NCBI RefSeq assembly: GCF_055900595.2
Contig: NZ_JBVWEU010000005.1
Direction: 5' to 3' (one strand)
Length of the DNA stretch: 40,586 bases
Origin: a plasmid
In this document: piece by piece, positions 1 through 40,586 of the stretch
How positions within the stretch are numbered: the stretch's first letter is position 1
Layout: every line of letters starts with the position of its first letter
The notes under the pieces: generated by a model
Told to the model about the DNA's origin: nothing
The model's input: the letters and a program-made list of their open reading frames with translations, nothing else
Databases searched by the model: none
Made by a program: the position numbers and the translations under genes

Positions 1-3000
1 ATTAGTAGCCTCTGTGATGCTCCCTGCCGTTGCGTAACCTTCGGCCACAATCAACACCGGGGATTCTTTAAGCGCATCCAGCCCGCCAATGACATGGAAA
101 CATCCCTCTTTGCGAGCGTTTTTGGCAAAACGTTTTGTGCCATCCTCGTTGATGTACTGCATAGTCCATTGCTTACCATGGACATCATAAGCAGGAATAA
201 AGGTTTTCTGTCCGTCCTTATCAGTGAACACACCTTTATGTACCTGCAGCCCTTTCTTCTTCAGGTAAGCAGTTTGCTGCTGAGGTTCATTGAGTTTAGC
301 GAGCTGCTTTTGAACACGCTTTGCAGAGGACTCATGGTCTTTTTGCTGCTGTGCCGCTTTTTCGGCCTGTTTCTGAGCAGCCTGCGCCCGCAGGAGCGCT
401 TTTTCTTCGTCGGACATCACATTTCCTTTGGAAGACCAGCGTAACTCTTCTTTGGTGCGGTTGTTCTGCATGAAGCCTGCAGGATGGCCGTCAGTATAGA
501 TGATATAAAAACCTGACTTTTCCCCTTTCTTGTCTCCCTCTACCGTGATCCGATGCTTCTTACCATCCATAATTGGATGTTTCTGTCCTTTGTCAGTATC
601 GGCATCAAGGATGCACCCAATATCTTTCAGCGCGGTTTCTACTTCCTCCTTTAGCGTCATGGCCGGTGACTGTTCGATCACCACATTTTCCGGTTTCCAC
701 TTCGCCAGTTTTTGCATATCTGCCCCAGCTTCGGCATACCAAGTTTTTTTCTCTTTGTCCCATTTAGCACCAGCTGCTTTAGCTTCTGCGCGGTCTTTAT
801 AAGGGACAGCCAGATTCTGACGCTCACCCACTTTTGGCGTTACTTCTTTCACAGATACGACAGATGAATTTTTTTCTGCAGTTGGCCCACCAACCCATTT
901 TGCAAATTTATCCAGAGATACACCTTTTGGTACAAACCAGGTCTGTTCGGTTCGATCCCATTTTGCCCCAAGCGTTTTAGCTTCATTGCGTTCTTTGTAG
1001 GGGACATTGATTGGAGTATTTTCCTGCGCAACGTTCAGACTGAATGCCGGAAGAATTCGCCCTCCATCTTCACCAAGGAAAACCGCCTCATTATCTCCCG
1101 GTTCTGGGCCAAGCGCATCCAGAGCGCTTTTCAGTTCATCCGGGCTGTCAGCGCCCTCCATCAGGCCTTCAACACGGTCTTGATACCATTCCTGTGCTTC
1201 TCCTGGTGGGAGCACGCTAATCTCATCATCAGGCTTGATAATACCTTGCTTTAAGGCTGCTTTTTCTGCTTCAAGTGTTTGATAAAAATTGTTCTGCAGG
1301 TCATTCAGATCAACCTTACCGTTATTGATGAGACGTGAGTCATAAATTGAACGGTTATCCCCTTCGTTAACAGCGGCCAGCGCCTTAACTGCACTGTTGG
1401 TCTGCATGATTATATTCACATGCTCATTCTGACCAGGATTTTCCACAATGTTATATTTCGGCTCAGGTAGAAGTGATAATGCAAAATCAATCTCACGGTA
1501 TGCGCTCTTGATCTTGTCCTGAGCCTCATTCCAGTTTTGACTGAACGAAGAATGAAATTCCTTGTTACGCTGCCAAAAATCACTATCCTGATTGCTATTT
1601 TGAGCATCATAGAGAACGTTTCGTGACAACGTAAGCTGGCGACGGTTCATATTCTGAACGTGCTTAGAAAGACCACTATCGAGATTCGAAAGAATAAATT
1701 TCTCTGCACGATACTGGCGCTGCTGCGCTGATGTAATAGACGTTTCAATTTTAGTGGTCATATCAGCCTCTGCAGCTGCTTTTGAGTTCTCCACATTTGG
1801 GGTCGACGCCAGAAAACTGGAATTAGGCCACCAGTTTTTAGGAAACTTAACATCCTGCGGTAATTCTCGCGGGTCTCCACTGATATTTTCAATCTGACTA
1901 TGAACTTTTTTAGCGACTAAAGTTAGGTTGTTATCTATGCTGGCGAAAGCGGTTTTAAGAGCATTGCTTTGCCATTCATTATCGGATGAAAATCCCGTTC
2001 CGGGGACACGCTCATCACCGATATATGTCAATGCTTTTCCACGCCCAACCACATCAGTATGAACAGGAATAGTATTTCCATTACTGTCTTCGTAATTAAC
2101 CCGAATAGTTTCTTCGCCCAGCTCACCAGTGCCACGGCTGTAATAGGTAACGTAACCAGCTTCCTCAGCTGTCTGCTCCAGTGTCATGAATGTGAAATGA
2201 TAGAGTTGAGCTGTTTCCGCATCGAAAATCTGCGGGTTAGTCAGCCGCTGTACCTCAGCCATTACCTCATTATGCTCTTTTTCGCGCTGCTCTCTTTCCA
2301 GAGTTACCGGTTGTTCCTGTATTCTCTGTTGTTCAAGGCCCAACACAAACCCCTGGATTTTTTCAGCATCAGCTGCTGCACGGAAAATTTCCAGCGGATC
2401 ATCCTGTAAGGCTTTAATCCAGGATTTTACATAGGCAACATGCTGGGAAGGGTCATGACCTATCCCCAGTTCATCGCCAATGATCATACTGGCAATCTCT
2501 GCGCGTAGTTCTTCTCTGGCGTAACCTTCACTTCCAAAAGGATGGGACAGGTCACGATCAAGACGCGATGCGTGACCTGTCCAGTGGCTCAATTCATGAA
2601 GTGCAGTGGCATAGTAACGATCAGCACTTGGAAAGGAAGCCTGCTGCGGCAAATGAATGCTGTCTGTAGACATACGGTAAAAAGCCCGGTCTACCTGGTC
2701 ATGAGAGATTTTCGCGCCAGAGGCTTCGAGAATAGATTCAGCACGTTCAATACTGTTCCAGCTCTTATCTTGGCGAACGGCCATCGGCGGTAGACCGTCA
2801 ATCTGCTCCGCATTAAACACAACTGCGTTAAATACCTTCGGTCGCTCCAGTTGGACAGTTTCTTTTACCGGTTTATCGTCTTTATCGAGCACAACGCTAC
2901 CATCATCGTTGCGTTTGATGCGTTCCTCAGTAAATTTCCAGTATTGGATCGGCGTGCCTTTTTCGCCTCTCCTTACCTGCGCATTTGCAGCCGTCGCCTG

Positions 3001-3222
3001 CTTATAGGTCATCCAACGTTGATCGCTATACCCCTGCGCCATAAGGTGAATAGCGTTAATGCCTTTATAACGTTTACCCGTCGTAGGGTTCATAGGCAAT
3101 GCGACACCAGGAGCGCCGGGGTTCCATGGTTTCTGCCATGGAGCTGTCCCCTCTTTAAGCTGGGCTATCAGGTTTTCAGCCACAATCTCATAAAATGGTT
3201 TTTTCGCTTTAGCTTCTGCCAT
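1..3222 (-). CDS. traC: TraC-like DNA primase, N-terminal ~1074 codons (ArdC-like domain, tandem ~40-aa repeats, Toprim EGYATA motif); ORF runs off the left window edge
   Basis: Hand translation of the minus strand from ATG at 3220-3222 (SD GGAG upstream) stays open to position 1: MAEAKAKKPFYEIV..., with HELSH (HEXXH) motif and ending ...LIVAEGYATAGSITEATN. Not in the ORF track because it has no stop inside the window. Confidence 0.8.
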   Translation of the reverse strand, partial: MAEAKAKKPFYEIVAENLIAQLKEGTAPWQKPWNPGAPGVALPMNPTTGKRYKGINAIHLMAQGYSDQRWMTYKQATAANAQVRRGEKGTPIQYWKFTEERIKRNDDGSVVLDKDDKPVKETVQLERPKVFNAVVFNAEQIDGLPPMAVRQDKSWNSIERAESILEASGAKISHDQVDRAFYRMSTDSIHLPQQASFPSADRYYATALHELSHWTGHASRLDRDLSHPFGSEGYAREELRAEIASMIIGDELGIGHDPSQHVAYVKSWIKALQDDPLEIFRAAADAEKIQGFVLGLEQQRIQEQPVTLEREQREKEHNEVMAEVQRLTNPQIFDAETAQLYHFTFMTLEQTAEEAGYVTYYSRGTGELGEETIRVNYEDSNGNTIPVHTDVVGRGKALTYIGDERVPGTGFSSDNEWQSNALKTAFASIDNNLTLVAKKVHSQIENISGDPRELPQDVKFPKNWWPNSSFLASTPNVENSKAAAEADMTTKIETSITSAQQRQYRAEKFILSNLDSGLSKHVQNMNRRQLTLSRNVLYDAQNSNQDSDFWQRNKEFHSSFSQNWNEAQDKIKSAYREIDFALSLLPEPKYNIVENPGQNEHVNIIMQTNSAVKALAAVNEGDNRSIYDSRLINNGKVDLNDLQNNFYQTLEAEKAALKQGIIKPDDEISVLPPGEAQEWYQDRVEGLMEGADSPDELKSALDALGPEPGDNEAVFLGEDGGRILPAFSLNVAQENTPINVPYKERNEAKTLGAKWDRTEQTWFVPKGVSLDKFAKWVGGPTAEKNSSVVSVKEVTPKVGERQNLAVPYKDRAEAKAAGAKWDKEKKTWYAEAGADMQKLAKWKPENVVIEQSPAMTLKEEVETALKDIGCILDADTDKGQKHPIMDGKKHRITVEGDKKGEKSGFYIIYTDGHPAGFMQNNRTKEELRWSSKGNVMSDEEKALLRAQAAQKQAEKAAQQQKDHESSAKRVQKQLAKLNEPQQQTAYLKKKGLQVHKGVFTDKDGQKTFIPAYDVHGKQWTMQYINEDGTKRFAKNARKEGCFHVIGGLDALKESPVLIVAEGYATAGSITEATN

Positions 3223-3227
3223 GGCCC

Positions 3228-3413
3228 TTACTCCGCATCAAAAGCGCTTTCGTATGCGTCACGTACATTCAGCGCATCATCTTCGAATGCCCCCACAAGA
3301 TCAGCCTCATCGGGAGAAAATTCGACTACATATCCCGGTGTCATCAGATCGCGATATTTTTCCTGTATTGCGTCGTTAACATCAGGGCGAATTACTGCAT
3401 TAGTATCAGTCAT
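3228..3413 (-). CDS. small acidic protein (TraD-like position between topoisomerase and primase)
   Basis: 61-aa acidic ORF tightly packed between the two genes; position matches traD in RP4 Tra1. Weak sequence-level support. Confidence 0.4.
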   Translation of the reverse strand: MTDTNAVIRPDVNDAIQEKYRDLMTPGYVVEFSPDEADLVGAFEDDALNVRDAYESAFDAE

Positions 3414-3428
3414 ATAGTGCCTCTACAA

Positions 3429-5459
3429 TTAAGCGCGTTTTATGGGGTTATAGTTTGGACTACCTTTAATATCTGGGTACGACTCCTTACAATTGGGATA
3501 ACCACTGCAAGACCAGAAGTGACCGGATTTTTTGGACGGACGACGAATAAGTCCTTTACCACATACCTTGCATTTGTACTTGTCAGAAATTTGCACACCA
3601 CCGGCAACTTTGATAGCTCCGGCATTAATAACCTTAATCTGCTCTCGTACAAATTTTTCCTGAATCTTCACAAAAGAATCAACGTCACGTTTCCCCTGCT
3701 CTATTTCCAGTAACATACGTTCGTTGATGGCTGTCATTACCGGGCTTTTAACAAGTTCTGGCAGAATGGCTATCAGCCCCCTTCCCAGCTTGGTACTGAT
3801 AATGTCTTTGCCTTTGTTTTCAATAAAACCACGTTTCTTTAAATCAGCAACAATTGTGGCGCGGGTAGCTGATGTGCCAATACCATCACCTTCCCGCAGT
3901 AATTTTTTCTGAGCCGGGTCTTCAACATACTTATGAATATTTTCCATTGCAGTGTTGAGTGTACCGTCATTAAAACGACGCGGAGCTTTAGTTTTAGCAT
4001 CCTGCCGCTGTGCCTGAGCACAAATAATTTCGTCACCATTTCTCATTGATGGAAGAGTCTGTTCAGACTCATTTTCTTTTTCTTCTTCATCCTCTCCATC
4101 TGAATAAACATCCTTCCATCCATTTTTAGTCGTTACGCGACCACCGGCCCCAAATGTTTCACCATTAACATCAATAATAATTGATGTCGCTTTATATTCA
4201 TGTACTGGATAAAATTGAGCCAAGTATGTTCTTACGATAAGGTCGTAAATATTACGCTCTTCTGGCGTAAGCCTTTCAACGTTACCTTTGTGCATCGTTG
4301 GGATAATGCCGTGATGCGCTGTAACCTTAGAGTCATCAAAAGTTTTTGATTTTACTTTTGGATCAGCCTTATCGATTAGAGCAGCTATTCCCGGATAAGT
4401 AACCCGAAGAGAATCCAGAATTTGAGGTGCATCTGCGTGTTGAGATTCAGGCAAATAAGAACTATCAGAACGTGGATAACTGGTAAGTTTATGCGTTTCA
4501 TAAAGAGACTGGCATATAGCCAGCACTTGCTCACCAGAATAACCAAACTTACTTGAAGCAACAGCGGTGATACTGCCAAGAGAATAGGCTTTTGGATGAT
4601 ATTTTTTCTTTGGCTCTTGCTTATATTCAACAACCTTACCGGATTTTCCGGTTAAAGCCGCTACTAGCTTATCAGCTTCTTTAGTGTCAATAAGCCTTCC
4701 CTCTGAATCAAGCCCTGGCTGATCTTCTCTGGCCTGCCATGCCGCAACAAACGCTCCTTTGTCATGTTTAAAGACAGCTTTAATATTGTGATAAGGAATT
4801 GGTTTGAAGTTTTCAATTTCGAGATCGCGGGCAACAACAAGTGCCAGCGTTGGTGTCTGAACTCGCCCGACCGTCAACAGAACACGCGAGCCACCACGCG
4901 CTGCCGACAACGTGAATCCTCTTGAAAGGTTCATTCCAACCAACCAGTCAGCCCGACCACGCGCAAGAGCTGCACGTCCAAAATTTACATATTTATCGTT
5001 GTTCTCAAGTCCTTTCAACGCCCTTGTGACACTTACCGTATCATTCGCATTACACCAGTAACGCAGAACCGGTTTAGTACATCCCATGTCATCAAGGATT
5101 TCATCAACCAGTAACTGCCCCTCGCGATCTGGATCGCCAGCATTTACAATCGTGTCAGCTCGCTCAACCAAATGCTGGATGGTTTTCAGCTGTTTCTCAG
5201 CATCTTCACGAGGATTAATAATCCATTTTTCGGGGATAATTGGCAGTTCATCTTCTCGCCAGATTTTTTTACCGCTTTCATTACGAGGCACATTGTCTGG
5301 TGTATATTCATCAGGTTCAGCCTGCTCAAACATATGACCAAAACACCAAGTCACATAGTCACTGCCGCACTCAATGTAACCGTCTTTTTTATTGGTTGCG
5401 CCTAATACCTCAGCGATAGCCCTTGCAACCGTCGGTTTTTCTGCAATAAATACTCTCAT
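3429..5459 (-). CDS. traE: DNA topoisomerase III (TraE-like), with C-terminal zinc ribbon
   Basis: 676 aa; N-terminal Toprim (MRVFIAEKPTVARAIAEVLG), C-terminal CxxC...C..C; strong SD (GGGAG); position as in RP4 Tra1. Confidence 0.85.
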   Translation of the reverse strand: MRVFIAEKPTVARAIAEVLGATNKKDGYIECGSDYVTWCFGHMFEQAEPDEYTPDNVPRNESGKKIWREDELPIIPEKWIINPREDAEKQLKTIQHLVERADTIVNAGDPDREGQLLVDEILDDMGCTKPVLRYWCNANDTVSVTRALKGLENNDKYVNFGRAALARGRADWLVGMNLSRGFTLSAARGGSRVLLTVGRVQTPTLALVVARDLEIENFKPIPYHNIKAVFKHDKGAFVAAWQAREDQPGLDSEGRLIDTKEADKLVAALTGKSGKVVEYKQEPKKKYHPKAYSLGSITAVASSKFGYSGEQVLAICQSLYETHKLTSYPRSDSSYLPESQHADAPQILDSLRVTYPGIAALIDKADPKVKSKTFDDSKVTAHHGIIPTMHKGNVERLTPEERNIYDLIVRTYLAQFYPVHEYKATSIIIDVNGETFGAGGRVTTKNGWKDVYSDGEDEEEKENESEQTLPSMRNGDEIICAQAQRQDAKTKAPRRFNDGTLNTAMENIHKYVEDPAQKKLLREGDGIGTSATRATIVADLKKRGFIENKGKDIISTKLGRGLIAILPELVKSPVMTAINERMLLEIEQGKRDVDSFVKIQEKFVREQIKVINAGAIKVAGGVQISDKYKCKVCGKGLIRRPSKKSGHFWSCSGYPNCKESYPDIKGSPNYNPIKRA

Positions 5460-5566
5460 TTGATACTCCCTATTTCTGCCATAAGCACTTTAATTTCTTC
5501 ACTATCAGGGATACATGAATTAATGTTATTTAATTCACAACTGAAATCCTCATTCAAATATTCTTT

Positions 5567-6100
5567 TTACCAGGTCATTACAGGTAATATCGTAGAAATA
5601 ATCTGTGACTTTGTGACCGCGCCGAAATATCTCCCGTCAAATGAAGATGCGCTGCGGTCAGTCATCAGCAACAGTTCTGATTTACCCAACGTGTACACTT
5701 CACGAATGGCGGGCAGTTTACGCCCGCCCGGATCAACACTTAACGGCTTGCTGTAAGGCAATAACTGTCCGTTGACGTAAACACCATCATCACGAAAAGC
5801 AACTTCATCACCTTTAGCCGCTAAAATCCGCTTCATCATCTCGCCATACCCCCCTGGACAAAAGCCGCTGCCGATGTAACCACGCTTCTGTGCCAGTGAG
5901 AAAATAGCCTTTTCAGGCGGGCAGAAAATTACATAGTCGCCCTTCTCTGGCGCTTTCTGGCTGATTTTGTACAAGCCAACAGGGATACTTTTCGTGGTAT
6001 TGATGCGTAACCCGGCGGCATATCCAAAGCCACACACAACTGCACCAATCAATGAAGCCGAAATAACACCAATGGCGGCATAGCGGGTCATTTTTTTCAT
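5567..6100 (-). CDS. traF: TraF pilin-maturation peptidase (signal peptidase-like)
   Basis: 177 aa, N-terminal TM segment, 4-bp overlap with traG stop; position conserved downstream of traG. Confidence 0.75.
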   Translation of the reverse strand: MKKMTRYAAIGVISASLIGAVVCGFGYAAGLRINTTKSIPVGLYKISQKAPEKGDYVIFCPPEKAIFSLAQKRGYIGSGFCPGGYGEMMKRILAAKGDEVAFRDDGVYVNGQLLPYSKPLSVDPGGRKLPAIREVYTLGKSELLLMTDRSASSFDGRYFGAVTKSQIISTILPVMTW

Positions 6101-8040
6101 ATTGCGATAGCCTCATTACTGGCGTCATCATTCGCGGCAGCTACAGCTCGAATCCGATCGGTAACTTTTGGTGCAGGTACAGAAGCACGAAGCGAGAAAA
6201 TCTCATCTTGGAAAAACAACGGCTGTTTTCCATAGATAGCCGGAAAACCTGCCACATAAATAACCATGTCACCGCGCTCGGTAATCAGACCTTCAGCATT
6301 CTTCTTAGGTCCTGGCATACGCAGGCATTCATCCACTGTCAGAAGTGGGCGCTGTACTTCCTGAATGGTTTTGGATACTCCACCCAATATCGCACTGGCA
6401 CGTTTCCCGCTGGTTGTGATCTGCTCTTTGATAACCGTTGTCTGTCCAGTCAACTTAGAAAGGTGCTCTGCAGTCTCAGTACGGTTAGGTGGATATGCGT
6501 TCTGCACATGGCAGTTAGAGGTTATTGTTTCATCCGGCCCATAACCTGTTTCACGGCTACGCAACTGATTAATATCCTGGCAGATGAGGTAGAACTTGAT
6601 GCCATAACCTGCAAGGAAAGCCAATGATTCCTGAATGATTTCGAGTTTACCCAGACTTGGAAACTCATCGATCATTCCCAGAAGACGATGTTTGTAGGTT
6701 TTCTTTGTCTGTACTCTTTTTGTTCCCTGAACTGAAAAACCAAACGCCTGTTTAAAACGCTGCCATAACGTAAGGTTGTTATCTACACGCTCAAATTCCA
6801 TCTTGTCAGCCAGCAAACGAACAATCATGTTCAGCATGATTCGTACCAGCGGACGCAGACGAGCTTTATCATTAGGCTGAGTAACGATATACAGCGAAAC
6901 CGGATCATCATGATTCATCAGGTCTTTTATTTTAAAATGTGACTCACTGACGTTACGAGCCACAACTGGATCACGGAAAAGGGCGAGATAAGATTTTGCG
7001 GTAGACAGCACGGAACCGGCTTCTTCTTCCGGGCGGTCCATCATGTCACGACCGGCAGCCCCCACCACCGGATGATTCTCGCCATTTATGTGACTATATT
7101 GCGTCATTTCCATCCACAATTCCCCTGCCCCTCTTTCCGGGTCGGCCATGATGGAGTCAACATACGGAAGCGTTGCTGGCGTACCTTCATTTTTGTGCTT
7201 GTAAAGTACATGGAGGATCACACCGACTAAAAGCGCCTGGGATGTTTTCTGCCAGTGGTCATTTAGTCCTTTACCGTCCGGGTCAACTATCAGCGTGGCA
7301 AGATTCTGAACGTCGCCAACTTCGTTTTCAGTGCCCACACGGATTTCATCAAGAGGATTCCAAGCGACGGAACCATTAGCTGCAGCAGGTTCGAATTTCA
7401 GACACAGATTCTTGGCATATTCTTTACGCCAGCCCGCCGTCATCGCCCACAGTTCACCTTTAAGGTCAGCCACTACCGTTGAATGTTTCCAGGAAAGCAA
7501 GGTGGGAACAACCAGGCCGACACCTTTGCCAGAACGGGTAGGTGCATACGTCAGAACATGTTCCGGGCCGTTGTGACGCAGATACCGCAACTGACCGTTT
7601 TTGTCTTCCCACGCACCAACATAAACACCTTCATCATTCAGCAAACCAGCATCTCTGATATCCTGCTCATCAGCCCATCTTGCAGAGCCATGAAGATATT
7701 CGTTAGCCTTGGATGAATTTGCTTTCATCATACTTGTCAGCGCGGTCAGAACTAGGCCACCGGCAGCAACCGCCGCCCCCACACTGCCAGCAGCAAAAAA
7801 CGCATCAGGTAAGCGCTCATGCCATGCTGAATACCATTTGAAATAGGACCACGGCGCATAGATGTGATTAAAGTTCGGCCCCAACAGTTCCTGATAATTA
7901 AAGCTGTAAGCAAAATACTGTGTGGCGGCCTGAATGCCAGCCGCCAGTGAAGTTATAGCCATCGCCGGGATCAGTTTCCCTTTCGCTGCCTTCTTTTTAT
8001 TACGGACCTGCGGCCCTACGGCATTATTTGGCTTTCTCAT
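6097..8040 (-). CDS. traG: type IV coupling protein (TraG/VirD4 family ATPase)
   Basis: 647 aa, N-terminal TM segments, Walker A-like PTRSGKGVG; perfect SD AAGGAG upstream. Confidence 0.9.
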   Translation of the reverse strand: MRKPNNAVGPQVRNKKKAAKGKLIPAMAITSLAAGIQAATQYFAYSFNYQELLGPNFNHIYAPWSYFKWYSAWHERLPDAFFAAGSVGAAVAAGGLVLTALTSMMKANSSKANEYLHGSARWADEQDIRDAGLLNDEGVYVGAWEDKNGQLRYLRHNGPEHVLTYAPTRSGKGVGLVVPTLLSWKHSTVVADLKGELWAMTAGWRKEYAKNLCLKFEPAAANGSVAWNPLDEIRVGTENEVGDVQNLATLIVDPDGKGLNDHWQKTSQALLVGVILHVLYKHKNEGTPATLPYVDSIMADPERGAGELWMEMTQYSHINGENHPVVGAAGRDMMDRPEEEAGSVLSTAKSYLALFRDPVVARNVSESHFKIKDLMNHDDPVSLYIVTQPNDKARLRPLVRIMLNMIVRLLADKMEFERVDNNLTLWQRFKQAFGFSVQGTKRVQTKKTYKHRLLGMIDEFPSLGKLEIIQESLAFLAGYGIKFYLICQDINQLRSRETGYGPDETITSNCHVQNAYPPNRTETAEHLSKLTGQTTVIKEQITTSGKRASAILGGVSKTIQEVQRPLLTVDECLRMPGPKKNAEGLITERGDMVIYVAGFPAIYGKQPLFFQDEIFSLRASVPAPKVTDRIRAVAAANDDASNEAIAI

Positions 8041-8212
8041 GGACTTGCTCCTTTATGTTCCAGTCATCAGCGGTGACGTCCATCACGTTTAACAGTTGTT
8101 GAACCTTGCCTGTATTCAGGCTGGCTTCGTTTGGGTTTCCTGCCAATGCACCACCATGCCCCGTATTTAGCATGGCGAGTAACAGCCCTAATTCTTCGGA
8201 ATTTTGTTTCAT
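8024..8212 (-). CDS. small Gly-rich ORF bridging the traI stop and traG start
   Basis: 62-aa ORF; its start overlaps the traI stop and its end overlaps the traG start. Could be real (translational coupling) or chance. Confidence 0.25.
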   Translation of the reverse strand: MKQNSEELGLLLAMLNTGHGGALAGNPNEASLNTGKVQQLLNVMDVTADDWNIKEQVHEKAK

Positions 8213-10842
8213 CGACTTCTTCCTTTCGTTGTCCTAACTGAACCGGAAGGGGTAAGTGTGACTGACTCCCCGACTTTAAGATTGCTCAGTCTCCGGGCGG
8301 TGTAATCGCTGACAGGCATCACAACAATTTCATCATCCCGTTTTAGCAGGGCTAACGTTTCCAGCCCGCTTTTACGTTGGCCTGCATACTCAAACAGACC
8401 TTTATCAGTAGAATTATACCCTCTATGTTTCGGTATATCGAACCCTTTAAGGCGTTTTTGCTCACGTTCATTGATATATTTTTCAGCACTACTCAGCGGT
8501 TTCTTAACCTCAGCAGGTGTTGTTATTCCTCCTGCCCCAGCCATATCCCGTCGCAGTTGATCAGCACATTCGGCTGTTTTGTGCTCCAGCTGGTCAGAAA
8601 CATTACCCTGCAATAACACTTCACTTCCTCCGGCGATGCGAACCATACCGAGTTCGGACATTGCTCGCAGACGGTTTTTTGCTGTGGGCGGCGGCTGGCG
8701 TCCAGGTCGCGCAACGTTGGGCTTACTATGTCCTCGTTCGCCATTTGGTTCGGCTGCTCGACTTCTCCCTGTACGGGTGTCATCACTCCTTCCTGGCTGG
8801 CTTCCTGCTGTAGTAACAGCATCGCCTGAGCCAATTCGTCTTCTGCTGCTGCTGGTTCCATATCCGTTTCCGGCATCAGCGGAGGTGCTTCGTCCTGTGA
8901 CTCCTGGCTCATTTGCTCCAGTAGCATTGCCATTACCGCTTCGTTCTCGTCCTGCATCGGTTCGTTCTGTTCCGGCATATCTTTGTCGTCTTTGTTCATT
9001 GTCTTTTCCCTCATTCATTCGGATAAAGTTTTCAATCCGATCTCTGGTTGCGTAAGGACCGACAAACCAGGATTTCTTTTCGGTGTCCCACATGGCTCCG
9101 GCTTGCCGGGCCTTGCCTCTTTGCTCAAAGGGGATGTGGATGTATTCACGCTCGCGGGCCGCTTTCTTAGCCAGAATTTGCCTCAACTTTTCCAGTTCAG
9201 GATCGGCAAATGACACGTCCAGCTCACGCGCAGCGGCTACAGCTACAATGCGTTTTTTAAATTCAAAACTGCCGTTAACGGTGAGTTTGTCTCCGTAACG
9301 GTGTTTAGCCATCAGCAGTGCGGCATGAAGACCGTCATCACCAGCATCACGTGATACATCCAGACGTTTACCACCGTCACGGATAGCACTCTCTCCCACG
9401 CGGTAAATAATCGTCCCTTCCTTCGTTACGCTGTCCGGTTTCAATCCAGGGATACGGCCATCTTTTTTGACTTTATCGCCATGCAGAATGTTGGCCTCTT
9501 TACGAGCCCGTTGTGCATTCCGCTGGCGTAAAATTTTTAGCGCTTCATCATCACCACCTGCGGCTTTGAACTGCAGCCAGTCAGCCCATGTACGGCGTTT
9601 ATGAATGTCATAAGCTGCCTGCCGGTCTTTTTTATAAATGGCATTTGCCCGTTCAAGTTCTTCCCCAAGCGCCTTACTTGCCAGACCATATAAATGGCGT
9701 TTATTCACACCCGGTCCTTTCAGTAACTTGATAGCTGCCCGCTTTAACCGGCCTGTCCTTTTGGCATTTTCAATGAGGCGATCACGTTTAACCTTTGCCA
9801 GACGCAGCGCTTCGTTACGGGCAGCAGTAAGCCGTTGCTGTTCACTCTGGTAGCGCCCGTAAAGAACTGAGGTACTTGCACCCTGAGAACCCAGCGGTTT
9901 GCCCTCATAGCGTTTACCACTGTTAATCGACATAACGGGAATCTCCCCAAGGTGAACCTGTCGGTTTTCACGAATTGGTGGGGGGCGTTCTCCGGGCCGC
10001 TTAACATGTACAGCTGAACCGAATCGTTGTTTAATCGCTTCTGGGGAAAGTCTGGAAGGTTTCGTGTCGGGTATGGAAGACTCAAACGAGCCTAATTTCT
10101 TTTCAAGCGCTGCTCGGGACAGAGAGCGATCTACAGAGCTGGCTTTTACAGCAAGGCCATCGGGACCAGTAATAACGAATCCATTCCCTTTCTGGCGTAA
10201 CTCAAGCCCATTCTGGCGCATTGCCTGATGTAACTCTTGCCAGTTAGCCGCTCTCTTTAATTGATCTGCGCACTCCCTCTTTATCCAGCCAAGCAAACTT
10301 TCTCTGCCGGAATGCCTTTCCATATCTGCCGCATTATTTTCGGATCGCGTCTTACTTGCCCGGTGATTATCGCTTTCAAGGCCAAATTCCTTTTCGAGTG
10401 CCATACATACCGCTGAACGGGTTTTGTAATCGTTGTAGGGGGTATGAATGTTGTAAGTTTGTGGATGGATTTTATTTATAGCGATATGGATATGCACATT
10501 ATCAGTGTCGTAATGAACAGCACTGACACGCTGATGATCGGCATACCCCATAGCCGCGCAGATACGTTCTTCTACAGCATCCAGAACCTCCTGTGACGGT
10601 TTTTCTCCAGGACGAAAGGAAACGATAAGGTGATAGGTCTTGTCGCCCGCTGCGCGCGTATTACGCCGTTGTGTAGGCTCAATCTCATAACGGGCCGCAT
10701 CAAGGATATTTTCATGATGACAGTTCGTAACCTTAATAGCACCCACGCGCTCCTGTTTGTTTTGGGGATCTTGCACATACTTGGCAAGCTCAACAAAACT
10801 ACTCTTTTTGACATTTCGCATTGGGATGTGACGCGAAATCAC
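8209..10842 (-). CDS. traI: TraI relaxase (MOBP family) with long Gly/Ser/Arg-rich C-terminal extension
   Basis: N-terminus MISRHIPMRNVKKSSF...VTNC and HYDTDNVHIHIAINKIH match the IncP TraI signature; start codon is GTG (plus-strand CAC at 10840-10842). Confidence 0.9.
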   Translation of the reverse strand: MISRHIPMRNVKKSSFVELAKYVQDPQNKQERVGAIKVTNCHHENILDAARYEIEPTQRRNTRAAGDKTYHLIVSFRPGEKPSQEVLDAVEERICAAMGYADHQRVSAVHYDTDNVHIHIAINKIHPQTYNIHTPYNDYKTRSAVCMALEKEFGLESDNHRASKTRSENNAADMERHSGRESLLGWIKRECADQLKRAANWQELHQAMRQNGLELRQKGNGFVITGPDGLAVKASSVDRSLSRAALEKKLGSFESSIPDTKPSRLSPEAIKQRFGSAVHVKRPGERPPPIRENRQVHLGEIPVMSINSGKRYEGKPLGSQGASTSVLYGRYQSEQQRLTAARNEALRLAKVKRDRLIENAKRTGRLKRAAIKLLKGPGVNKRHLYGLASKALGEELERANAIYKKDRQAAYDIHKRRTWADWLQFKAAGGDDEALKILRQRNAQRARKEANILHGDKVKKDGRIPGLKPDSVTKEGTIIYRVGESAIRDGGKRLDVSRDAGDDGLHAALLMAKHRYGDKLTVNGSFEFKKRIVAVAAARELDVSFADPELEKLRQILAKKAAREREYIHIPFEQRGKARQAGAMWDTEKKSWFVGPYATRDRIENFIRMNEGKDNEQRRQRYAGTERTDAGRERSGNGNATGANEPGVTGRSTSADAGNGYGTSSSRRRIGSGDAVTTAGSQPGRSDDTRTGRSRAAEPNGERGHSKPNVARPGRQPPPTAKNRLRAMSELGMVRIAGGSEVLLQGNVSDQLEHKTAECADQLRRDMAGAGGITTPAEVKKPLSSAEKYINEREQKRLKGFDIPKHRGYNSTDKGLFEYAGQRKSGLETLALLKRDDEIVVMPVSDYTARRLSNLKVGESVTLTPSGSVRTTKGRSR
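8523..9014 (-). CDS. traH: TraH-like acidic protein encoded in an alternate frame inside traI
   Basis: 163-aa highly acidic ORF (E/D/Q-rich), same strand as traI but a different frame; RP4 has traH nested in traI in the same way. Confidence 0.45.
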   Translation of the reverse strand: MREKTMNKDDKDMPEQNEPMQDENEAVMAMLLEQMSQESQDEAPPLMPETDMEPAAAEDELAQAMLLLQQEASQEGVMTPVQGEVEQPNQMANEDIVSPTLRDLDASRRPQQKTVCEQCPNSVWFASPEEVKCYCRVMFLTSWSTKQPNVLINCDGIWLGQEE

Positions 10843-10856
10843 GATGCCCCCAGGAT

Positions 10857-10869
10857 TTTAGCAGCTAAA
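10857..10869. promoter_or_regulatory. KorB operator (OB) TTTAGCAGCTAAA between traJ and traI
   Basis: 13-bp palindrome in the 28-bp gap between the traJ stop and the traI GTG start. Confidence 0.7.
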
Positions 10870-10870
10870 A

Positions 10871-11230
10871 TCATTTGATCAGTATCCTATCCATTACTGT
10901 TCGTAGCTCGTTTTGGGTTGACTCAATTTTTGCCAAAAGAGTTTTGATTAGTGACACGGAAAAATTACGGGTTCTCTCGTCATTGGAAAGCCACAACTTC
11001 AGTAATCCGCCAAGTCGACCTAAATCACCATTTACCCGACTCAGCTCCTGAACCTGTTCAATATCGACCATGGATTCCACTTCATAACCCATTCCAACCT
11101 TACGCAGAAATGCGGCAGTGCTCAGTCCAGCGGCATCTGCGTTGCGCTTAATGATCGCTTCTTCTTCTGGCAGAACTGGCACACGAATGTGCTTGCCATG
11201 CTTACGTGTAGTTTTCACTTGTTCCGTCAT
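10871..11230 (-). CDS. traJ: TraJ oriT-recognition protein
   Basis: 119 aa, directly flanking oriT upstream of traI; SD GAGGT. Confidence 0.8.
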   Translation of the reverse strand: MTEQVKTTRKHGKHIRVPVLPEEEAIIKRNADAAGLSTAAFLRKVGMGYEVESMVDIEQVQELSRVNGDLGRLGGLLKLWLSNDERTRNFSVSLIKTLLAKIESTQNELRTVMDRILIK

Positions 11231-11464
11231 TTGACCTCACTCGCGGCGGTAGCCGCGTAGCCTCGCAGAGCAGGACTCCCCTTGAGAATCGAAGATGCGA
11301 ATAGGGGAGAGTAAAGTTTGATAACCTGTTTACAGGTTAGCTAACTTTACATGTCCTGCCCGGCTTTCGCCGGTGTTTACGCCAAGGAAAGTCTACACAA
11401 AGAAAAGTGGAATGTCGTGTTTTTTGATGTAAAACTGTGGATATAACGAAAAAACGGCGTTACT
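11231..11464. other. oriT: origin of transfer (oriT) between divergent traJ and traK
   Basis: Imperfect 17-bp inverted repeat 11313-11329 / 11332-11348, followed by TGTCCTGCCCGGC resembling the RP4 nic region ATCCTG/CCCGGC; predicted nic between 11358 and 11359. Confidence 0.75.
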
Positions 11465-11523
11465 ATGCCGCATACACCGGAAAACCAAGGTTTTCCGGGC
11501 GGTTTACAACTGTTATCCTGCTC

Positions 11524-11565
11524 AAATACACACGTAAATACACAGAAATACCTCATAAATACACA
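11524..11565. repeat. four helically phased AAATACACA-like direct repeats (spacing 10-12 bp)
   Basis: aaatacaca at 11524, 11536 and 11557, and aaatacctc at 11546; located between oriT and the likely traK start. Confidence 0.7.
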
Positions 11566-11578
11566 CGCAGGTTATCGG

Positions 11579-12013
11579 ATGGGAAAAGACTATTTAACTG
11601 ACCTACAGGAGTGGGTTAAGCAGAAAAAGGGGCTGAACGGCAAGAGTGCAAACAGCGGGAGGGTAGTCTTCCTGGCAATCCGGGAAGACGTCAGAAATGC
11701 GATTGAAGCCGGTTACTCTCTTACTACGATATGGGAACACATGCACGAAACTGGTCGTGTTAATACCACATACGAAACTTTTCGTCGGCATGTCCGGCGA
11801 TACATAGATGAACGAAAACGTGCAGCTGCTGTTAGCGAAAGTACACCTGCTGGAGCTACGGTAAAGAAAGAAAGCCAACAAACCGGTCCGTCACCGAAGA
11901 AAGAAACAGTGATCCCGGAGAGAACGCCGGTCAAAAGAGAGCCGCCTACGAATACCGGCAGTCAGCTGCCATCTTTCAATTTTAATCCTGGAAAAAAGAA
12001 GGGGACTAACTAA
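11579..12013 (+). CDS. traK: TraK-like basic oriT-binding protein
   Basis: Track ORF 11465..12013; start moved to the internal ATG at 11579 because the upstream part overlaps the phased repeats. Position between oriT and traL as in RP4. Start is uncertain. Confidence 0.6.
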   Translation: MGKDYLTDLQEWVKQKKGLNGKSANSGRVVFLAIREDVRNAIEAGYSLTTIWEHMHETGRVNTTYETFRRHVRRYIDERKRAAAVSESTPAGATVKKESQQTGPSPKKETVIPERTPVKREPPTNTGSQLPSFNFNPGKKKGTN

Positions 12014-12798
12014 TGCCTACTGCAGATAAAAATAAAAAACAGAGTGAAGCTGAATCAGTGCCGGTACGCCATGCTGTTCACAGCGCCCAGCAAGGAAAAG
12101 GTGGTTGTGGTAAATCCGTTAGCACCGCTTTGGTGGCAATGTACAAGATTAGCAAAGGTGAGCTACCGCTGTGCATCGATACCGATCCGCTCAATCCTAC
12201 ATTCTCTAATTATGAAAAACTGAACGTCCGACAGCTGAACATCATGGAAGGTGATGAAATTAATCAGCGCAAACTGGATACCCTCATCCAGTGGATTGAT
12301 GAAGCCGGTGATAGGGACGTTATTATCGATAACGGCGCTCCGTCATTTATTCCGTTATCAAGTTATATGATTAGCCAGCAAATCCCCGCCCTGCTTTATG
12401 AAATGGGTAAACAGCTTGTCATTCATATCTCGATTGTGGGGGGGCAGGCACATGATTACACCGTCGAGGGGTTCAAGGCCATGGTGGAGCAGTATCCGTC
12501 AGAAACCCGTTTTGTTGTCTGGCTTAACCCGTATTGGGGCGCGGTGGAATCCGATCAGGGAGTGCCATTCGAAGAATCAGAAGCGTACCTGATGAATAAA
12601 GACAAGGTTGATGCGCTTATCCGTTTGCCTACACTCAAAAAGGAGTTACACGGCCAGGACTTTGCCGACATGCTGGAAAACTACAAGACCTTCGATGAGG
12701 CCATTGAAGATAAATCATTATCTATTATGGTTCGCCAGCGTCTGAAACAGGTTCGCGCCCTTATTTTCGAACAGCTTGATTTAGCAACGGTGATCTGA
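12013..12798 (+). CDS. traL: TraL P-loop ATPase (MinD/ParA-like)
   Basis: 261 aa, Walker A QQGKGGCGKS; start overlaps the traK stop. Confidence 0.8.
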   Translation: MPTADKNKKQSEAESVPVRHAVHSAQQGKGGCGKSVSTALVAMYKISKGELPLCIDTDPLNPTFSNYEKLNVRQLNIMEGDEINQRKLDTLIQWIDEAGDRDVIIDNGAPSFIPLSSYMISQQIPALLYEMGKQLVIHISIVGGQAHDYTVEGFKAMVEQYPSETRFVVWLNPYWGAVESDQGVPFEESEAYLMNKDKVDALIRLPTLKKELHGQDFADMLENYKTFDEAIEDKSLSIMVRQRLKQVRALIFEQLDLATVI

Positions 12799-13238
12799 TG
12801 GATGATAAGACGGAAGAACTCATTGCGCTCATTGCTAAAAAGCATGGTATAGCCCTGGATGAAACCGATCCGATTATGGTCGTTCCTACCCTGCTTCGTT
12901 ATTTGCTGGATGAAAGCCAGGAGAAACAGGGTGAAATTCTGGATGAGTTTAAATCCGAGCTACAAAGCGCCCTGATGCAATGGGATTACAGCGCGAAGGA
13001 TAAGGCTGACCGTATCCTTAACGCCGCGCTAAAGGCGAATACGGAAGTAATGGAGCGGGTTTTGACATCTGCCGCCACAGAAACCGCTGTCATAATCAGA
13101 AAGGAAGTTCAGGACGAGATCAGAAAATCGCGGGCGCACATAGAAGGGGCAAGAAAACTTGCCATGATGAATATGGCGGCGGCGGTGATCACCTTAATGG
13201 CTGCTGCCGTCGCATTCATTGCAACGTTTTACAAGTGA
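12798..13238 (+). CDS. traM: TraM-like protein
   Basis: 146 aa, overlapping start/stop with traL, hydrophobic C-terminus; position as in RP4. Confidence 0.7.
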   Translation: MDDKTEELIALIAKKHGIALDETDPIMVVPTLLRYLLDESQEKQGEILDEFKSELQSALMQWDYSAKDKADRILNAALKANTEVMERVLTSAATETAVIIRKEVQDEIRKSRAHIEGARKLAMMNMAAAVITLMAAAVAFIATFYK

Positions 13239-13240
13239 CT

Positions 13241-13253
13241 ATTAGCCGCTAAG
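13241..13253. promoter_or_regulatory. degenerate KorB-operator-like palindrome (ATTAGCCGCTAAG) next to a perfect one
   Basis: 11 of 13 matches to TTTAGCSGCTAAA, 1 bp from the site at 13255. Confidence 0.4.
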
Positions 13254-13254
13254 T

Positions 13255-13267
13255 TTTAGCGGCTAAA
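13255..13267. promoter_or_regulatory. KorB operator (OB) TTTAGCGGCTAAA
   Basis: Perfect 13-bp palindrome matching the RK2 OB consensus TTTAGC(C/G)GCTAAA. Confidence 0.8.
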
Positions 13268-13357
13268 ATTTTGTTATGTTGTAGCGTGCCTTATCGCCAA
13301 CCGGCCTGAACCCCGTTTATCGGGGTTTCGCTGTTTTTAGGGGGTAGGAATTGTTGC

Positions 13358-13385
13358 GGAAAAAAATCCCCGCATGACGGGGATT
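13358..13385 (-). terminator. rho-independent terminator downstream of the kfrA-like gene
   Basis: Hairpin ATCCCCG-CATGA-CGGGGAT preceded on the plus strand by an A-run (a T-run on the minus strand). Confidence 0.55.
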
Positions 13386-13395
13386 CTGTAGCTGA

Positions 13396-14076
13396 TCAAG
13401 TTATTGTTCTTGTAAGGCTCAGACCATTCCCTTTACTTAGTGATGGGGCCTGCTCTCTTTGTAGCTTTTCTTTCTGTTCTTTCGCCTGCTTCCGCATGAG
13501 ATTCTCATGCGCTCGCTGTGCAGCCCGCATTTCATCCCATCCTTCGGCAAGCTCTGGTTTATCATGCCGCACTTTGGCCGTCGCAAGTTCGTGTATACGC
13601 GGGCCATGTAACCCCATCCCGTCATGAATCTCTTTGACAGTTTCCAGCCGGTTCTGCAGGCGACTCAGCAATGACTGTTGTTGTTGTACCTGTGACTTCC
13701 ATTTTGCCTTCTGGCCGGGCAGAGCCAAAAACCCAGGCTGACGACTCATCATCTGCTGCAGAACCGCCTCCTGCTTGTCTATCAGCGATTCCAGCCGGTT
13801 TTCAAGGTTTTCTGCCTGCGTTTCTTTATCCGCTACTGCCGCCTCTACCGCATCCTTATATTCCTGCTCAATGTTACCGGCGTCAGTTTGCGAATCCTGC
13901 AAATGGGAAGGGTCATTGATCAACTGCTGCTGTTCGTCATGCAGTTGCTGTACCTGTTCCTGGATATTTACGGCTTCCGACTCTGCGAGAAGATCAGGTG
14001 TAATATCAGGCTGCTGACGAGGGGAGGAGGTATCCCGGACCGCGCCGGGATTTTTAAATGGGGTAGTTGGCTTCAT
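13396..14076 (-). CDS. kfrA: KfrA-like coiled-coil protein
   Basis: 226 aa, Q/E-rich, predicted long alpha-helical; position after korB as in RK2; perfect SD AGGAG. Confidence 0.55.
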   Translation of the reverse strand: MKPTTPFKNPGAVRDTSSPRQQPDITPDLLAESEAVNIQEQVQQLHDEQQQLINDPSHLQDSQTDAGNIEQEYKDAVEAAVADKETQAENLENRLESLIDKQEAVLQQMMSRQPGFLALPGQKAKWKSQVQQQQSLLSRLQNRLETVKEIHDGMGLHGPRIHELATAKVRHDKPELAEGWDEMRAAQRAHENLMRKQAKEQKEKLQREQAPSLSKGNGLSLTRTIT

Positions 14077-14097
14077 CCGGGACTCCTACGCTATTCG

Positions 14098-14451
14098 CTA
14101 TCTGGAGAACTTCCGGCCCTGCTTCTCTGTGGCTGCTGCTACCTGAGCTTTACCGGAAGTCTGGTCATACGAAATACTTTTTTCCGTACCTACCTCTGGC
14201 AGTTTATCGAAATTTTGGCGATCATGCTTGAAAATCTGCTTACCTACCTGCTGATATACTGATTGCTTATCTGCGTGTAAAATCGGCCCATTATAAGAGC
14301 TGGCTTTATCCGGCCCCTTGGACAGATAAAGCGGGTAAATGCCTGGCTTTATGCTGCCCGCTCTATCAACATTGTCATTTTTCCATTTTCCAGCTTCTTC
14401 GCTTTGCAGCACTCGCTGGCCGTTCATGACAAGAACACGCTGTTTGCTCAT
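14098..14451 (-). CDS. hypothetical protein (first gene of the kfrA-like operon)
   Basis: 117 aa, perfect SD AAGGAG; no recognisable motif. Confidence 0.5.
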   Translation of the reverse strand: MSKQRVLVMNGQRVLQSEEAGKWKNDNVDRAGSIKPGIYPLYLSKGPDKASSYNGPILHADKQSVYQQVGKQIFKHDRQNFDKLPEVGTEKSISYDQTSGKAQVAAATEKQGRKFSR

Positions 14452-14948
14452 GTCGGTGTTACTCCTTGTGTTATCATCAACCGTCTGTATTGAGATAGGG
14501 CTAACTGCTATTTTTAAGTTGAATCGGCAACTGATTACCCAACTACTCTTTAACCATCATCCAGGTATTCTCCGGCCCTATGGATAAATGCCGTTAAAAA
14601 TGCGTTTGTGGGCTTCTTTCAGGCGCTGTTTGTCGAAAGGACCAAGATAGGGCTTTCTTCCAGCTACGATAAGTTAAGAGCTATTGTGTCACGCTCAATC
14701 CCTCATCCCAGCCAGGTTGATAAGGATGTCAGTACTCTGATACAGATATTGGTGTTTTTGCCGCTCATTCCTAATGTTGTTTTGCATGTTGAGTATGGTT
14801 CTTAACTCTCCCTGCGTCACCTTACTCATAAGTAACATCACCGGTAATGATGCGTTTTTAGGAAATAGCCGCCAGGAACCATGAATTCTCTGCCCTGACG
14901 GAACTACATAGCCCTCAGGTTAAATTTTGTTTAGCTACATCTATACAT

Positions 14949-14961
14949 TTTAGCGGCTAAA
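14949..14961. promoter_or_regulatory. KorB operator (OB) TTTAGCGGCTAAA
   Basis: Perfect 13-bp palindrome. Confidence 0.8.
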
Positions 14962-14983
14962 ATTATGCAATAAATAATATTAA

Positions 14984-15010
14984 TAAAAAAAATCCCGCGA
15001 CTGCGGGATT
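14984..15010 (-). terminator. rho-independent terminator after korB
   Basis: Hairpin AATCCCGC-GACT-GCGGGATT with a T-run on the minus strand, 22 bp past the korB stop. Confidence 0.6.
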
Positions 15011-15031
15011 CTGAGCGGAAATTGATACCTT

Positions 15032-16045
15032 TTATCCTTCAATAAGGCAAATTATTTTCACGTTTTCGAGATTTAGCTCTTCTTCTACACCAGTTGAATC
15101 AAACTTAATCCAGGCAAGCCCTTCTTCACTTGGGCGCTTGGTCAGGATAAGGCGGCCCTGCTCCCCCAGGTACTCAACGATAACAATAGCCTTTTTGAAT
15201 TTATCAGGATCGGTTTCCTTTTCTGGCGTCTTACGGACCTTATCGGTCACATCGTTATCATCGTGGCCGTCCGTATCATCTTCGGCAGCTTCCGAATCGG
15301 TACGGCCATTGAAGGCGTCAATGGTGTCTGGATCACGCTTGCTGGATTCTTTTTCGTCCAGGAACTCACGGAAAACTTTCACCGCACTACGGGTAATGTC
15401 TTCACCCTCGTTCTCTTCAAGCAGTTTTTGAACTTCTTCCGGGTCTTGCTTGTAAGCCGTTACCAGCTCATTAACTACGGTAACATCACGGATTGAACCT
15501 TTATTAAAAGCATCTGCTATACAATCCGGCAGGTCCAGCAACGCTGCGTGTTGGGTTACGAACGCTGGCGACTTGCCAAGCCGTTTAGCAATCTGAGATT
15601 TTGATACCCCCTCAGCCAGTTTGCGGCCAATGTGTACGGCAATTTCACGCGCCGTCAGGTCATTACGCTGGATGTTCTCAATGACCTGATCATCGTCGCT
15701 ATAGTCATTATCGATAAAAGCGGGAATTTGTTTCTTCCCGGCCACTTTACTGGCTCGCCAGCGACGTTCTCCATGGTTAATAATATAGCGCCCCGCTTGC
15801 TCCGGGTTCTCGCGAACGGAGACAGGCATTTTCACACCACGCGCTTTAATGGTATCAGCCAGCTCCTTAATGGATTCCTCTGAGAACCCTGGGTTGTCCT
15901 GCTTACGCGGTTGTTCAGGATCGGGATCAATCGCATCAACGTCCAGCATCAGTGGTTTACCCTCAGCACCTGCAGACGCATCAAGAAAGTCGGAGAGATC
16001 ACCAACGGTATCAAGGCCAAGGCCGGAAGAATTTTTTTTAGTCAT
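15032..16045 (-). CDS. korB: KorB (ParB-family partitioning protein and global repressor)
   Basis: 337 aa, ParB-like, acidic linker, follows incC with start/stop overlap; its cognate operators are scattered across the window. Confidence 0.85.
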   Translation of the reverse strand: MTKKNSSGLGLDTVGDLSDFLDASAGAEGKPLMLDVDAIDPDPEQPRKQDNPGFSEESIKELADTIKARGVKMPVSVRENPEQAGRYIINHGERRWRASKVAGKKQIPAFIDNDYSDDDQVIENIQRNDLTAREIAVHIGRKLAEGVSKSQIAKRLGKSPAFVTQHAALLDLPDCIADAFNKGSIRDVTVVNELVTAYKQDPEEVQKLLEENEGEDITRSAVKVFREFLDEKESSKRDPDTIDAFNGRTDSEAAEDDTDGHDDNDVTDKVRKTPEKETDPDKFKKAIVIVEYLGEQGRLILTKRPSEEGLAWIKFDSTGVEEELNLENVKIICLIEG

Positions 16046-16809
16046 TATGCAATCTCCATCTTAGTAAAAACATGATAGGCCAGTGCTCTCATTTCCTGGC
16101 TGGCTTTACGTGCTGCTGTCTTCTTGATTTTCCAGACAGGGACATGTGAAGCCAGTGCATCAGCAATGCTGCTTCGCAACCCGACAGACACAGGAACCAT
16201 TAACGTAGGGTAGGCCGTCTGCAGCTCCTGCAGGTGGTTTACATGGCGAGGATTGCGACCATCTACCTTACTTGGAACCATACCAATAAATTCCAGCTTG
16301 CTGTTCATTTTGCGTTTCACCTGGGTGAAGGTGGTCAGCATTTTTTTAATACCCTGAATTGAGTACACCTCAAGCTCAATAGGGCATACCACAAAATCAG
16401 CGCTCGCCAGCGCAACTATAAGCGCATTGTTAACCGTAGGCGCAGTATCAATCAGGCAGACGTCAAAGCCACTGTCCGCCAGCTGCTGCAGGTTATGGCG
16501 GAACTGCTTCACCATTTCCGGCAGATTTAATTTTTCTACGTTTGCCAGTTGAATATCTGACTCAATGAGAGAAATTCCGCTCTCAGGCATTTGAGTAAAG
16601 CGAGTTGGCTCGATCTCGCCCCACATTTCATTCGCTTTAATGCCGGACGAGAACTGTTTCAGGGTAAAAGAGGCGTTGCCCTGGGTATCCATATCGATTA
16701 CAGCAACCCGCTTGCCTCGTTCTGAAAAATCAAATGCCAGATGAACCAGGGTGGAAGTCTTGCCAACACCACCTTTTTGATTTGCTGTAACCAATACTTT
16801 CATAGCCAT
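16045..16809 (-). CDS. incC: IncC (ParA-family partitioning ATPase)
   Basis: 254 aa, deviant Walker A KGGVGKTS typical of ParA/MinD. Confidence 0.85.
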   Translation of the reverse strand: MAMKVLVTANQKGGVGKTSTLVHLAFDFSERGKRVAVIDMDTQGNASFTLKQFSSGIKANEMWGEIEPTRFTQMPESGISLIESDIQLANVEKLNLPEMVKQFRHNLQQLADSGFDVCLIDTAPTVNNALIVALASADFVVCPIELEVYSIQGIKKMLTTFTQVKRKMNSKLEFIGMVPSKVDGRNPRHVNHLQELQTAYPTLMVPVSVGLRSSIADALASHVPVWKIKKTAARKASQEMRALAYHVFTKMEIA

Positions 16810-16811
16810 CG

Positions 16812-17156
16812 CTATTCTTCCTGTTTACGTTTTGCCTCGTCAGCCCACTTTTTAACAATGAAAGCCTGCCGCTCCGGTAACACTACTTCAATACGCACAA
16901 AACCGTCAGGTACTTCTTGTTTATAGGCATCCCACACTCTGTTAACTGCCTGAGAAACAGCCCCGCGAGAAATATCCAGCGTTTCAACAAAATATTTCTG
17001 CGGTCTTCCTTCAACCAGTACGCCGTAAGCGATATCAAGCGTTTGCTTACCAACATTCAGGCTTCGGGTAACTCTTGCAAATACCTCATTAGTCAGGCGT
17101 TTTTTTTCATTGCCCGTTTTGGCAACATGCGGATCATTATTATTAACAGTCGTCAT
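16812..17156 (-). CDS. korA: KorA-like repressor
   Basis: Track ORF starts at 17213, which would place the start inside the KorA operator; the internal ATG at 17154-17156 has an SD and gives ~114 aa. C-terminus carries the PDGFVRIEVVLPERQAFIVKKW motif also seen in TrbA and KlcB. Confidence 0.7.
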   Translation of the reverse strand: MTTVNNNDPHVAKTGNEKKRLTNEVFARVTRSLNVGKQTLDIAYGVLVEGRPQKYFVETLDISRGAVSQAVNRVWDAYKQEVPDGFVRIEVVLPERQAFIVKKWADEAKRKQEE

Positions 17157-17214
17157 AAATTTACTTCCCGGTTCAACGCCTTTAACTAGACGCCTTAATG
17201 ACACCGCAAACAAA

Positions 17215-17226
17215 GTTTAGCTAAAC
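17215..17226. promoter_or_regulatory. KorA operator (OA) GTTTAGCTAAAC
   Basis: Perfect 12-bp palindrome identical to the RK2 class I KorA operator, upstream of korA. Confidence 0.8.
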
Positions 17227-17246
17227 CACGTGTGCAGGTCAATAAT

Positions 17247-17259
17247 TTTAGCTGCTAAA
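17247..17259. promoter_or_regulatory. KorB operator (OB) TTTAGCTGCTAAA
   Basis: 13-bp palindrome with central T, 20 bp from OA; OA plus OB pairing as at RK2 korAp. Confidence 0.75.
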
Positions 17260-17313
17260 ATACACTTTTTTCGATATAAAGAAACAGAAAACTACTCACT
17301 TTTCATCTATTAT

Positions 17314-17341
17314 CAAAAAAAAACCGGCTTATAGCCGGTTT
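17314..17341 (-). terminator. rho-independent terminator after the kinase operon
   Basis: Hairpin AACCGGC-TTATA-GCCGGTT flanked by an A-run on the plus strand (T-run on minus). Confidence 0.55.
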
Positions 17342-17357
17342 ATCCTTGGACATTTAA

Positions 17358-17948
17358 CTAACGACTTAATTTCTTCTTTTTCATTCTGGCCTGCTCAATC
17401 TCTGTCCCAGCGACTTTTTTAAACCAATCAGGCAAATCATTAGAAATGAACTTTGTTTTATCTTGTTCTGTGCGGAAAAGTAATCGCCGTCTGTTATAAC
17501 TGTTATCAAATACCCATACCCGGTCAGCCACGGCCATAGCTTTAGGTAGGTTGGTTACAGAACGCTCGTATCGTCTGAAAATATCATCAACAGGCACATT
17601 ATGACCACCAAGGCTTACACGCTGGTTAACGCGAGCTACTGACATTCCTACATCTTTCACCCCCACATAGATTAAATTAATTTTGTAACCTGCAGTTGCA
17701 GCAAGCTGCATTAACTTAATCTCCCCCATTCCTGTGAGTGTCGTTTCTACAGCGAAAGTACATCTATTTTTGATATTTTCCGTGCGCAGAAAAAGTGCCT
17801 GCTCTCCTGCCTTTCGATTGCTTATACCTTGTTCCCGCGCAATATCATCAGGGTTAACAACCTCTATTTTCCCAAGGATATGTCGCTTAACTAGGGTAGA
17901 TTTTCCTGCACCATTAGGCCCAGCAATAACCCAGAGTTGAGGACGCAT
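17358..17948 (-). CDS. zeta-toxin-like P-loop kinase
   Basis: 196 aa; Walker A AGPNGAGKST at residues 9-18, then IEVVNPDDIA resembling the zeta-toxin hhhDNDxF segment; ATGA start/stop overlap with the upstream ORF. Confidence 0.55.
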   Translation of the reverse strand: MRPQLWVIAGPNGAGKSTLVKRHILGKIEVVNPDDIAREQGISNRKAGEQALFLRTENIKNRCTFAVETTLTGMGEIKLMQLAATAGYKINLIYVGVKDVGMSVARVNQRVSLGGHNVPVDDIFRRYERSVTNLPKAMAVADRVWVFDNSYNRRRLLFRTEQDKTKFISNDLPDWFKKVAGTEIEQARMKKKKLSR

Positions 17949-18199
17949 CAGAGCTTAACCTCAACTACTTTTTCTGTACCAGTCATGAAACTCACCAGTT
18001 CCTTACGGCCATCTGGATATTCTTTTATAACACACCCTTCTGGTGTATTTCGTTCAGCGTAATAAATAGGTACGCCACTAAGAAGATTGGCACGGGCTTC
18101 TTCACCTGCATCATATCCAAGTTGTCTATCAAAAACGGTAAAAAATCGTGCTTCATCAGAAGGTGTCATTTCGGCCAGATGAGATAGATCCATACTCAT
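17948..18199 (-). CDS. small protein translationally coupled to the kinase (candidate antitoxin/partner)
   Basis: 83 aa, acidic; its stop overlaps the kinase start. Confidence 0.45.
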   Translation of the reverse strand: MSMDLSHLAEMTPSDEARFFTVFDRQLGYDAGEEARANLLSGVPIYYAERNTPEGCVIKEYPDGRKELVSFMTGTEKVVEVKL

Positions 18200-18274
18200 A
18201 TTAAACCCTCTATAATTTACAATTAGAAATTAACTGACATTATATAATCAGAAATGCCAACGCATTCATTCTAT

Positions 18275-18598
18275 CTATGACACTTTGGGTTTCCATGTTG
18301 CCATAATGTAAGTGAGAGTAGCCAGTACAAGGAAACTGGTCACGAACGGCCAGGCTGCAGCAAATGGGCCATCACTCCATTTAAACAGCATTTTAAAAAA
18401 CTGGATGACAACGTTCGCGATCAGCAGGAAGCGAACAGGAATCCAGAGAATAACCAGCACCATGTATACCGCACCAATGACACCATACAGGATATTACGT
18501 ACTGTGTTTTCTGATGCTGGACCAGCGACATCCTCGACCGCCCGAATTTGCTGCGGTTTACTTCCCTCTTGACGAGGAAATTTAACGACATTGGTCAT
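18275..18598 (-). CDS. small inner-membrane protein (two TM helices), first gene of the operon
   Basis: 107 aa, hydrophobic core; perfect SD AGGAGG; operators immediately upstream. Confidence 0.6.
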   Translation of the reverse strand: MTNVVKFPRQEGSKPQQIRAVEDVAGPASENTVRNILYGVIGAVYMVLVILWIPVRFLLIANVVIQFFKMLFKWSDGPFAAAWPFVTSFLVLATLTYIMATWKPKVS

Positions 18599-18648
18599 AC
18601 CGGCCTCCTGCTTTATTCAAGTGGTTTACCAAACCTTTACGCATATTA

Positions 18649-18665
18649 TAGGACATATTGTCCTA
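18649..18665. promoter_or_regulatory. putative KorC-type operator TAGGACA-TAT-TGTCCTA
   Basis: Perfect 17-bp palindrome; same architecture as RK2 OC (TAGGGCATAATGCCCTA) with different half-site bases. Confidence 0.55.
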
Positions 18666-18675
18666 TAATTGCAAT

Positions 18676-18688
18676 TTTAGCAGCTAAA
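18676..18688. promoter_or_regulatory. KorB operator (OB) TTTAGCAGCTAAA
   Basis: 13-bp palindrome with central A. Confidence 0.75.
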
Positions 18689-18695
18689 ATCTGTT

Positions 18696-18956
18696 TCACA
18701 CCTTCCAGATTTTACCCAATCCTGCATATTCAACCAGAATAGCCCAGGCCGAAAAAGGAATGGGTGTATCCCCCCCAACCCAGCGCCTGACGGTTCGGCT
18801 GTCTTTCAGACCGGTCAGTGTGGCTGCTTTGCTTCCTGTTAGCTCTGCTATCTGCATCAAAGTACGAATTTCTTCTGGCGTAGGACAATCCCATCCCGCA
18901 CCAAAGGGTAAAAAACATTCTGACCTGATTAAGACAGGGTAGGGTTTAGTTTGCAT
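18696..18956 (-). CDS. korC: KorC-like small HTH repressor
   Basis: 86 aa, starts immediately after the klcB stop (klcA-klcB-korC order as in RK2 kilC); HTH-like segment LTGSKAATLTGLKDSRTVRRW. Confidence 0.5.
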   Translation of the reverse strand: MQTKPYPVLIRSECFLPFGAGWDCPTPEEIRTLMQIAELTGSKAATLTGLKDSRTVRRWVGGDTPIPFSAWAILVEYAGLGKIWKV

Positions 18957-20075
18957 TCACGATTCACCTGTTTTGTTGTCTTCCAGTAATTTCAGTTGAT
19001 CAATATTGTAAAAAGTACGAACGCAAGTAGGGTCAAAATCCACTACCTGAGTTCCGCGACGGTTGATTCGATAACGTATAGGCTTATCTTCATGCGCCTC
19101 CACACATCCTGAATCGTATATCGTAACGATTTTTACAATAGTGCCAATATTTTTAGCAAACACCGGATGATGCACACTCACGATTTCACATCGAGCACCA
19201 ACGTAAAATTCTTTATAACGCTGAACAGTAATCATCCGCTCTTTGTATTCTTTGGAACGCTCCTTTGCCAGTTGCTTGCGCCGTTCGCTTTCGGCCCGCA
19301 TAGTTTCTCTTTCAGCCTCCCGCTCTCTCTGCATAATAGCTGTAATGCGTTCCTGAGCTGCTACAGCCCATTTACGGGCGATAAATGCTTTAGAGGCGGG
19401 TAATAACGCCTCGACCCTAACAAAGCCGTCAGGGAGCGTTAGAGGCGTTCTATCAGGGGGGGGCGAAAGGGATTTTAACCAATCAGGCAAAGGCTCAGAT
19501 GCCAGCCTGTCACGGAAATCAGCAGAGATAAAAGCAGGTTTCTTTCTGGCGTCAATCAGGCTTTGAAATACGCGGGATACGTGTGCATCAACGGTTTCTC
19601 CAGGTCTGACTTCTGAAAGCCTAACAAAATGCGAACGATACCCTGTTTCGGATACAAAGGGTGCGCCTAAATCAACGGCATGAAACGAGGTGGAAAGATA
19701 CCCCATCATACATCCGGCTTCGACCTTAACCCTTGCTCGCATACCACTGAAACTTTCGATGATAAAATCACCGTGCTGACCCCACATAGGAACGCTACCG
19801 TCATCAGCACGGCAATATTCACTGATAACATGAGCCGCTTCATGTTCACCGGCATTACACCCAAAGAAGGTTTTACCGTTCATTTTCCAGATACAGGCTT
19901 CAAACCGGTACACAGCATCATGACGCTGTTGCAGATCACCGGTCATACAGGCTTTATTCAAATCAATTAGCGCTGAGTACGCCGCGTCCAGAATGCGATG
20001 GTCGTCCGGCAGCTGCTGCGCAATGGCTTCCATTTGCTGATCGCGAGAGTCATCGCCAGGATAATGTTTGGACAT
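18957..20075 (-). CDS. klcB: KlcB-like protein
   Basis: 372 aa; contains LPDGFVRVEALLPASKAFIARKW, the KorA/TrbA-type C-terminal motif; position after klcA. Confidence 0.6.
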   Translation of the reverse strand: MSKHYPGDDSRDQQMEAIAQQLPDDHRILDAAYSALIDLNKACMTGDLQQRHDAVYRFEACIWKMNGKTFFGCNAGEHEAAHVISEYCRADDGSVPMWGQHGDFIIESFSGMRARVKVEAGCMMGYLSTSFHAVDLGAPFVSETGYRSHFVRLSEVRPGETVDAHVSRVFQSLIDARKKPAFISADFRDRLASEPLPDWLKSLSPPPDRTPLTLPDGFVRVEALLPASKAFIARKWAVAAQERITAIMQREREAERETMRAESERRKQLAKERSKEYKERMITVQRYKEFYVGARCEIVSVHHPVFAKNIGTIVKIVTIYDSGCVEAHEDKPIRYRINRRGTQVVDFDPTCVRTFYNIDQLKLLEDNKTGES

Positions 20076-20122
20076 ATTAAACCCCTGAAAAATCCCCTGC
20101 AGAGCAGGGGATAAAGACTCAC

Positions 20123-20590
20123 TTAATCGATGGCCGCACGGAACTGCTCATATTCTTGATGCCCGCTGGCGTAATCAAACAGCTGATGATAATAAGCACT
20201 GCATCTTTCTGAAAATGGCAGATTAGAATTAGCAAGCTGGGCCAGCACAAAACTGGTTGCCACCATACCTGCAGCTTCTGCGCTTAACAAACCGTCAAAG
20301 TAATTACCCTGGACAGAAATACGGTAATGTTCACGGCTGTTTGGTGCCATAAAATAACCACCATTTGAAAGTTCATAAAAATCCCACTCACCACCATCGT
20401 AATGGGCTTCAATTTTATCCAGCGCACTACTTAAATATTGGCTTTTATTTTCAGGACTTAATTTACGCATCCACTTATAAGTGTGGTTTTCCACCAAACG
20501 CCAGTATTGGCCGAAGAATTTCGGCATAAACATCAGGCGTTCTTCATAATCTGTAAGTTTACGAGCAGTAACGATAACTTCATTATTCAT
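20123..20590 (-). CDS. klcA: KlcA/ArdB-family antirestriction protein
   Basis: 155 aa; position and size match KlcA downstream of oriV; putative OC in its promoter. Confidence 0.6.
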   Translation of the reverse strand: MNNEVIVTARKLTDYEERLMFMPKFFGQYWRLVENHTYKWMRKLSPENKSQYLSSALDKIEAHYDGGEWDFYELSNGGYFMAPNSREHYRISVQGNYFDGLLSAEAAGMVATSFVLAQLANSNLPFSERCSAYYHQLFDYASGHQEYEQFRAAID

Positions 20591-20643
20591 CGGAGTTCTC
20601 CGGTAATTGACCTGAGTGACTTACCCGGCCTTCACAAACATTA

Positions 20644-20660
20644 TAGGACATTTTGTCCTA
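20644..20660. promoter_or_regulatory. putative KorC-type operator TAGGACA-TTT-TGTCCTA
   Basis: Perfect 17-bp palindrome about 55 bp upstream of the klcA start. Confidence 0.55.
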
Positions 20661-20679
20661 TAATGTGAAGTGTTTTATT

Positions 20680-20886
20680 TTATTTCCCGACAAATTCTGG
20701 ATACAGCAACCACCCAATAACAATGATACATGCAATATCAAAAAATAGAGAACAGTATAAATAAATACCTTCTGCTTTAATAAATTTTGTGAAGTGTGAA
20801 TTAAACAAATCAGCACTTATATTCTCTTTGAGATCTTTATTCATTTTCTTGGCGTCAATCATCGCGTCAATTGACTTTATTAGCAA
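20680..20886 (-). CDS. small AT-rich hydrophobic ORF (possible membrane peptide)
   Basis: 68 aa, hydrophobic C-terminus, low GC; no convincing SD checked. Confidence 0.25.
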   Translation of the reverse strand: MLIKSIDAMIDAKKMNKDLKENISADLFNSHFTKFIKAEGIYLYCSLFFDIACIIVIGWLLYPEFVGK

Positions 20887-21366
20887 TCAAAATGGAACAT
20901 GGAGCCACCAATTTAGAACATTCGAAAAATGATCCAATTTCGCATAACGATTCTAAGACGATCCCTTTAAAGCCCTTCTTTCTGGCGTAAACCCTCCGGT
21001 TCTGTAGCGCATCAGTATTTTGAAGTGTGCTTGGTATCTCTAGCGAGTATCTATGCCCGGCAAAGGTACTTTGCCGAGAGCGAAGCGGCCTATGCTCGCG
21101 TAGCGAGTGAGTCATCTTTGGGGTGAAGACCGCTTGCGGTCGAGGGGCTTGCCCCTGGGGGGATGGGAGGCCGCTTGCGGCCGGGAGGGATTGAGAAGGG
21201 GGGTTTCCCCCCTTCGGGGGCGTCGTTAGACGCGGTTAAAAATAAGGTTAATTTTTTTGGTTAAAAGTGGTTAAAGGATCGGTTAAAAGATCGGTTAAAG
21301 ATCTGGTTAGAGGGGTGTGCAAAACTCAATTAAAGCCATGATTATTAAGGGGAAAAATATCCACAT

Positions 21367-21495
21367 GCGCCCCTCATATGTCATAAAGTAGCCCCTCAAG
21401 TGTCGTAATTCCGCCCCTCAAATATCATGATAGCGCCCTTCATATGTCATAATAGCGCCCCTCAAGTGTCACCTTTCCGCCCCTTAAATGTCGTA
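21367..21495. repeat. six 17-bp iterons at exact 22-bp spacing
   Basis: Copies of GCGCCCCTCAAGTGTCA-like sequence (reverse complement TGACACTTGAGGGGC, the RK2 iteron consensus) with CCCCTCA cores at 21370, 21392, 21414, 21436, 21458 and 21480. Confidence 0.85.
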
Positions 21496-21625
21496 TCTTT
21501 ACCGGGATATTAACAGACTTATCCACAAATTAAGGGGATAATTCTAACGTCTGGTTAAGCTCTATACGCCTAAACAAAATTTCGTGCGGGCTAAACTCGT
21601 CCTAAACAAAGAAGGGCGCAATAAA

Positions 21626-21673
21626 GCGCCCCTCAACTGTCATAAAAAAAATATGTGCCCCTCAAGTGTCACC
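21626..21673. repeat. two further iterons, the second overlapping the trfA stop codon
   Basis: gcgcccctcaactgtca (core 21629-21635) and gtgcccctcaagtgtca (core 21658-21664); the trfA stop (plus-strand tca at 21662-21664) sits inside the second core. Confidence 0.75.
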
Positions 21674-22540
21674 ATTCCTCGCTGCGGCATCGTTAGTTCG
21701 TTTGCAATGAATACGATCTTTATCTATCCAAGCACTATGAATTAACCCACTATCTTTAAGCTCAGCACATGCTTTATTAACCTGCTCTCGCCACTTTTTC
21801 AGGCGGTCGGATTCCGAGCCACACATCATCTTGAATGTATCTAATTTCATAGGATATGGCTCCCGGTGAGAACCAAAGTAATCAAAGAGGCGGCGAGCTG
21901 TAGGTGAAAGTTTACGGTATTTCTCCCACACAAACTTTGAATAGTGCTCACCTGCAAAAAGCAAAACCATCTCTTTATCAATGATGACTTCACATCTTGA
22001 CGACCGTTTCCCACGGTCAAGAACGCGAAAGCGACCAATCAATGAAACAGATTCCAGTTGACCGACACGCTCAGAAATAAATTGCATGGCTGTTGCCTGT
22101 AGGCGTGTTAGGCACTCCTCGGCCTTTTCTATATAACGACCATTATAAGACCAGCCTAGATCCTGGCAAAGTTCGTAAAACGTGAAGGTAATAGGTTCAC
22201 CCATTGGTTTCCTTTTGGCGTATTCAAGAACCTGCTGCCACACAAGTTCATCGTCATCAGCACGTAACTCAAGCCCGGTATAGGTGATCCGCACATCTTT
22301 ATTAATGTGGAAAATCTCTTTCTTCTGCAGTGCTTCACGGGGCTGACGTTTATTCTTGACAGTAAACAGAGCAGAACGAGCATAATCGTTAGGTAATGCC
22401 CGCATCGAATCCGGCCATGGTGCAATGTCAAATAGCGTCAGTTGCTTCTCTGTCTGCCCTTCATTCGCCATTCTGGAGCGCTGATCAAGCGCTGCCTTTT
22501 TTAGCTTTTCAAGTTCAGAATTATTATTGTCATTCTTCAT
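21662..22540 (-). CDS. trfA: TrfA replication initiator
   Basis: 292 aa; segment LSPTARRLFDYFGSHREPYP matches TrfA as I recall it; iterons immediately downstream. Confidence 0.85.
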   Translation of the reverse strand: MKNDNNNSELEKLKKAALDQRSRMANEGQTEKQLTLFDIAPWPDSMRALPNDYARSALFTVKNKRQPREALQKKEIFHINKDVRITYTGLELRADDDELVWQQVLEYAKRKPMGEPITFTFYELCQDLGWSYNGRYIEKAEECLTRLQATAMQFISERVGQLESVSLIGRFRVLDRGKRSSRCEVIIDKEMVLLFAGEHYSKFVWEKYRKLSPTARRLFDYFGSHREPYPMKLDTFKMMCGSESDRLKKWREQVNKACAELKDSGLIHSAWIDKDRIHCKRTNDAAARNGDT

Positions 22541-22614
22541 AAGTGCCTCACCGCTTTGAAGCGCATTGAGAAAAGGCCCTCATCGGGCCTTCCATTCTAT
22601 ACCATCTTGCCCCA

Positions 22615-22989
22615 TCAATCAGTTTTCTTACCTGCAACTGCGGAACTGCTTGCCGGGGATTTTATATTTAAATACTGAATATTCTCTGCAATGTAATCGA
22701 TGCCATACACTTTTTGGCCGTTTGATTCATACTGGGTGTTACGCATAGAACCTTCTACAAAGACCTGCGAGCCTTTTCCTAGGAACTTTGCAGCGTTTTC
22801 TGCAGCCTTACCCCATACCTTGATGCGGAAAAAGTCGGTATATTCCTTAACTTCACCGGTTTCCTGATCTTTATAGCTCCCGTTAACCGCTATATCGAAA
22901 ATTGCGATTGGTGTGCTTTTTGCTGTATACCGTAACTCTGTGTCTTTTGTTAGATTTCCGATAAACTGAAAACGATTAAGATTTTTCAT
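22615..22989 (-). CDS. ssb: single-stranded DNA-binding protein
   Basis: 124 aa OB-fold SSB-like sequence (FQFIGNLTKDTELRY...), upstream of trfA as in RK2. Confidence 0.8.
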   Translation of the reverse strand: MKNLNRFQFIGNLTKDTELRYTAKSTPIAIFDIAVNGSYKDQETGEVKEYTDFFRIKVWGKAAENAAKFLGKGSQVFVEGSMRNTQYESNGQKVYGIDYIAENIQYLNIKSPASSSAVAGKKTD

Positions 22990-23024
22990 ATGCAGTCTCG
23001 ATTTCTGTGACTAAGGAATACAGA

Positions 23025-23036
23025 GTTTAGCTAAAC
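23025..23036. promoter_or_regulatory. KorA operator (OA) GTTTAGCTAAAC
   Basis: Perfect 12-bp palindrome between divergent ssb-trfA and trbA. Confidence 0.8.
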
Positions 23037-23055
23037 AATTTAATTCGGTCAATAT

Positions 23056-23068
23056 TTTAGCCGCTAAA
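23056..23068. promoter_or_regulatory. KorB operator (OB) TTTAGCCGCTAAA
   Basis: Perfect 13-bp palindrome 20 bp from OA. Confidence 0.8.
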
Positions 23069-23147
23069 ATTTACATCGAGGCGTAAGCGTATCGTGTACA
23101 ACCTAATTTTTTTTACTAACATCCTCAGACTTCTTGAAGAAAGAGAC

Positions 23148-23498
23148 ATGACAAAGCAGGAACTATCCCAAAAAGCTGGGGTTTCAATCTCTTTTTTGTC
23201 GGACCTAACAAATGGAAAAGCGAACCCATCTTTAAGGGTGATGGAATCCATTGCTAATGCCCTCGATGTAGCCCTTCCCGTTCTCCTTGAAACAACTGAC
23301 CTTGATGAACACAGTCTTATGCTTATGGCTGATGGAAAACCTGTAAAAAGTCTCCCTCCCGGATATGTAAGAGTGTCCGTAATTCTTTCTGAACAGCAAG
23401 CCTTTCGGGTACGAATGTGGAGTGAACATACACGTCAGAAGTTAGAGCAAGAAGCCAAAGCAATGCTGGAGATCATGCAAGAAAAGAAAAACAGTTAA
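23148..23498 (+). CDS. trbA: TrbA-like repressor (XRE HTH plus KorA-type C-terminal domain)
   Basis: Track ORF starts at 23094; the ATG at 23148 (MTKQELSQKAGVSISFLSDL...) starts the HTH. C-terminal motif PPGYVRVSVILSEQQAFRVRMW. Confidence 0.7.
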   Translation: MTKQELSQKAGVSISFLSDLTNGKANPSLRVMESIANALDVALPVLLETTDLDEHSLMLMADGKPVKSLPPGYVRVSVILSEQQAFRVRMWSEHTRQKLEQEAKAMLEIMQEKKNS

Positions 23499-23532
23499 CG
23501 CCAAAAAGGAATGGGACTGCAGGGATGCAGAT

Positions 23533-23545
23533 TTTAGCCGCTAAA
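23533..23545. promoter_or_regulatory. KorB operator (OB) TTTAGCCGCTAAA in the trbB promoter region
   Basis: Perfect 13-bp palindrome between trbA and trbB. Confidence 0.8.
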
Positions 23546-23680
23546 AAACATCCCCTTTCCCGTCTTCGAACTACCAATAATTTCACTTTAATGTTTGCTT
23601 AACTATTGCCTGAAAACTTGTTTCGTTATATCGTTTGTCGTAATTCCCATTATAAACGCAGTAAAAATAAAGGATGAATT

Positions 23681-24637
23681 ATGGACACTGTAGATTCCGT
23701 CGATTTAAGAGCGATAGAAAAGCTCAAAAGGGACATGGGACGAAGCCTAATGGAAGCGTTAGAAGATCCTGAAACACTAGAAATAATGCTGAATCCAGAT
23801 GGTAAGTTATGGCGTGAAAAATTCGGTCAACCCATGTTCTGCATGGGAACTGTGCCTGTACAACGTTCAAAAACCATTATTCAAACTATCGCGGGCTTTC
23901 ACAAAAAGATTATCGATTCCAACTCGCCATTTCTTGAATGTGAACTCCCTATTGACGGTTCCCGTTTTGCTGGTCAACTGCCGCCACTGGTTGCAGGTCC
24001 AACCTTTGCTATTCGTAAGAAAGCCTCACGTATTTTCCTTCTGGATGAATATGTAGATAAAGGCGTAATGACCAGGGTGCAGGCTGATTTTATTTGTCGC
24101 GCAATTGCCGCTCATAAAAATATTTTAGTTATTGGTGGTACTGGTTCAGGGAAAACAACGCTGTTAAACGCCATCATTGCTGAAATAGTTCGTCAGTTTC
24201 CAGACGAGCGCATCTGCATTATCGAAGATACGGGCGAACTGCAGTGCGCCGCGCTGAATTTTGTTCAATATCACACCACCATTAATGTCACTATGACTGA
24301 CATTCTTCGTCTGATCCTGCGTATGCGACCTGACCGTATTTTCGTAGGCGAGACTCGCGGTCCAGAAGCTCTCGATATGCTTGACGCCTGGAACACCGGT
24401 CATGAGGGCGGCGCGGCCTCACTTCACGCCAATAACACACTTTCTGCTCTCACGCGTCTGCGTTCTTTAATCTCACGTAACCCCTTTGCTCCGCGAGAAA
24501 TTGAGCCAGTAATTGGCGAAGCGGTCAACGTGATCGTTCAGATATCTAAAACTTCTGAGGGTCGCCGGATTAAAGAAATTCGCGAGATTCAGGGTTATGA
24601 AAACGGGGAATATATTTCCCAACTCATTGCGGCTTAA
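23681..24637 (+). CDS. trbB: TrbB (VirB11-family secretion ATPase)
   Basis: 318 aa, Walker A GGTGSGKTT; SD AAGGA. Confidence 0.9.
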   Translation: MDTVDSVDLRAIEKLKRDMGRSLMEALEDPETLEIMLNPDGKLWREKFGQPMFCMGTVPVQRSKTIIQTIAGFHKKIIDSNSPFLECELPIDGSRFAGQLPPLVAGPTFAIRKKASRIFLLDEYVDKGVMTRVQADFICRAIAAHKNILVIGGTGSGKTTLLNAIIAEIVRQFPDERICIIEDTGELQCAALNFVQYHTTINVTMTDILRLILRMRPDRIFVGETRGPEALDMLDAWNTGHEGGAASLHANNTLSALTRLRSLISRNPFAPREIEPVIGEAVNVIVQISKTSEGRRIKEIREIQGYENGEYISQLIAA

Positions 24638-24750
24638 AACATGGAGGGCATATCTACTACACACAGCAACGAAACTCAGGCCATTGAGCAGGCCATAAAG
24701 CTCAACCTAATTCAAATCATTCCAGAACAACCTTTATAAGGGGTTATTTA

Positions 24751-25134
24751 ATGAAAACAGGTTTATTCCACTTCAATCTGAGCAAGCACGCCTTTATTGC
24801 ATTTTTAGGTGCCATGCTGTTCCTCATGGCAGCTGAACCTGCTCTGGCGTCAAACACATCAGGCGGTGGCTTGCCGTTCGATGACTGGATGACCAATATC
24901 CGTACTTCTATTACAGGACCATTTGCATTTACCGCTTCCATTATCGGCATTGTCGGTGCAGGTGCGATGTTGATCTTTGGCGGTGATATGAACGGATTCC
25001 TTCGCACTCTGATTTTCATCGTTCTTGTTCTTAGCTTCCTGGTTGCAGCACAAAACACTTTGTCTGCAATCACAGGGCAGGGTGCCGAACTGGTAGCAAT
25101 GCTGACTAATTCTAAAACTGGGGGAGCGGCATAA
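24751..25134 (+). CDS. trbC: TrbC pilin precursor (VirB2-like)
   Basis: 127 aa, signal sequence plus two hydrophobic segments; SD AAGGGG. Confidence 0.8.
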   Translation: MKTGLFHFNLSKHAFIAFLGAMLFLMAAEPALASNTSGGGLPFDDWMTNIRTSITGPFAFTASIIGIVGAGAMLIFGGDMNGFLRTLIFIVLVLSFLVAAQNTLSAITGQGAELVAMLTNSKTGGAA

Positions 25135-25136
25135 CC

Positions 25137-25463
25137 ATGGCATTACGCACGATCCCCATTCGTAGGGCGGCTTCAAGAACGAACCTCTTCATGGGCGGGG
25201 ACCGTGAATTGGTTATGTTTTCAATCCTACTGGCAGCGGTCCTTATCTTTATGTCACAAGACTGGATCGCTGTTGGTATAGGCATAGTGATGTGGGGGGG
25301 ATCACTTTTCCTGTTAAGGAAAATGGCTAAATCAGATCCGATGTTACGTCATGTTTATCTACGTAGCCTCAAATACAACCAGCCGTATTATGCGCCCCGT
25401 GCCACGCCGTTCCGCAAAAATACAGGAACCCAAGGCAAACGTTATGAAAGGGTGAAAAAATGA
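25137..25463 (+). CDS. trbD: TrbD (VirB3-like)
   Basis: 108 aa membrane protein, start 3 bp after the trbC stop. Confidence 0.8.
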   Translation: MALRTIPIRRAASRTNLFMGGDRELVMFSILLAAVLIFMSQDWIAVGIGIVMWGGSLFLLRKMAKSDPMLRHVYLRSLKYNQPYYAPRATPFRKNTGTQGKRYERVKK

Positions 25464-28003
25464 ATACCGCAATTCCTGTTTTAGTTGCGCTGATAGGGCT
25501 GATCTTGCTTGGCATGATGCTGGCTTACTATCAGCGTATGGTGAAGGAATATCACCTTAAAAAATATCGCTCAAAGGATGAATCCTTCGCCGACATGCTT
25601 AATTACGCCGCTGTTGTTGATGATGGTGTAATCGTATGTAAGAACGGTTCTTTTATGGCGTCTTTCTTTTTTAAAGGTGCAGACAACGCGAGTGCGACAG
25701 ACCAAGAAAGAGAGCTTGTCTCATTTCGTATTAATAAGGCAATTGGCAGACTCGGCAACGGCTGGATGATGCACGTTGATGCGATTCGCAATCCGGCTCC
25801 GTCATACAGTGACCGAAACGCTTCACACTTTCCTGATCGAGTTTCCGCTGCCGTGGATGAAGAACGTCGCCGCCTGTTTGAAAAGCTGGGGCAACTGTAC
25901 GAAGGCTGCTTTATCGTTACGTTCACCTGGTTTCCACCTGCACTGGCGGAAAGTAAATTCACGGAACTGATGTTTGATGATGAACGCGAAGTTTCTACCG
26001 ATAAAGACACTACGCTGAATCTCATTGAAAAATTTAAACATGAGATCAGCATAATTCAGGCAAACCTTTCGCAGGCTGTTTCGATTGAACGACTGAACGG
26101 CGTGAAAATCGAACAGGAAGACGGCTCCGTTGCAACGATGGATCAGCAGCTGGAGTACCTGCAGTATTGCATTACGGGGCTGCAACATCCTATACGTCTG
26201 CCAAACAATCCTATTTATCTGGATAGCCTCATTGGTGGTCAGGAGTTTATTCCTGGCATCACGCCACGTATCGGGAAAAACTTCATTCAGGTTGTGGCGA
26301 TTGAAGGCTACCCCTCTGAATCTTATCCAGGCATTCTCAGCAAGCTGGCCGAGCAGCCATGTGAATACCGCTGGTCTACGCGCTTTATTTTCCTTGATTC
26401 TCACGAAGCCATATCAAAACTGACGGCATTCCGCAGGAAATGGAAACAGAAAGTACGCGGCTTTATGTCCCAGCTATTCAATACCAATAACGGTTACGTT
26501 GATGAGGACGCCTTGTCCATGGTCAACGATGCATCTTCCGCTATTGCAGAAACTAACTCTGGTTTAGTCAGCCAAGGTTATATAACCAGTGTCATTGTCC
26601 TGATGAATGAGGACCGCCAGAAAGTCGAGGATGCCGCAGAGTTTATGCGCAAGGCTGTTAACAATACTGGCTTCGCTGCGAGAATTGAAACAGTAAATAC
26701 GGTGGATGCCTACTTTGGTTCCTTACCCGGCCACGGTGTTGAAAACGTACGGCGACCGCTGGTAAACACTCTTAACCTTGCCGATCTGATGCCAACCAGC
26801 ACTATCTGGCCGGGCGAAAATAAAGCCCCAAGTCCGCTATTCGAAGTAGGTGCACCGCCATTAACACACTGCGTTACTTCTGGAAACACTCCGTTCAGAC
26901 TTAACCTACATGTTCGTGATCTCGGCCACGCTTTCATGTTTGGGCCAACCCGTGCAGGTAAGTCTACCCACCTGGCGTTAACCGCTATGCAGTGGCGTCG
27001 TTACTCTAATTCGCGAATTTTCACTTTCGACAAAGGACTGTCGATGTTTGCAACCTGCAAGGCTGTAGGTGGAAAACATTTCACGATTGCCGGTGATGAT
27101 AACCAACTGGCGTTTGCACCTTTATCACGCCTTGATACCCCTACTCGCCGCACATGGGCGATGGAATGGATTGAAGCCATTCTGATCCTAAATGGGGTCA
27201 ATGTTGACGCACCTATGCGCAACTCTATAGCTGATGCTATTAAGAGTATGTCTGAGACTCATTCCAAAACCCTGTCTGAATTTACAGTCACGGTACAGAA
27301 CAATGTTATTCGTGAGGCGCTCAAACAATACACCATTGATGGCAACATGGGGCATCTGCTTGATGCAGAGGAAGATGGTCTTGATATTTCTGATTTCATG
27401 ACGTTCGAGATTGAACACCTTATGAACATGGATCAGAAATACGCACTACCTGTGCTGCTCTATCTCTTTCGTCGCATTGAAGAATCTCTGGATGGTAATC
27501 CTACACTCATCATTCTTGATGAGGCTTGGCTCATGCTGGGTCATCCAGAATTCAGGGGAAAAATCCGCGACTGGCTTAAATCCATGGCGAAGAAAAACTG
27601 CGCTGTTCTTATGGCAACTCAGCAGCTTAGTGATGCGGCCAATTCTGGCATTCTTGATGTCATTATTGAGTCAACTGCCTCCAGATTTTTCTTGCCAAAC
27701 GGCAATGCCCTGCAGGAAGAAGCTATGTCTCTGTATATCAATATGGGGCTTAATCGCCGCCAAATTGAAATCATCGCGTCAGCTGTACCAAAACGCGATT
27801 ACTACTATGTATCCGAACAAGGTCGTCGCCTGTATCAGCTTGCACTAGGGCCACTTGCGTTGGCATTTGTAGGAGCCACAGATCCCGATTCAATCGCAAC
27901 AATTAAACAACTGTCTGAAACATACGGTGATGGTTGGGTTGATGAATGGCTACGCACTAAAGGACTGGACTTAAATGATTACGAGTATGAGGTTGCTGCA
28001 TGA
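25460..28003 (+). CDS. trbE: TrbE (VirB4-family ATPase)
   Basis: 847 aa, Walker A GPTRAGKST, start overlaps the trbD stop. Confidence 0.9.
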   Translation: MNTAIPVLVALIGLILLGMMLAYYQRMVKEYHLKKYRSKDESFADMLNYAAVVDDGVIVCKNGSFMASFFFKGADNASATDQERELVSFRINKAIGRLGNGWMMHVDAIRNPAPSYSDRNASHFPDRVSAAVDEERRRLFEKLGQLYEGCFIVTFTWFPPALAESKFTELMFDDEREVSTDKDTTLNLIEKFKHEISIIQANLSQAVSIERLNGVKIEQEDGSVATMDQQLEYLQYCITGLQHPIRLPNNPIYLDSLIGGQEFIPGITPRIGKNFIQVVAIEGYPSESYPGILSKLAEQPCEYRWSTRFIFLDSHEAISKLTAFRRKWKQKVRGFMSQLFNTNNGYVDEDALSMVNDASSAIAETNSGLVSQGYITSVIVLMNEDRQKVEDAAEFMRKAVNNTGFAARIETVNTVDAYFGSLPGHGVENVRRPLVNTLNLADLMPTSTIWPGENKAPSPLFEVGAPPLTHCVTSGNTPFRLNLHVRDLGHAFMFGPTRAGKSTHLALTAMQWRRYSNSRIFTFDKGLSMFATCKAVGGKHFTIAGDDNQLAFAPLSRLDTPTRRTWAMEWIEAILILNGVNVDAPMRNSIADAIKSMSETHSKTLSEFTVTVQNNVIREALKQYTIDGNMGHLLDAEEDGLDISDFMTFEIEHLMNMDQKYALPVLLYLFRRIEESLDGNPTLIILDEAWLMLGHPEFRGKIRDWLKSMAKKNCAVLMATQQLSDAANSGILDVIIESTASRFFLPNGNALQEEAMSLYINMGLNRRQIEIIASAVPKRDYYYVSEQGRRLYQLALGPLALAFVGATDPDSIATIKQLSETYGDGWVDEWLRTKGLDLNDYEYEVAA

Positions 28004-28707
28004 AACTTTTTAACAATAAAAAAACCCCTCAACCTGATAGCCCTAATCCGTATCTCAACGCACGTCGTTCATGGAATATCCATATGGGACATGTGCAGCA
28101 GTTCGGGACGCTGGGTATTTTCATTGGCGTAGCGGGCCTGCTTATTGGTCTGGCTGCTGTGGGGGGAATTACCTATATCGGAAGCCAATCGAAAATCATC
28201 CCGATGGTCTATGAACAGGACAGGGCTGGTAACTATATCAGCCTGACAAGGGCAGACCGCTTGTCTCCAGCCAAAATCGACGACTACCGTACCGCTGTAT
28301 GGAACTTTATCGATAACATAAGAATGGTTACGCCAGATGGCGAACTACAACGTAAAGCCGTATTACGCACCTACGCATTTTTATCCCCGGATGATCCGGC
28401 CACAAAAAAAGCGAATGAATATTTGAATAGTTCGAAAGAACGTAATCCTTTCACCCGAGCAAAAACGGAAATGGTTAGCAATGAGCTAATTTCCGTTCTG
28501 CAGCAAACACCTGACACCTGGCAGGTTGACTGGATTGAGACAACACGTAACCGCGACGGTACGTTAAAAAATCCACCGGTTCGAATGAGAGCACTGGTCA
28601 ATCTTTATCAGAACACTGACTTGAACGCAAATATTAAAGAAAACAATGACGTGATAAACCCACATCGTATTTTCATTAAAGATTTTAACTGGTCAAAACA
28701 ACTGTAA
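28000..28707 (+). CDS. trbF: TrbF (VirB8-like)
   Basis: 235 aa, single N-terminal TM segment, overlapping start. Confidence 0.8.
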   Translation: MKLFNNKKTPQPDSPNPYLNARRSWNIHMGHVQQFGTLGIFIGVAGLLIGLAAVGGITYIGSQSKIIPMVYEQDRAGNYISLTRADRLSPAKIDDYRTAVWNFIDNIRMVTPDGELQRKAVLRTYAFLSPDDPATKKANEYLNSSKERNPFTRAKTEMVSNELISVLQQTPDTWQVDWIETTRNRDGTLKNPPVRMRALVNLYQNTDLNANIKENNDVINPHRIFIKDFNWSKQL

Positions 28708-28722
28708 ATTCGGGGCCGAAAC

Positions 28723-29613
28723 ATGAAAAAGTCAATTATCTCAGCGTTAATTTTGAGCTTACCGCTTCTGGCTAATGCGGCTCCTGGAAGTGATCCGCTG
28801 GCTGATCAATATTTCTCTAATAATGAACCATCCCTCACACCGCAGGAACAAGCCGCCATCGGAATAGGCCAAAAATGGCAGACTGGTGCTGGTAGCGTAA
28901 CCAGTAAACCATTTGCTGGACCAGACGGTGCTATCAGTTACGTATATACAACAGGGCAGACACAAATTGTCTGCGCTGTACTGCAACTGTGTGACATCGC
29001 TTTACAACCCGGAGAAAACGTCAACAACATTGATGTTGGTGATCCACGCGTAACGGTATCTCCTTCAATCACTGGTTCTGGTGCCACACAGCAATTGCAT
29101 CTAATTATAAAGCCACTTGATGTGGGACTTGATACTTCCCTAGTAGTGACAACTGACCGTCGTACATATCGTATGCGTGTTAAAACCAGCCGCACCAAAT
29201 TTATGCCATATGTGTCTTTTACCTACCCGGAAGATGCCAAGGCTAAATGGGATGCAATTCGGACGCGTGAAGCCAAACAATTGCGTGATAACACAATTCC
29301 TCAAACTGGTGAATACCTGGGAAATCTGGATTTCAACTATAAAATAAGCGGTTCTGCCAGTTGGAAACCCGTTCGGGTATATAACGATGGGGTTAAAACC
29401 ATTATCCAATTCCCTAAAACAATTTCTTCTGGCGAAACCCCAATCCTTCTGGTCGTGCGTAAAGAAGGCGGACTGTTCTCTAAAGATGAAACACAAATGG
29501 TTAATCTGCGAACCCAAGGAGATAGAACTATTGTCGATGGTCTTTTTGACAAGGCATATCTGGTTATTGGTGTCGGTTCGAGCCAGGAAAAAGTGACTAT
29601 CACAAGGGGATAA
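28723..29613 (+). CDS. trbG: TrbG (VirB9-like)
   Basis: 296 aa with signal peptide. Confidence 0.8.
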   Translation: MKKSIISALILSLPLLANAAPGSDPLADQYFSNNEPSLTPQEQAAIGIGQKWQTGAGSVTSKPFAGPDGAISYVYTTGQTQIVCAVLQLCDIALQPGENVNNIDVGDPRVTVSPSITGSGATQQLHLIIKPLDVGLDTSLVVTTDRRTYRMRVKTSRTKFMPYVSFTYPEDAKAKWDAIRTREAKQLRDNTIPQTGEYLGNLDFNYKISGSASWKPVRVYNDGVKTIIQFPKTISSGETPILLVVRKEGGLFSKDETQMVNLRTQGDRTIVDGLFDKAYLVIGVGSSQEKVTITRG

Positions 29614-29615
29614 TA

Positions 29616-30059
29616 ATGAAAGCAGCAATGAAATTAACCTCCGTTATGGTGCTAATCGCAAGCCTGTTAACGACTGGCTGTGTATCTTCGAGTTATGGAA
29701 ACTATTCGAATGCTAACATGTTTGCCTCTGCAAGCATGGCTGATAACACCGTTGTTAATCTGGCAACGCTGTATCCTCCTGGACGTACAACATTCACGAT
29801 GAAACAACCTGCTAAAGATCCTTTCGGTTCAGCACTTGTTCAGCGTTTGCGTTCACGCGGTTATGCTGTCATCGAGTTCACGAAAGACGGCAAACCTCAG
29901 AGCACCTCAGGGACACCTCTTGGTTATGTTGTGAACACTATCGTTCCCAATCTCTACCAAGTCACAGCATTTGTGGGCGACGTCAAATTAAGCCGGGGAT
30001 TCGTTTTGGCAACAGACGGCAAGGCATACCCGGCTGGCCCATGGACTCGCGAGGAATAA
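29616..30059 (+). CDS. trbH: TrbH lipoprotein (VirB7-like)
   Basis: 147 aa, lipobox LLTTGC. Confidence 0.7.
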   Translation: MKAAMKLTSVMVLIASLLTTGCVSSSYGNYSNANMFASASMADNTVVNLATLYPPGRTTFTMKQPAKDPFGSALVQRLRSRGYAVIEFTKDGKPQSTSGTPLGYVVNTIVPNLYQVTAFVGDVKLSRGFVLATDGKAYPAGPWTREE

Positions 30060-30062
30060 AAG

Positions 30063-31457
30063 ATGGCAGAACAAGATAAAATGTCCCCCGACGCGTCTCC
30101 TGGCGTCGCAAACAAAACTGGTGTACGCCGCGTTAATAAAAGACCAATGTACATTGCTATTGGTGGCTTCGCTTTATTCTGCATTCTCGTGGCGTACATT
30201 GCCAATAAACGAGCCAACCAAGGCATGTCAAATACGGCAGAAACAACTATTCAGCGTGGGAGCAGCCGAGATACCTCGGCAATGGCAATGGACGTTATGG
30301 GAGGAAGTACCTCCGGCATTATTGAAGCCCCAACAGCACCGTCAGAAATTCCGACACAGGATAATAAAACCCAACAGAGCACGAATTATACATCGGTCCC
30401 CATTGTTCCAGTAGCTGATCCAGATCAGCCCCCCGTTCCGCCACAATCGGTAACGTCACGGTCAAACGATCCAGAAGCAGACCAGATTCGCCGCAATAAA
30501 ATGCGTGATTTTATTGAAGCTGTAAAAGCAAAAACAGAAGTCAATTTGCCTAACCAACTAGGACGCTCGAGTACTACAGGTAATACACCACAAACCCGCG
30601 ATGAAATGCTGCAAGAAATTGCTAACGTTCGCCGTCAGATGGAACAGAACAACGCTGGCGATGCAACTGCAAGTTACGACGCTCAGGTTCAGAGAATCCG
30701 GGCTTCAATGAATGGCGTCACAGATAGCAATAGCGATACAGGTATGCAATTGGCATCAGTGGGTGGCGTATCCGTTTCTCATAATGACATCAACCAGTTC
30801 GGTAAGAAAGGGCAGGGTGACAGGTGGTTACTGGATGAACAAATTTCAGCACCACATAGCCAATACGAACTTCGTGCAGGTTGGGTCATTCCTGGCGTCA
30901 TGATTAGTGGCATTAACTCGGATCTTCCAGGGCAGATTATTGGTCAGGTTGCTCAGGACGTTTATGACTCAGCAACAGGCAAATACCTTCTTATTCCTCA
31001 TGGAACTCGTGTGATAGGTACATATTCAAGTGATATTACCTATGGTCAGGAAGGGGTCATGATTGCCTGGCAACGTCTAGTGTTCCCAGATGGAAAAGCT
31101 CTTGATTTAGGTTCCATGCCGGGAGCAGACATGGCCGGTTACTCTGGTTTCCGAGATCAGGTTAATAACCATTACTTCCGCATTTTTGGCAATGCCTTAC
31201 TGCTATCTGGTATCACCGCGACAATTGCTTATTCTCAGGATCGTAACCAAAACAATAACAACTCGAATCAAGCTCCGAACATGAGCAGTGAAATGAGTGC
31301 AGCGCTGGGTCAGGTATTCGGCCAAGCTATTGCACAGGTTGTACAAAAAAACCTGAATATCTCACCTACGCTCGAAATTCGACCGGGTTATCGCTTCAAT
31401 ATAATGGTTACTAAAGACTTAGCATTCACAAAACCTTACCAAGCCTTTGATTACTAA
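30063..31457 (+). CDS. trbI: TrbI (VirB10-like)
   Basis: 464 aa, N-terminal TM segment, Pro-rich linker, conserved C-terminal domain. Confidence 0.85.
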   Translation: MAEQDKMSPDASPGVANKTGVRRVNKRPMYIAIGGFALFCILVAYIANKRANQGMSNTAETTIQRGSSRDTSAMAMDVMGGSTSGIIEAPTAPSEIPTQDNKTQQSTNYTSVPIVPVADPDQPPVPPQSVTSRSNDPEADQIRRNKMRDFIEAVKAKTEVNLPNQLGRSSTTGNTPQTRDEMLQEIANVRRQMEQNNAGDATASYDAQVQRIRASMNGVTDSNSDTGMQLASVGGVSVSHNDINQFGKKGQGDRWLLDEQISAPHSQYELRAGWVIPGVMISGINSDLPGQIIGQVAQDVYDSATGKYLLIPHGTRVIGTYSSDITYGQEGVMIAWQRLVFPDGKALDLGSMPGADMAGYSGFRDQVNNHYFRIFGNALLLSGITATIAYSQDRNQNNNNSNQAPNMSSEMSAALGQVFGQAIAQVVQKNLNISPTLEIRPGYRFNIMVTKDLAFTKPYQAFDY

Positions 31458-31469
31458 TAGGGGAAGACG

Positions 31470-32240
31470 ATGAATACACGTTTCGTTTTAGCCGCTAAAA
31501 AAGCGTTACTAGCTTCCTTCGTGGCGTCAATCATGGCCCTACCTGCGAAAGCTGGTATTCCTGTTATTGATGCTACTAATGTGGTGCAGACCACAATCAG
31601 CGCTGTCAATAACGTTCAGGCTGTGGCTAAACAGATCCAACAGTATCAGACGCAGTTGCAACAATATGAAAACATGCTGAGAAACACAGTCGCACCTGCG
31701 GCCTATATATGGGATCAGGCCAATTCAACTATCAACAAATTATTGCAGGCACAGGACACTCTTAATTACTACAAAAATCAGGCCGGGAGTCTTGACTCAT
31801 ATCTAAAACGTTATCAGGACATTAATTACTACCGTTCATCGCCATGCTTTAACAGTAATGTTGAATGCACTGCAGATGAAATTAGCGCACTACGTAAAGC
31901 TGAACAAAATAACTCTGAGGCTCGTAAAAAGGCCAATGACGCTGTTTTTAAGGTTCTCGATGAACAGCAAGAAACACTGCAAAGAGATGCAGATAACCTT
32001 GCTGACTTACAAACTCAAGTAACTGGAGCACAGGGGCAAATGGAAGCTATTCAGGCCGCTAACCAGCTTGCCAGTGCGCAAACAAACCAGTTACTGCAAA
32101 TCCGCTCGCTTCTAGTTGCCCAGCAAAACGCTGCAACTACACTGGCGCAGGCTCAGGCCGATAAAGAGGCCCAGCAAGCGGCTGCATCAGAAACTTTTAG
32201 GGCAGGGACTTATACCAAAAGCCCCGCTCAATCTTGGTAA
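31470..32240 (+). CDS. trbJ: TrbJ (VirB5-like)
   Basis: 256 aa, signal peptide, coiled-coil; codons 5-10 carry a KorB operator. Confidence 0.8.
   Translation: MNTRFVLAAKKALLASFVASIMALPAKAGIPVIDATNVVQTTISAVNNVQAVAKQIQQYQTQLQQYENMLRNTVAPAAYIWDQANSTINKLLQAQDTLNYYKNQAGSLDSYLKRYQDINYYRSSPCFNSNVECTADEISALRKAEQNNSEARKKANDAVFKVLDEQQETLQRDADNLADLQTQVTGAQGQMEAIQAANQLASAQTNQLLQIRSLLVAQQNAATTLAQAQADKEAQQAAASETFRAGTYTKSPAQSW
31487..31499. promoter_or_regulatory. KorB operator (OB) TTTAGCCGCTAAA inside the trbJ coding sequence
   Basis: Perfect 13-bp palindrome encoding part of the TrbJ signal peptide (FVLAAKK). Confidence 0.7.
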
Positions 32241-32252
32241 GGTGGTACTCCT

Positions 32253-32426
32253 ATGAAATATATCATTCCTCTCATTCTGTCGGCGTTTTTTATCACTGCT
32301 TGCGACCCAAAAACCGATCCCAACCAGGTTGATTGCAATAAGTCAGTATCAAAGATGACTGACCAGGAAAAAACGCAATGTGGTAAATCAGGCGAATTTA
32401 CAAAAAGCCCCGAAAAGAAATGGTGA
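32253..32426 (+). CDS. trbK: TrbK-like small lipoprotein (candidate entry-exclusion protein); below the ORF-track size cutoff
   Basis: Hand-translated 57-aa ORF MKYIIPLILSAFFITACDPKTD... with lipobox FITAC, between trbJ and trbL as in RP4. Confidence 0.55.
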   Translation: MKYIIPLILSAFFITACDPKTDPNQVDCNKSVSKMTDQEKTQCGKSGEFTKSPEKKW

Positions 32427-32430
32427 CAGA

Positions 32431-33975
32431 ATGAAATTCAGGCATCTAATTTATCCTTGCTTATCTGTGTTGCTGATATTAATCAGCACACAGGCACAGG
32501 CTGCGCCATTAGATAGTGCTGGGTTACTTGATGATATCCTTAAGCGCTTTGCAAATGTTGCCAGCACCTGGGCTGGAACCATACAAAATTACGCGACCTG
32601 GATATTTTGGTCATTAGCGGTAATTTCAATGGTATGGACATTCGCAATGATGGCAATGCAGGGCGAAGGATTATCGGCAGCTCTTGCGGAAGTAGTTCGT
32701 TTTTTTGCTGTGTTAGGTTTTTTCTTCTATCTGCTAAAAAACGGCCCGGCAATATCGGTAGATATTCAGGATTCATTACGTCAACTCGCGGCTAATGCTT
32801 CTGGTTTATCAAAATCATTCTCGCCTTCGGGCATTGTAGATATAGGGTTTGATATCGTATCAAGAGTCGTTGACCAGTCTTCTATTTGGTCCCCGGCAGA
32901 CTCCACTGTCGGCTTGATTTTAGCCGGAGTTATTCTATGCGTATTAGCACTTGTCGGTGTGAATATGCTTCTTCTGCTGATTACCGGCTGGATTTTAAGT
33001 TACGGCGGTATTTTCTTACTCGGTTTTGGGGGGTCTCGTTGGACTTCCGATATTGCCATTACATACTTCAAAACAGTTCTAGGAATTGCCCTGCAGCTGT
33101 TCACAATGGTTCTAATTGTTGGTATTGGAAAATCCTTCATAGACCAGTATTACCAGGCAATGGGCGATGACGCAGTACAAATGAAATCTATGTTTGTAAT
33201 GCTTGTAGCCTCAATTGTTCTTTTGGTTCTTGTTAATAAAGTTCCTCCTATGGTTGGCAGTATTGTAGGCGGTGCTTCAATGCAAGGCATTGGTGGCTTT
33301 GGTGCCGGTGCAATTATTGGGGCTGCAGCTGCAGCAGGAGCCGCAATAGCAGCAGCTGGCGCTGCTGCGGCAGCAGGTGCTGCAAATGCTGCCGGAGGTG
33401 CATCAGCACTTAAAGCGGCATTTGAATCGGCACAAGCAGCGATGGCCGAAGAGTCTAGTACTGGTAGTAAAGGCGGTTCAGGTGGAGGATTTGGCAGTGG
33501 GGAGGATACCGGTTCTGTAGATACTTCTGGAGGACAACCATCAGGCGGTTCCGGTGGTTCGTCTGCAGAGAACAGTACAGGTAGTTCCAGTGGAGGAAGC
33601 CAGGGCTTTGCTTCATCATTCTCACGAGCTGGCCGCATGGCTTCGCATATGGCGAATAGTTTGGCTAACGGCCTGGCTGCACGCAATGCAGCCAAGCATG
33701 ACTCAAAAGTCAGAGCGGCAAGAGACATCATTGCACAAACTCCAGGTGGAAAGCTCGCTTCTCAAATCCGTTCGCAAACTGTTGAACGTCAATCGAACAA
33801 CACAGAAGAATCTTTTGGCTACGGGAGCATAACAACAAGTAACAAGTTCAACGGCGACAGTCTTGGAGGGGAGGAGCAAACAACGACTCAAACAGAAAAT
33901 ACTGGTTCTATAGATACACAAACATCACAAAGTGGTGATGAATACGAACAATTTAAAAACAAGTCAAAGTTCTGA
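32431..33975 (+). CDS. trbL: TrbL (VirB6-like) with Gly/Ala/Ser-rich C-terminal tail
   Basis: Track ORF 32380..33975; start moved to the internal ATG at 32431 (MKFRHLIYPCLSVLL..., signal-like) to avoid overlap with trbK. Multiple TM segments. Confidence 0.8.
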   Translation: MKFRHLIYPCLSVLLILISTQAQAAPLDSAGLLDDILKRFANVASTWAGTIQNYATWIFWSLAVISMVWTFAMMAMQGEGLSAALAEVVRFFAVLGFFFYLLKNGPAISVDIQDSLRQLAANASGLSKSFSPSGIVDIGFDIVSRVVDQSSIWSPADSTVGLILAGVILCVLALVGVNMLLLLITGWILSYGGIFLLGFGGSRWTSDIAITYFKTVLGIALQLFTMVLIVGIGKSFIDQYYQAMGDDAVQMKSMFVMLVASIVLLVLVNKVPPMVGSIVGGASMQGIGGFGAGAIIGAAAAAGAAIAAAGAAAAAGAANAAGGASALKAAFESAQAAMAEESSTGSKGGSGGGFGSGEDTGSVDTSGGQPSGGSGGSSAENSTGSSSGGSQGFASSFSRAGRMASHMANSLANGLAARNAAKHDSKVRAARDIIAQTPGGKLASQIRSQTVERQSNNTEESFGYGSITTSNKFNGDSLGGEEQTTTQTENTGSIDTQTSQSGDEYEQFKNKSKF

Positions 33976-33985
33976 GGCTATTAAT

Positions 33986-34294
33986 ATGAAAAAATATCTA
34001 TCAGTTACATTGATGGCATTATCTATTAGTATTTACAGCATTCCAACAAAGGCGGCAGATCCATGCCAACCCGTATTATGCATGTGGGGATTGGTTGCCA
34101 CAGGTAGTGTCCAGGATGGTTGTTCGGGGAGTGTGAACAACTATTTCAGTCAAATCAGCTTCAAGCATGGAAAATTCAGCGCAAGTCGAACAGAGAAAAA
34201 AAGAAGAGGATGGCTAACTAATAATTGTCCATCAGCTTCACCTGCTTACGTAGATAAAATACAGAATAAATTTGGTCGTCTACGCTTTTTTTGA
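33986..34294 (+). CDS. small secreted Cys-containing protein (TrbM position)
   Basis: Track ORF 33932..34294; the internal ATG at 33986 starts a signal peptide MKKYLSVTLMALSISIYSIPTKA. Confidence 0.5.
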   Translation: MKKYLSVTLMALSISIYSIPTKAADPCQPVLCMWGLVATGSVQDGCSGSVNNYFSQISFKHGKFSASRTEKKRRGWLTNNCPSASPAYVDKIQNKFGRLRFF

Positions 34295-34309
34295 CAAAAG
34301 GGAAATAAT

Positions 34310-35083
34310 ATGCCGTATTTAGATATTCCACCGGCTCAGGTTGAACGTGTAGTTTGCTCAATTACTGCAGCGATAAAATATCAGGTTCCGGCTAACATCA
34401 TGTTAGCCATAGCTGAAAAAGAGGGTGGTCGTCCCGGACTTGAGAATAAAAACCGTAACTCAAACGGCACATATGATATAGGCCGTATGCAGTTTAATAC
34501 GGTTTATTTAAAGGATCTGGAAAAATACGGCATTACAGAAGAAGATGTAGCACAGCCAGGCTGTTATTCGTATGATTTGGCTGCGTGGCGTATACGCGGC
34601 CATATCAAAAATGATAAGGGAGATATCTGGACAAAAGCAGCAAATTATCATTCAAAAACGCCTCAATTTAACAAGGTATATCGTGCTGACCTGATCAGAA
34701 AAGCAGCTAAATGGCAGACCTGGATTGAAGCTCGCTTTAATACATTTGACACAACGAAACCTGCAGGAACGACTACTCCACTGCCTCAACAGGCGACGGT
34801 TGGAGTTACGCCAGAAGAAAGAGCAGGGAAAAACATTACACTGGTTACTAACCTTGCACAAAGCGACACACTCGCTACAGAACCGCCCAAAAATGACGGA
34901 ACAACAGTAACACCGACTACACCGAATCAACTTATTGGTTTTTCCGCTTCTGTAAAACAAATACCGGTTGAAAGCGTCGTAAAAGCTGACTATCAGCAGC
35001 CCACACAGCAACTACCGGGTCGTTATAACAAGGCTGCAGCTGATGCACTGGCTGCAGTATATGGAAATATCAAACTACGTTGA
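34310..35083 (+). CDS. trbN: lytic transglycosylase (TrbN/VirB1-like)
   Basis: 257 aa; transglycosylase-like segment AIAEKEGG...YDIGRMQFN; last gene of the trb block. Confidence 0.7.
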   Translation: MPYLDIPPAQVERVVCSITAAIKYQVPANIMLAIAEKEGGRPGLENKNRNSNGTYDIGRMQFNTVYLKDLEKYGITEEDVAQPGCYSYDLAAWRIRGHIKNDKGDIWTKAANYHSKTPQFNKVYRADLIRKAAKWQTWIEARFNTFDTTKPAGTTTPLPQQATVGVTPEERAGKNITLVTNLAQSDTLATEPPKNDGTTVTPTTPNQLIGFSASVKQIPVESVVKADYQQPTQQLPGRYNKAAADALAAVYGNIKLR

Positions 35084-35247
35084 TTTTTGCGTCTAGCGTC
35101 TAAAACATGCTAATGCTGGTCGTGTCGTTATGCCTCTTTTTTGCTTTGTTCTGGCGTATTAAGGGCGGGGAGGGACCATTCCTCACCCTTTAATAAAAGA
35201 AGTTAGAAACCAAAACATTTATACGTTTGTTATGCATTATTAAATAA

Positions 35248-35616
35248 TTAGGGCTTTTTTTTCAAAGTCGAAAGTGCGTAAACTATTCTTGATATAGATA
35301 ATATATCTTTTTTATCTAAACTGGATATATTCCAGACGATGAAATTATGAGCCTTAACAACTTCGTCATTTTGCTCATCATTTTTTAGCATTGCATCTTC
35401 CTTTATATTAACAATATCTCCATGTGCCAATTCATTTAAATCAACGCCTGTCACCATCGCAATTTTAATAATATCACTGAACTTAGGTTCAGTTTTACCG
35501 GACGCTATCCTGACCAGCGTACTCACGCTAATGCCAGTCTTCTCGGCCAGTTCTTCATAAGTCGAGTTTTCCAGAATTACATTCTTGATTCTTTCCGCTC
35601 TAATTTCTTTGCTCAT
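35248..35616 (-). CDS. XRE-family HTH protein
   Basis: 122 aa, HTH LAEKTGISVSTLVRIASGK; low-GC gene downstream of the recombinase. Confidence 0.55.
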   Translation of the reverse strand: MSKEIRAERIKNVILENSTYEELAEKTGISVSTLVRIASGKTEPKFSDIIKIAMVTGVDLNELAHGDIVNIKEDAMLKNDEQNDEVVKAHNFIVWNISSLDKKDILSISRIVYALSTLKKKP

Positions 35617-35647
35617 TTAATCTCTACCTTATATTATTTAAATTTAA

Positions 35648-36274
35648 TTACTTATTTTTATGTTTAGACCATACAGCTTTTACAAGACTAACGCTACATT
35701 CACAAAGTTTCGCTGTTTCCGCAATACTCGTCTTCCTTGAACGATACTCAATGATGCGTTTATGGAGCCGTAGATTTGCAGTTCGCCCCTGATACCGGCC
35801 TTGCCGTTTAGCCAGCTCAATACCCTCTTTCTGGCGTTTACGACGGTTTTCATACTCATCCCTTGCCAACTGTAGGGCAACTTTGAGTAACATATCCTGA
35901 ACAGATTCCAGAACGACCTTCGCGACACCGGATTGAGCGTTTGCCAGTTCGGTAAGATCCACAATACCGGGAATGGCGAGCTTCGCTCCCCGCTCTTTTA
36001 TAGAGTTTATTAACGCTAACGCACTATCGAGCGGTAAACGACTGATACGATCTATATGTTCTGCAATAACTACTTCGTCTAGCTGCAGATCATCAATCAT
36101 ACGTTGCAGTTCCGGGCGGTCAGCTCTTGCACCGGACGCCTTTTCTTTATAGATACCGGCAACATAGAATCCATTATTCCTGGCATTTTCAATAATTTCA
36201 TTTTGCCGGGTTAAATCTTGTTCGTCTGTACTAACCCGCAAATATATTCGCGCTATTTTCATATAATAAAACAC
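35648..36274 (-). CDS. serine recombinase (resolvase/invertase family)
   Basis: 208 aa; N-terminal catalytic motif YLRVSTDEQ, C-terminal HTH. Confidence 0.8.
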   Translation of the reverse strand: MFYYMKIARIYLRVSTDEQDLTRQNEIIENARNNGFYVAGIYKEKASGARADRPELQRMIDDLQLDEVVIAEHIDRISRLPLDSALALINSIKERGAKLAIPGIVDLTELANAQSGVAKVVLESVQDMLLKVALQLARDEYENRRKRQKEGIELAKRQGRYQGRTANLRLHKRIIEYRSRKTSIAETAKLCECSVSLVKAVWSKHKNK

Positions 36275-36345
36275 CCCAGCAAATCAATCACGCAATCATC
36301 TATCAATATTCTCTGGTTATGTCTCTTTCTCGCATTATCCATTCG

Positions 36346-36711
36346 TTATTTAATTATGTTTTCTGATGCATGGAGCAACCAGTAGAATATAATCATTCCC
36401 GCACCAGAAAACACTGCGGCGACAGCGAGCCACAAACGCTTATGCACTCCTTCTGATATGCCTGAGAAATATCCTGTATGGAGTAGCAGCAGCGACCATG
36501 ACAACCCTCCTGCCAGACCCAGCAGGGCAGGAGGGATATGCCACAGTTCATATTTCATAATAACAATACCTTCTGCCATCATCATGGACAGAGTGCAAAC
36601 AACAAAACAGTCCCATGAAAAAAAACGCCTGTCAGCAGCAAGAAAAATCACTGTCAGTGACATCACTGTCACTTGGGCCAGCAATAAAGGCCATAAAGAA
36701 ATAAAATTCAT
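36346..36711 (-). CDS. small integral membrane protein
   Basis: 121 aa, 3-4 hydrophobic helices; upstream of the recombinase on the same strand. Confidence 0.45.
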   Translation of the reverse strand: MNFISLWPLLLAQVTVMSLTVIFLAADRRFFSWDCFVVCTLSMMMAEGIVIMKYELWHIPPALLGLAGGLSWSLLLLHTGYFSGISEGVHKRLWLAVAAVFSGAGMIIFYWLLHASENIIK

Positions 36712-36771
36712 TTAATCTTCTCCTCAAGTGCCTTTAAAGTAAATGCGTAGGCTAGTTAATTAAGGTATACC

Positions 36772-36803
36772 CTAAAAAACCACTCGGTGAGTGGCAGGTT
36801 TTT
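36772..36803. terminator. bidirectional hairpin terminator
   Basis: CCACTC-GGT-GAGTGG stem-loop flanked by an A-run on one side and a T-run on the other. Confidence 0.45.
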
Positions 36804-37012
36804 TACTGCACTCACAGTGTAAACTGGCCAGGACAATCAAGGCAACCTTAAAAAGCCATCAATGTGATAAAAATGACATGACATCACTTTTATCACTTTT
36901 TAATGTGGTAGCATCATCTAATGTTGAATCATTAATTACTGTCATTTACTACAAGATTTACGCCATAAGAAAAAAAGCAAAACTCGTAATATTAGCTATC
37001 AGCAGCTACGAT

Positions 37013-37025
37013 TTTAGCCGCTAAA
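37013..37025. promoter_or_regulatory. KorB operator (OB) TTTAGCCGCTAAA
   Basis: Perfect 13-bp palindrome. Confidence 0.8.
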
Positions 37026-37039
37026 AGATTCTCTTACTT

Positions 37040-37663
37040 CTATTTATCTTTAAATTCATCCTGCAGCTTATCAATGCCTTTAGTTAAATCTTGACTTTTA
37101 CCATCTTTATAATCAGGCCATGGAATAAACATCTTTCCTGATTCCTGCATCATTGCAATTGATGTAGGACAGCGCCATTCAGATTCATCACCTTTTTTGT
37201 ATTTAAAAACAACCATTCCACGTTCACACTTAACATCGGGGGAAATGGACTGAATAAACATCGAATTAGCGGAACCATTCTCACCGGCATTGAACATTGC
37301 GCTGTCAAAAAATATAAATGCGAGAATTAATGAGAGAACGGCACAACCAGTATTCCAGAATTTCTTTCCACGTTCGGAATAAAATGAAAACATCATCACC
37401 ATTGCTAGAGATGAAATAAAACCTAACCATTGTGACGCAACTGAAAGTTGTGAAAGCGTTTTAACTGTATAACCACCTTCACCAGAAAGGAAAGACAAAA
37501 TAAACGGTGAAACAATAAAGCAAATTGCTGGAAAACAGGTAAATATCAGTTTGGCATTATTCTTGATTAACTGGCGCTCTCCAGAAGCCGCCGCGATCAT
37601 CGACTGCCACATGATTTTTACCAGCGTCAGCATCAGAACACTGCAGATCAACATATAAAGCAC
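37040..37663 (-). CDS. membrane protein with C-terminal soluble domain, under two putative OC operators
   Basis: 207 aa, about 4 TM helices then a charged C-terminal region; function unknown. Confidence 0.55.
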   Translation of the reverse strand: MLYMLICSVLMLTLVKIMWQSMIAAASGERQLIKNNAKLIFTCFPAICFIVSPFILSFLSGEGGYTVKTLSQLSVASQWLGFISSLAMVMMFSFYSERGKKFWNTGCAVLSLILAFIFFDSAMFNAGENGSANSMFIQSISPDVKCERGMVVFKYKKGDESEWRCPTSIAMMQESGKMFIPWPDYKDGKSQDLTKGIDKLQDEFKDK

Positions 37664-37706
37664 GGCTTACTCCCAATCCTTAGACGCTTTGAAAACCACT
37701 TGCAAA

Positions 37707-37723
37707 TAGGACAAAATGTCCTA
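37707..37723. promoter_or_regulatory. putative KorC-type operator TAGGACA-AAA-TGTCCTA
   Basis: Perfect 17-bp palindrome 44 bp upstream of the 207-aa gene. Confidence 0.55.
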
Positions 37724-37732
37724 TCATAGATG

Positions 37733-37749
37733 CAGGACATAATGTCCTA
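37733..37749. promoter_or_regulatory. putative KorC-type operator CAGGACA-TAA-TGTCCTA
   Basis: Second copy 10 bp from the first; tandem arrangement. Confidence 0.5.
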
Positions 37750-37816
37750 TATGAAGGATGATAGGGAGGCAGCAACCTCCCTATCCGACACCTAAAATCC
37801 GTGCAAGGAATTTGAA

Positions 37817-38023
37817 ATGTCCCATATATCCTATAGCAAAACAGCATCATATGACAGACGGCCACTGGAGTATCTTTCCCTGTCAGATTTCATCCATGCT
37901 CTTCCAACCGTTACCATTGATGAGATTGAAAAACTCGCTGAGACAAACATCCACTTGGTCGAGCAGATACCACGTTACCTGAGCCAAATGGTCAGCCATG
38001 AATGCAGACTTATTGGTTTTTAA
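37817..38023 (+). CDS. small ORF in the divergent intergenic region
   Basis: 68 aa with AAGGA-like SD; may be a leader or regulatory peptide, or spurious. Confidence 0.25.
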   Translation: MSHISYSKTASYDRRPLEYLSLSDFIHALPTVTIDEIEKLAETNIHLVEQIPRYLSQMVSHECRLIGF

Positions 38024-38097
38024 TAGATCTTATTAAAAATAAATAGATACATATAGAATCAATTTGAAACTTTTAATGAAGACAAACCGCCCTCATT

Positions 38098-39084
38098 ATG
38101 AAGCCACACACTCTCCCAAAATGGTGCGTTATGAAAAAATTTCAGGTCAGAAATTTCCCGGACGATGCATATTTCGCCTTGGAACAGTTAGCAAACGAAA
38201 ATCAACGTTCGGTCGAAGGTGAGGCCCGCTATGCTCTGTTGAAATGGATAGCACCTCCTGAGCAGGTTTATTCTGGAGAAGAACTATACCGGCAGGAAGT
38301 GTCTGGCCGCCTCAATACAGTTCTGCGGAAAACCAACCAATTCCGTAACTACAAACCTCTTGTGCCGTCCAATGTGGCCGTAGAGCTGAGGATTGAAGAT
38401 CTTGGCCTTGTCGCCAACTGGTTCAGTGGTGACGTACTCCCTTCCTTCACTGAGCTGCAGCGGTTAAGCAAGTTATTTGGTTGTCGCGCCGACTGGTTAA
38501 TTCACGGTGAGGGGGATGTGTATGAATGGAACTCAGGCGTCAGAATGCACGGCGCAGGCCGGGCTGCTGTTAAGCACCTTCTCAGACCTGATAGTGATGG
38601 TAATAAAGTCACAGACATCAGGCTGCTAAGAGAAGATAGTGATATAGGAGCACTTCTGATACTCCGTGAGTTTGAAAATACACGGTATGTTGATGCGTTC
38701 TGGACAAACCTACACGTAAGTGAAGCCATTGGAGCCGGTGGCGAGTCTGATTTGGCTGATTTTTTTGTCACTCTTCGGGCGCTGTACAAGAGTTTTGTCA
38801 AACTTGATGTAAACGTCAAAGGCTACCTTATGCCGCGATCTGCCTATAAGCAAATCAGAGAAGAGGAACAAGCCTATCCACTGATGCTTCTCAAGGATTA
38901 TCGTGTAAATGAAAGCATGTGGTGGGAGGATATTTGGGATAAAAGTCAAAGAGGTAAATTTAATTACTGGAAAGGTGATGAGGCGCTGATTCGTCGCATT
39001 GAAGATGCAATAAAGCGTAATAAAAGATTGCTTGATGAAATTGAAGCTATTAAAAACTCAGATCCTTTGGACCATGATGATTAA
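38098..39084 (+). CDS. multidomain protein: Arc/MetJ-type ribbon-helix-helix, XRE-like HTH and a ~180-aa C-terminal domain of unknown function
   Basis: Segment MKKFQVRNFPDDAYFALEQLANENQRSVEGEARYALLKW resembles RHH proteins; ...LSKLFGCRADWLIHGEG resembles the end of an XRE HTH. True start may be the ATG at 38131. Confidence 0.55.
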   Translation: MKPHTLPKWCVMKKFQVRNFPDDAYFALEQLANENQRSVEGEARYALLKWIAPPEQVYSGEELYRQEVSGRLNTVLRKTNQFRNYKPLVPSNVAVELRIEDLGLVANWFSGDVLPSFTELQRLSKLFGCRADWLIHGEGDVYEWNSGVRMHGAGRAAVKHLLRPDSDGNKVTDIRLLREDSDIGALLILREFENTRYVDAFWTNLHVSEAIGAGGESDLADFFVTLRALYKSFVKLDVNVKGYLMPRSAYKQIREEEQAYPLMLLKDYRVNESMWWEDIWDKSQRGKFNYWKGDEALIRRIEDAIKRNKRLLDEIEAIKNSDPLDHDD

Positions 39085-39095
39085 CGTTCATTTAT

Positions 39096-39108
39096 TTTAG
39101 CCGCTAAA
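39096..39108. promoter_or_regulatory. KorB operator (OB) TTTAGCCGCTAAA
   Basis: Perfect 13-bp palindrome 12 bp after the stop of the RHH-HTH gene. Confidence 0.8.
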
Positions 39109-39118
39109 AATTAACAAT

Positions 39119-39146
39119 AGCCGGGGTTTACCCGGCTGTTTTATTT
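39119..39146 (+). terminator. rho-independent terminator
   Basis: Hairpin AGCCGGG-GTTTA-CCCGGCT followed by GTTTTATTT. Confidence 0.55.
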
Positions 39147-39356
39147 CACATTCCGCCAGGCAGACGCAGGAACCTTATCCCAGATTTTTCCATGATAAAT
39201 TTCTGCCTTGCGATGATCATAAGCACTCAGAAAATCGCTAAGATGTTCAGAAGAAACAATGTCCCGCTTATGTTCATAAAGGCGTTCAACTGTATCTATC
39301 GTTCTGCAACGCCGGAACATATACAAAAACTCGGACCTTTTATCTGAATGACTCAC
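39141..39356 (-). CDS. small hypothetical protein downstream of the lipoprotein gene
   Basis: 71-aa ORF whose first codon is GTG; overlaps the lipoprotein stop. Confidence 0.3.
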   Translation of the reverse strand: MSHSDKRSEFLYMFRRCRTIDTVERLYEHKRDIVSSEHLSDFLSAYDHRKAEIYHGKIWDKVPASAWRNVK

Positions 39357-39844
39357 TTAGTTAGTCCTTTTGCCTTAGCCTGTTCTACTGCATCTGCAAT
39401 ATCTTTAATCATTTCGCTCATTACATCAGCGCTGAACAACGGGCCTGCCGAAGTCATTACGGCGACATGATACAGCTTTAGCGGTGTGCCTTTGCTGTAT
39501 TGCTCGCTGGAACTAATGCTCAAAACGGAGTAAGACACCTTTTCAGTATTCGAGCCGCAAACCTTTTTATTGACATCAATAATACGGCTGTCTTTATTTT
39601 TCGAAAGAGTCTGTGTAAGTACACCAGAGTAAATACATTTATCGTCGTGTGATATTAAGTTTATTTCCTTCGGCGTAATGTCATTTTTTTCAATCGGAGT
39701 ATCTAGCATCACCATTATTGGTGTTTCATCAGCGTTTCCTTTTATCATATTATCAACAATTCCACAGCCAGCACATGGAAATCCGGTGGCATAAGTTAAA
39801 GGGGTAAAAATTAATAAAAACGCTGCGATATATATCTTTTTCAT
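39353..39844 (-). CDS. secreted protein or lipoprotein of unknown function
   Basis: 163 aa with N-terminal signal peptide MKKIYIAAFLLIFTPLTYA; low GC; downstream of the primase gene. Confidence 0.5.
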   Translation of the reverse strand: MKKIYIAAFLLIFTPLTYATGFPCAGCGIVDNMIKGNADETPIMVMLDTPIEKNDITPKEINLISHDDKCIYSGVLTQTLSKNKDSRIIDVNKKVCGSNTEKVSYSVLSISSSEQYSKGTPLKLYHVAVMTSAGPLFSADVMSEMIKDIADAVEQAKAKGLTK

Positions 39845-39989
39845 TTTCTGTCCTTAAAAGTAATCTTTTGATGCATTTAATTTTACCATTAAAACGAGCG
39901 CAAATTAGTGAGCGGTCCGCTCTTTTCCCTCCCTATTCCACGAGAGTAAACCATTTACTGGCCCGCAGGCAGGCCAGAGTCAGAACATC

Positions 39990-40586
39990 TTACATAGCGT
40001 GGCGAATGGTCCGTTTTTTCTCTTTTTCCTGAATGAGTTTCTTCTCTTCGGTCTGGACCTGTGACTGCTGCTGTTTTTTATTCAGCTGGTCAGCAATGAC
40101 GGCTTTCAACTGCATCGCCACACCTTCCCGGCCAAGAGAACTATTTACGGCCAGATCGTTAAAGTCAGTATAACGATCAGCACGGCGAATAATATCAAGC
40201 TGCTTTTCCGATAACTGTGCTGCCTGCAGAACCTTCACTTCGGCATCCGAGAGTGGCTTATCACCGCTCGTATGGGCCTCCAGTTTGCGCGAGGCGGTCT
40301 GGTGTGCAAGATACGCCGCCGGTTTAATCTGGCTGAGTTCGTCTTTACCAGGTAATTCACCTTTAGCAAAAACCGGAAACACAGCCACACCGCCGACAGC
40401 TTTCGCTGTTTCCAGCGCTTTTTCCCTACCGACGTTTACACTGGCTTTATCCTTCACCTTCATTTTGCATGACTGAGAAATATCATCATCACCGGCAATG
40501 ATGATTGGCTTATCGGGGTAGGCTTCTTTAAGCGTTTTCGCGACAGATTCCAGATTACCTGAATCGAAGGCGGCGACCGTTGGTAT
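39990..40586 (-). CDS. traC: C-terminal part of a Toprim primase (IIIAGDDD motif); most likely the continuation of traC across the window junction
   Basis: Minus-strand frame is open from 40586 to the stop at 39990: IPTVAAFDSGNLESVAKTLKEAYPDKPIIIAGDDD... The codon phase matches the left-edge ORF exactly. Confidence 0.6.
   Translation of the reverse strand: MPTVAAFDSGNLESVAKTLKEAYPDKPIIIAGDDDISQSCKMKVKDKASVNVGREKALETAKAVGGVAVFPVFAKGELPGKDELSQIKPAAYLAHQTASRKLEAHTSGDKPLSDAEVKVLQAAQLSEKQLDIIRRADRYTDFNDLAVNSSLGREGVAMQLKAVIADQLNKKQQQSQVQTEEKKLIQEKEKKRTIRHAM

Follow-up and report, generated by a model that had tools for sequence, protein, structure and literature searches.

A probable trbK gene on an IncP-1-type plasmid and the covarying C-terminal tails of TrbJ and TrbK

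The gene between trbJ and trbL

The stretch of DNA here analysed, hereafter the window, spans 40,586 nucleotides, and on its + strand it contains, at 32253..32426, a coding sequence of 57 codons plus stop that is located between trbJ and trbL on an IncP-1-type plasmid of ~41 kb. This ORF begins with ATG and translates as MKYIIPLILSAFFITACDPKTDPNQVDCNKSVSKMTDQEKTQCGKSGEFTKSPEKKW, the same 57-aa product that the first-pass annotation had read between both genes, and its assignment as trbK relies on an HMM match, homologues and dN/dS ratios. On its 5' side it is neighboured by trbH, trbI and trbJ, and on its 3' side by trbL, a small KikA/TrbM-like gene and trbN. The adjacent trbJ (31470..32240, + strand) encodes a VirB5-type protein of 256 aa (NCBIfam NF010452, 383 bits), and trbL (32431..33975, + strand) a VirB6-type protein of 514 aa (TIGR02783, 313 bits), both genes carrying these names in the record of an identical plasmid. 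A Shine-Dalgarno sequence for the ORF, AAGGTGG, can be read at 32239..32245 (+ strand), 7 nt 5' of the ATG and overlapping the trbJ stop codon. At the other end, the stop codon finishes at 32426 and the trbL ATG lies at 32431, leaving a gap of 4 nt rather than the 5 bp previously counted. Since no + strand promoter or terminator was found separating trbJ, the ORF and trbL, the gene is probably co-transcribed within the trb operon.

Over 25 kb, the window shows a 98% match to ~41 kb enterobacterial plasmids of the IncP-1-type backbone, the matched plasmids being MOBP and MPF_T and the PLSDB replicon type being rep_cluster_2175. As annotated in the near-identical NZ_CP075702.1, the backbone includes trfA, ssb, kle, kfr, a korA/incC/korB-type region, the Tra2 genes trbB-trbN and the Tra1 genes traC-traM, in agreement with the set by which an IncP-1-type backbone is recognised (trfA-ssb, korA/incC/korB-type, kle/kfr, trbB-trbN and traC-traM).

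Regarding other features of this neighbourhood, the C-terminal third of TrbL (33250-33750) is a Gly/Ala/Ser-rich region of low complexity, from which a long but spurious antisense ORF of 193 aa (33150..33731) arises. A 102-aa protein is encoded 3' of trbL, at 33986-34294, and all its TrbM matches are sub-threshold; named 'hypothetical' in the RefSeq record of the identical plasmid and 'IncN plasmid KikA protein' in pJJ1886_4, this product looks like a TrbM/KikA-type protein of reduced length. The TrbH-like lipoprotein encoded at 29616-30059, an analogue of VirB7, falls under every NCBIfam TrbH cut-off, gives a Pfam TrbH match of 66 bits, and is labelled 'hypothetical protein' in the identical RefSeq record.

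When the ORF was compared with three relatives, dN/dS ratios in the trbK frame were 0.12 (versus pJJ1886_4) and 0.15 (versus a Pantoea element), which shows purifying selection in this frame. By tblastn the protein was detected on 92 plasmid records, in 88 of them nearly full length, and the protein search retrieved seven clusters, one of them present on 521 contigs. Moreover, an alignment of 65 TrbK homologues, taken from 3' of TrbJ genes in diverse bacteria, displayed an invariant lipobox cysteine at position 17 and two further cysteines, Cys28 and Cys43, each at least 90% conserved. The gene is not new, because an identical protein, WP_019842051.1, already carries the annotation 'entry exclusion lipoprotein TrbK' in the public records of about 20 plasmids; it is a known gene publicly annotated as trbK, and no discovery is involved. 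Its earlier description as unlisted holds for the first-stage ORF track, where, as had been stated, the default minimum of 60 aa omits an ORF of 57 aa, and does not hold for the public RefSeq records, which do list trbK.

That same ORF list confirms that trbL is extended upstream across the ORF, as had also been indicated. The longest-ORF rule calls a TrbL of 531 aa from a GTG at 32380, and the 17 additional codons (32380..32430, + strand) run in another frame over the 3' end of trbK; this extension is a spurious product of longest-ORF calling. Considering that (i) purifying selection acts in the trbK frame, (ii) a Shine-Dalgarno site precedes the ORF, (iii) the lipoprotein is kept across the 65 homologues with its lipobox cysteine invariant, and (iv) in the RefSeq record of the identical plasmid trbL begins at the counterpart of 32431, the Met from which the TrbL N-termini and signal peptides also align in R751 and in the RP4-type backbone, there is next to no probability that the ORF is a chance frame and the true coding sequence the longer TrbL from GTG 32380, even if the longest-ORF rule yields that protein and an older GenBank record, KC170283, likewise annotates trbL across the trbK region. 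A metagenome protein, P0006 (JGI name LpoB), corresponds to a frameshifted trbK that reads into the frame of the trbL extension.

Assignment to TrbK and lipoprotein features

The 57-aa protein scores 26.1 bits with the NCBIfam equivalog model TIGR04359 (TrbK_RP4) against a cut-off of 23 (E 6.4e-6), a small margin of 3 bits, and its residues 7-57 align on profile positions 6-67 of 67. With the EexN model NCBIfam NF033894 it scores 15.7 bits, under the cut-off of 33, and the Pfam search assigned no family to it. Its identity to TrbK of pBS228 (RP4-type backbone) and of R751 is 33-35%, and in both plasmids the trbJ-trbK-trbL order is the same as in the window. As TrbK of RP4/RK2 (IncP-1alpha) and R751 (IncP-1beta), the protein is encoded between trbJ and trbL, has a lipoprotein signal and belongs to the same NCBIfam family. 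The three proteins also have in common a mature Cys-Asp-x-Lys start, two further cysteines, and a C-terminal end of the form G-x-F-x-x-S-x-x-K-x-W, a motif present in the window TrbK. They differ, on the contrary, in length (57 aa in the window versus 69 aa in RP4 and 75 aa in R751, the mature forms having 41 versus about 47 aa), in the +3 residue, which is Pro in the window, and in the tail, EFTKSPEKKW in the window versus GFKPSEKKEW in RP4 and DFKPSPKREW in R751. TrbK of IncP-1alpha RP4/RK2 is said to have been described by Haase, Kalkum and Lanka in 1996.

A lipoprotein signal peptide is predicted at residues 1-16, MKYIIPLILSAFFITA (32253..32300, + strand), with the lipobox I-T-A-C and the codon of Cys17 at 32301-32303. 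The lipobox already perceived in the first reading agrees with a PROSITE-type rule (PS51257-type), which matches MKYIIPLILSAFFITAC through ITAC, Cys17 and a Lys within the first 7 residues, Asp being found at +2. Following this rule and the homologue alignment, mature TrbK would have 41 aa (32301..32423, + strand) and would contain Cys17, Asp18 at +2, and Cys28 and Cys43, which are a probable disulfide pair. Taking together the position of the gene, the lipobox with Asp at +2, the HMM score above the cut-off, the identity to TrbK of RP4 and R751, and the shared cysteines and C-terminal motif, the ORF is very probably trbK, an exclusion lipoprotein gene, which upholds the TrbK-like candidate put forward initially. 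The best explanation overall, in which we have good confidence, is that it represents the trbK gene of a conjugative plasmid with an IncP-1-type backbone.

For TrbK of this clade, lipidation, localisation and exclusion are predicted by homology. The protein would be translated from the trb operon transcript, and its precursor, once exported, would receive its lipid at Cys17 and be processed by signal peptidase II, as expected from its sequence and from RP4 TrbK. On the same grounds, Asp at +2, noted for TrbK as a retention signal for the inner (cytoplasmic) membrane (PMC8923210), would hold it on the periplasmic face of this membrane. By homology, the 41-aa mature TrbK of a plasmid-carrying cell would block the entry of DNA from a mating apparatus of the same type. 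The mature start (32301-32309) reads Cys-Asp-Pro in the window plasmid and 20 others, Cys-Asp-Gln in commoner relatives, and Cys-Asp-Asn in RP4 and R751. The +3 residue modulates Lol avoidance in E. coli, and the localisation of the Cys-Asp-Pro variant could differ from that of its relatives.

A small lipoprotein encoded inside a T4SS operon might also be envisaged as a structural, VirB7-like part of the apparatus, needed for transfer and with no exclusion function. This is very improbable, given that the VirB7-like lipoprotein of Trb systems is TrbH, present at 29616-30059, that the HMM match is to an exclusion family, and that deletion of trbK impairs neither the T4SS activity of RP4 (PMC11045733) nor the transfer of pKPC_UVA01 (PMC8923210).

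A C-terminal tail common to TrbJ and TrbK

C-terminal ends of both proteins were then compared within the window, where TrbJ and TrbK are the only carriers of the motif. The TrbJ tail (aa 245-256; 32202..32237, + strand) reads AGTYTKSPAQSW, while that of TrbK (aa 46-57; 32388..32423, + strand) reads SGEFTKSPEKKW. Equivalent pairs end in EGSYRASPSKTW (TrbJ) and GGFKPSEKKEW (TrbK) in the RP4-type backbone, and in QGSYRASPARTW (TrbJ) and GGDFKPSPKREW (TrbK) in R751. Profile-profile alignment with hhalign placed TrbK 37-57 on TrbJ 231-256 for the window's class (E 1.3e-5), and the TrbK C-terminus on the TrbJ C-terminus over 31 columns for the NWLEL class (E 7.4e-10). These alignments, as well as the covariation among systems, indicate homology at the sequence level between the final ~12-30 residues of TrbK and the C-terminal end of TrbJ (VirB5), encoded next to it, with the TrbK tail appearing as a copy of that of TrbJ.

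In the AF2 model of TrbJ, which is of low confidence (pLDDT 63), the last helix comprises residues 186-244 and is followed by a coil at 245-256 with low pLDDT; in that of TrbK, also of low confidence (pLDDT 65), the tail is a coil directly after a helix. The PDB sequence search with TrbJ provided nothing relevant. Among 68 TrbJ sequences, the last column conserved to at least 90% is Ala238, and the tail columns beyond it are variable. trbK is seemingly frameshifted or truncated at two loci, L005 (2740-2847) and L016 (3774-3965), with loss of the TrbJ-like tail in both; one of them lies on a contig from a Flavobacterium psychrophilum bin, probably enterobacterial plasmid DNA that was binned wrongly, and the other is from Phytobacter massiliensis.

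For a wider comparison, 80 loci encoding TrbJ relatives were fetched from GTDB genomes, and a lipobox ORF 3' of trbJ was extracted in 73 loci, the window and reference plasmids being counted. Their tails fall into at least ten very different types, and at each locus the TrbK tail matches that of its own TrbJ. Thus, the respective tails of TrbJ and TrbK are GENTPSPKRIW and GNNNPSPKREW in the L006 type, GSYSHGTNKSW and GHFSSGENKKW in L007, RIERTASPRNWLELTR and GIAPTEKPMNWLELAD.. in the NWLEL type, LFDMGEPTDRSENRGF and LWDMGEPTDRSKNKGF in L035, EQMRTWTFRPSPADNY and KQMRQWEFKPSPKDNY in L060, YEGLSEPVNRSHSKEY and YDSLKEPVDRSKSKEF in L066, and GPGALPSSPMRW and GPDTLPTNPKRW in L077. When scored as best local BLOSUM62 alignments, the 59 unique pairs gave a mean of 48.3 for cognate tails, versus 23.6 for non-cognate ones and 16.0 +/- 3.9 after shuffling. 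A further test on 17 pairs, consisting of one representative per type plus pTiC58, R388 and R46, yielded a cognate sum of 813 versus 318 +/- 42 for permuted pairs (maximum 585), a sum that none of 100000 permutations reached; in 13 of these 17 pairs the best match of the TrbJ tail was its own TrbK tail. Since shared ancestry alone gives no excess within a locus, the excess of cognate over non-cognate scores points to concerted change.

In pTiC58 the tails end in ARREQFFNAPTNDIRGGQTMEPRW (TrbJ) and ARREQRERFFGGDPDRDVRGGQEMKPRW (TrbK), and in R388 in GNQGMPTIQ (TrwJ) and QGDGMPKIR (Eex), the matches of R46 and R388 being short and weak. Matching VirB5 and Eex tails were also found in eight further EexN-type loci; among systems of this type, the respective tails are MNARRGFSPLKPVDF and MNARRGFTPLKPVKF in X. 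fragariae, SSGSLRNVNW and SSGSLRHINNW in Serratia, and REYTKHQPFNLL and RGYTKHAPINAL in Variovorax. For nine EexN-type systems the cognate sum was 306 versus 139 +/- 27 when permuted, and the cognate partner ranked first in eight of the nine. Judging from these scores, the tails covary in IncP-1 plasmids, ICEs, pTiC58, R388 and EexN systems. No mention of the TrbJ/TrbK tail likeness was found in the accessible literature, to which Haase 1996 and Cho 2009 do not belong. Some EexN-type loci contain an extra ORF of ~150 aa between virB5 and eex (L090, 764-1204, and L092, 707-1204; Xanthomonas fragariae and Variovorax), whose tail is unlike that of VirB5.

The codons used for the tails were also considered. 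Residues identical in the TrbJ and TrbK tails have the same codon in 218 of 442 cases, and this codon identity of only 49% implies that the match is mostly kept at the protein level. Shared codons are particularly few in L035 (3/12), L071 (1/10) and L046 (0/5). Other lineages have a recently converted look, with identical codons at 12 of 14 positions in L023 and 9 of 14 in L051, and such DNA-level identity (e.g., in L023) indicates that gene conversion contributes.

Natural chimeras provide a further view of this concerted change. TrbJ of an IncP-1beta-type locus (L050; 3013-3762) has a body of 207 aa that is 99.5-100% identical to that of two ICE-type loci (L052 and L080), while the last 17-23 residues are wholly different and in each case match the TrbK encoded 3'. 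At these loci the N-terminal two-thirds of TrbK are conserved between the classes and the tails differ. Two separate DNA segments thus change in step. Around the chimeras, blastn gave no match for the flanking trbI, and identity in trbL is only 69%.

Two other origins of the likeness were evaluated and rejected. A single recombination block covering the 3' end of trbJ and trbK is insufficient, as the 5' two-thirds of trbK are conserved while both tails change. A nucleotide constraint, imposed by the position of the tail next to the ribosome-binding site of the following gene, is likewise discarded, because overlap with an SD-like sequence is limited to the final one or two codons and the likeness spans 12-30 residues with divergent codons.

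A possible role of the tail in entry exclusion

The above comparisons allow proposing a mechanism in which the functional part of TrbK would be its C-terminal tail, ending in SGEFTKSPEKKW, as a covarying copy of the unstructured TrbJ tail. TrbJ would be the VirB5-type protein that caps the pilus and the stalk; the VirB5 pentamer sits on VirB6 and reaches the pilus tip (PMC9259494). TrbK would then display a TrbJ-like tail on the periplasmic side of the recipient inner membrane, where this tail might occupy the place in the arriving donor apparatus at which the TrbJ tail is normally recognised, with the TrbJ pentamer (through a homotypic contact) or TrbL/VirB6 as candidate receptors. Such engagement would stall a step after contact, and the type of tail would define the exclusion group. 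We consider this tail mimicry by TrbK to be evenly balanced between true and false.

Several reports bear on this proposal. The C-terminus of TrbK is needed for exclusion in RP4, as far as Haase 1996 is related in PMC8923210, and the C-terminal region of pKPC_UVA01 TrbK is required for exclusion as well (PMC8923210). Recipients that have only TrbJ or only TrbK are protected against the RP4 apparatus, whereas R388 and R6K do not protect (PMC11045733), and both TrbJ and TrbK of Ti plasmids exclude (PMC3907764, PMC4231840). In Xanthomonas, a periplasmic factor protects from the cell's own T4SS by binding VirB5, and the authors of that study propose testing VirB5 for conjugative exclusion (bioRxiv 10.64898/2026.05.09.723464). 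On the contrary, exclusion in F, SXT and IncC is directed at the VirB6-like TraG of the donor and not at VirB5 (PMC11493245), which counts against the mechanism, and pKPC_UVA01 TrbK excludes R751 and R46 despite low similarity (PMC8923210), a broad range that speaks against strict tail specificity. The short, weak tail matches of R46 and R388 and the DNA-level identity of the tails in some lineages also count against it.

A general reading may be formulated for VirB/Trb-type systems (IncP-1, Tn4371-like ICEs, Ti, IncW and IncN/EexN), according to which the product of the exclusion gene situated between those of VirB5 and VirB6 would be a membrane anchor bearing a copy of the cognate VirB5 tail, both tails would coevolve, and the tail would set exclusion and its group specificity; we would give it an equal chance of being right or wrong. 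If true, it would explain exclusion by TrbJ alone, and the donor-side partner in IncP, IncN and IncW exclusion, a target described as unknown in 2024 (PMC11493245), would be the site that recognises the VirB5 tail.

The main alternative is that TrbK recognises the VirB6-type TrbL of the donor, as TraS of F and Eex of SXT/IncC do with their target, the tail likeness being a by-product, either because trbK was derived from or converted by the 3' end of trbJ or because both tails dock TrbL within the cell that makes them. In IncP, IncN and IncW plasmids the exclusion gene lies directly next to the VirB6 gene, the VirB6-type TraG is the proven target in F, SXT and IncC (PMC11493245), the R388 structure has one VirB5 subunit bound between two VirB6 subunits (PMC9259494), mobilisable islands carry trbJ, trbK and trbL together (PMC5704250), and the near-identical tail DNA of L023 and L051 suggests conversion. 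Nonetheless, most lineages match at the protein level with diverged synonymous sites, as in L035, L071 and L046, and TrbJ alone in recipients excludes or protects (PMC11045733, PMC3907764), which would hardly be expected if the TrbK-TrbL contact were all that mattered. This alternative appears rather unlikely to us, and it overlaps with tail mimicry, since TrbL may itself be the receptor of the tail.

Comparison with known exclusion systems helps to situate the window protein. EexN lipoproteins of IncN (pKM101/R46) and IncW (R388) plasmids are similarly small, are encoded between VirB5 and VirB6 genes, and have a tail that copies that of the cognate VirB5; unlike them, the window TrbK lacks the conserved CKxNPG core and stays below the cut-off of the EexN HMM. 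Ti plasmids have the same trbJ-trbK-trbL order, and the last ~25 residues of their TrbK and TrbJ are clearly homologous (ARREQ..FF..P..D[IV]RGGQ.M.PRW). However, Ti TrbK lacks a lipobox and is anchored by a transmembrane segment, and, the principle of a shared tail apart, it resembles the window protein in no detectable way. TrbK and TrbJ of Ti plasmids are reportedly the subject of work by Cho, Pinto and Winans from 2009. In the TraS/TraG system of F and the Eex/TraG systems of SXT and IncC, a recipient inner-membrane protein also stops DNA entry after mating-pair formation, and specificity groups exist as well. Their proteins are, in contrast, unrelated to TrbK, their target being the VirB6-like TraG and the determinants cytoplasmic (PMC11493245), and no mimicry of a donor-protein tail has been described for TraS/Eex systems. 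Finally, Tpf XAC2611 of the Xanthomonas antibacterial T4SS, as proposed for TrbK, works in the periplasm of the target cell, where it stops a VirB-type T4SS arriving from outside; it is kin-specific and acts on VirB5 (bioRxiv 10.64898/2026.05.09.723464). Unlike TrbK, this globular DUF4189 protein of 164 aa is neither a lipoprotein nor provided with a tail copy, and its VirB5 binding was seen by pull-down.

The trbK gene itself is of little weight, having been correctly guessed, being already annotated, and lying on a common enterobacterial IncP-1-type backbone, relatives of which carry mcr and other resistance genes. The part that deserves the attention of specialists is the covarying TrbJ/TrbK tail. 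A short, swappable tail of VirB5 and exclusion protein would be directly open to experiment, by exchanging tails or by competition with peptides, the tail type could allow exclusion groups to be predicted from sequence, and a tail peptide is a possible starting point for hindering broad-host-range resistance plasmids from spreading.

With regard to exclusion specificity in the plasmid group of the window, which according to the first reading may differ, the closest backbones (TrbJ 81-89% identical to that of the window) display four matched tail pairs, corresponding to the window, L012, L007 and L006 types. These four matched variants would fit distinct exclusion groups within this group of backbones, in keeping with that initial guess. 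The window TrbJ tail scores 33 versus the TrbK tail of R751 and 43 versus that of its own TrbK, and by this measure the window tail still resembles the IncP-1beta one.

Follow-up and report, generated by a model that had tools for sequence, protein, structure and literature searches.

The window analysed here, a stretch of 40,586 nucleotides (40.6 kb), represents nearly an entire enterobacterial plasmid of the IncP/P-1 "clade II" group. On its minus strand three open reading frames follow one another closely, with gaps of 71 bp (membrane gene/recombinase) and 31 bp (recombinase/XRE gene). This arrangement raises two questions: whether the three genes belong together, and on what DNA the recombinase encoded by the middle gene would act. 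A reading made from the sequence only had described an AT-rich three-gene block with an unusual regulator and had suggested that it could be either a multimer-resolution system comparable to that of RK2 or a DNA-inversion switch. Our analysis bears out the three genes themselves, for a membrane protein, a serine recombinase and an XRE-type helix-turn-helix (HTH) protein (Table 1), and the YLRVSTDEQ motif noted earlier is present in the middle protein, together with a match to the family PF00239. The trio, however, is a known backbone function beside two hitchhikers; it is neither a functional unit nor a new system.

The recombinase is, by the measure of its amino acid sequence, a backbone orthologue of ParA of RP4/RK2, handed down as part of the IncP/P-1 clade II backbone. 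It matches the resolvase family PF00239 with an E value of 1.2e-22 (81 bits, cut-off 23.3) and aligns with RP4 ParA without gaps over 199 aa at 65% identity and 80% similarity (E 1e-94). The backbone proteins diverge from their RP4 counterparts to the same degree, with identities of 62% for TrbB, 63% for TrbE and 67% for TrbA, and TrbG also falls within the range of 62–67%. The amino termini of the two resolvases correspond (MKIARIYLRVS versus MKVARIYLRAS in RP4). From this alignment and from the RefSeq annotation of a 99.9% identical plasmid of 40.8 kb, which was used for comparison, translation most likely begins with the ATG at 36262 and not with the GTG at 36274 that a mechanical call had given. 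An alignment of six ParA-family proteins revealed that R9, S11, D71, R72 and R75 are invariant. The stretch Y7-L-R-V-S11 aligns with Y5-A-R-V-S9 of Sin, and IDRISR with IDRLGR; in the gamma-delta resolvase, the equivalents of the catalytic Arg/Asp cluster are R8, D67, R68 and R71. Ser11 within YLRVS is the predicted catalytic nucleophile. In the carboxy-terminal region, where no Pfam HTH domain was detected at E 0.01, residues 160–199 align without gaps to RP4 ParA and share the conserved pattern SIA.TAKL..CS...VK.VW. The gene is transcribed towards the end of the trb operon, convergently with it, and lies between trb (Tra2) and the Tra1 side, the same place as in RP4 and pLBC54. As far as the recombinase is concerned, the earlier comparison with the RK2 ParA system is therefore supported by the 65% identity, the backbone-like divergence, the position and the res-like site upstream of the gene.

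Table 1. Coordinates of the genes and of the proposed control and recombination elements in the window
Feature	Position	Strand	Description
XRE/Cro-C1-type HTH gene (ORF)	35248–35616	minus	122 aa; start 31 bp after recombinase stop
Serine recombinase ORF, mechanical call	35648–36274	minus	GTG start at 36274
parA-like serine resolvase gene	35648–36262	minus	204 aa; ATG at 36262
Segment shared with IncF plasmid	36307–36715	minus	Contains membrane gene 36346–36711
Membrane-protein gene (ORF)	36346–36711	minus	121 aa
Conserved non-coding region	36751–36936	minus	80–91% identity in all ~110 related plasmids; holds candidate res
Candidate res	36754–36857	minus	104-bp span at head of recombinase operon
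Candidate res site I (crossover)	36754–36781	minus	28 bp, GGTTTTTTAGGGTA/TACCTTAATTAACT, RP4-like layout
Terminator-like hairpin	36779–36795	minus	GCCACTC-ACC-GAGTGGT then TTTTTT; from terminator scan of both strands
Candidate accessory site II	36797–36829	minus	33 bp, half-sites GGCCAGTTT and GGTTTTTTA; placed by architecture
Weak candidate operon promoter	36816–36845	minus	TTGCCT 36840–36845, 18-nt spacer, TACACT 36816–36821
Candidate accessory site III	36831–36857	minus	27 bp, putative half-sites GGCTTTTTA and GGACAATCA
KorB operator (OB)	37013–37025		TTTAGCCGCTAAA; one of 12 matches in window, 0.04 expected

The two neighbouring genes have other origins. The 121-aa protein contains four hydrophobic segments of 19 residues that resemble transmembrane (TM) segments, and it was therefore regarded as a membrane protein. 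It belongs to no family in Pfam, NCBIfam or PHROG, and a homologue search retrieved only close enterobacterial relatives, all of which are annotated as hypothetical. At the DNA level, the segment that contains the gene recurs in an IncF plasmid with 96% identity over 409 bp; in that plasmid the gene is located between traF and traQ. The corresponding position of a distant MPF-F Salmonella plasmid holds a homologue with 42% identity. The membrane gene is a recent copy of a gene whose usual place is the traF–traQ slot of IncF transfer operons, and it was placed between res and parA. In IncF tra operons, close relatives of the 121-aa protein are encoded exactly at the place of trbA, and the protein is similar to the TrbA of the F plasmid in size (121 versus 115 aa) and in its four TM-like segments, which for F TrbA are a pattern seen by eye, but there is no detectable sequence similarity between the two (BLASTP E 1.7). 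The 71-bp gap at 36275–36345 turned out to be a junction at which the IncF-derived segment, ending at 36307, meets the conserved recombinase leader. A search of this gap for recombinase-recognised repeats, as proposed before, gave nothing notable beyond short repeats of the TGATTG type.

The XRE protein matches HTH_3 (E 9e-12) and, over its full length (residues 3–118), phrog_3557 (E 2e-45). It is 63% identical to a regulator of an inovirus-like replicon of E. coli (9.5 kb), in which the genes for the regulator and for the replication protein pII/X are divergent; the HTH core, residues 17–49, is identical in the two proteins, and the DNA of the genes is 92.6% identical over 35467–35601. The identity to a gene of Vibrio phages of 6.4–9.7 kb amounts to 45%, and the match to the RstR family is weak (30.5 bits, cut-off 80). 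Judging from these relationships, the protein is a member of the filamentous-phage repressor family. It resembles CTXphi RstR and the inovirus repressors as an HTH protein of about 120 aa with relatives encoded divergently from a pII/X gene, yet it differs from them in being an orphan on a conjugative plasmid. No phage genes were found in the window, and no phage replication gene is arranged divergently to the XRE gene. We also considered that the XRE protein might be the IncP regulator TrbA, and rejected this assignment because the true TrbA orthologue (67% identity to RP4 TrbA) is encoded at 23094–23498; the two proteins have only a generic HTH in common. Together, the membrane-protein gene and the XRE gene look like unrelated passengers, one from an F-type plasmid and the other from a filamentous phage.

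The sequence-only reading had found no res site by eye, but had named 36712–37010 as an interval to be searched. Within this interval our tools identified a candidate, at 36754–36857, which is most likely the res of the plasmid. It is part of a conserved non-coding region that in relatives includes the 5′ region of a divergent gene for a 295-aa protein. A distant blastn search retrieved 110 records, all of which start at query position 28, corresponding to 36933 of the window. This breakpoint (36933–36936) was tested as a crossover point and discarded, since it results from a replacement specific to one lineage, that of the window and its near-identical twin, in which the divergent 295-aa gene kept by all other relatives was lost. 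Candidate site I is centred between 36768 and 36767, and its palindromic core GGGTATACC at 36764–36772 is the same as the core in RP4. The 28-bp counterpart of RP4, GGCCCAAATGGGTA/TACCCAATTTGACC, adjoins the gene at the head of the par operon, and in three other ParA-type plasmids 28-bp elements beside the first par gene have the same layout in a looser form, with cores that are related but not identical. Site I is unique in the 40.6-kb window, with a score of 30.7 against a position weight matrix (PWM), a next-best score of 7.8 and a shuffle maximum of 13.5, although this uniqueness is partly circular because site I itself contributes to the matrix. A single element of this kind in 40.6 kb fits the resolution of dimers, and not inversion or excision within a monomer. 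In RP4, the parC-proximal 28-bp element would be site I, as suggested by sequence logic and by the reported insertion of Tn502, which entered the 'resII' of RP4 with a TTAAA duplication (PMC7765201).

The putative accessory sites II and III were placed by analogy of spacing. Candidate site II is centred 45.5 bp from the centre of site I and overlaps the candidate −10 element. The best dyads of 34–36 bp in RP4, pLBC54 and an IncW-like locus are likewise centred 45.5–46.0 bp from the site I centre, and in the clade II consensus a dyad of 32 bp is found at 46.0 bp. The symmetry of the accessory sites is weak (4–6/9) in the variant of the window, and a dyad scan gave other dyads with equal scores. 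Candidate site III, which overlaps the candidate −35 element, is centred 76.5 bp from the site I centre, and RP4 has a 27-bp dyad centred at 77.5 bp. The half-sites of candidate site III are the third and sixth best half-site PWM matches in 36700–36960. For comparison, the multimer resolution system (MRS) of RP4 spans 106 bp (PMC5698047). Another dyad, GTGATAAAA-N15-TTTTATCAC at 36866–36898, was rejected as a res subsite, as its left arm consists of a 9-bp tandem duplication that is peculiar to the window and missing from its relatives.

A consensus promoter scan of 36712–37040 found no promoter. A weak candidate, in agreement with the consensus at 8 of 12 positions, falls within candidate sites III and II and is kept in relatives as TTGCCT..TAAACT. 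Given this location, autorepression of the operon by the enzyme is probable, as for the resolvases of RP4 and Tn3. The terminator-like hairpin, which overlaps the left half of site I, has a predicted RNA folding energy of −14.3 kcal/mol (z −1.9) and could act in both directions, since a run of A precedes it. Its pairing is kept in the other sequence type of the relatives through changes in both arms (AACC..GGTT versus AGCC..GGCT). For the leader of an operon, a hairpin at this place, after the candidate promoter and ahead of the genes, is unusual. Further upstream is an operator for KorB that fits the consensus established for IncP-1. Its distance is 156 bp from the predicted res (end of site III at 36857) and about 170 bp from the −35 element of the candidate promoter. 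It is a possible route by which the backbone could control the recombinase operon.

The variability of related plasmids around site I was examined in an alignment of nine plasmids. From 3–4 bp past the centre, the sequence on the right of site I differs from plasmid to plasmid, and three different right arms follow one and the same left arm. When a left marker (GGTT versus GGGC) is compared with a right marker (F-gene versus deletion type), all four combinations are present, carried by the window and pYDC107_41, by pCFSA664-2, by pTHO-015-2 and by pTA13-3. From this four-gamete pattern it follows that an exchange took place inside the 13 bp at 36765–36777, which contain the centre of site I. 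In addition, pA2483imp-1 harbours an In4-type class 1 integron with the Tn402 ends IRi and IRt, flanked by the 5-bp duplication TGGGC. The duplicated bases equal 36778–36782 of the window, 10–14 bp from the site I centre. Elements of the Tn402/Tn5053 type are known as 'res site hunters' of res sites occupied by resolvase, including the parA-res of IncP plasmids (PMC7765201, PMC12217951). In pA2483imp-1 it is IRt, and not IRo/IRi, that is nearest to the resolvase gene; the preferred orientation reported for res hunters is the opposite one (PMC7765201).

On this basis we consider it probable that the recombinase is the plasmid's own multimer resolvase, with its res most likely at 36754–36857, and that its neighbours are passengers. 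Dimers that arise by replication or homologous recombination would contain two directly repeated copies of res. Resolvase bound at all three predicted sites would synapse the two copies, and Ser11 would cleave at the centre of site I (GGGT-AT-ACC, 36768/36767). Strand exchange would then yield two monomers, so that each daughter cell could inherit one.

It is conceivable that the trio is one functional module, in which the recombinase has the XRE protein as its dedicated regulator and the membrane protein as a working partner. All three genes are on the same strand, the short gaps make co-transcription probable, and an XRE gene is also located 3′ of the recombinase gene in about a quarter of the related plasmids. 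However, the recombinase gene and res are present in all of the approximately 110 relatives, whereas the membrane gene and the XRE gene are each variably present. In pTA13-3 the recombinase is accompanied neither by an XRE gene nor by an intact membrane gene, and pS171-1.3, pMCR_1511 and pJJ1886_4 have other ORFs where the window has the membrane gene. In pJJ1886_4, moreover, the recombinase gene and the XRE gene are set apart by five ORFs and a gap of 417 bp; the XRE gene abuts parA in the window because such sister-plasmid ORFs are absent, and the adjacency is a junction with a 10-bp overlap. With a membrane gene that is nearly identical to a gene of an IncF tra operon and an XRE protein from an inovirus repressor family, the trio has separate origins and is not inherited jointly, so that the earlier description as a three-gene block with an unusual regulator is not supported. 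Operator-like matches do not link the XRE protein to the block either: 11-mers taken from NZ_CP128883.1 (7478–7648), where the inovirus-like replicon has its control region, are not enriched near it (18 hits versus 4–21 in other 3.2-kb chunks). A common module is thus improbable. We regard it as even more doubtful, indeed very unlikely, that the block is a foreign island or a transposon remnant such as a stranded tnpR-res of the Tn3 family. Such an origin has in its favour that two of the three genes are demonstrably foreign, that the region is a hot spot for accessory genes in IncP plasmids, and that the GC content of the block is slightly low (40.7% versus 45.4% for the window, i.e. 1.65 SD under the mean of windows of the same size, at the 6.6th percentile). 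The lower GC content that had been read from the sequence is thus real but weak, and a distinct island is marginal and not centred on the block. The recombinase gene (44.2%) and the membrane gene (43.7%) fall inside the range of the backbone (trfA, 44.5%; SLT, 43.8%; topoisomerase, 43.2%), and most of the deficit is due to the low values of the XRE gene (35.2%) and of the spacers. The lowest values in the window are found to the right of the block (37.7–38.1% in 1464-bp windows starting at about 36600–36710 and reaching to about 38150). Accordingly, the block is not a discrete compositional island. Against this origin also speak the orthologous position of the recombinase, its divergence from RP4 to the degree of the transfer and replication proteins and its presence, with res, throughout the family, and the annotation of the 99.9% identical plasmid lists neither a transposase nor terminal repeats.

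The recombinase could also be a DNA invertase and switch expression, for example of membrane proteins, by inverting a segment close by. Small serine recombinases include invertases, the protein has weak matches to Gin and Mpi in PDB and NCBIfam searches, and the database names of its relatives include 'DNA invertase Pin-like'. Yet the match to Gin (E 9e-07) is far inferior to that to the RP4 resolvase, the one crossover-type site in the window has no inverted copy flanking any segment, and no long-range inverted repeats suited to inversion were found in the window. Since the window and four variant plasmids are all colinear, with no inverted block, the DNA-inversion switch considered in the sequence-only reading finds no support, and we judge an invertase to be extremely unlikely. 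A different extension would see the stretch from site I to parA as an exchangeable cargo slot, with exchange as its selected function, or the XRE protein as a factor of immunity against inoviruses. As site I is proximal to the genes, resolvase acting on cointegrates would swap the DNA downstream of the crossover, and such swaps would lead to the at least four unrelated gene sets that follow the same left half-site. If immunity were true, the orphan XRE protein would shield plasmid-bearing cells from an exploiting inovirus. We consider either of these selected functions rather unlikely.

The preferred reading, a resolvase acting at its own res, can be placed among known systems, and the closest is the ParA-MRS of RP4/RK2 (IncP-1 alpha). 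The two have in common an orthologous, colinear resolvase with the same catalytic residues, the location at the end of trb, and a res, predicted here, of about 105 bp at the operon head with the core GGGTATACC and candidate dyads at about 46 and 77 bp, which is targeted by Tn402-family elements (PMC7765201). In contrast to RP4, the window is devoid of parC, the parB nuclease gene and the divergent parDE, and unrelated cargo is present between res and parA; sister plasmids do have an SNase/ParB homologue, but downstream of parA. In RP4, parC, parB and parDE are dispensable for resolution, and their lack is therefore no argument against the mechanism. The half-sites differ as well (GGYTTTTTA-like versus GGCGCATT in RP4), which matches changes in the predicted recognition helix, CSVSLVK here versus CSPSQVK in RP4. 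An IncW-like locus that is widespread on resistance plasmids, and which by the gene order of R388 is probably of the ResP type, encodes a member of the same ParA clade (57–59% identity) and has a res-like region with a 34–36-bp dyad 46 bp from a TATGCCC core, but it belongs to another backbone and its half-site motif is CGGCCAA. With Tn3 and gamma-delta the locus shares a small serine resolvase, a res (here a candidate) with three subsites and about 105–120 bp, and putative autoregulation via a promoter in res. In these transposons site I measures 28 bp, site II about 34 bp and site III about 25–27 bp (PMC12217951). Sequence similarity to them is only distant (E about 1e-4), site I is gene-proximal here and distal there, the distance between sites I and II is about 46 bp versus 53 bp, and the function here is plasmid maintenance without a transposon.

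The locus is thus an ordinary member of a known system, newly delineated. IncP/P-1 clade II plasmids bear mcr-1, blaKPC and blaIMP in Enterobacteriaceae (PMC9499019). The location of the proposed res accounts for the accumulation of accessory DNA, a class 1 integron among it, at exactly this place and for the abrupt change of gene content at one point of 13 bp. The site would offer a defined target for work on plasmid stability and curing, and a second, diverged ParA/res pair that may serve as a recombination tool.

The window covers nearly all of a conjugative plasmid of ~40.8 kb with an IncP/P-1-like backbone (trfA, ssb, trbA, trbB-L, traF/G/I/J/K/M, korA/incC/korB, kfr and kle); it shares 99.9% identity with E. 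coli pSTEC2018_607-e (NZ_CP075702.1). Its close relatives include pCFSA664-2, pMCR_1511, pJJ1886_4 and pEN3600; these and their kin are 'clade II' of the IncP/P-1 plasmids, described as confined to Enterobacteriaceae (PMC9499019). The three minus-strand ORFs of the sequence-only reading are present as described: a 121-aa protein with four hydrophobic segments, a serine recombinase (PF00239, motif YLRVSTDEQ), most likely starting at the ATG at 36262 and not at the GTG at 36274, and an HTH_3 protein of XRE type. The lower GC content claimed for them is weak (40.7% for the block vs 45.4% for the window, the 6.6th percentile of same-size windows). It holds for the XRE gene (35.2%), which accounts for most of the deficit, but not for the recombinase (44.2%) and membrane (43.7%) genes, both of which are backbone-like. 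The window's GC minimum falls right of the block, at about 36600-38150.

The recombinase aligns with RP4 ParA without gaps over 199 residues (65% identity, 80% similarity, E 1e-94). Its identity to the aligned ParA-family resolvases (RP4 ParA, pLBC54 ParA and an IncW-like plasmid locus) is 57-65%, and to the 'parA' product of pYKBG020 64.8% (tblastn). Residues R9, S11, D71, R72 and R75 are invariant among the aligned proteins and align with the catalytic residues of Sin. Since it has diverged from RP4 as far as TrbB (62%), TrbE (63%), TrbG (62%) and TrbA (67%) have, and since the gene occupies the position orthologous to RP4 parA, at the trb operon end and convergent with it, the recombinase is a vertically inherited backbone gene and ParA orthologue, not an import. 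ParA and the multimer resolution site (MRS) of RK2/RP4 form a small serine resolvase system in experimental use, with a 106-bp site (PMC5698047).

No res site had been recognized by eye, yet a candidate can be identified at 36754-36857 (104 bp). It lies in a non-coding stretch (36751-36936) that all ~110 family plasmids share at 80-91% identity and that always heads the gene array containing the recombinase, regardless of the intervening genes. We compared this stretch with the parC-parD intergenic region of RP4 and with the sequences preceding parA in pLBC54, pYKBG020 and the IncW-like locus. Common to all is a 28-bp imperfect palindrome adjoining the first gene. In an unbiased dyad scan, the best 34-36-bp dyad lay 45.5-46.0 bp from the centre of this element in RP4, pLBC54 and the IncW-like locus; RP4 has a further 27-bp dyad at 77.5 bp, and the clade II consensus a 32-bp dyad at 46.0 bp. 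Classic site I/II/III sizes match the dyad sizes of 28/34/27 bp (PMC12217951), and an IncP insertion of Tn502 reported to lie in 'resII', with duplication of TTAAA (PMC7765201), fits the 34-bp dyad of RP4, GGCGCATTTAAATTGCG.... We regard the site I assignment as well supported and those of sites II and III as provisional; the accessory candidates are weakly symmetric in the window variant and alternative dyads exist. The RP4 half-site is GGCGCATT, whereas that of the window is GGYTTTTTA-like; likewise, the predicted recognition helix reads CSPSQVK in RP4 ParA and CSVSLVK in the window recombinase.

Features of the resolvase region and its surroundings (window coordinates)
Feature	Position	Details
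XRE gene	35248-35616	minus strand
Recombinase gene	35648-36262	minus strand
Membrane-protein gene	36346-36711	minus strand
28-bp element, RP4		GGCCCAAATGGGTA / TACCCAATTTGACC; comparison of ParA-type loci
Candidate site I	36781..36754	minus strand; GGTTTTTTAGGGTA / TACCTTAATTAACT; comparison of ParA-type loci
Candidate site II	36797-36829	33 bp; centre 45.5 bp from site I centre; half-site-like matches
Candidate site III	36831-36857	27 bp; centre 76.5 bp from site I centre; half-site-like matches
Terminator-like hairpin	36779-36795	between candidate promoter and genes, overlapping left half of site I
Best promoter candidate	36845..36816	TTGCCT-18-TACACT; 8/12 consensus positions; inside sites III and II
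KorB operators	1909-39108	12 sites; nearest to block 37013-37025 and 39096-39108

Four independent signs point to a working crossover site at the predicted site I. No other such element occurs in the window: the PWM score is 30.7, the runner-up scores 7.8 and shuffled sequences reach at most 13.5, in a partly circular test. To the right of its centre the sequence varies among plasmids from 3-4 bp onwards, the same left arm being followed by three different right arms. Two left-side types (GGTTTTTT and GGGCTTTT, with linked hairpin changes) and two right-side types (the IncF gene and a deletion variant) are found in each of the four possible combinations, represented by the window and pYDC107_41, pCFSA664-2, pTHO-015-2 and pTA13-3; therefore, at least one exchange took place inside the 13 bp 36765-36777, which include the site I centre. 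A resolvase acting on two related plasmids joined in a cointegrate would be expected to produce such a pattern. Finally, a class 1 integron of In4 type, bounded by Tn402 IRi and IRt, sits in pA2483imp-1 between two copies of TGGGC, a 5-bp duplication equivalent to window 36778-36782 within the left half of site I; its IRt, however, is nearest the resolvase gene, the reverse of the preferred orientation. Elements of the Tn402/Tn5053 type, known as res-site hunters, target res sites occupied by resolvase, e.g. the parA-res of IncP (PMC7765201, PMC12217951). The alternative of a DNA-inversion switch is disfavoured, as the window holds no second or inverted crossover site and no inversion was seen among the relatives compared. 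The multimer-resolution reading, by contrast, agrees with both the orthologous recombinase and the candidate res upstream of it. As to a transposon origin of the block, no transposase was found in the window or in the annotation of its 99.9%-identical twin.

TTGCCT-18-TACACT is an uncertain candidate for the operon promoter; the promoter scan made no call there. Pairing in the hairpin is kept in the other sequence type via changes on both arms. Distally, the conserved region contains a window-specific 9-bp tandem duplication (AAAGTGATA / AAAGTGATG, 36882-36899), which created an eye-catching GTGATAAAA..TTTTATCAC dyad absent from relatives. The motif TGACAGTGAT / AGTGATGTCA occurs twice within the first 65 bp of the IncF-derived membrane ORF (36647-36674), with similar copies upstream, distally in the conserved region (36879-36888 and 36935-36947); this recurrence may be due to chance, because the intra-ORF copies are present in IncF plasmids too. 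The KorB operator palindrome TTTAGCSGCTAAA has 12 matches in the window (8 exact, 4 with one mismatch) vs 0.04 expected by chance; RK2 likewise has 12 KorB operator sites. The operator at 37013-37025 may tie the recombinase operon to backbone control.

The two neighbours have other origins. The 36307-36715 segment, made up of the membrane gene plus 4 bp on its upstream and 39 bp on its downstream side, shares 96% DNA identity with IncF plasmids. These carry the gene at the position of F trbA, flanked by traF and traQ. In a distant MPF-F plasmid this slot is taken by a 42%-identical homologue. The likely home of the gene is therefore the F transfer operon. Pairwise comparison revealed no similarity of its product to F TrbA, and it matched no described family, its database relatives being only close and unnamed. 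The XRE protein is a full-length match to phrog_3557, a family of phage regulators (E 2e-45). It is 63% identical, with an identical HTH core (residues 17-49), to the regulator of a 9.5-kb inovirus-like E. coli replicon, encoded divergently from the pII/X replication gene, and 45% identical to a gene product of 6.4-9.7-kb Vibrio phages. It is not the IncP regulator TrbA, whose orthologue sits at 23094-23498.

Relatives do not keep the three genes as one block. The recombinase stands alone in pTA13-3; pTHO-015-2 has XRE gene, 465-bp insert, recombinase and a half-deleted membrane gene; other unknown ORFs fill the res-to-recombinase gap in pS171-1.3 and pMCR_1511, and four to five do so in pJJ1886_4 and pA2483imp-1. 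In pJJ1886_4, five ORFs including a ParB-like SNase separate recombinase and XRE gene. Given these arrangements and the presence of the XRE gene in only 33 plasmid records (~26 family members, vs ~110 with recombinase and res), the trio represents a variable region in a minimal, mosaic form. The AT-rich pTHO-015-2 insert (2752-3216 of that locus), between recombinase and XRE gene, encodes an unannotated hydrophobic protein of ~130 aa. The par array is much longer in the sister plasmids pA2483imp-1 (locus positions 10059-15141) and pJJ1886_4 (366-3773): two small ORFs and then an SNase-family (RP4 ParB-like) nuclease follow parA, unlike the parC-parB-parA order of RP4, and a DinQ-like type I toxin gene (dqlB) adjoins the XRE gene.

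On the other side of res, the window and its twin (36937-37560) lack a divergent 295-aa gene and a 65-aa ORF that all other family plasmids carry (e.g. loci L002, 6029-7244, and L008, 6864-8170), which brings a 207-aa membrane gene (37040-37663; no family match) next to res. The 295-aa protein shows a weak N-terminal RHH/NikA-like match; the start codon of its gene is found ~10 bp beyond the alignable part of the conserved block, with RBS and leader at the block edge. Upstream of the 207-aa gene, the divergent control region holds two 17-bp palindromes 26 bp apart (37703-37753), AGGACAAAATGTCCTAT and AGGACATAATGTCCTAT, which look like variants of the RK2 KorC operator TAGGGCATAATGCCCTA, altered symmetrically from G to A and from C to T. 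A family-wide conserved gene next to an Hha/YmoA gene encodes a 328-aa protein (38098-39084) with an N-terminal FitA-like ribbon-helix-helix (E 1.9e-6) and a second, weak HTH_3 match. Two KorB operator matches bracket 37040-39084.

The system is thus of a known kind, ParA/res multimer resolution, with two hitchhiker genes alongside. What is new is the delineation of ParA/res in a plasmid clade where it was previously undelineated; the cargo slot next to res and the orphan repressor of inovirus type are modest points of note.

Follow-up and report, generated by a model that had tools for sequence, protein, structure and literature searches.

A candidate kil-kor-type accessory operon of an IncP-1-like plasmid encodes a predicted DNA-binding protein with a new C-terminal domain

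A proposed accessory operon

On a small Escherichia coli plasmid, of which the whole stretch analysed here (40,586 nucleotides) is referred to as the window, two co-directional genes named orf68 and orf317 are best explained as an accessory operon under kil-kor-type control, a reading given a probability of about one half; the operon would encode a DNA-binding regulator repressed by KorC and KorB, and the membrane-protein gene next to it would be separate cargo. Following this explanation, orf68 and then orf317, putatively co-transcribed, would be wired into the global control circuit of the IncP-1-like plasmid, with two KorC operators over a sigma-70 promoter (one between the hexamers, the other at the transcription start) and with KorB operators flanking the locus. 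Since KorC operators lie on the promoter and KorB operators flank the locus, expression should be off in the established plasmid, and the main burst would be expected before the repressors have accumulated, e.g. just after conjugative entry; orf317 probably has an additional weak promoter of its own. The 317-aa product would bind DNA by means of a FitA/Arc-type RHH, which needs dimerisation, as well as a lambda/P22-type XRE HTH, and would regulate the transcription of plasmid or host genes. Its new C-terminal domain would most likely form the contact surface of the dimer, sense a ligand or partner, or do both, the putative sensing site being made of a Gly-rich loop, which opens a long helix, and of Arg, Ser/Thr, Glu-Asp and Trp residues that are invariant. 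The observations behind this reading comprise sequence features, folds, operator statistics, promoter conservation, mosaic inheritance and family breadth.

While the wiring, in which a new accessory operon would join the textbook kil-kor pattern of IncP plasmids, is the ordinary part, the product is out of the ordinary, namely a three-domain, putatively DNA-binding protein with a well-folded and strongly conserved new C-terminal domain, found on more than 1,100 sequenced plasmids. There is growing recognition that regulators encoded by plasmids, by tuning host and plasmid transcription, help determine how costly a plasmid is and how far it spreads, as exemplified by Upf31 (PMC11997246) and HerB (PMC13370423), and the orf317 family offers a cheap and well-defined candidate for a study of the same kind.

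Genes and setting of the locus

The plasmid carries trfA, korA/incC/korB, klcA-klcB-korC, kleE as well as tra and trb genes, which places it in an IncP-1-like clade, a placement also drawn from the literature (PMC9780603; PMC6035167). The locus occupies the trb-tra accessory slot about 17 kb from the central control region, with the trb end on one side and the resolvase/traC region on the other. The original prediction of two divergent genes, encoding proteins of 328 and 207 aa, is borne out by the ORF list, where ORFs of these lengths are found at 38098..39084 (+) and 37040..37663 (-), respectively. The longer ORF is real but most likely begins further in than was first called, at ATG 38131, giving a protein of 317 aa (orf317, 38131..39084, + strand), since this start is the one annotated in RefSeq, the homologues all start with M-K/R-K and a conserved GGTG lies 5 nt upstream. 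For the membrane-protein gene, the 207-aa frame opens with a GTG preceded by GGGAG, and RefSeq places the start at ATG 37633 (197 aa). Between the palindromic operators and orf317, a third gene had been overlooked, i.e. orf68 (37817..38023, + strand), a conserved ORF of 68 aa with the ribosome-binding site AAGGAA, which is annotated in relatives. Purifying selection acts on all three ORFs, with dN/dS values of 0.16 for orf317, 0.08-0.14 for orf68 and 0.15-0.17 for the membrane gene, so they can be considered as genuine genes. Past the 3' end of orf317, a G+C-rich hairpin with T-runs on both strands (39116..39140) resembles a terminator acting in both directions, placed between orf317 and the convergent hha.

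orf68 is restricted to 135 plasmids, all IncP-like, and is the sole coding part of the mosaic region to be found in every variant but one (L026). Its product matches no Pfam family and gives no match of note in PADLOC, PHROGs or NCBIfam; an assignment as a KleA/KleC-type protein was considered and rejected, no significant match to the Kle models of Pfam or NCBIfam being obtained.

Operators and promoters

A 17-bp palindrome, TAGGACAnnnTGTCCTA, is present at four sites in the window against none expected. Two of them stand in tandem between the divergent genes, TAGGACAAAATGTCCTA at 37707..37723 and CAGGACATAATGTCCTA at 37733..37749, and the remaining two belong to the klcA and kleE promoters, where they are likewise placed between the -35 and -10 hexamers. 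The plasmid also encodes a korC homologue, an 86-aa ORF after klcA-klcB (18696..18956, - strand), its product being 96.5% identical to a protein annotated as KorC and 51-54% identical to IncP-1 KorC. The two tandem KorC-type palindromes of the original prediction are thus recovered together with a candidate repressor. The half-site reads AGGACA here and AGGGCA in the RK2 operator, which the palindrome resembles. The KorB operator that had been noted after a stop codon was found as well, at 39096..39108, 12 nt past the orf317 stop, and a second exact match to TTTAGCCGCTAAA lies at 37013..37025, 15 nt past the membrane-gene stop. The 13-bp KorB operator TTTAGCSGCTAAA occurs 12 times in the window, where chance predicts 0.04, and a ParB-family gene (korB) is located downstream of korA and incC on the plasmid. 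Repression of the locus by both KorC and KorB is what these sites and genes would imply.

The palindromes had originally been ascribed to the membrane-gene promoter; their presence stands but their orientation has to be revised, as the conserved promoter faces orf68 and then orf317. This sigma-70-like promoter, TTGCAA-16-TATCAT (37700..37727, + strand), has the first KorC-type operator between its -35 and -10 hexamers and the second over the predicted transcription start. The rightward TTGCAA-16-TAT(C/T)AT hexamers are kept in every related lineage, with TATTAT as the -10 there, including a lineage with a co-directional upstream gene and no membrane gene; the second operator is missing from the more distant lineage L023. 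The layout is the same as in the klcA and kleE promoters of the plasmid, and it resembles the KorC/KorB-regulated kil promoters of RK2 (klcAp, kleAp and kleCp) in that the -35 and -10 of a strong promoter enclose a 17-bp palindrome, with a korC homologue on the plasmid and KorB operators nearby. It differs from the RK2 promoters in having two operators in tandem instead of one and in controlling genes, orf68 and orf317, with no RK2 counterpart. In this respect, the first impression that nothing at this position of the RK2 map matches the locus was well founded, neither of the two large genes being matched by any characterised IncP backbone protein.

For the membrane gene, the consensus scan yields only a weak leftward candidate, CGGATA-18-TATCAT. 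If used, this promoter would place both KorC sites downstream of the start of membrane-gene transcription. KorC bound at the two sites could also block transcription in the leftward direction, so that the membrane gene may still be operator-guarded.

In the orf68 leader, a 10-bp stem-loop, GATAGGGAGG-cagcaa-CCTCCCTATC (37760..37785, + strand), has a folding energy of -19 kcal/mol with a z-score of -4.3; a stem is kept in L023, where the outer stem sequence differs and one C is unpaired on the 5' side. Further downstream, the block CATATAGAAT (38050..38059, + strand), which contains the -10-like TAGAAT at 38054-38059 and is located about 72 nt upstream of the orf317 ATG, is invariant across the window, L002, L004, L023 and L026 within otherwise divergent flanks, and is probably the promoter proper to orf317.

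The three-domain protein

The description of the orf317 product as an RHH followed by an XRE-like HTH and by a C-terminus without placement agrees with the domain matches. The RHH covers residues ~1-45 (38131-38265) and is matched by the Pfam family FitA-like_RHH (PF22513; E 1.9e-5), the family profile matches the FitA structures 2h1o and 2bsq, and the model displays the strand-helix-helix layout, with an extended N-terminus preceding helices 11-23 and 28-40. The HTH (residues ~49-127; 38275-38511) has the five-helix cI/Cro fold of the XRE family. Over residues ~128-317 (38512-39081) extends an uncharacterised alpha/beta domain of ~190 aa, confidently modelled (pLDDT 92, pTM 0.88), which bears the motifs HVSExIGAGG and WWEDIWD and the invariant residues R167, G173, S197, G201/203/204 and W264-W265-E266-D267-W269. 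The conserved polar and acidic residues of this domain would also fit an enzymatic role.

The profile and structure searches that had been suggested for the C-terminus were carried out and gave no Pfam family and no solved relative; the best structural match, of marginal score, is the uncharacterised TT1805 of Thermus thermophilus (PDB 1wn9), with 7% sequence identity and without functional lead. With the full-length model, the structure search returned matches to the HTH only. As for DNA targets, none was identified for orf317 and no conserved autoregulatory operator was found.

The comparison with known regulators underlines the composite nature of the protein. Its ~45 N-terminal residues match the FitA/VapB-type RHH antitoxins, including the typical 'IRNxP...RSxEAExR' pattern, whereas FitA is a protein of ~70-80 aa with a PIN toxin partner and orf317 carries an HTH and a 190-aa domain after the RHH, without a toxin gene. 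Unlike the XRE/Cro-cI repressors, such as lambda cI, P22 C2, the 434 repressor or C.AhdI, it lacks the S24 peptidase or simple dimerisation helices, and its HTH is preceded by an RHH and followed by a new alpha/beta domain.

The affinity with FitA/VapB raises the question of a stability function, in which orf317 would be an antitoxin-like or fused toxin-antitoxin protein, its RHH repressing and neutralising a toxic activity borne by the C-terminal domain or by a partner such as orf68. The RHH indeed matches this antitoxin class best, homologues appear in some database entries under the names 'plasmid stability protein' or 'antitoxin FitA', and the operon appears tightly repressed. Those names, however, merely derive from the RHH Pfam match, a neighbouring toxin gene, PIN or other, is missing from this locus as well as from the ten further contexts examined, and orf68 is limited to its 135 IncP-like plasmids when the orf317 family is far wider, all of which makes a toxin-antitoxin role highly improbable.

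The membrane gene as probable separate cargo

The membrane protein has four hydrophobic segments by hydropathy and, loops 1 and 3 being positively charged, the positive-inside rule predicts that both termini are outside (N-out/C-out), the last 83 aa forming a periplasmic tail with 2 Cys. It belongs to no Pfam, NCBIfam, PADLOC or PHROG family, and homologues occur on 1,572 plasmids, including IncHI2 and IncL/M.

The two large genes had been proposed to form a two-gene abortive-infection or exclusion module, with a membrane effector and an RHH-HTH-sensor regulator. In favour of such a pairing, the genes are divergent and have a 153-bp control region in common, the predicted periplasmic domain recalls some exclusion proteins, and the same slot in a related plasmid holds a defence-like cluster of E1-E2/JAB and patatin genes. 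Inheritance nonetheless contradicts it, as both genes are covered in only 2 of 109 related plasmid records. In the most abundant lineage (~80 related plasmids), the membrane gene, the promoter and orf68 are kept and orf317 has given way to a 152-aa ORF unrelated to it, while ~28 others have kept orf68 and orf317 and lost most of the membrane gene, which means that each gene has been replaced or deleted independently of the other. At a larger scale, over 1,000 plasmids carry the membrane family without the orf317 family, among them IncHI2 and IncL/M plasmids, and over 1,000 carry the orf317 family without the membrane family, among them IncF, IncR and IncI plasmids. Divergence histories differ as well, the membrane gene being ~93% identical to that of the L006 lineage when orf68 is only 68% identical, and so does the G+C content, at 38% for the membrane gene vs. 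45% for orf317, the latter value being also that of the whole plasmid. Besides, the promoter faces orf68 and orf317, PADLOC returns no defence match, and the plasmid already possesses the IncP entry-exclusion protein TrbK. The paired module has consequently become very unlikely and, as the genes are not co-inherited and differ in G+C, the membrane gene is best read as separately acquired cargo that lies by chance on the other side of the promoter. A false lead, that of a membrane gene and a regulator acting as a defence pair, is thereby removed.

Two further candidates from the mosaic region were rejected as relatives of orf317, namely the 152-aa replacing ORF, which is unrelated, and a 295-aa RHH protein in a neighbouring slot of relatives, which is without the orf317 C-terminal domain.

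Breadth of the orf317 family and other roles

At a threshold of E 1e-30, the orf317 family comprises 125 clusters at 50% identity, and a homologue is carried by 1,156 PLSDB plasmids, of types that include IncF, IncR and IncI and among which are many clinical resistance plasmids of Klebsiella, E. coli and Salmonella; the sequenced plasmid copies are annotated "hypothetical". In every context examined, the host element was a conjugative plasmid or an integrative element, and no partner gene was conserved. A literature search with protein accessions turned up no paper dealing with this family or the membrane family, and scans of both proteins, orf68 and the neighbours against PADLOC, PHROGs and NCBIfam gave generic HTH matches only, the sole PADLOC match of orf317 being that of its HTH region with RmrA (E 0.008).

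In 22 of 177 representatives, a different N-terminus precedes the HTH and C-terminal domain, be it of Mrr restriction-endonuclease type (P0160 and P0165; Pfam Mrr_cat_2, E 0.01; homologues of this type carry PF04471 or bear the name restriction endonuclease), CAP12/Pycsar-type TIR-like (P0056, E 0.006; PADLOC TIR, E 0.05) or transmembrane (P0110, P0118 and P0174). These effector calls are weak and concern few metagenomic singletons on short contigs, and a PDB sequence search with the N-termini of the nuclease and TIR variants gave no match. Such swapping of the RHH in distant members, which is commoner in conflict and defence proteins, was counted against the regulator reading.

Swapped N-termini are also the first argument for viewing orf317 as a stand-alone conflict protein engaged in plasmid competition, fertility inhibition or anti-phage activity, in which the HTH and C-terminal domain would be a constant sensing core and the N-terminus a swappable output, the RHH here blocking the transcription of a competitor or invader. 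In addition, a family member occupies the pnd-trbA slot of IncI1/B/O plasmids, where pESBL-EA11 has the fertility inhibitor finQ, defence systems are found near two contexts (Gabija; the E1-E2/JAB and patatin cluster), and costly or toxic products are typically under very tight repression. Against this, and beyond the weakness of the effector calls, there is no PADLOC family match, defence genes often stand in variable plasmid regions by chance, an RHH is unusual as the output domain of an immune protein, and FinQ is not homologous (hhalign probability 0.2). The conflict role is considered rather unlikely. Its more general form, according to which the HTH and C-terminal domain of the family form a sensing core, hitherto unrecognised, that conflict proteins of mobile elements combine with exchangeable N-terminal outputs (an RHH in most members), and the protein of the window a single-protein device against competing plasmids or phages, is judged slightly more doubtful still; if true, the device would act by fertility inhibition, exclusion or transcriptional block, and would be silenced by KorC and KorB because of its cost. 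FinQ itself was rejected as a relative and is an analogue by position only.

Another role would be the modulation of the plasmid's own Kor circuit, where orf317, by binding to KorB, to plasmid DNA or to both, would tune the expression of the backbone regulons and thereby the fitness cost of the plasmid, as Upf31 does in IncP-1beta plasmids. In pBP136 and R751, Upf31 disturbs the transcription of plasmid and host alike and has an effect on plasmid cost (PMC11997246); it is an autoregulated DNA-binding accessory protein with a predicted KorB contact (PMC11997246) and is encoded in the same backbone slot, from the trb end to resolvase/traC. The KorB operators flanking the locus also speak for this role; in L023, such an operator precedes the putative promoter of orf317 by ~100 bp. 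There is, however, no relationship in sequence or fold, since Upf31 combines a Dam-methylase-like fold with a KorA-like C-terminal tail when orf317 has an RHH, an XRE HTH and a new domain; homology was rejected in view of the lack of a methylase match, of a KorA/TrbA-type tail and of any common domain. [quoted passage not shown] Most family members, moreover, reside on non-IncP plasmids devoid of KorB, which leaves the modulation of the Kor circuit an improbable role for the family member described here.

Plasmid backbone and gene layout of the locus

The window represents approximately an entire 40.6-kb plasmid, 99.8% identical to E. coli pSTEC2018_607-e, with the IncP-1 backbone gene order trfA-ssb, trbA and trbB-N, klcA-klcB-korC, kleE, korA-incC-korB, kfr and traM-traC, where a KorC homologue is encoded at the expected position. 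Plasmids of ~41 kb and 45% G+C, e.g. pYDC107_41, form a new IncP-1-like clade in which resistance genes are usually absent (PMC9780603, PMC6035167). The central control region contains an insertion between kleE and korA (17358-18199), made up of a gene of the zeta-toxin family and an ORF of 83 aa upstream of it.

The locus occupies the accessory slot between the trb end, the resolvase module and traC. Both large ORFs of the original prediction exist there, namely the gene of a 207-aa protein (37040-37663, minus strand) and orf317 (38131-39084, plus strand). The layout drawn at the time stands for the orf317 ORF but not for its 328-aa start at 38098, and it overlooked a 68-aa ORF, orf68 (37817-38023, plus strand). 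Translation of orf317 most likely starts at ATG 38131, giving 317 aa, because RefSeq uses this codon, all homologues begin there and GGTG lies 5 nt upstream in four out of five lineages.

KorC and KorB operators and the guarded promoter

The locus is genuine and its regulatory context is of a known kind. As predicted, two tandem KorC-type palindromes are present: the window has four copies of TAGGACAnnnTGTCCTA, with none expected, of which two lie at the locus and one each in the klcA and kleE promoters. Similarly, there are 12 copies of the KorB operator TTTAGCSGCTAAA vs. 0.04 expected, one of them 15 nt past the membrane-gene stop and another 12 nt past the orf317 stop.

The klcA and kleE promoters carry the operator between the -35 (TTCACA or TTGCAA) and a TATAAT -10 box, and read into the gene. 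The locus promoter, TTGCAA-16-TATCAT on the plus strand, has the same operator layout, with the second operator lying over the predicted start site. All related lineages retain the two hexamers, with TATTAT as the -10 there, among them the distant lineage L023, in which the gene upstream is co-directional and a divergent membrane gene is missing. Since this promoter lies on the plus strand and is conserved even in L023, the guarded transcription unit is orf68 and what follows, and not the membrane gene to which the palindromes had been assigned. Toward the latter, only a weak candidate leftward promoter was found; KorC at both sites would sit on its downstream side and may exert some control over the membrane gene.

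Just upstream of the orf68 promoter, L023 also contains a perfect inverted repeat, AATGCTAATGTA-tgcg-TACATTAGCATT (L023 3000-3027), which the window lacks and which may represent a distinct operator. Besides, a Halomonas plasmid with an orf317-family member contains AGGGCATAATGCCCT (L020 6224-6238), which matches the RK2 KorC operator core exactly.

Regarding orf68, located between the palindromes and orf317, it has a good ribosome-binding site, is annotated in relatives and evolves under purifying selection (dN/dS 0.08-0.14), while being restricted to 135 plasmids, all of this IncP-1-like clade. Its leader contains a perfect 10-bp stem-loop, GATAGGGAGG-cagcaa-CCTCCCTATC (37760-37785; folding energy -19 kcal/mol, z-score -4.3); a stem with another outer sequence and one unpaired C on the 5' side is retained in L023, and the stem-loop may have a role in mRNA stabilisation or regulation.

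Mosaic inheritance of the membrane gene and orf317

The 207-aa protein is indeed a membrane protein, with four hydrophobic segments, a predicted N-out/C-out topology and an 83-aa predicted periplasmic tail bearing two cysteines. That it forms with orf317 an abortive-infection or exclusion pair, as suggested by their divergent arrangement, is not supported: the two genes do not form a unit and the region is a mosaic. In ~28 related plasmids, orf68 and orf317 are kept and the membrane gene is mostly lost, with a breakpoint within its 5' end; conversely, the most abundant lineage (membrane protein on 877 contigs) keeps the membrane gene, promoter and orf68 with an unrelated 152-aa ORF in place of orf317. 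In another lineage, an additional 147-aa ORF separates orf68 from the orf317 homologue. Only two out of 109 related records cover both the membrane gene and orf317. The membrane gene differs in G+C content (38% vs. 45% for orf317 and the plasmid), and its ~93% identity to the abundant-lineage copy, vs. only 68% for the adjoining orf68, points to recent exchange. Outside the clade, full-length homologues of the membrane protein (~33% identity) occur on ~1,480 plasmids, IncHI2 and IncL/M among them, without a relative of orf317 in the vicinity. PADLOC gave no defence match for either protein. In L026, an IncP-1-like plasmid lineage lacking orf68, the slot divergent from the orf317 homologue harbours patatin, E1-E2/JAB fusion and 367-aa genes (L026 1-3586), a defence-like cluster resembling CBASS or ubiquitin-like systems, which marks this slot as a hotspot of cargo and defence genes.

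The orf317 family

As predicted, the larger protein contains a ribbon-helix-helix (RHH) domain: its N-terminus is of FitA type (Pfam E 1.9e-5) and the family profile matches FitA structures. It is followed by an XRE-type helix-turn-helix (HTH) and a C-terminal domain. An exhaustive profile search gathered 125 clusters (50% identity) below E 1e-30, mostly of ~300-340 aa and aligning end to end. All three domains are present in 105 of 177 representatives; a further 13 combine HTH and C-terminal domains, 14 consist of the C-terminal domain alone and 11 of RHH and HTH alone, some of the short ones being possibly fragments. Homologues occur on 1,156 plasmids (900 from Klebsiella; IncFII, IncR and IncI types) without such a membrane gene nearby. 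Ten contexts were all conjugative plasmids or integrative elements, with relaxase, VirB10/11, topoisomerase III, partition or toxin-antitoxin genes as neighbours, none of them conserved across the ten.

The family is widespread and uncharacterised, and its C-terminal domain is new. The latter comprises a beta-meander, a long helix, a fourth strand and a helical tail, with invariant or near-invariant R167, G173, T192, S197, G201/G203/G204 (at the long-helix start), P250, W264-W265-E266-D267-x-W269, W280 and G282, which would be compatible with a phosphate- or ligand-binding loop and a protein interface.

In 22 of the 177 representatives, another N-terminus replaces the RHH, the HTH and C-terminal domain being kept. 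P0160 and P0165 carry an Mrr-type restriction-endonuclease domain (Pfam E 0.01; motif GGIDI...VQCK), and their homologues either contain PF04471 or bear the name restriction endonuclease; P0056 has a CAP12/Pycsar-type TIR-like domain (E 0.006; PADLOC TIR E 0.05), and P0110, P0118 and P0174 have membrane helices. Conflict systems typically combine a constant core with exchangeable effector-like heads, and the family could be read in this way; the evidence is thin, as these variants are singletons on short contigs. We consider this reading unlikely.

In the pnd-trbA slot of IncI1-type plasmids (L029 6001-6954; L032 2419-3504), pESBL-EA11 carries the fertility inhibitor gene finQ, whereas pWP9-S17-ESBL-11_2 (IncI1/B/O) carries an orf317-family gene; the two proteins are not homologous. 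Just upstream of an orf317 homologue of 25% identity, a Klebsiella IncFIA/IncR plasmid encodes both Gabija (GajA E 1e-102, GajB E 1e-46) and vapBC (L031 2136-5422). In the same variable region of relatives, a second RHH-like protein of 295 aa (N-terminus MMELTQISLRTSRDQVERIK...; L004 2794-3681, L002 2077-2964, L005 2743-3630) is unrelated to orf317, and hhalign detected no similarity between their C-terminal parts.

Proposed role of the orf68-orf317 operon

We infer that, in an established plasmid, KorC at its two operators and KorB at the flanking ones would hold the orf68-orf317 operon near-silent, in parallel with the klc and kle "kil" operons, and that expression would take place mainly before repressor build-up, e.g. 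upon entering a new cell. The 317-aa protein would bind DNA via its RHH and HTH, as a dimer or higher oligomer, the C-terminal domain supplying oligomerisation, signal or partner sensing, or both, and its output would be to regulate the transcription of plasmid or host genes. Functionally, its closest analogues are other accessory plasmid DNA-binding proteins tuning plasmid-host transcription, such as Upf31, in the same IncP-1 slot (PMC11997246), and the ParB-like HerB of F (PMC13370423), though orf317 is homologous to neither.

The block ACAT(A/T)TAGAAT, ~72 nt upstream of the orf317 ATG (window 38050-38059; L023 ~3921-3930; L026 ~3920-3929), is invariant in three divergent lineages with otherwise diverged flanks. 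Such conservation suggests that orf317 also has its own promoter, the block probably being a -10 element or an operator.

Downstream, and convergent with orf317, lie at 39141-39844 an Hha/YmoA-family gene (E 4e-18) and a 163-aa ORF, the former overlapping the start of the latter by 4 nt. The N-terminus of the 163-aa product resembles a signal peptide and its start is Cys-rich; among relatives, the presence of this gene pair varies independently. On the other side, the 330-bp gap between a 121-aa membrane ORF and the 207-aa membrane gene contains a 16-nt inverted repeat, AATGTGATAAAAATGA / TCACTTTTATCACTTT (36861-36899).

Follow-up and report, generated by a model that had tools for sequence, protein, structure and literature searches.

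We conclude that the window, by which we mean the whole 40,586-base stretch of DNA that was analysed, is almost certainly one turn of a circular IncP-1-type conjugative plasmid of ~40.6 kb that was cut within traC, and that this gene encodes a polyvalent protein of the TraC1 type. The best explanation for the molecule as a whole is a backbone-only member of an enterobacterial clade that includes the plasmid pSTEC2018_607-e. Since the sequence appears to have been opened at an arbitrary base inside traC, the ORFs that run off its two edges would be the halves of one gene. On the minus strand, the left-edge ORF begins with an ATG at 3222-3220 (MAEAKAKK...) and stays open through its last codon at 3-1 (translation of 1-3300), so that its peptide ends in ...LIVAEGYATAGSITEATN; the right-edge ORF begins with a complete codon from 40586, reads IPTVAAFDSGNLESVAKTLKEAYPDKPIIIAGDDD... 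as far as ...RTIRHAM, and stops at a TAA after 198 codons. Both open edges, the complete codons at 1-3 and 40584-40586, and the two edge peptides had been given in a preliminary description of this DNA, and our translation reproduced them. The same description had joined base 40586 to base 1 and expected a primase gene product of about 1270 aa; translated on the minus strand, the join gives one uninterrupted frame of 3819 nt and 1272 aa. The gene thus lies in two parts:

1 to 3222, minus strand: traC 5' part, codons 1-1074 of 1272, last complete codon N1074 at 3-1 (from translation and identity to WP_000796540.1)
39990 to 40586, minus strand: traC 3' part, codons 1075-1272 (40586-39993) and the TAA stop at 39992-39990

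We looked for an overlap between the window ends of the kind that marks an untrimmed circular assembly, and none reaching 10 bases was found. traC is the largest gene, with 3819 of the 40,586 bases (9.4%), and it is therefore unremarkable that an arbitrary linearisation point should fall inside it.

The domain content of the joined protein supports its reading as an ArdC-metallopeptidase-primase fusion of the TraC1 type. A Pfam scan of the 1272-aa product, done on two overlapping pieces, together with the motifs gave the following arrangement, in protein order:

2848 to 3195, minus strand: ArdC-N ssDNA-binding domain, residues 10-125 (Pfam PF08401, E 2.3e-33)
2371 to 2748, minus strand: zincin-like metallopeptidase (MPTase-PolyVal), residues 159-284 (Pfam PF18818, E 1.8e-47), with a HELSH motif
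1012 to 2310, minus strand: central region, about residues 305-737, without a Pfam domain and specific to the plasmid clade
691 to 1011, minus strand: two DUF5710 repeats, residues 738-777 and 801-844 (Pfam PF18974, E 6.7e-16 and 2.3e-16)
1 to 54, minus strand: first part of the Toprim domain, residues 1057-1074 (Toprim_3 match), with EGYATA (1061-1066) at bases 42-25
40395 to 40586, minus strand: second part of the Toprim domain, residues 1075-1138 (Toprim_3 match), with DDD (1107-1109) at bases 40490-40482

The Toprim_3 match at residues 1057-1138 spans the junction between residues 1074 and 1075 (E 1e-7), and it appears only with the junction joined: the 1074-aa left piece alone gave no Toprim match in Pfam. 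The Toprim score in Pfam is modest, and the generic Toprim model reached only E 0.026. The EGYATA glutamate, E1061, lies 46 residues before the DDD motif, exactly the spacing of about 46 that the preliminary description had derived from the two edge peptides, and within the ~40-50 residues by which a D-x-D follows the conserved glutamate in a DnaG-type Toprim core. Two of its terms have to be narrowed. It had called the gene a primase gene, which holds for the C-terminal Toprim primase region but not for the protein as a whole, because the first ~300 residues form an ArdC-type/metallopeptidase module; and it had called the domain DnaG-type, which holds for the Toprim fold only, since no zinc-finger family, and so no counterpart of the CHC2 zinc-finger domain of bacterial DnaG, was among the Pfam matches of TraC. 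Judged from its sequence, TraC has the Toprim fold in common with DnaG without being its orthologue; its family is that of the plasmid P/I-type primases.

The closest counterpart among characterised plasmid groups is TraC1 of the IncP-1alpha plasmids (RP4/RK2), represented here by the 1061-aa pBS228 protein WP_011205813.1. Its N-terminal module (residues 2-302) is 75% identical to residues 4-304 of window TraC, and its C-terminal module (531-1041) is 50% identical to residues 738-1252, with no gap at the junction, where AEGYATAGSITEATN/IPTVAAFDSGNLE of window TraC aligns ungapped with GEGYATAATVAEALGHATVAAFDSGNLQ of TraC1. EGYATA, FDSGN, GDDD and TDFNDL are common to both proteins, and the two DUF5710 repeats of window TraC align to both corresponding repeats of TraC1. 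The two differ in length, window TraC being 211 aa longer, in the region between the modules, where residues ~305-737 have no BLASTP alignment to residues 303-530 of TraC1, and in a 6-aa insertion of window TraC within ISQSCKMKVKDKAS, just after DDD (residues ~1110-1123, bases 40440-40481). At this last place, the Sog protein of IncI plasmids and TraC of IncL/M plasmids are even shorter than TraC1.

The IncP-1beta proteins resemble window TraC to a similar degree in the two modules: the ArdC-like module is 75% identical in R751 TraC (1448 aa) and 74% in pBAM1 TraC (1578 aa), and the primase module is 48% and 47% identical, respectively. Compared with window TraC, however, both are extended by ~220 residues at the N terminus and differ in the central region, which is longer. 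More distant are IncI Sog, for which we took the protein of an IncI-gamma/K1 plasmid, and IncL/M TraC, whose primase regions are 32% and 34% identical to that of window TraC, respectively, over alignments of ~340-360 aa. In these two proteins the primase is N-terminal, without the ArdC-N or metallopeptidase module that window TraC carries, and both belong to MPF_I rather than MPF_T transfer systems. Across the alignment with pBAM1 TraC, IncI Sog and IncL/M TraC, the AEGYATA, G-N and D-x-D motifs are invariant. The alignment to TraC and Sog proteins that the preliminary description had envisaged is thus ungapped through the junction against IncP-1alpha TraC1 of pBS228 and against IncI Sog, as it also is against pBAM1 TraC and IncL/M TraC, making four homologues.

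The N-terminal module has a relative of known structure. Residues 4-292 of window TraC match the crystallised ArdC of R388 (PDB 6SNA, 6I89) with E ~1e-48, and this match takes in the full length of the R388/pSa (IncW) ArdC including its HExxH motif, where HELSHWTGH of TraC aligns with HEATHWTGH of ArdC. ArdC of R388 is a stand-alone protein of ~300 aa without a Toprim domain, unlike window TraC (PMC7213743).

The two modules flank the central region. While relatives of the primase module were found by tblastn in 4258 plasmid records, the central region was found in only 131; in a spread sample of 25 of these 131 records, 21 carry it at an identity of at least 82%. At residues ~305-737, no Pfam domain was matched, and BLASTP against IncP-1alpha TraC1, R751 TraC and pBAM1 TraC gave no alignment. 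Weak matches, at ~30-38% identity, were seen in a small number of large Klebsiella plasmids, in Shewanella, and in a plasmid of an uncultured bacterium, where traC carries the annotation of a primase. It is tempting to regard this region as a previously undescribed effector module that the polyvalent protein delivers to recipients, but we hold this to be doubtful; it could equally well be a fast-evolving linker.

In RP4, translation from a start within traC, just after the ArdC module, also yields the shorter TraC2. In window traC, the only internal in-frame ATGs with a Shine-Dalgarno-like sequence upstream are those of M488 (1762-1759) and M936 (418-415). Neither lies just after the ArdC module, where TraC2 of RP4 begins; M936 is inside the primase region, and a start at M488 would give a candidate TraC2-like product of 785 aa. 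Such a shorter product from M488 might also express the central region.

Based on its family, we propose the following scheme for the action of window TraC. During conjugation, the Toprim primases TraC1 (RP4) and Sog (IncI1) enter the recipient, where they prime the complementary strand, and in TraC1 the first ~300 residues at the N terminus form an ArdC-like domain (PMC7213743, PMC5512222). By homology with RP4 TraC1 and IncI Sog, window TraC would likewise be carried into the recipient cell during conjugation. There, its ArdC-like N-terminal module would bind the incoming single strand and probably counter restriction; for ArdC itself, ssDNA binding and antirestriction have been shown, and antirestriction by TraC1 is considered reasonable, though putative (PMC7213743, PMC5512222). 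The C-terminal Toprim primase would lay primers for complementary-strand synthesis, with E1061 and D1107-D1109 as the predicted catalytic acidic residues. The metallopeptidase may process TraC, perhaps freeing or activating domains once the protein has reached the recipient, or its target may be one of the host (PMC5512222). Primase activity, transfer and antirestriction are thus functions that window TraC would be expected to have as a member of this family; what the sequence itself shows is the closed reading frame, the identity to a known protein, the domains with their conserved catalytic motifs, the synteny and operon position, and the complete backbone.

One could instead suppose that window TraC is mainly an ArdC-type antirestriction/metallopeptidase effector, and that its Toprim region is an inactive relic. 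RefSeq indeed names the protein after its N-terminal module, as "zincin-like metallopeptidase domain-containing protein," and conservation is highest in this module, which is 75% identical to its TraC1 counterpart while the primase part is 50% identical. The generic name, however, is also that of R751 TraC (39518-43864) and of IncP-1alpha TraC1 of pBS228 (19421-22606), and since these proteins have it in common, it reflects an annotation rule and not a function. Moreover, AEGYATA, GN and D-x-D are all kept along with the homologues, and because all conserved primase motifs are intact, we regard a dead primase as improbable and retain the reading of TraC as a polyvalent protein with a probably working primase module. 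In RefSeq, IncI Sog and IncL/M TraC go by another name, "LPD7 domain-containing protein." An NCBIfam scan of full-length TraC found no family at E <= 0.01, and a full-text literature search for "EGYATA" returned irrelevant papers only; the motif paper is reportedly that of Strack et al. in 1992. What the names and the NCBIfam scan reveal is an annotation gap, in which an experimentally characterised family of IncP primases is without a matching NCBIfam model and is labelled in RefSeq as a metallopeptidase only.

The strongest evidence that the window closes on itself comes from other plasmids. We built a 2-kb junction query by joining the final 1000 bases of the window to its initial 1000 and searched it in PLSDB, where it is contiguous in 109 independently deposited plasmids. 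In the E. coli plasmid pSTEC2018_607-e (NZ_CP075702.1), which is 40,792 bp, circular and conjugative (MOBP/MPF_T), it matches as a single piece at 100% identity, and the joined 1272-aa product is 100% identical to WP_000796540.1, which is annotated there as one CDS. Window base 1 corresponds to base 28144 of NZ_CP075702.1 and window base 40586 to base 28145. The window ends are thus adjacent bases in a closed circular relative, which agrees well with a circular molecule linearised inside traC, as the preliminary description had proposed.

Collinearity extends beyond the junction. A BLAST of the whole window against pSTEC2018_607-e covers the full circle in three large collinear blocks at 98.9-99.9% identity, and all 44 genes in the PLSDB gene table of that plasmid are present at full length in the window with 96-100% protein identity, traC being the only one that spans the window ends. 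The main, and the sole sizeable, structural difference is the spacer between klcA and oriV, which measures 395 bp in the window (20682-21076) and 590 bp in pSTEC2018_607-e (6885-7474), with no BLAST alignment between the two; this accounts for most of the 206-bp gap in length between the window and pSTEC2018_607-e. Relatives that are 98.8% identical (e.g., pCFSA664-2) fall ~50 bp short of the window along the 2-kb junction query, and since their traC is also 3819 nt long, this difference must lie outside traC. Larger relatives of 47-62 kb at 92-93% identity come from Klebsiella, Enterobacter, Salmonella and Citrobacter. For IncP plasmids of this group, mcr-1, cfr and blaKPC have been reported as cargo.

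Could the window nevertheless be a single repeat taken from something larger, be it a plasmid multimer, a cointegrate or a tandem copy integrated in the chromosome? A monomer circle and a head-to-tail multimer read identically at the level of sequence, and 5 of the 119 places matched by the trfA region are on E. coli chromosomes. An integrated copy, however, would end at its integration site and not at adjacent bases within traC. The window amounts to exactly one unit, its ends neither overlapping nor leaving a gap, and many independently closed circular plasmids of ~40-42 kb share its size and gene order; for these two reasons we consider a multimer or an integrated copy very unlikely. Instead, by comparison with these relatives, we infer that this particular molecule is physically circular as well. 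As for a coincidental match in frame, of separate genes or of a truncated gene and an unrelated ORF on a linear fragment, two open-ended ORFs are expected to join in phase 1 time in 3 by chance, but this idea is refuted, and in our view has next to no likelihood left, by the 100% identity of the joined sequence to an annotated single protein of 1272 aa (WP_000796540.1), by a Toprim domain and four homologue alignments, that of TraC1 among them, running ungapped through the junction, and by the contiguity of the junction DNA in 109 plasmids.

In practice, the window is to be handled as a complete plasmid and treated as a circle, and a single traC gene should be annotated across its edges in place of two truncated genes. 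Plasmid type and protein family were both known before, as was the protein, which is in RefSeq in identical form, and biologically nothing is added by this analysis. The primases of RP4, R751 and Sog are experimentally characterised, and complementation of a dnaG(ts) host has been used for those of RP4 and ColIb. Work going back to the 1990s describes both ArdC-primase fusions of the TraC1 type and the transfer of these proteins to recipients.

The rest of the window contains a complete backbone. Replication is represented by trfA and ssb, with TrfA, at 21665-22540 (gene at 21662-22540, minus strand), 100% identical to WP_019842081.1, and stability and control by klcA, a klcB-like gene, kleE, a korA-like gene, incC (parA), korB (parB), kfrB and kfrC. 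The Tra1 region comprises traM, traL and traK, followed by traJ, traI, a small ORF at the traH position, traG, traF, traE, an ORF at the traD position and traC, and the Tra2 region runs from trbB to trbN. Between trbD and trbF, where R751 has a gene for a VirB4-family ATPase, the window has an 847-aa ORF (25460-28003). The backbone features that bear most directly on traC, replication and transfer are the following:

3231 to 3413, minus strand: 61-aa ORF at the traD position, immediately upstream of traC, matching WP_000132695.1 over its full length
3429 to 5459, minus strand: DNA topoisomerase III gene at the traE position, the upstream neighbour in the Tra1 operon
21367 to 21646, no strand assigned: oriV iterons, six at exact 22-bp spacing (21367-21497) and a seventh at 21626-21646
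11514 to 11520, plus strand: candidate oriT nick-region motif ATCCTGC between traJ and traK, read from the sequence

The surroundings of traC are those of its IncP-1 counterparts: the gene lies in the Tra1 operon downstream of traG-traF-traE-traD in the window and in pSTEC2018_607-e as in pBS228, R751 and pBAM1. The window shares the order traE-traD-traC with the IncP-1beta plasmids R751 and pBAM1, R751 having "protein TraD" at the position of the 61-aa ORF, and pBS228 has its topoisomerase III gene (traE) upstream of traC, in the order seen in the window. The iteron core, GCCCCTCAAGTGTCA, is the reverse complement of the TrfA iteron of RK2, TGACACTTGAGGGGC, and the seventh copy sits 149 bp beyond the array, adjoining the end of trfA. 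The ATCCTGC motif between traJ and traK matches the RP4 nick-region consensus. With this gene content, the window would hold everything for a self-transmissible IncP-1-like replicon, and no resistance gene is annotated among the genes mapped in it. In PLSDB/MOB-suite, the replicon type of the nearest relatives is "rep_cluster_2175," whereas R751, pBS228 and pBAM1 are typed as "IncP"; the separate label points to a diverged enterobacterial clade that is IncP-1-like.

Several smaller features of the window deserve mention. Near the oriV iterons, CGGTTAA-rich repeats occupy 21233-21310 and two GC-rich 21-mers lie at 21127 and 21168; in the klcA-oriV spacer (20682-21076), short direct repeats occur at positions 20780 and 21011. 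A zeta-toxin-family gene of 196 aa (17361-17948) is situated between kleE and the korA-like gene, with an abutting upstream ORF of 83 aa (17951-18199), and the two may form a toxin-antitoxin pair. At the corresponding place in R751 and pBS228, no zeta toxin is annotated. The stretch between trbN and traC (35251-39844) is accessory and, by annotation, free of resistance genes; it has an HTH regulator, a serine recombinase/resolvase and several hypothetical genes, as well as a Hha/YmoA-family gene (39144-39320) and an ORF of 163 aa (39353-39844) that is annotated in some relatives as TraB or as a KfrB-domain protein. Beyond it, just downstream of the traC stop, the intergenic segment 39845-39989 carries the GC-rich inverted repeat CTGGCCTGCCTGCGGGCCAG.
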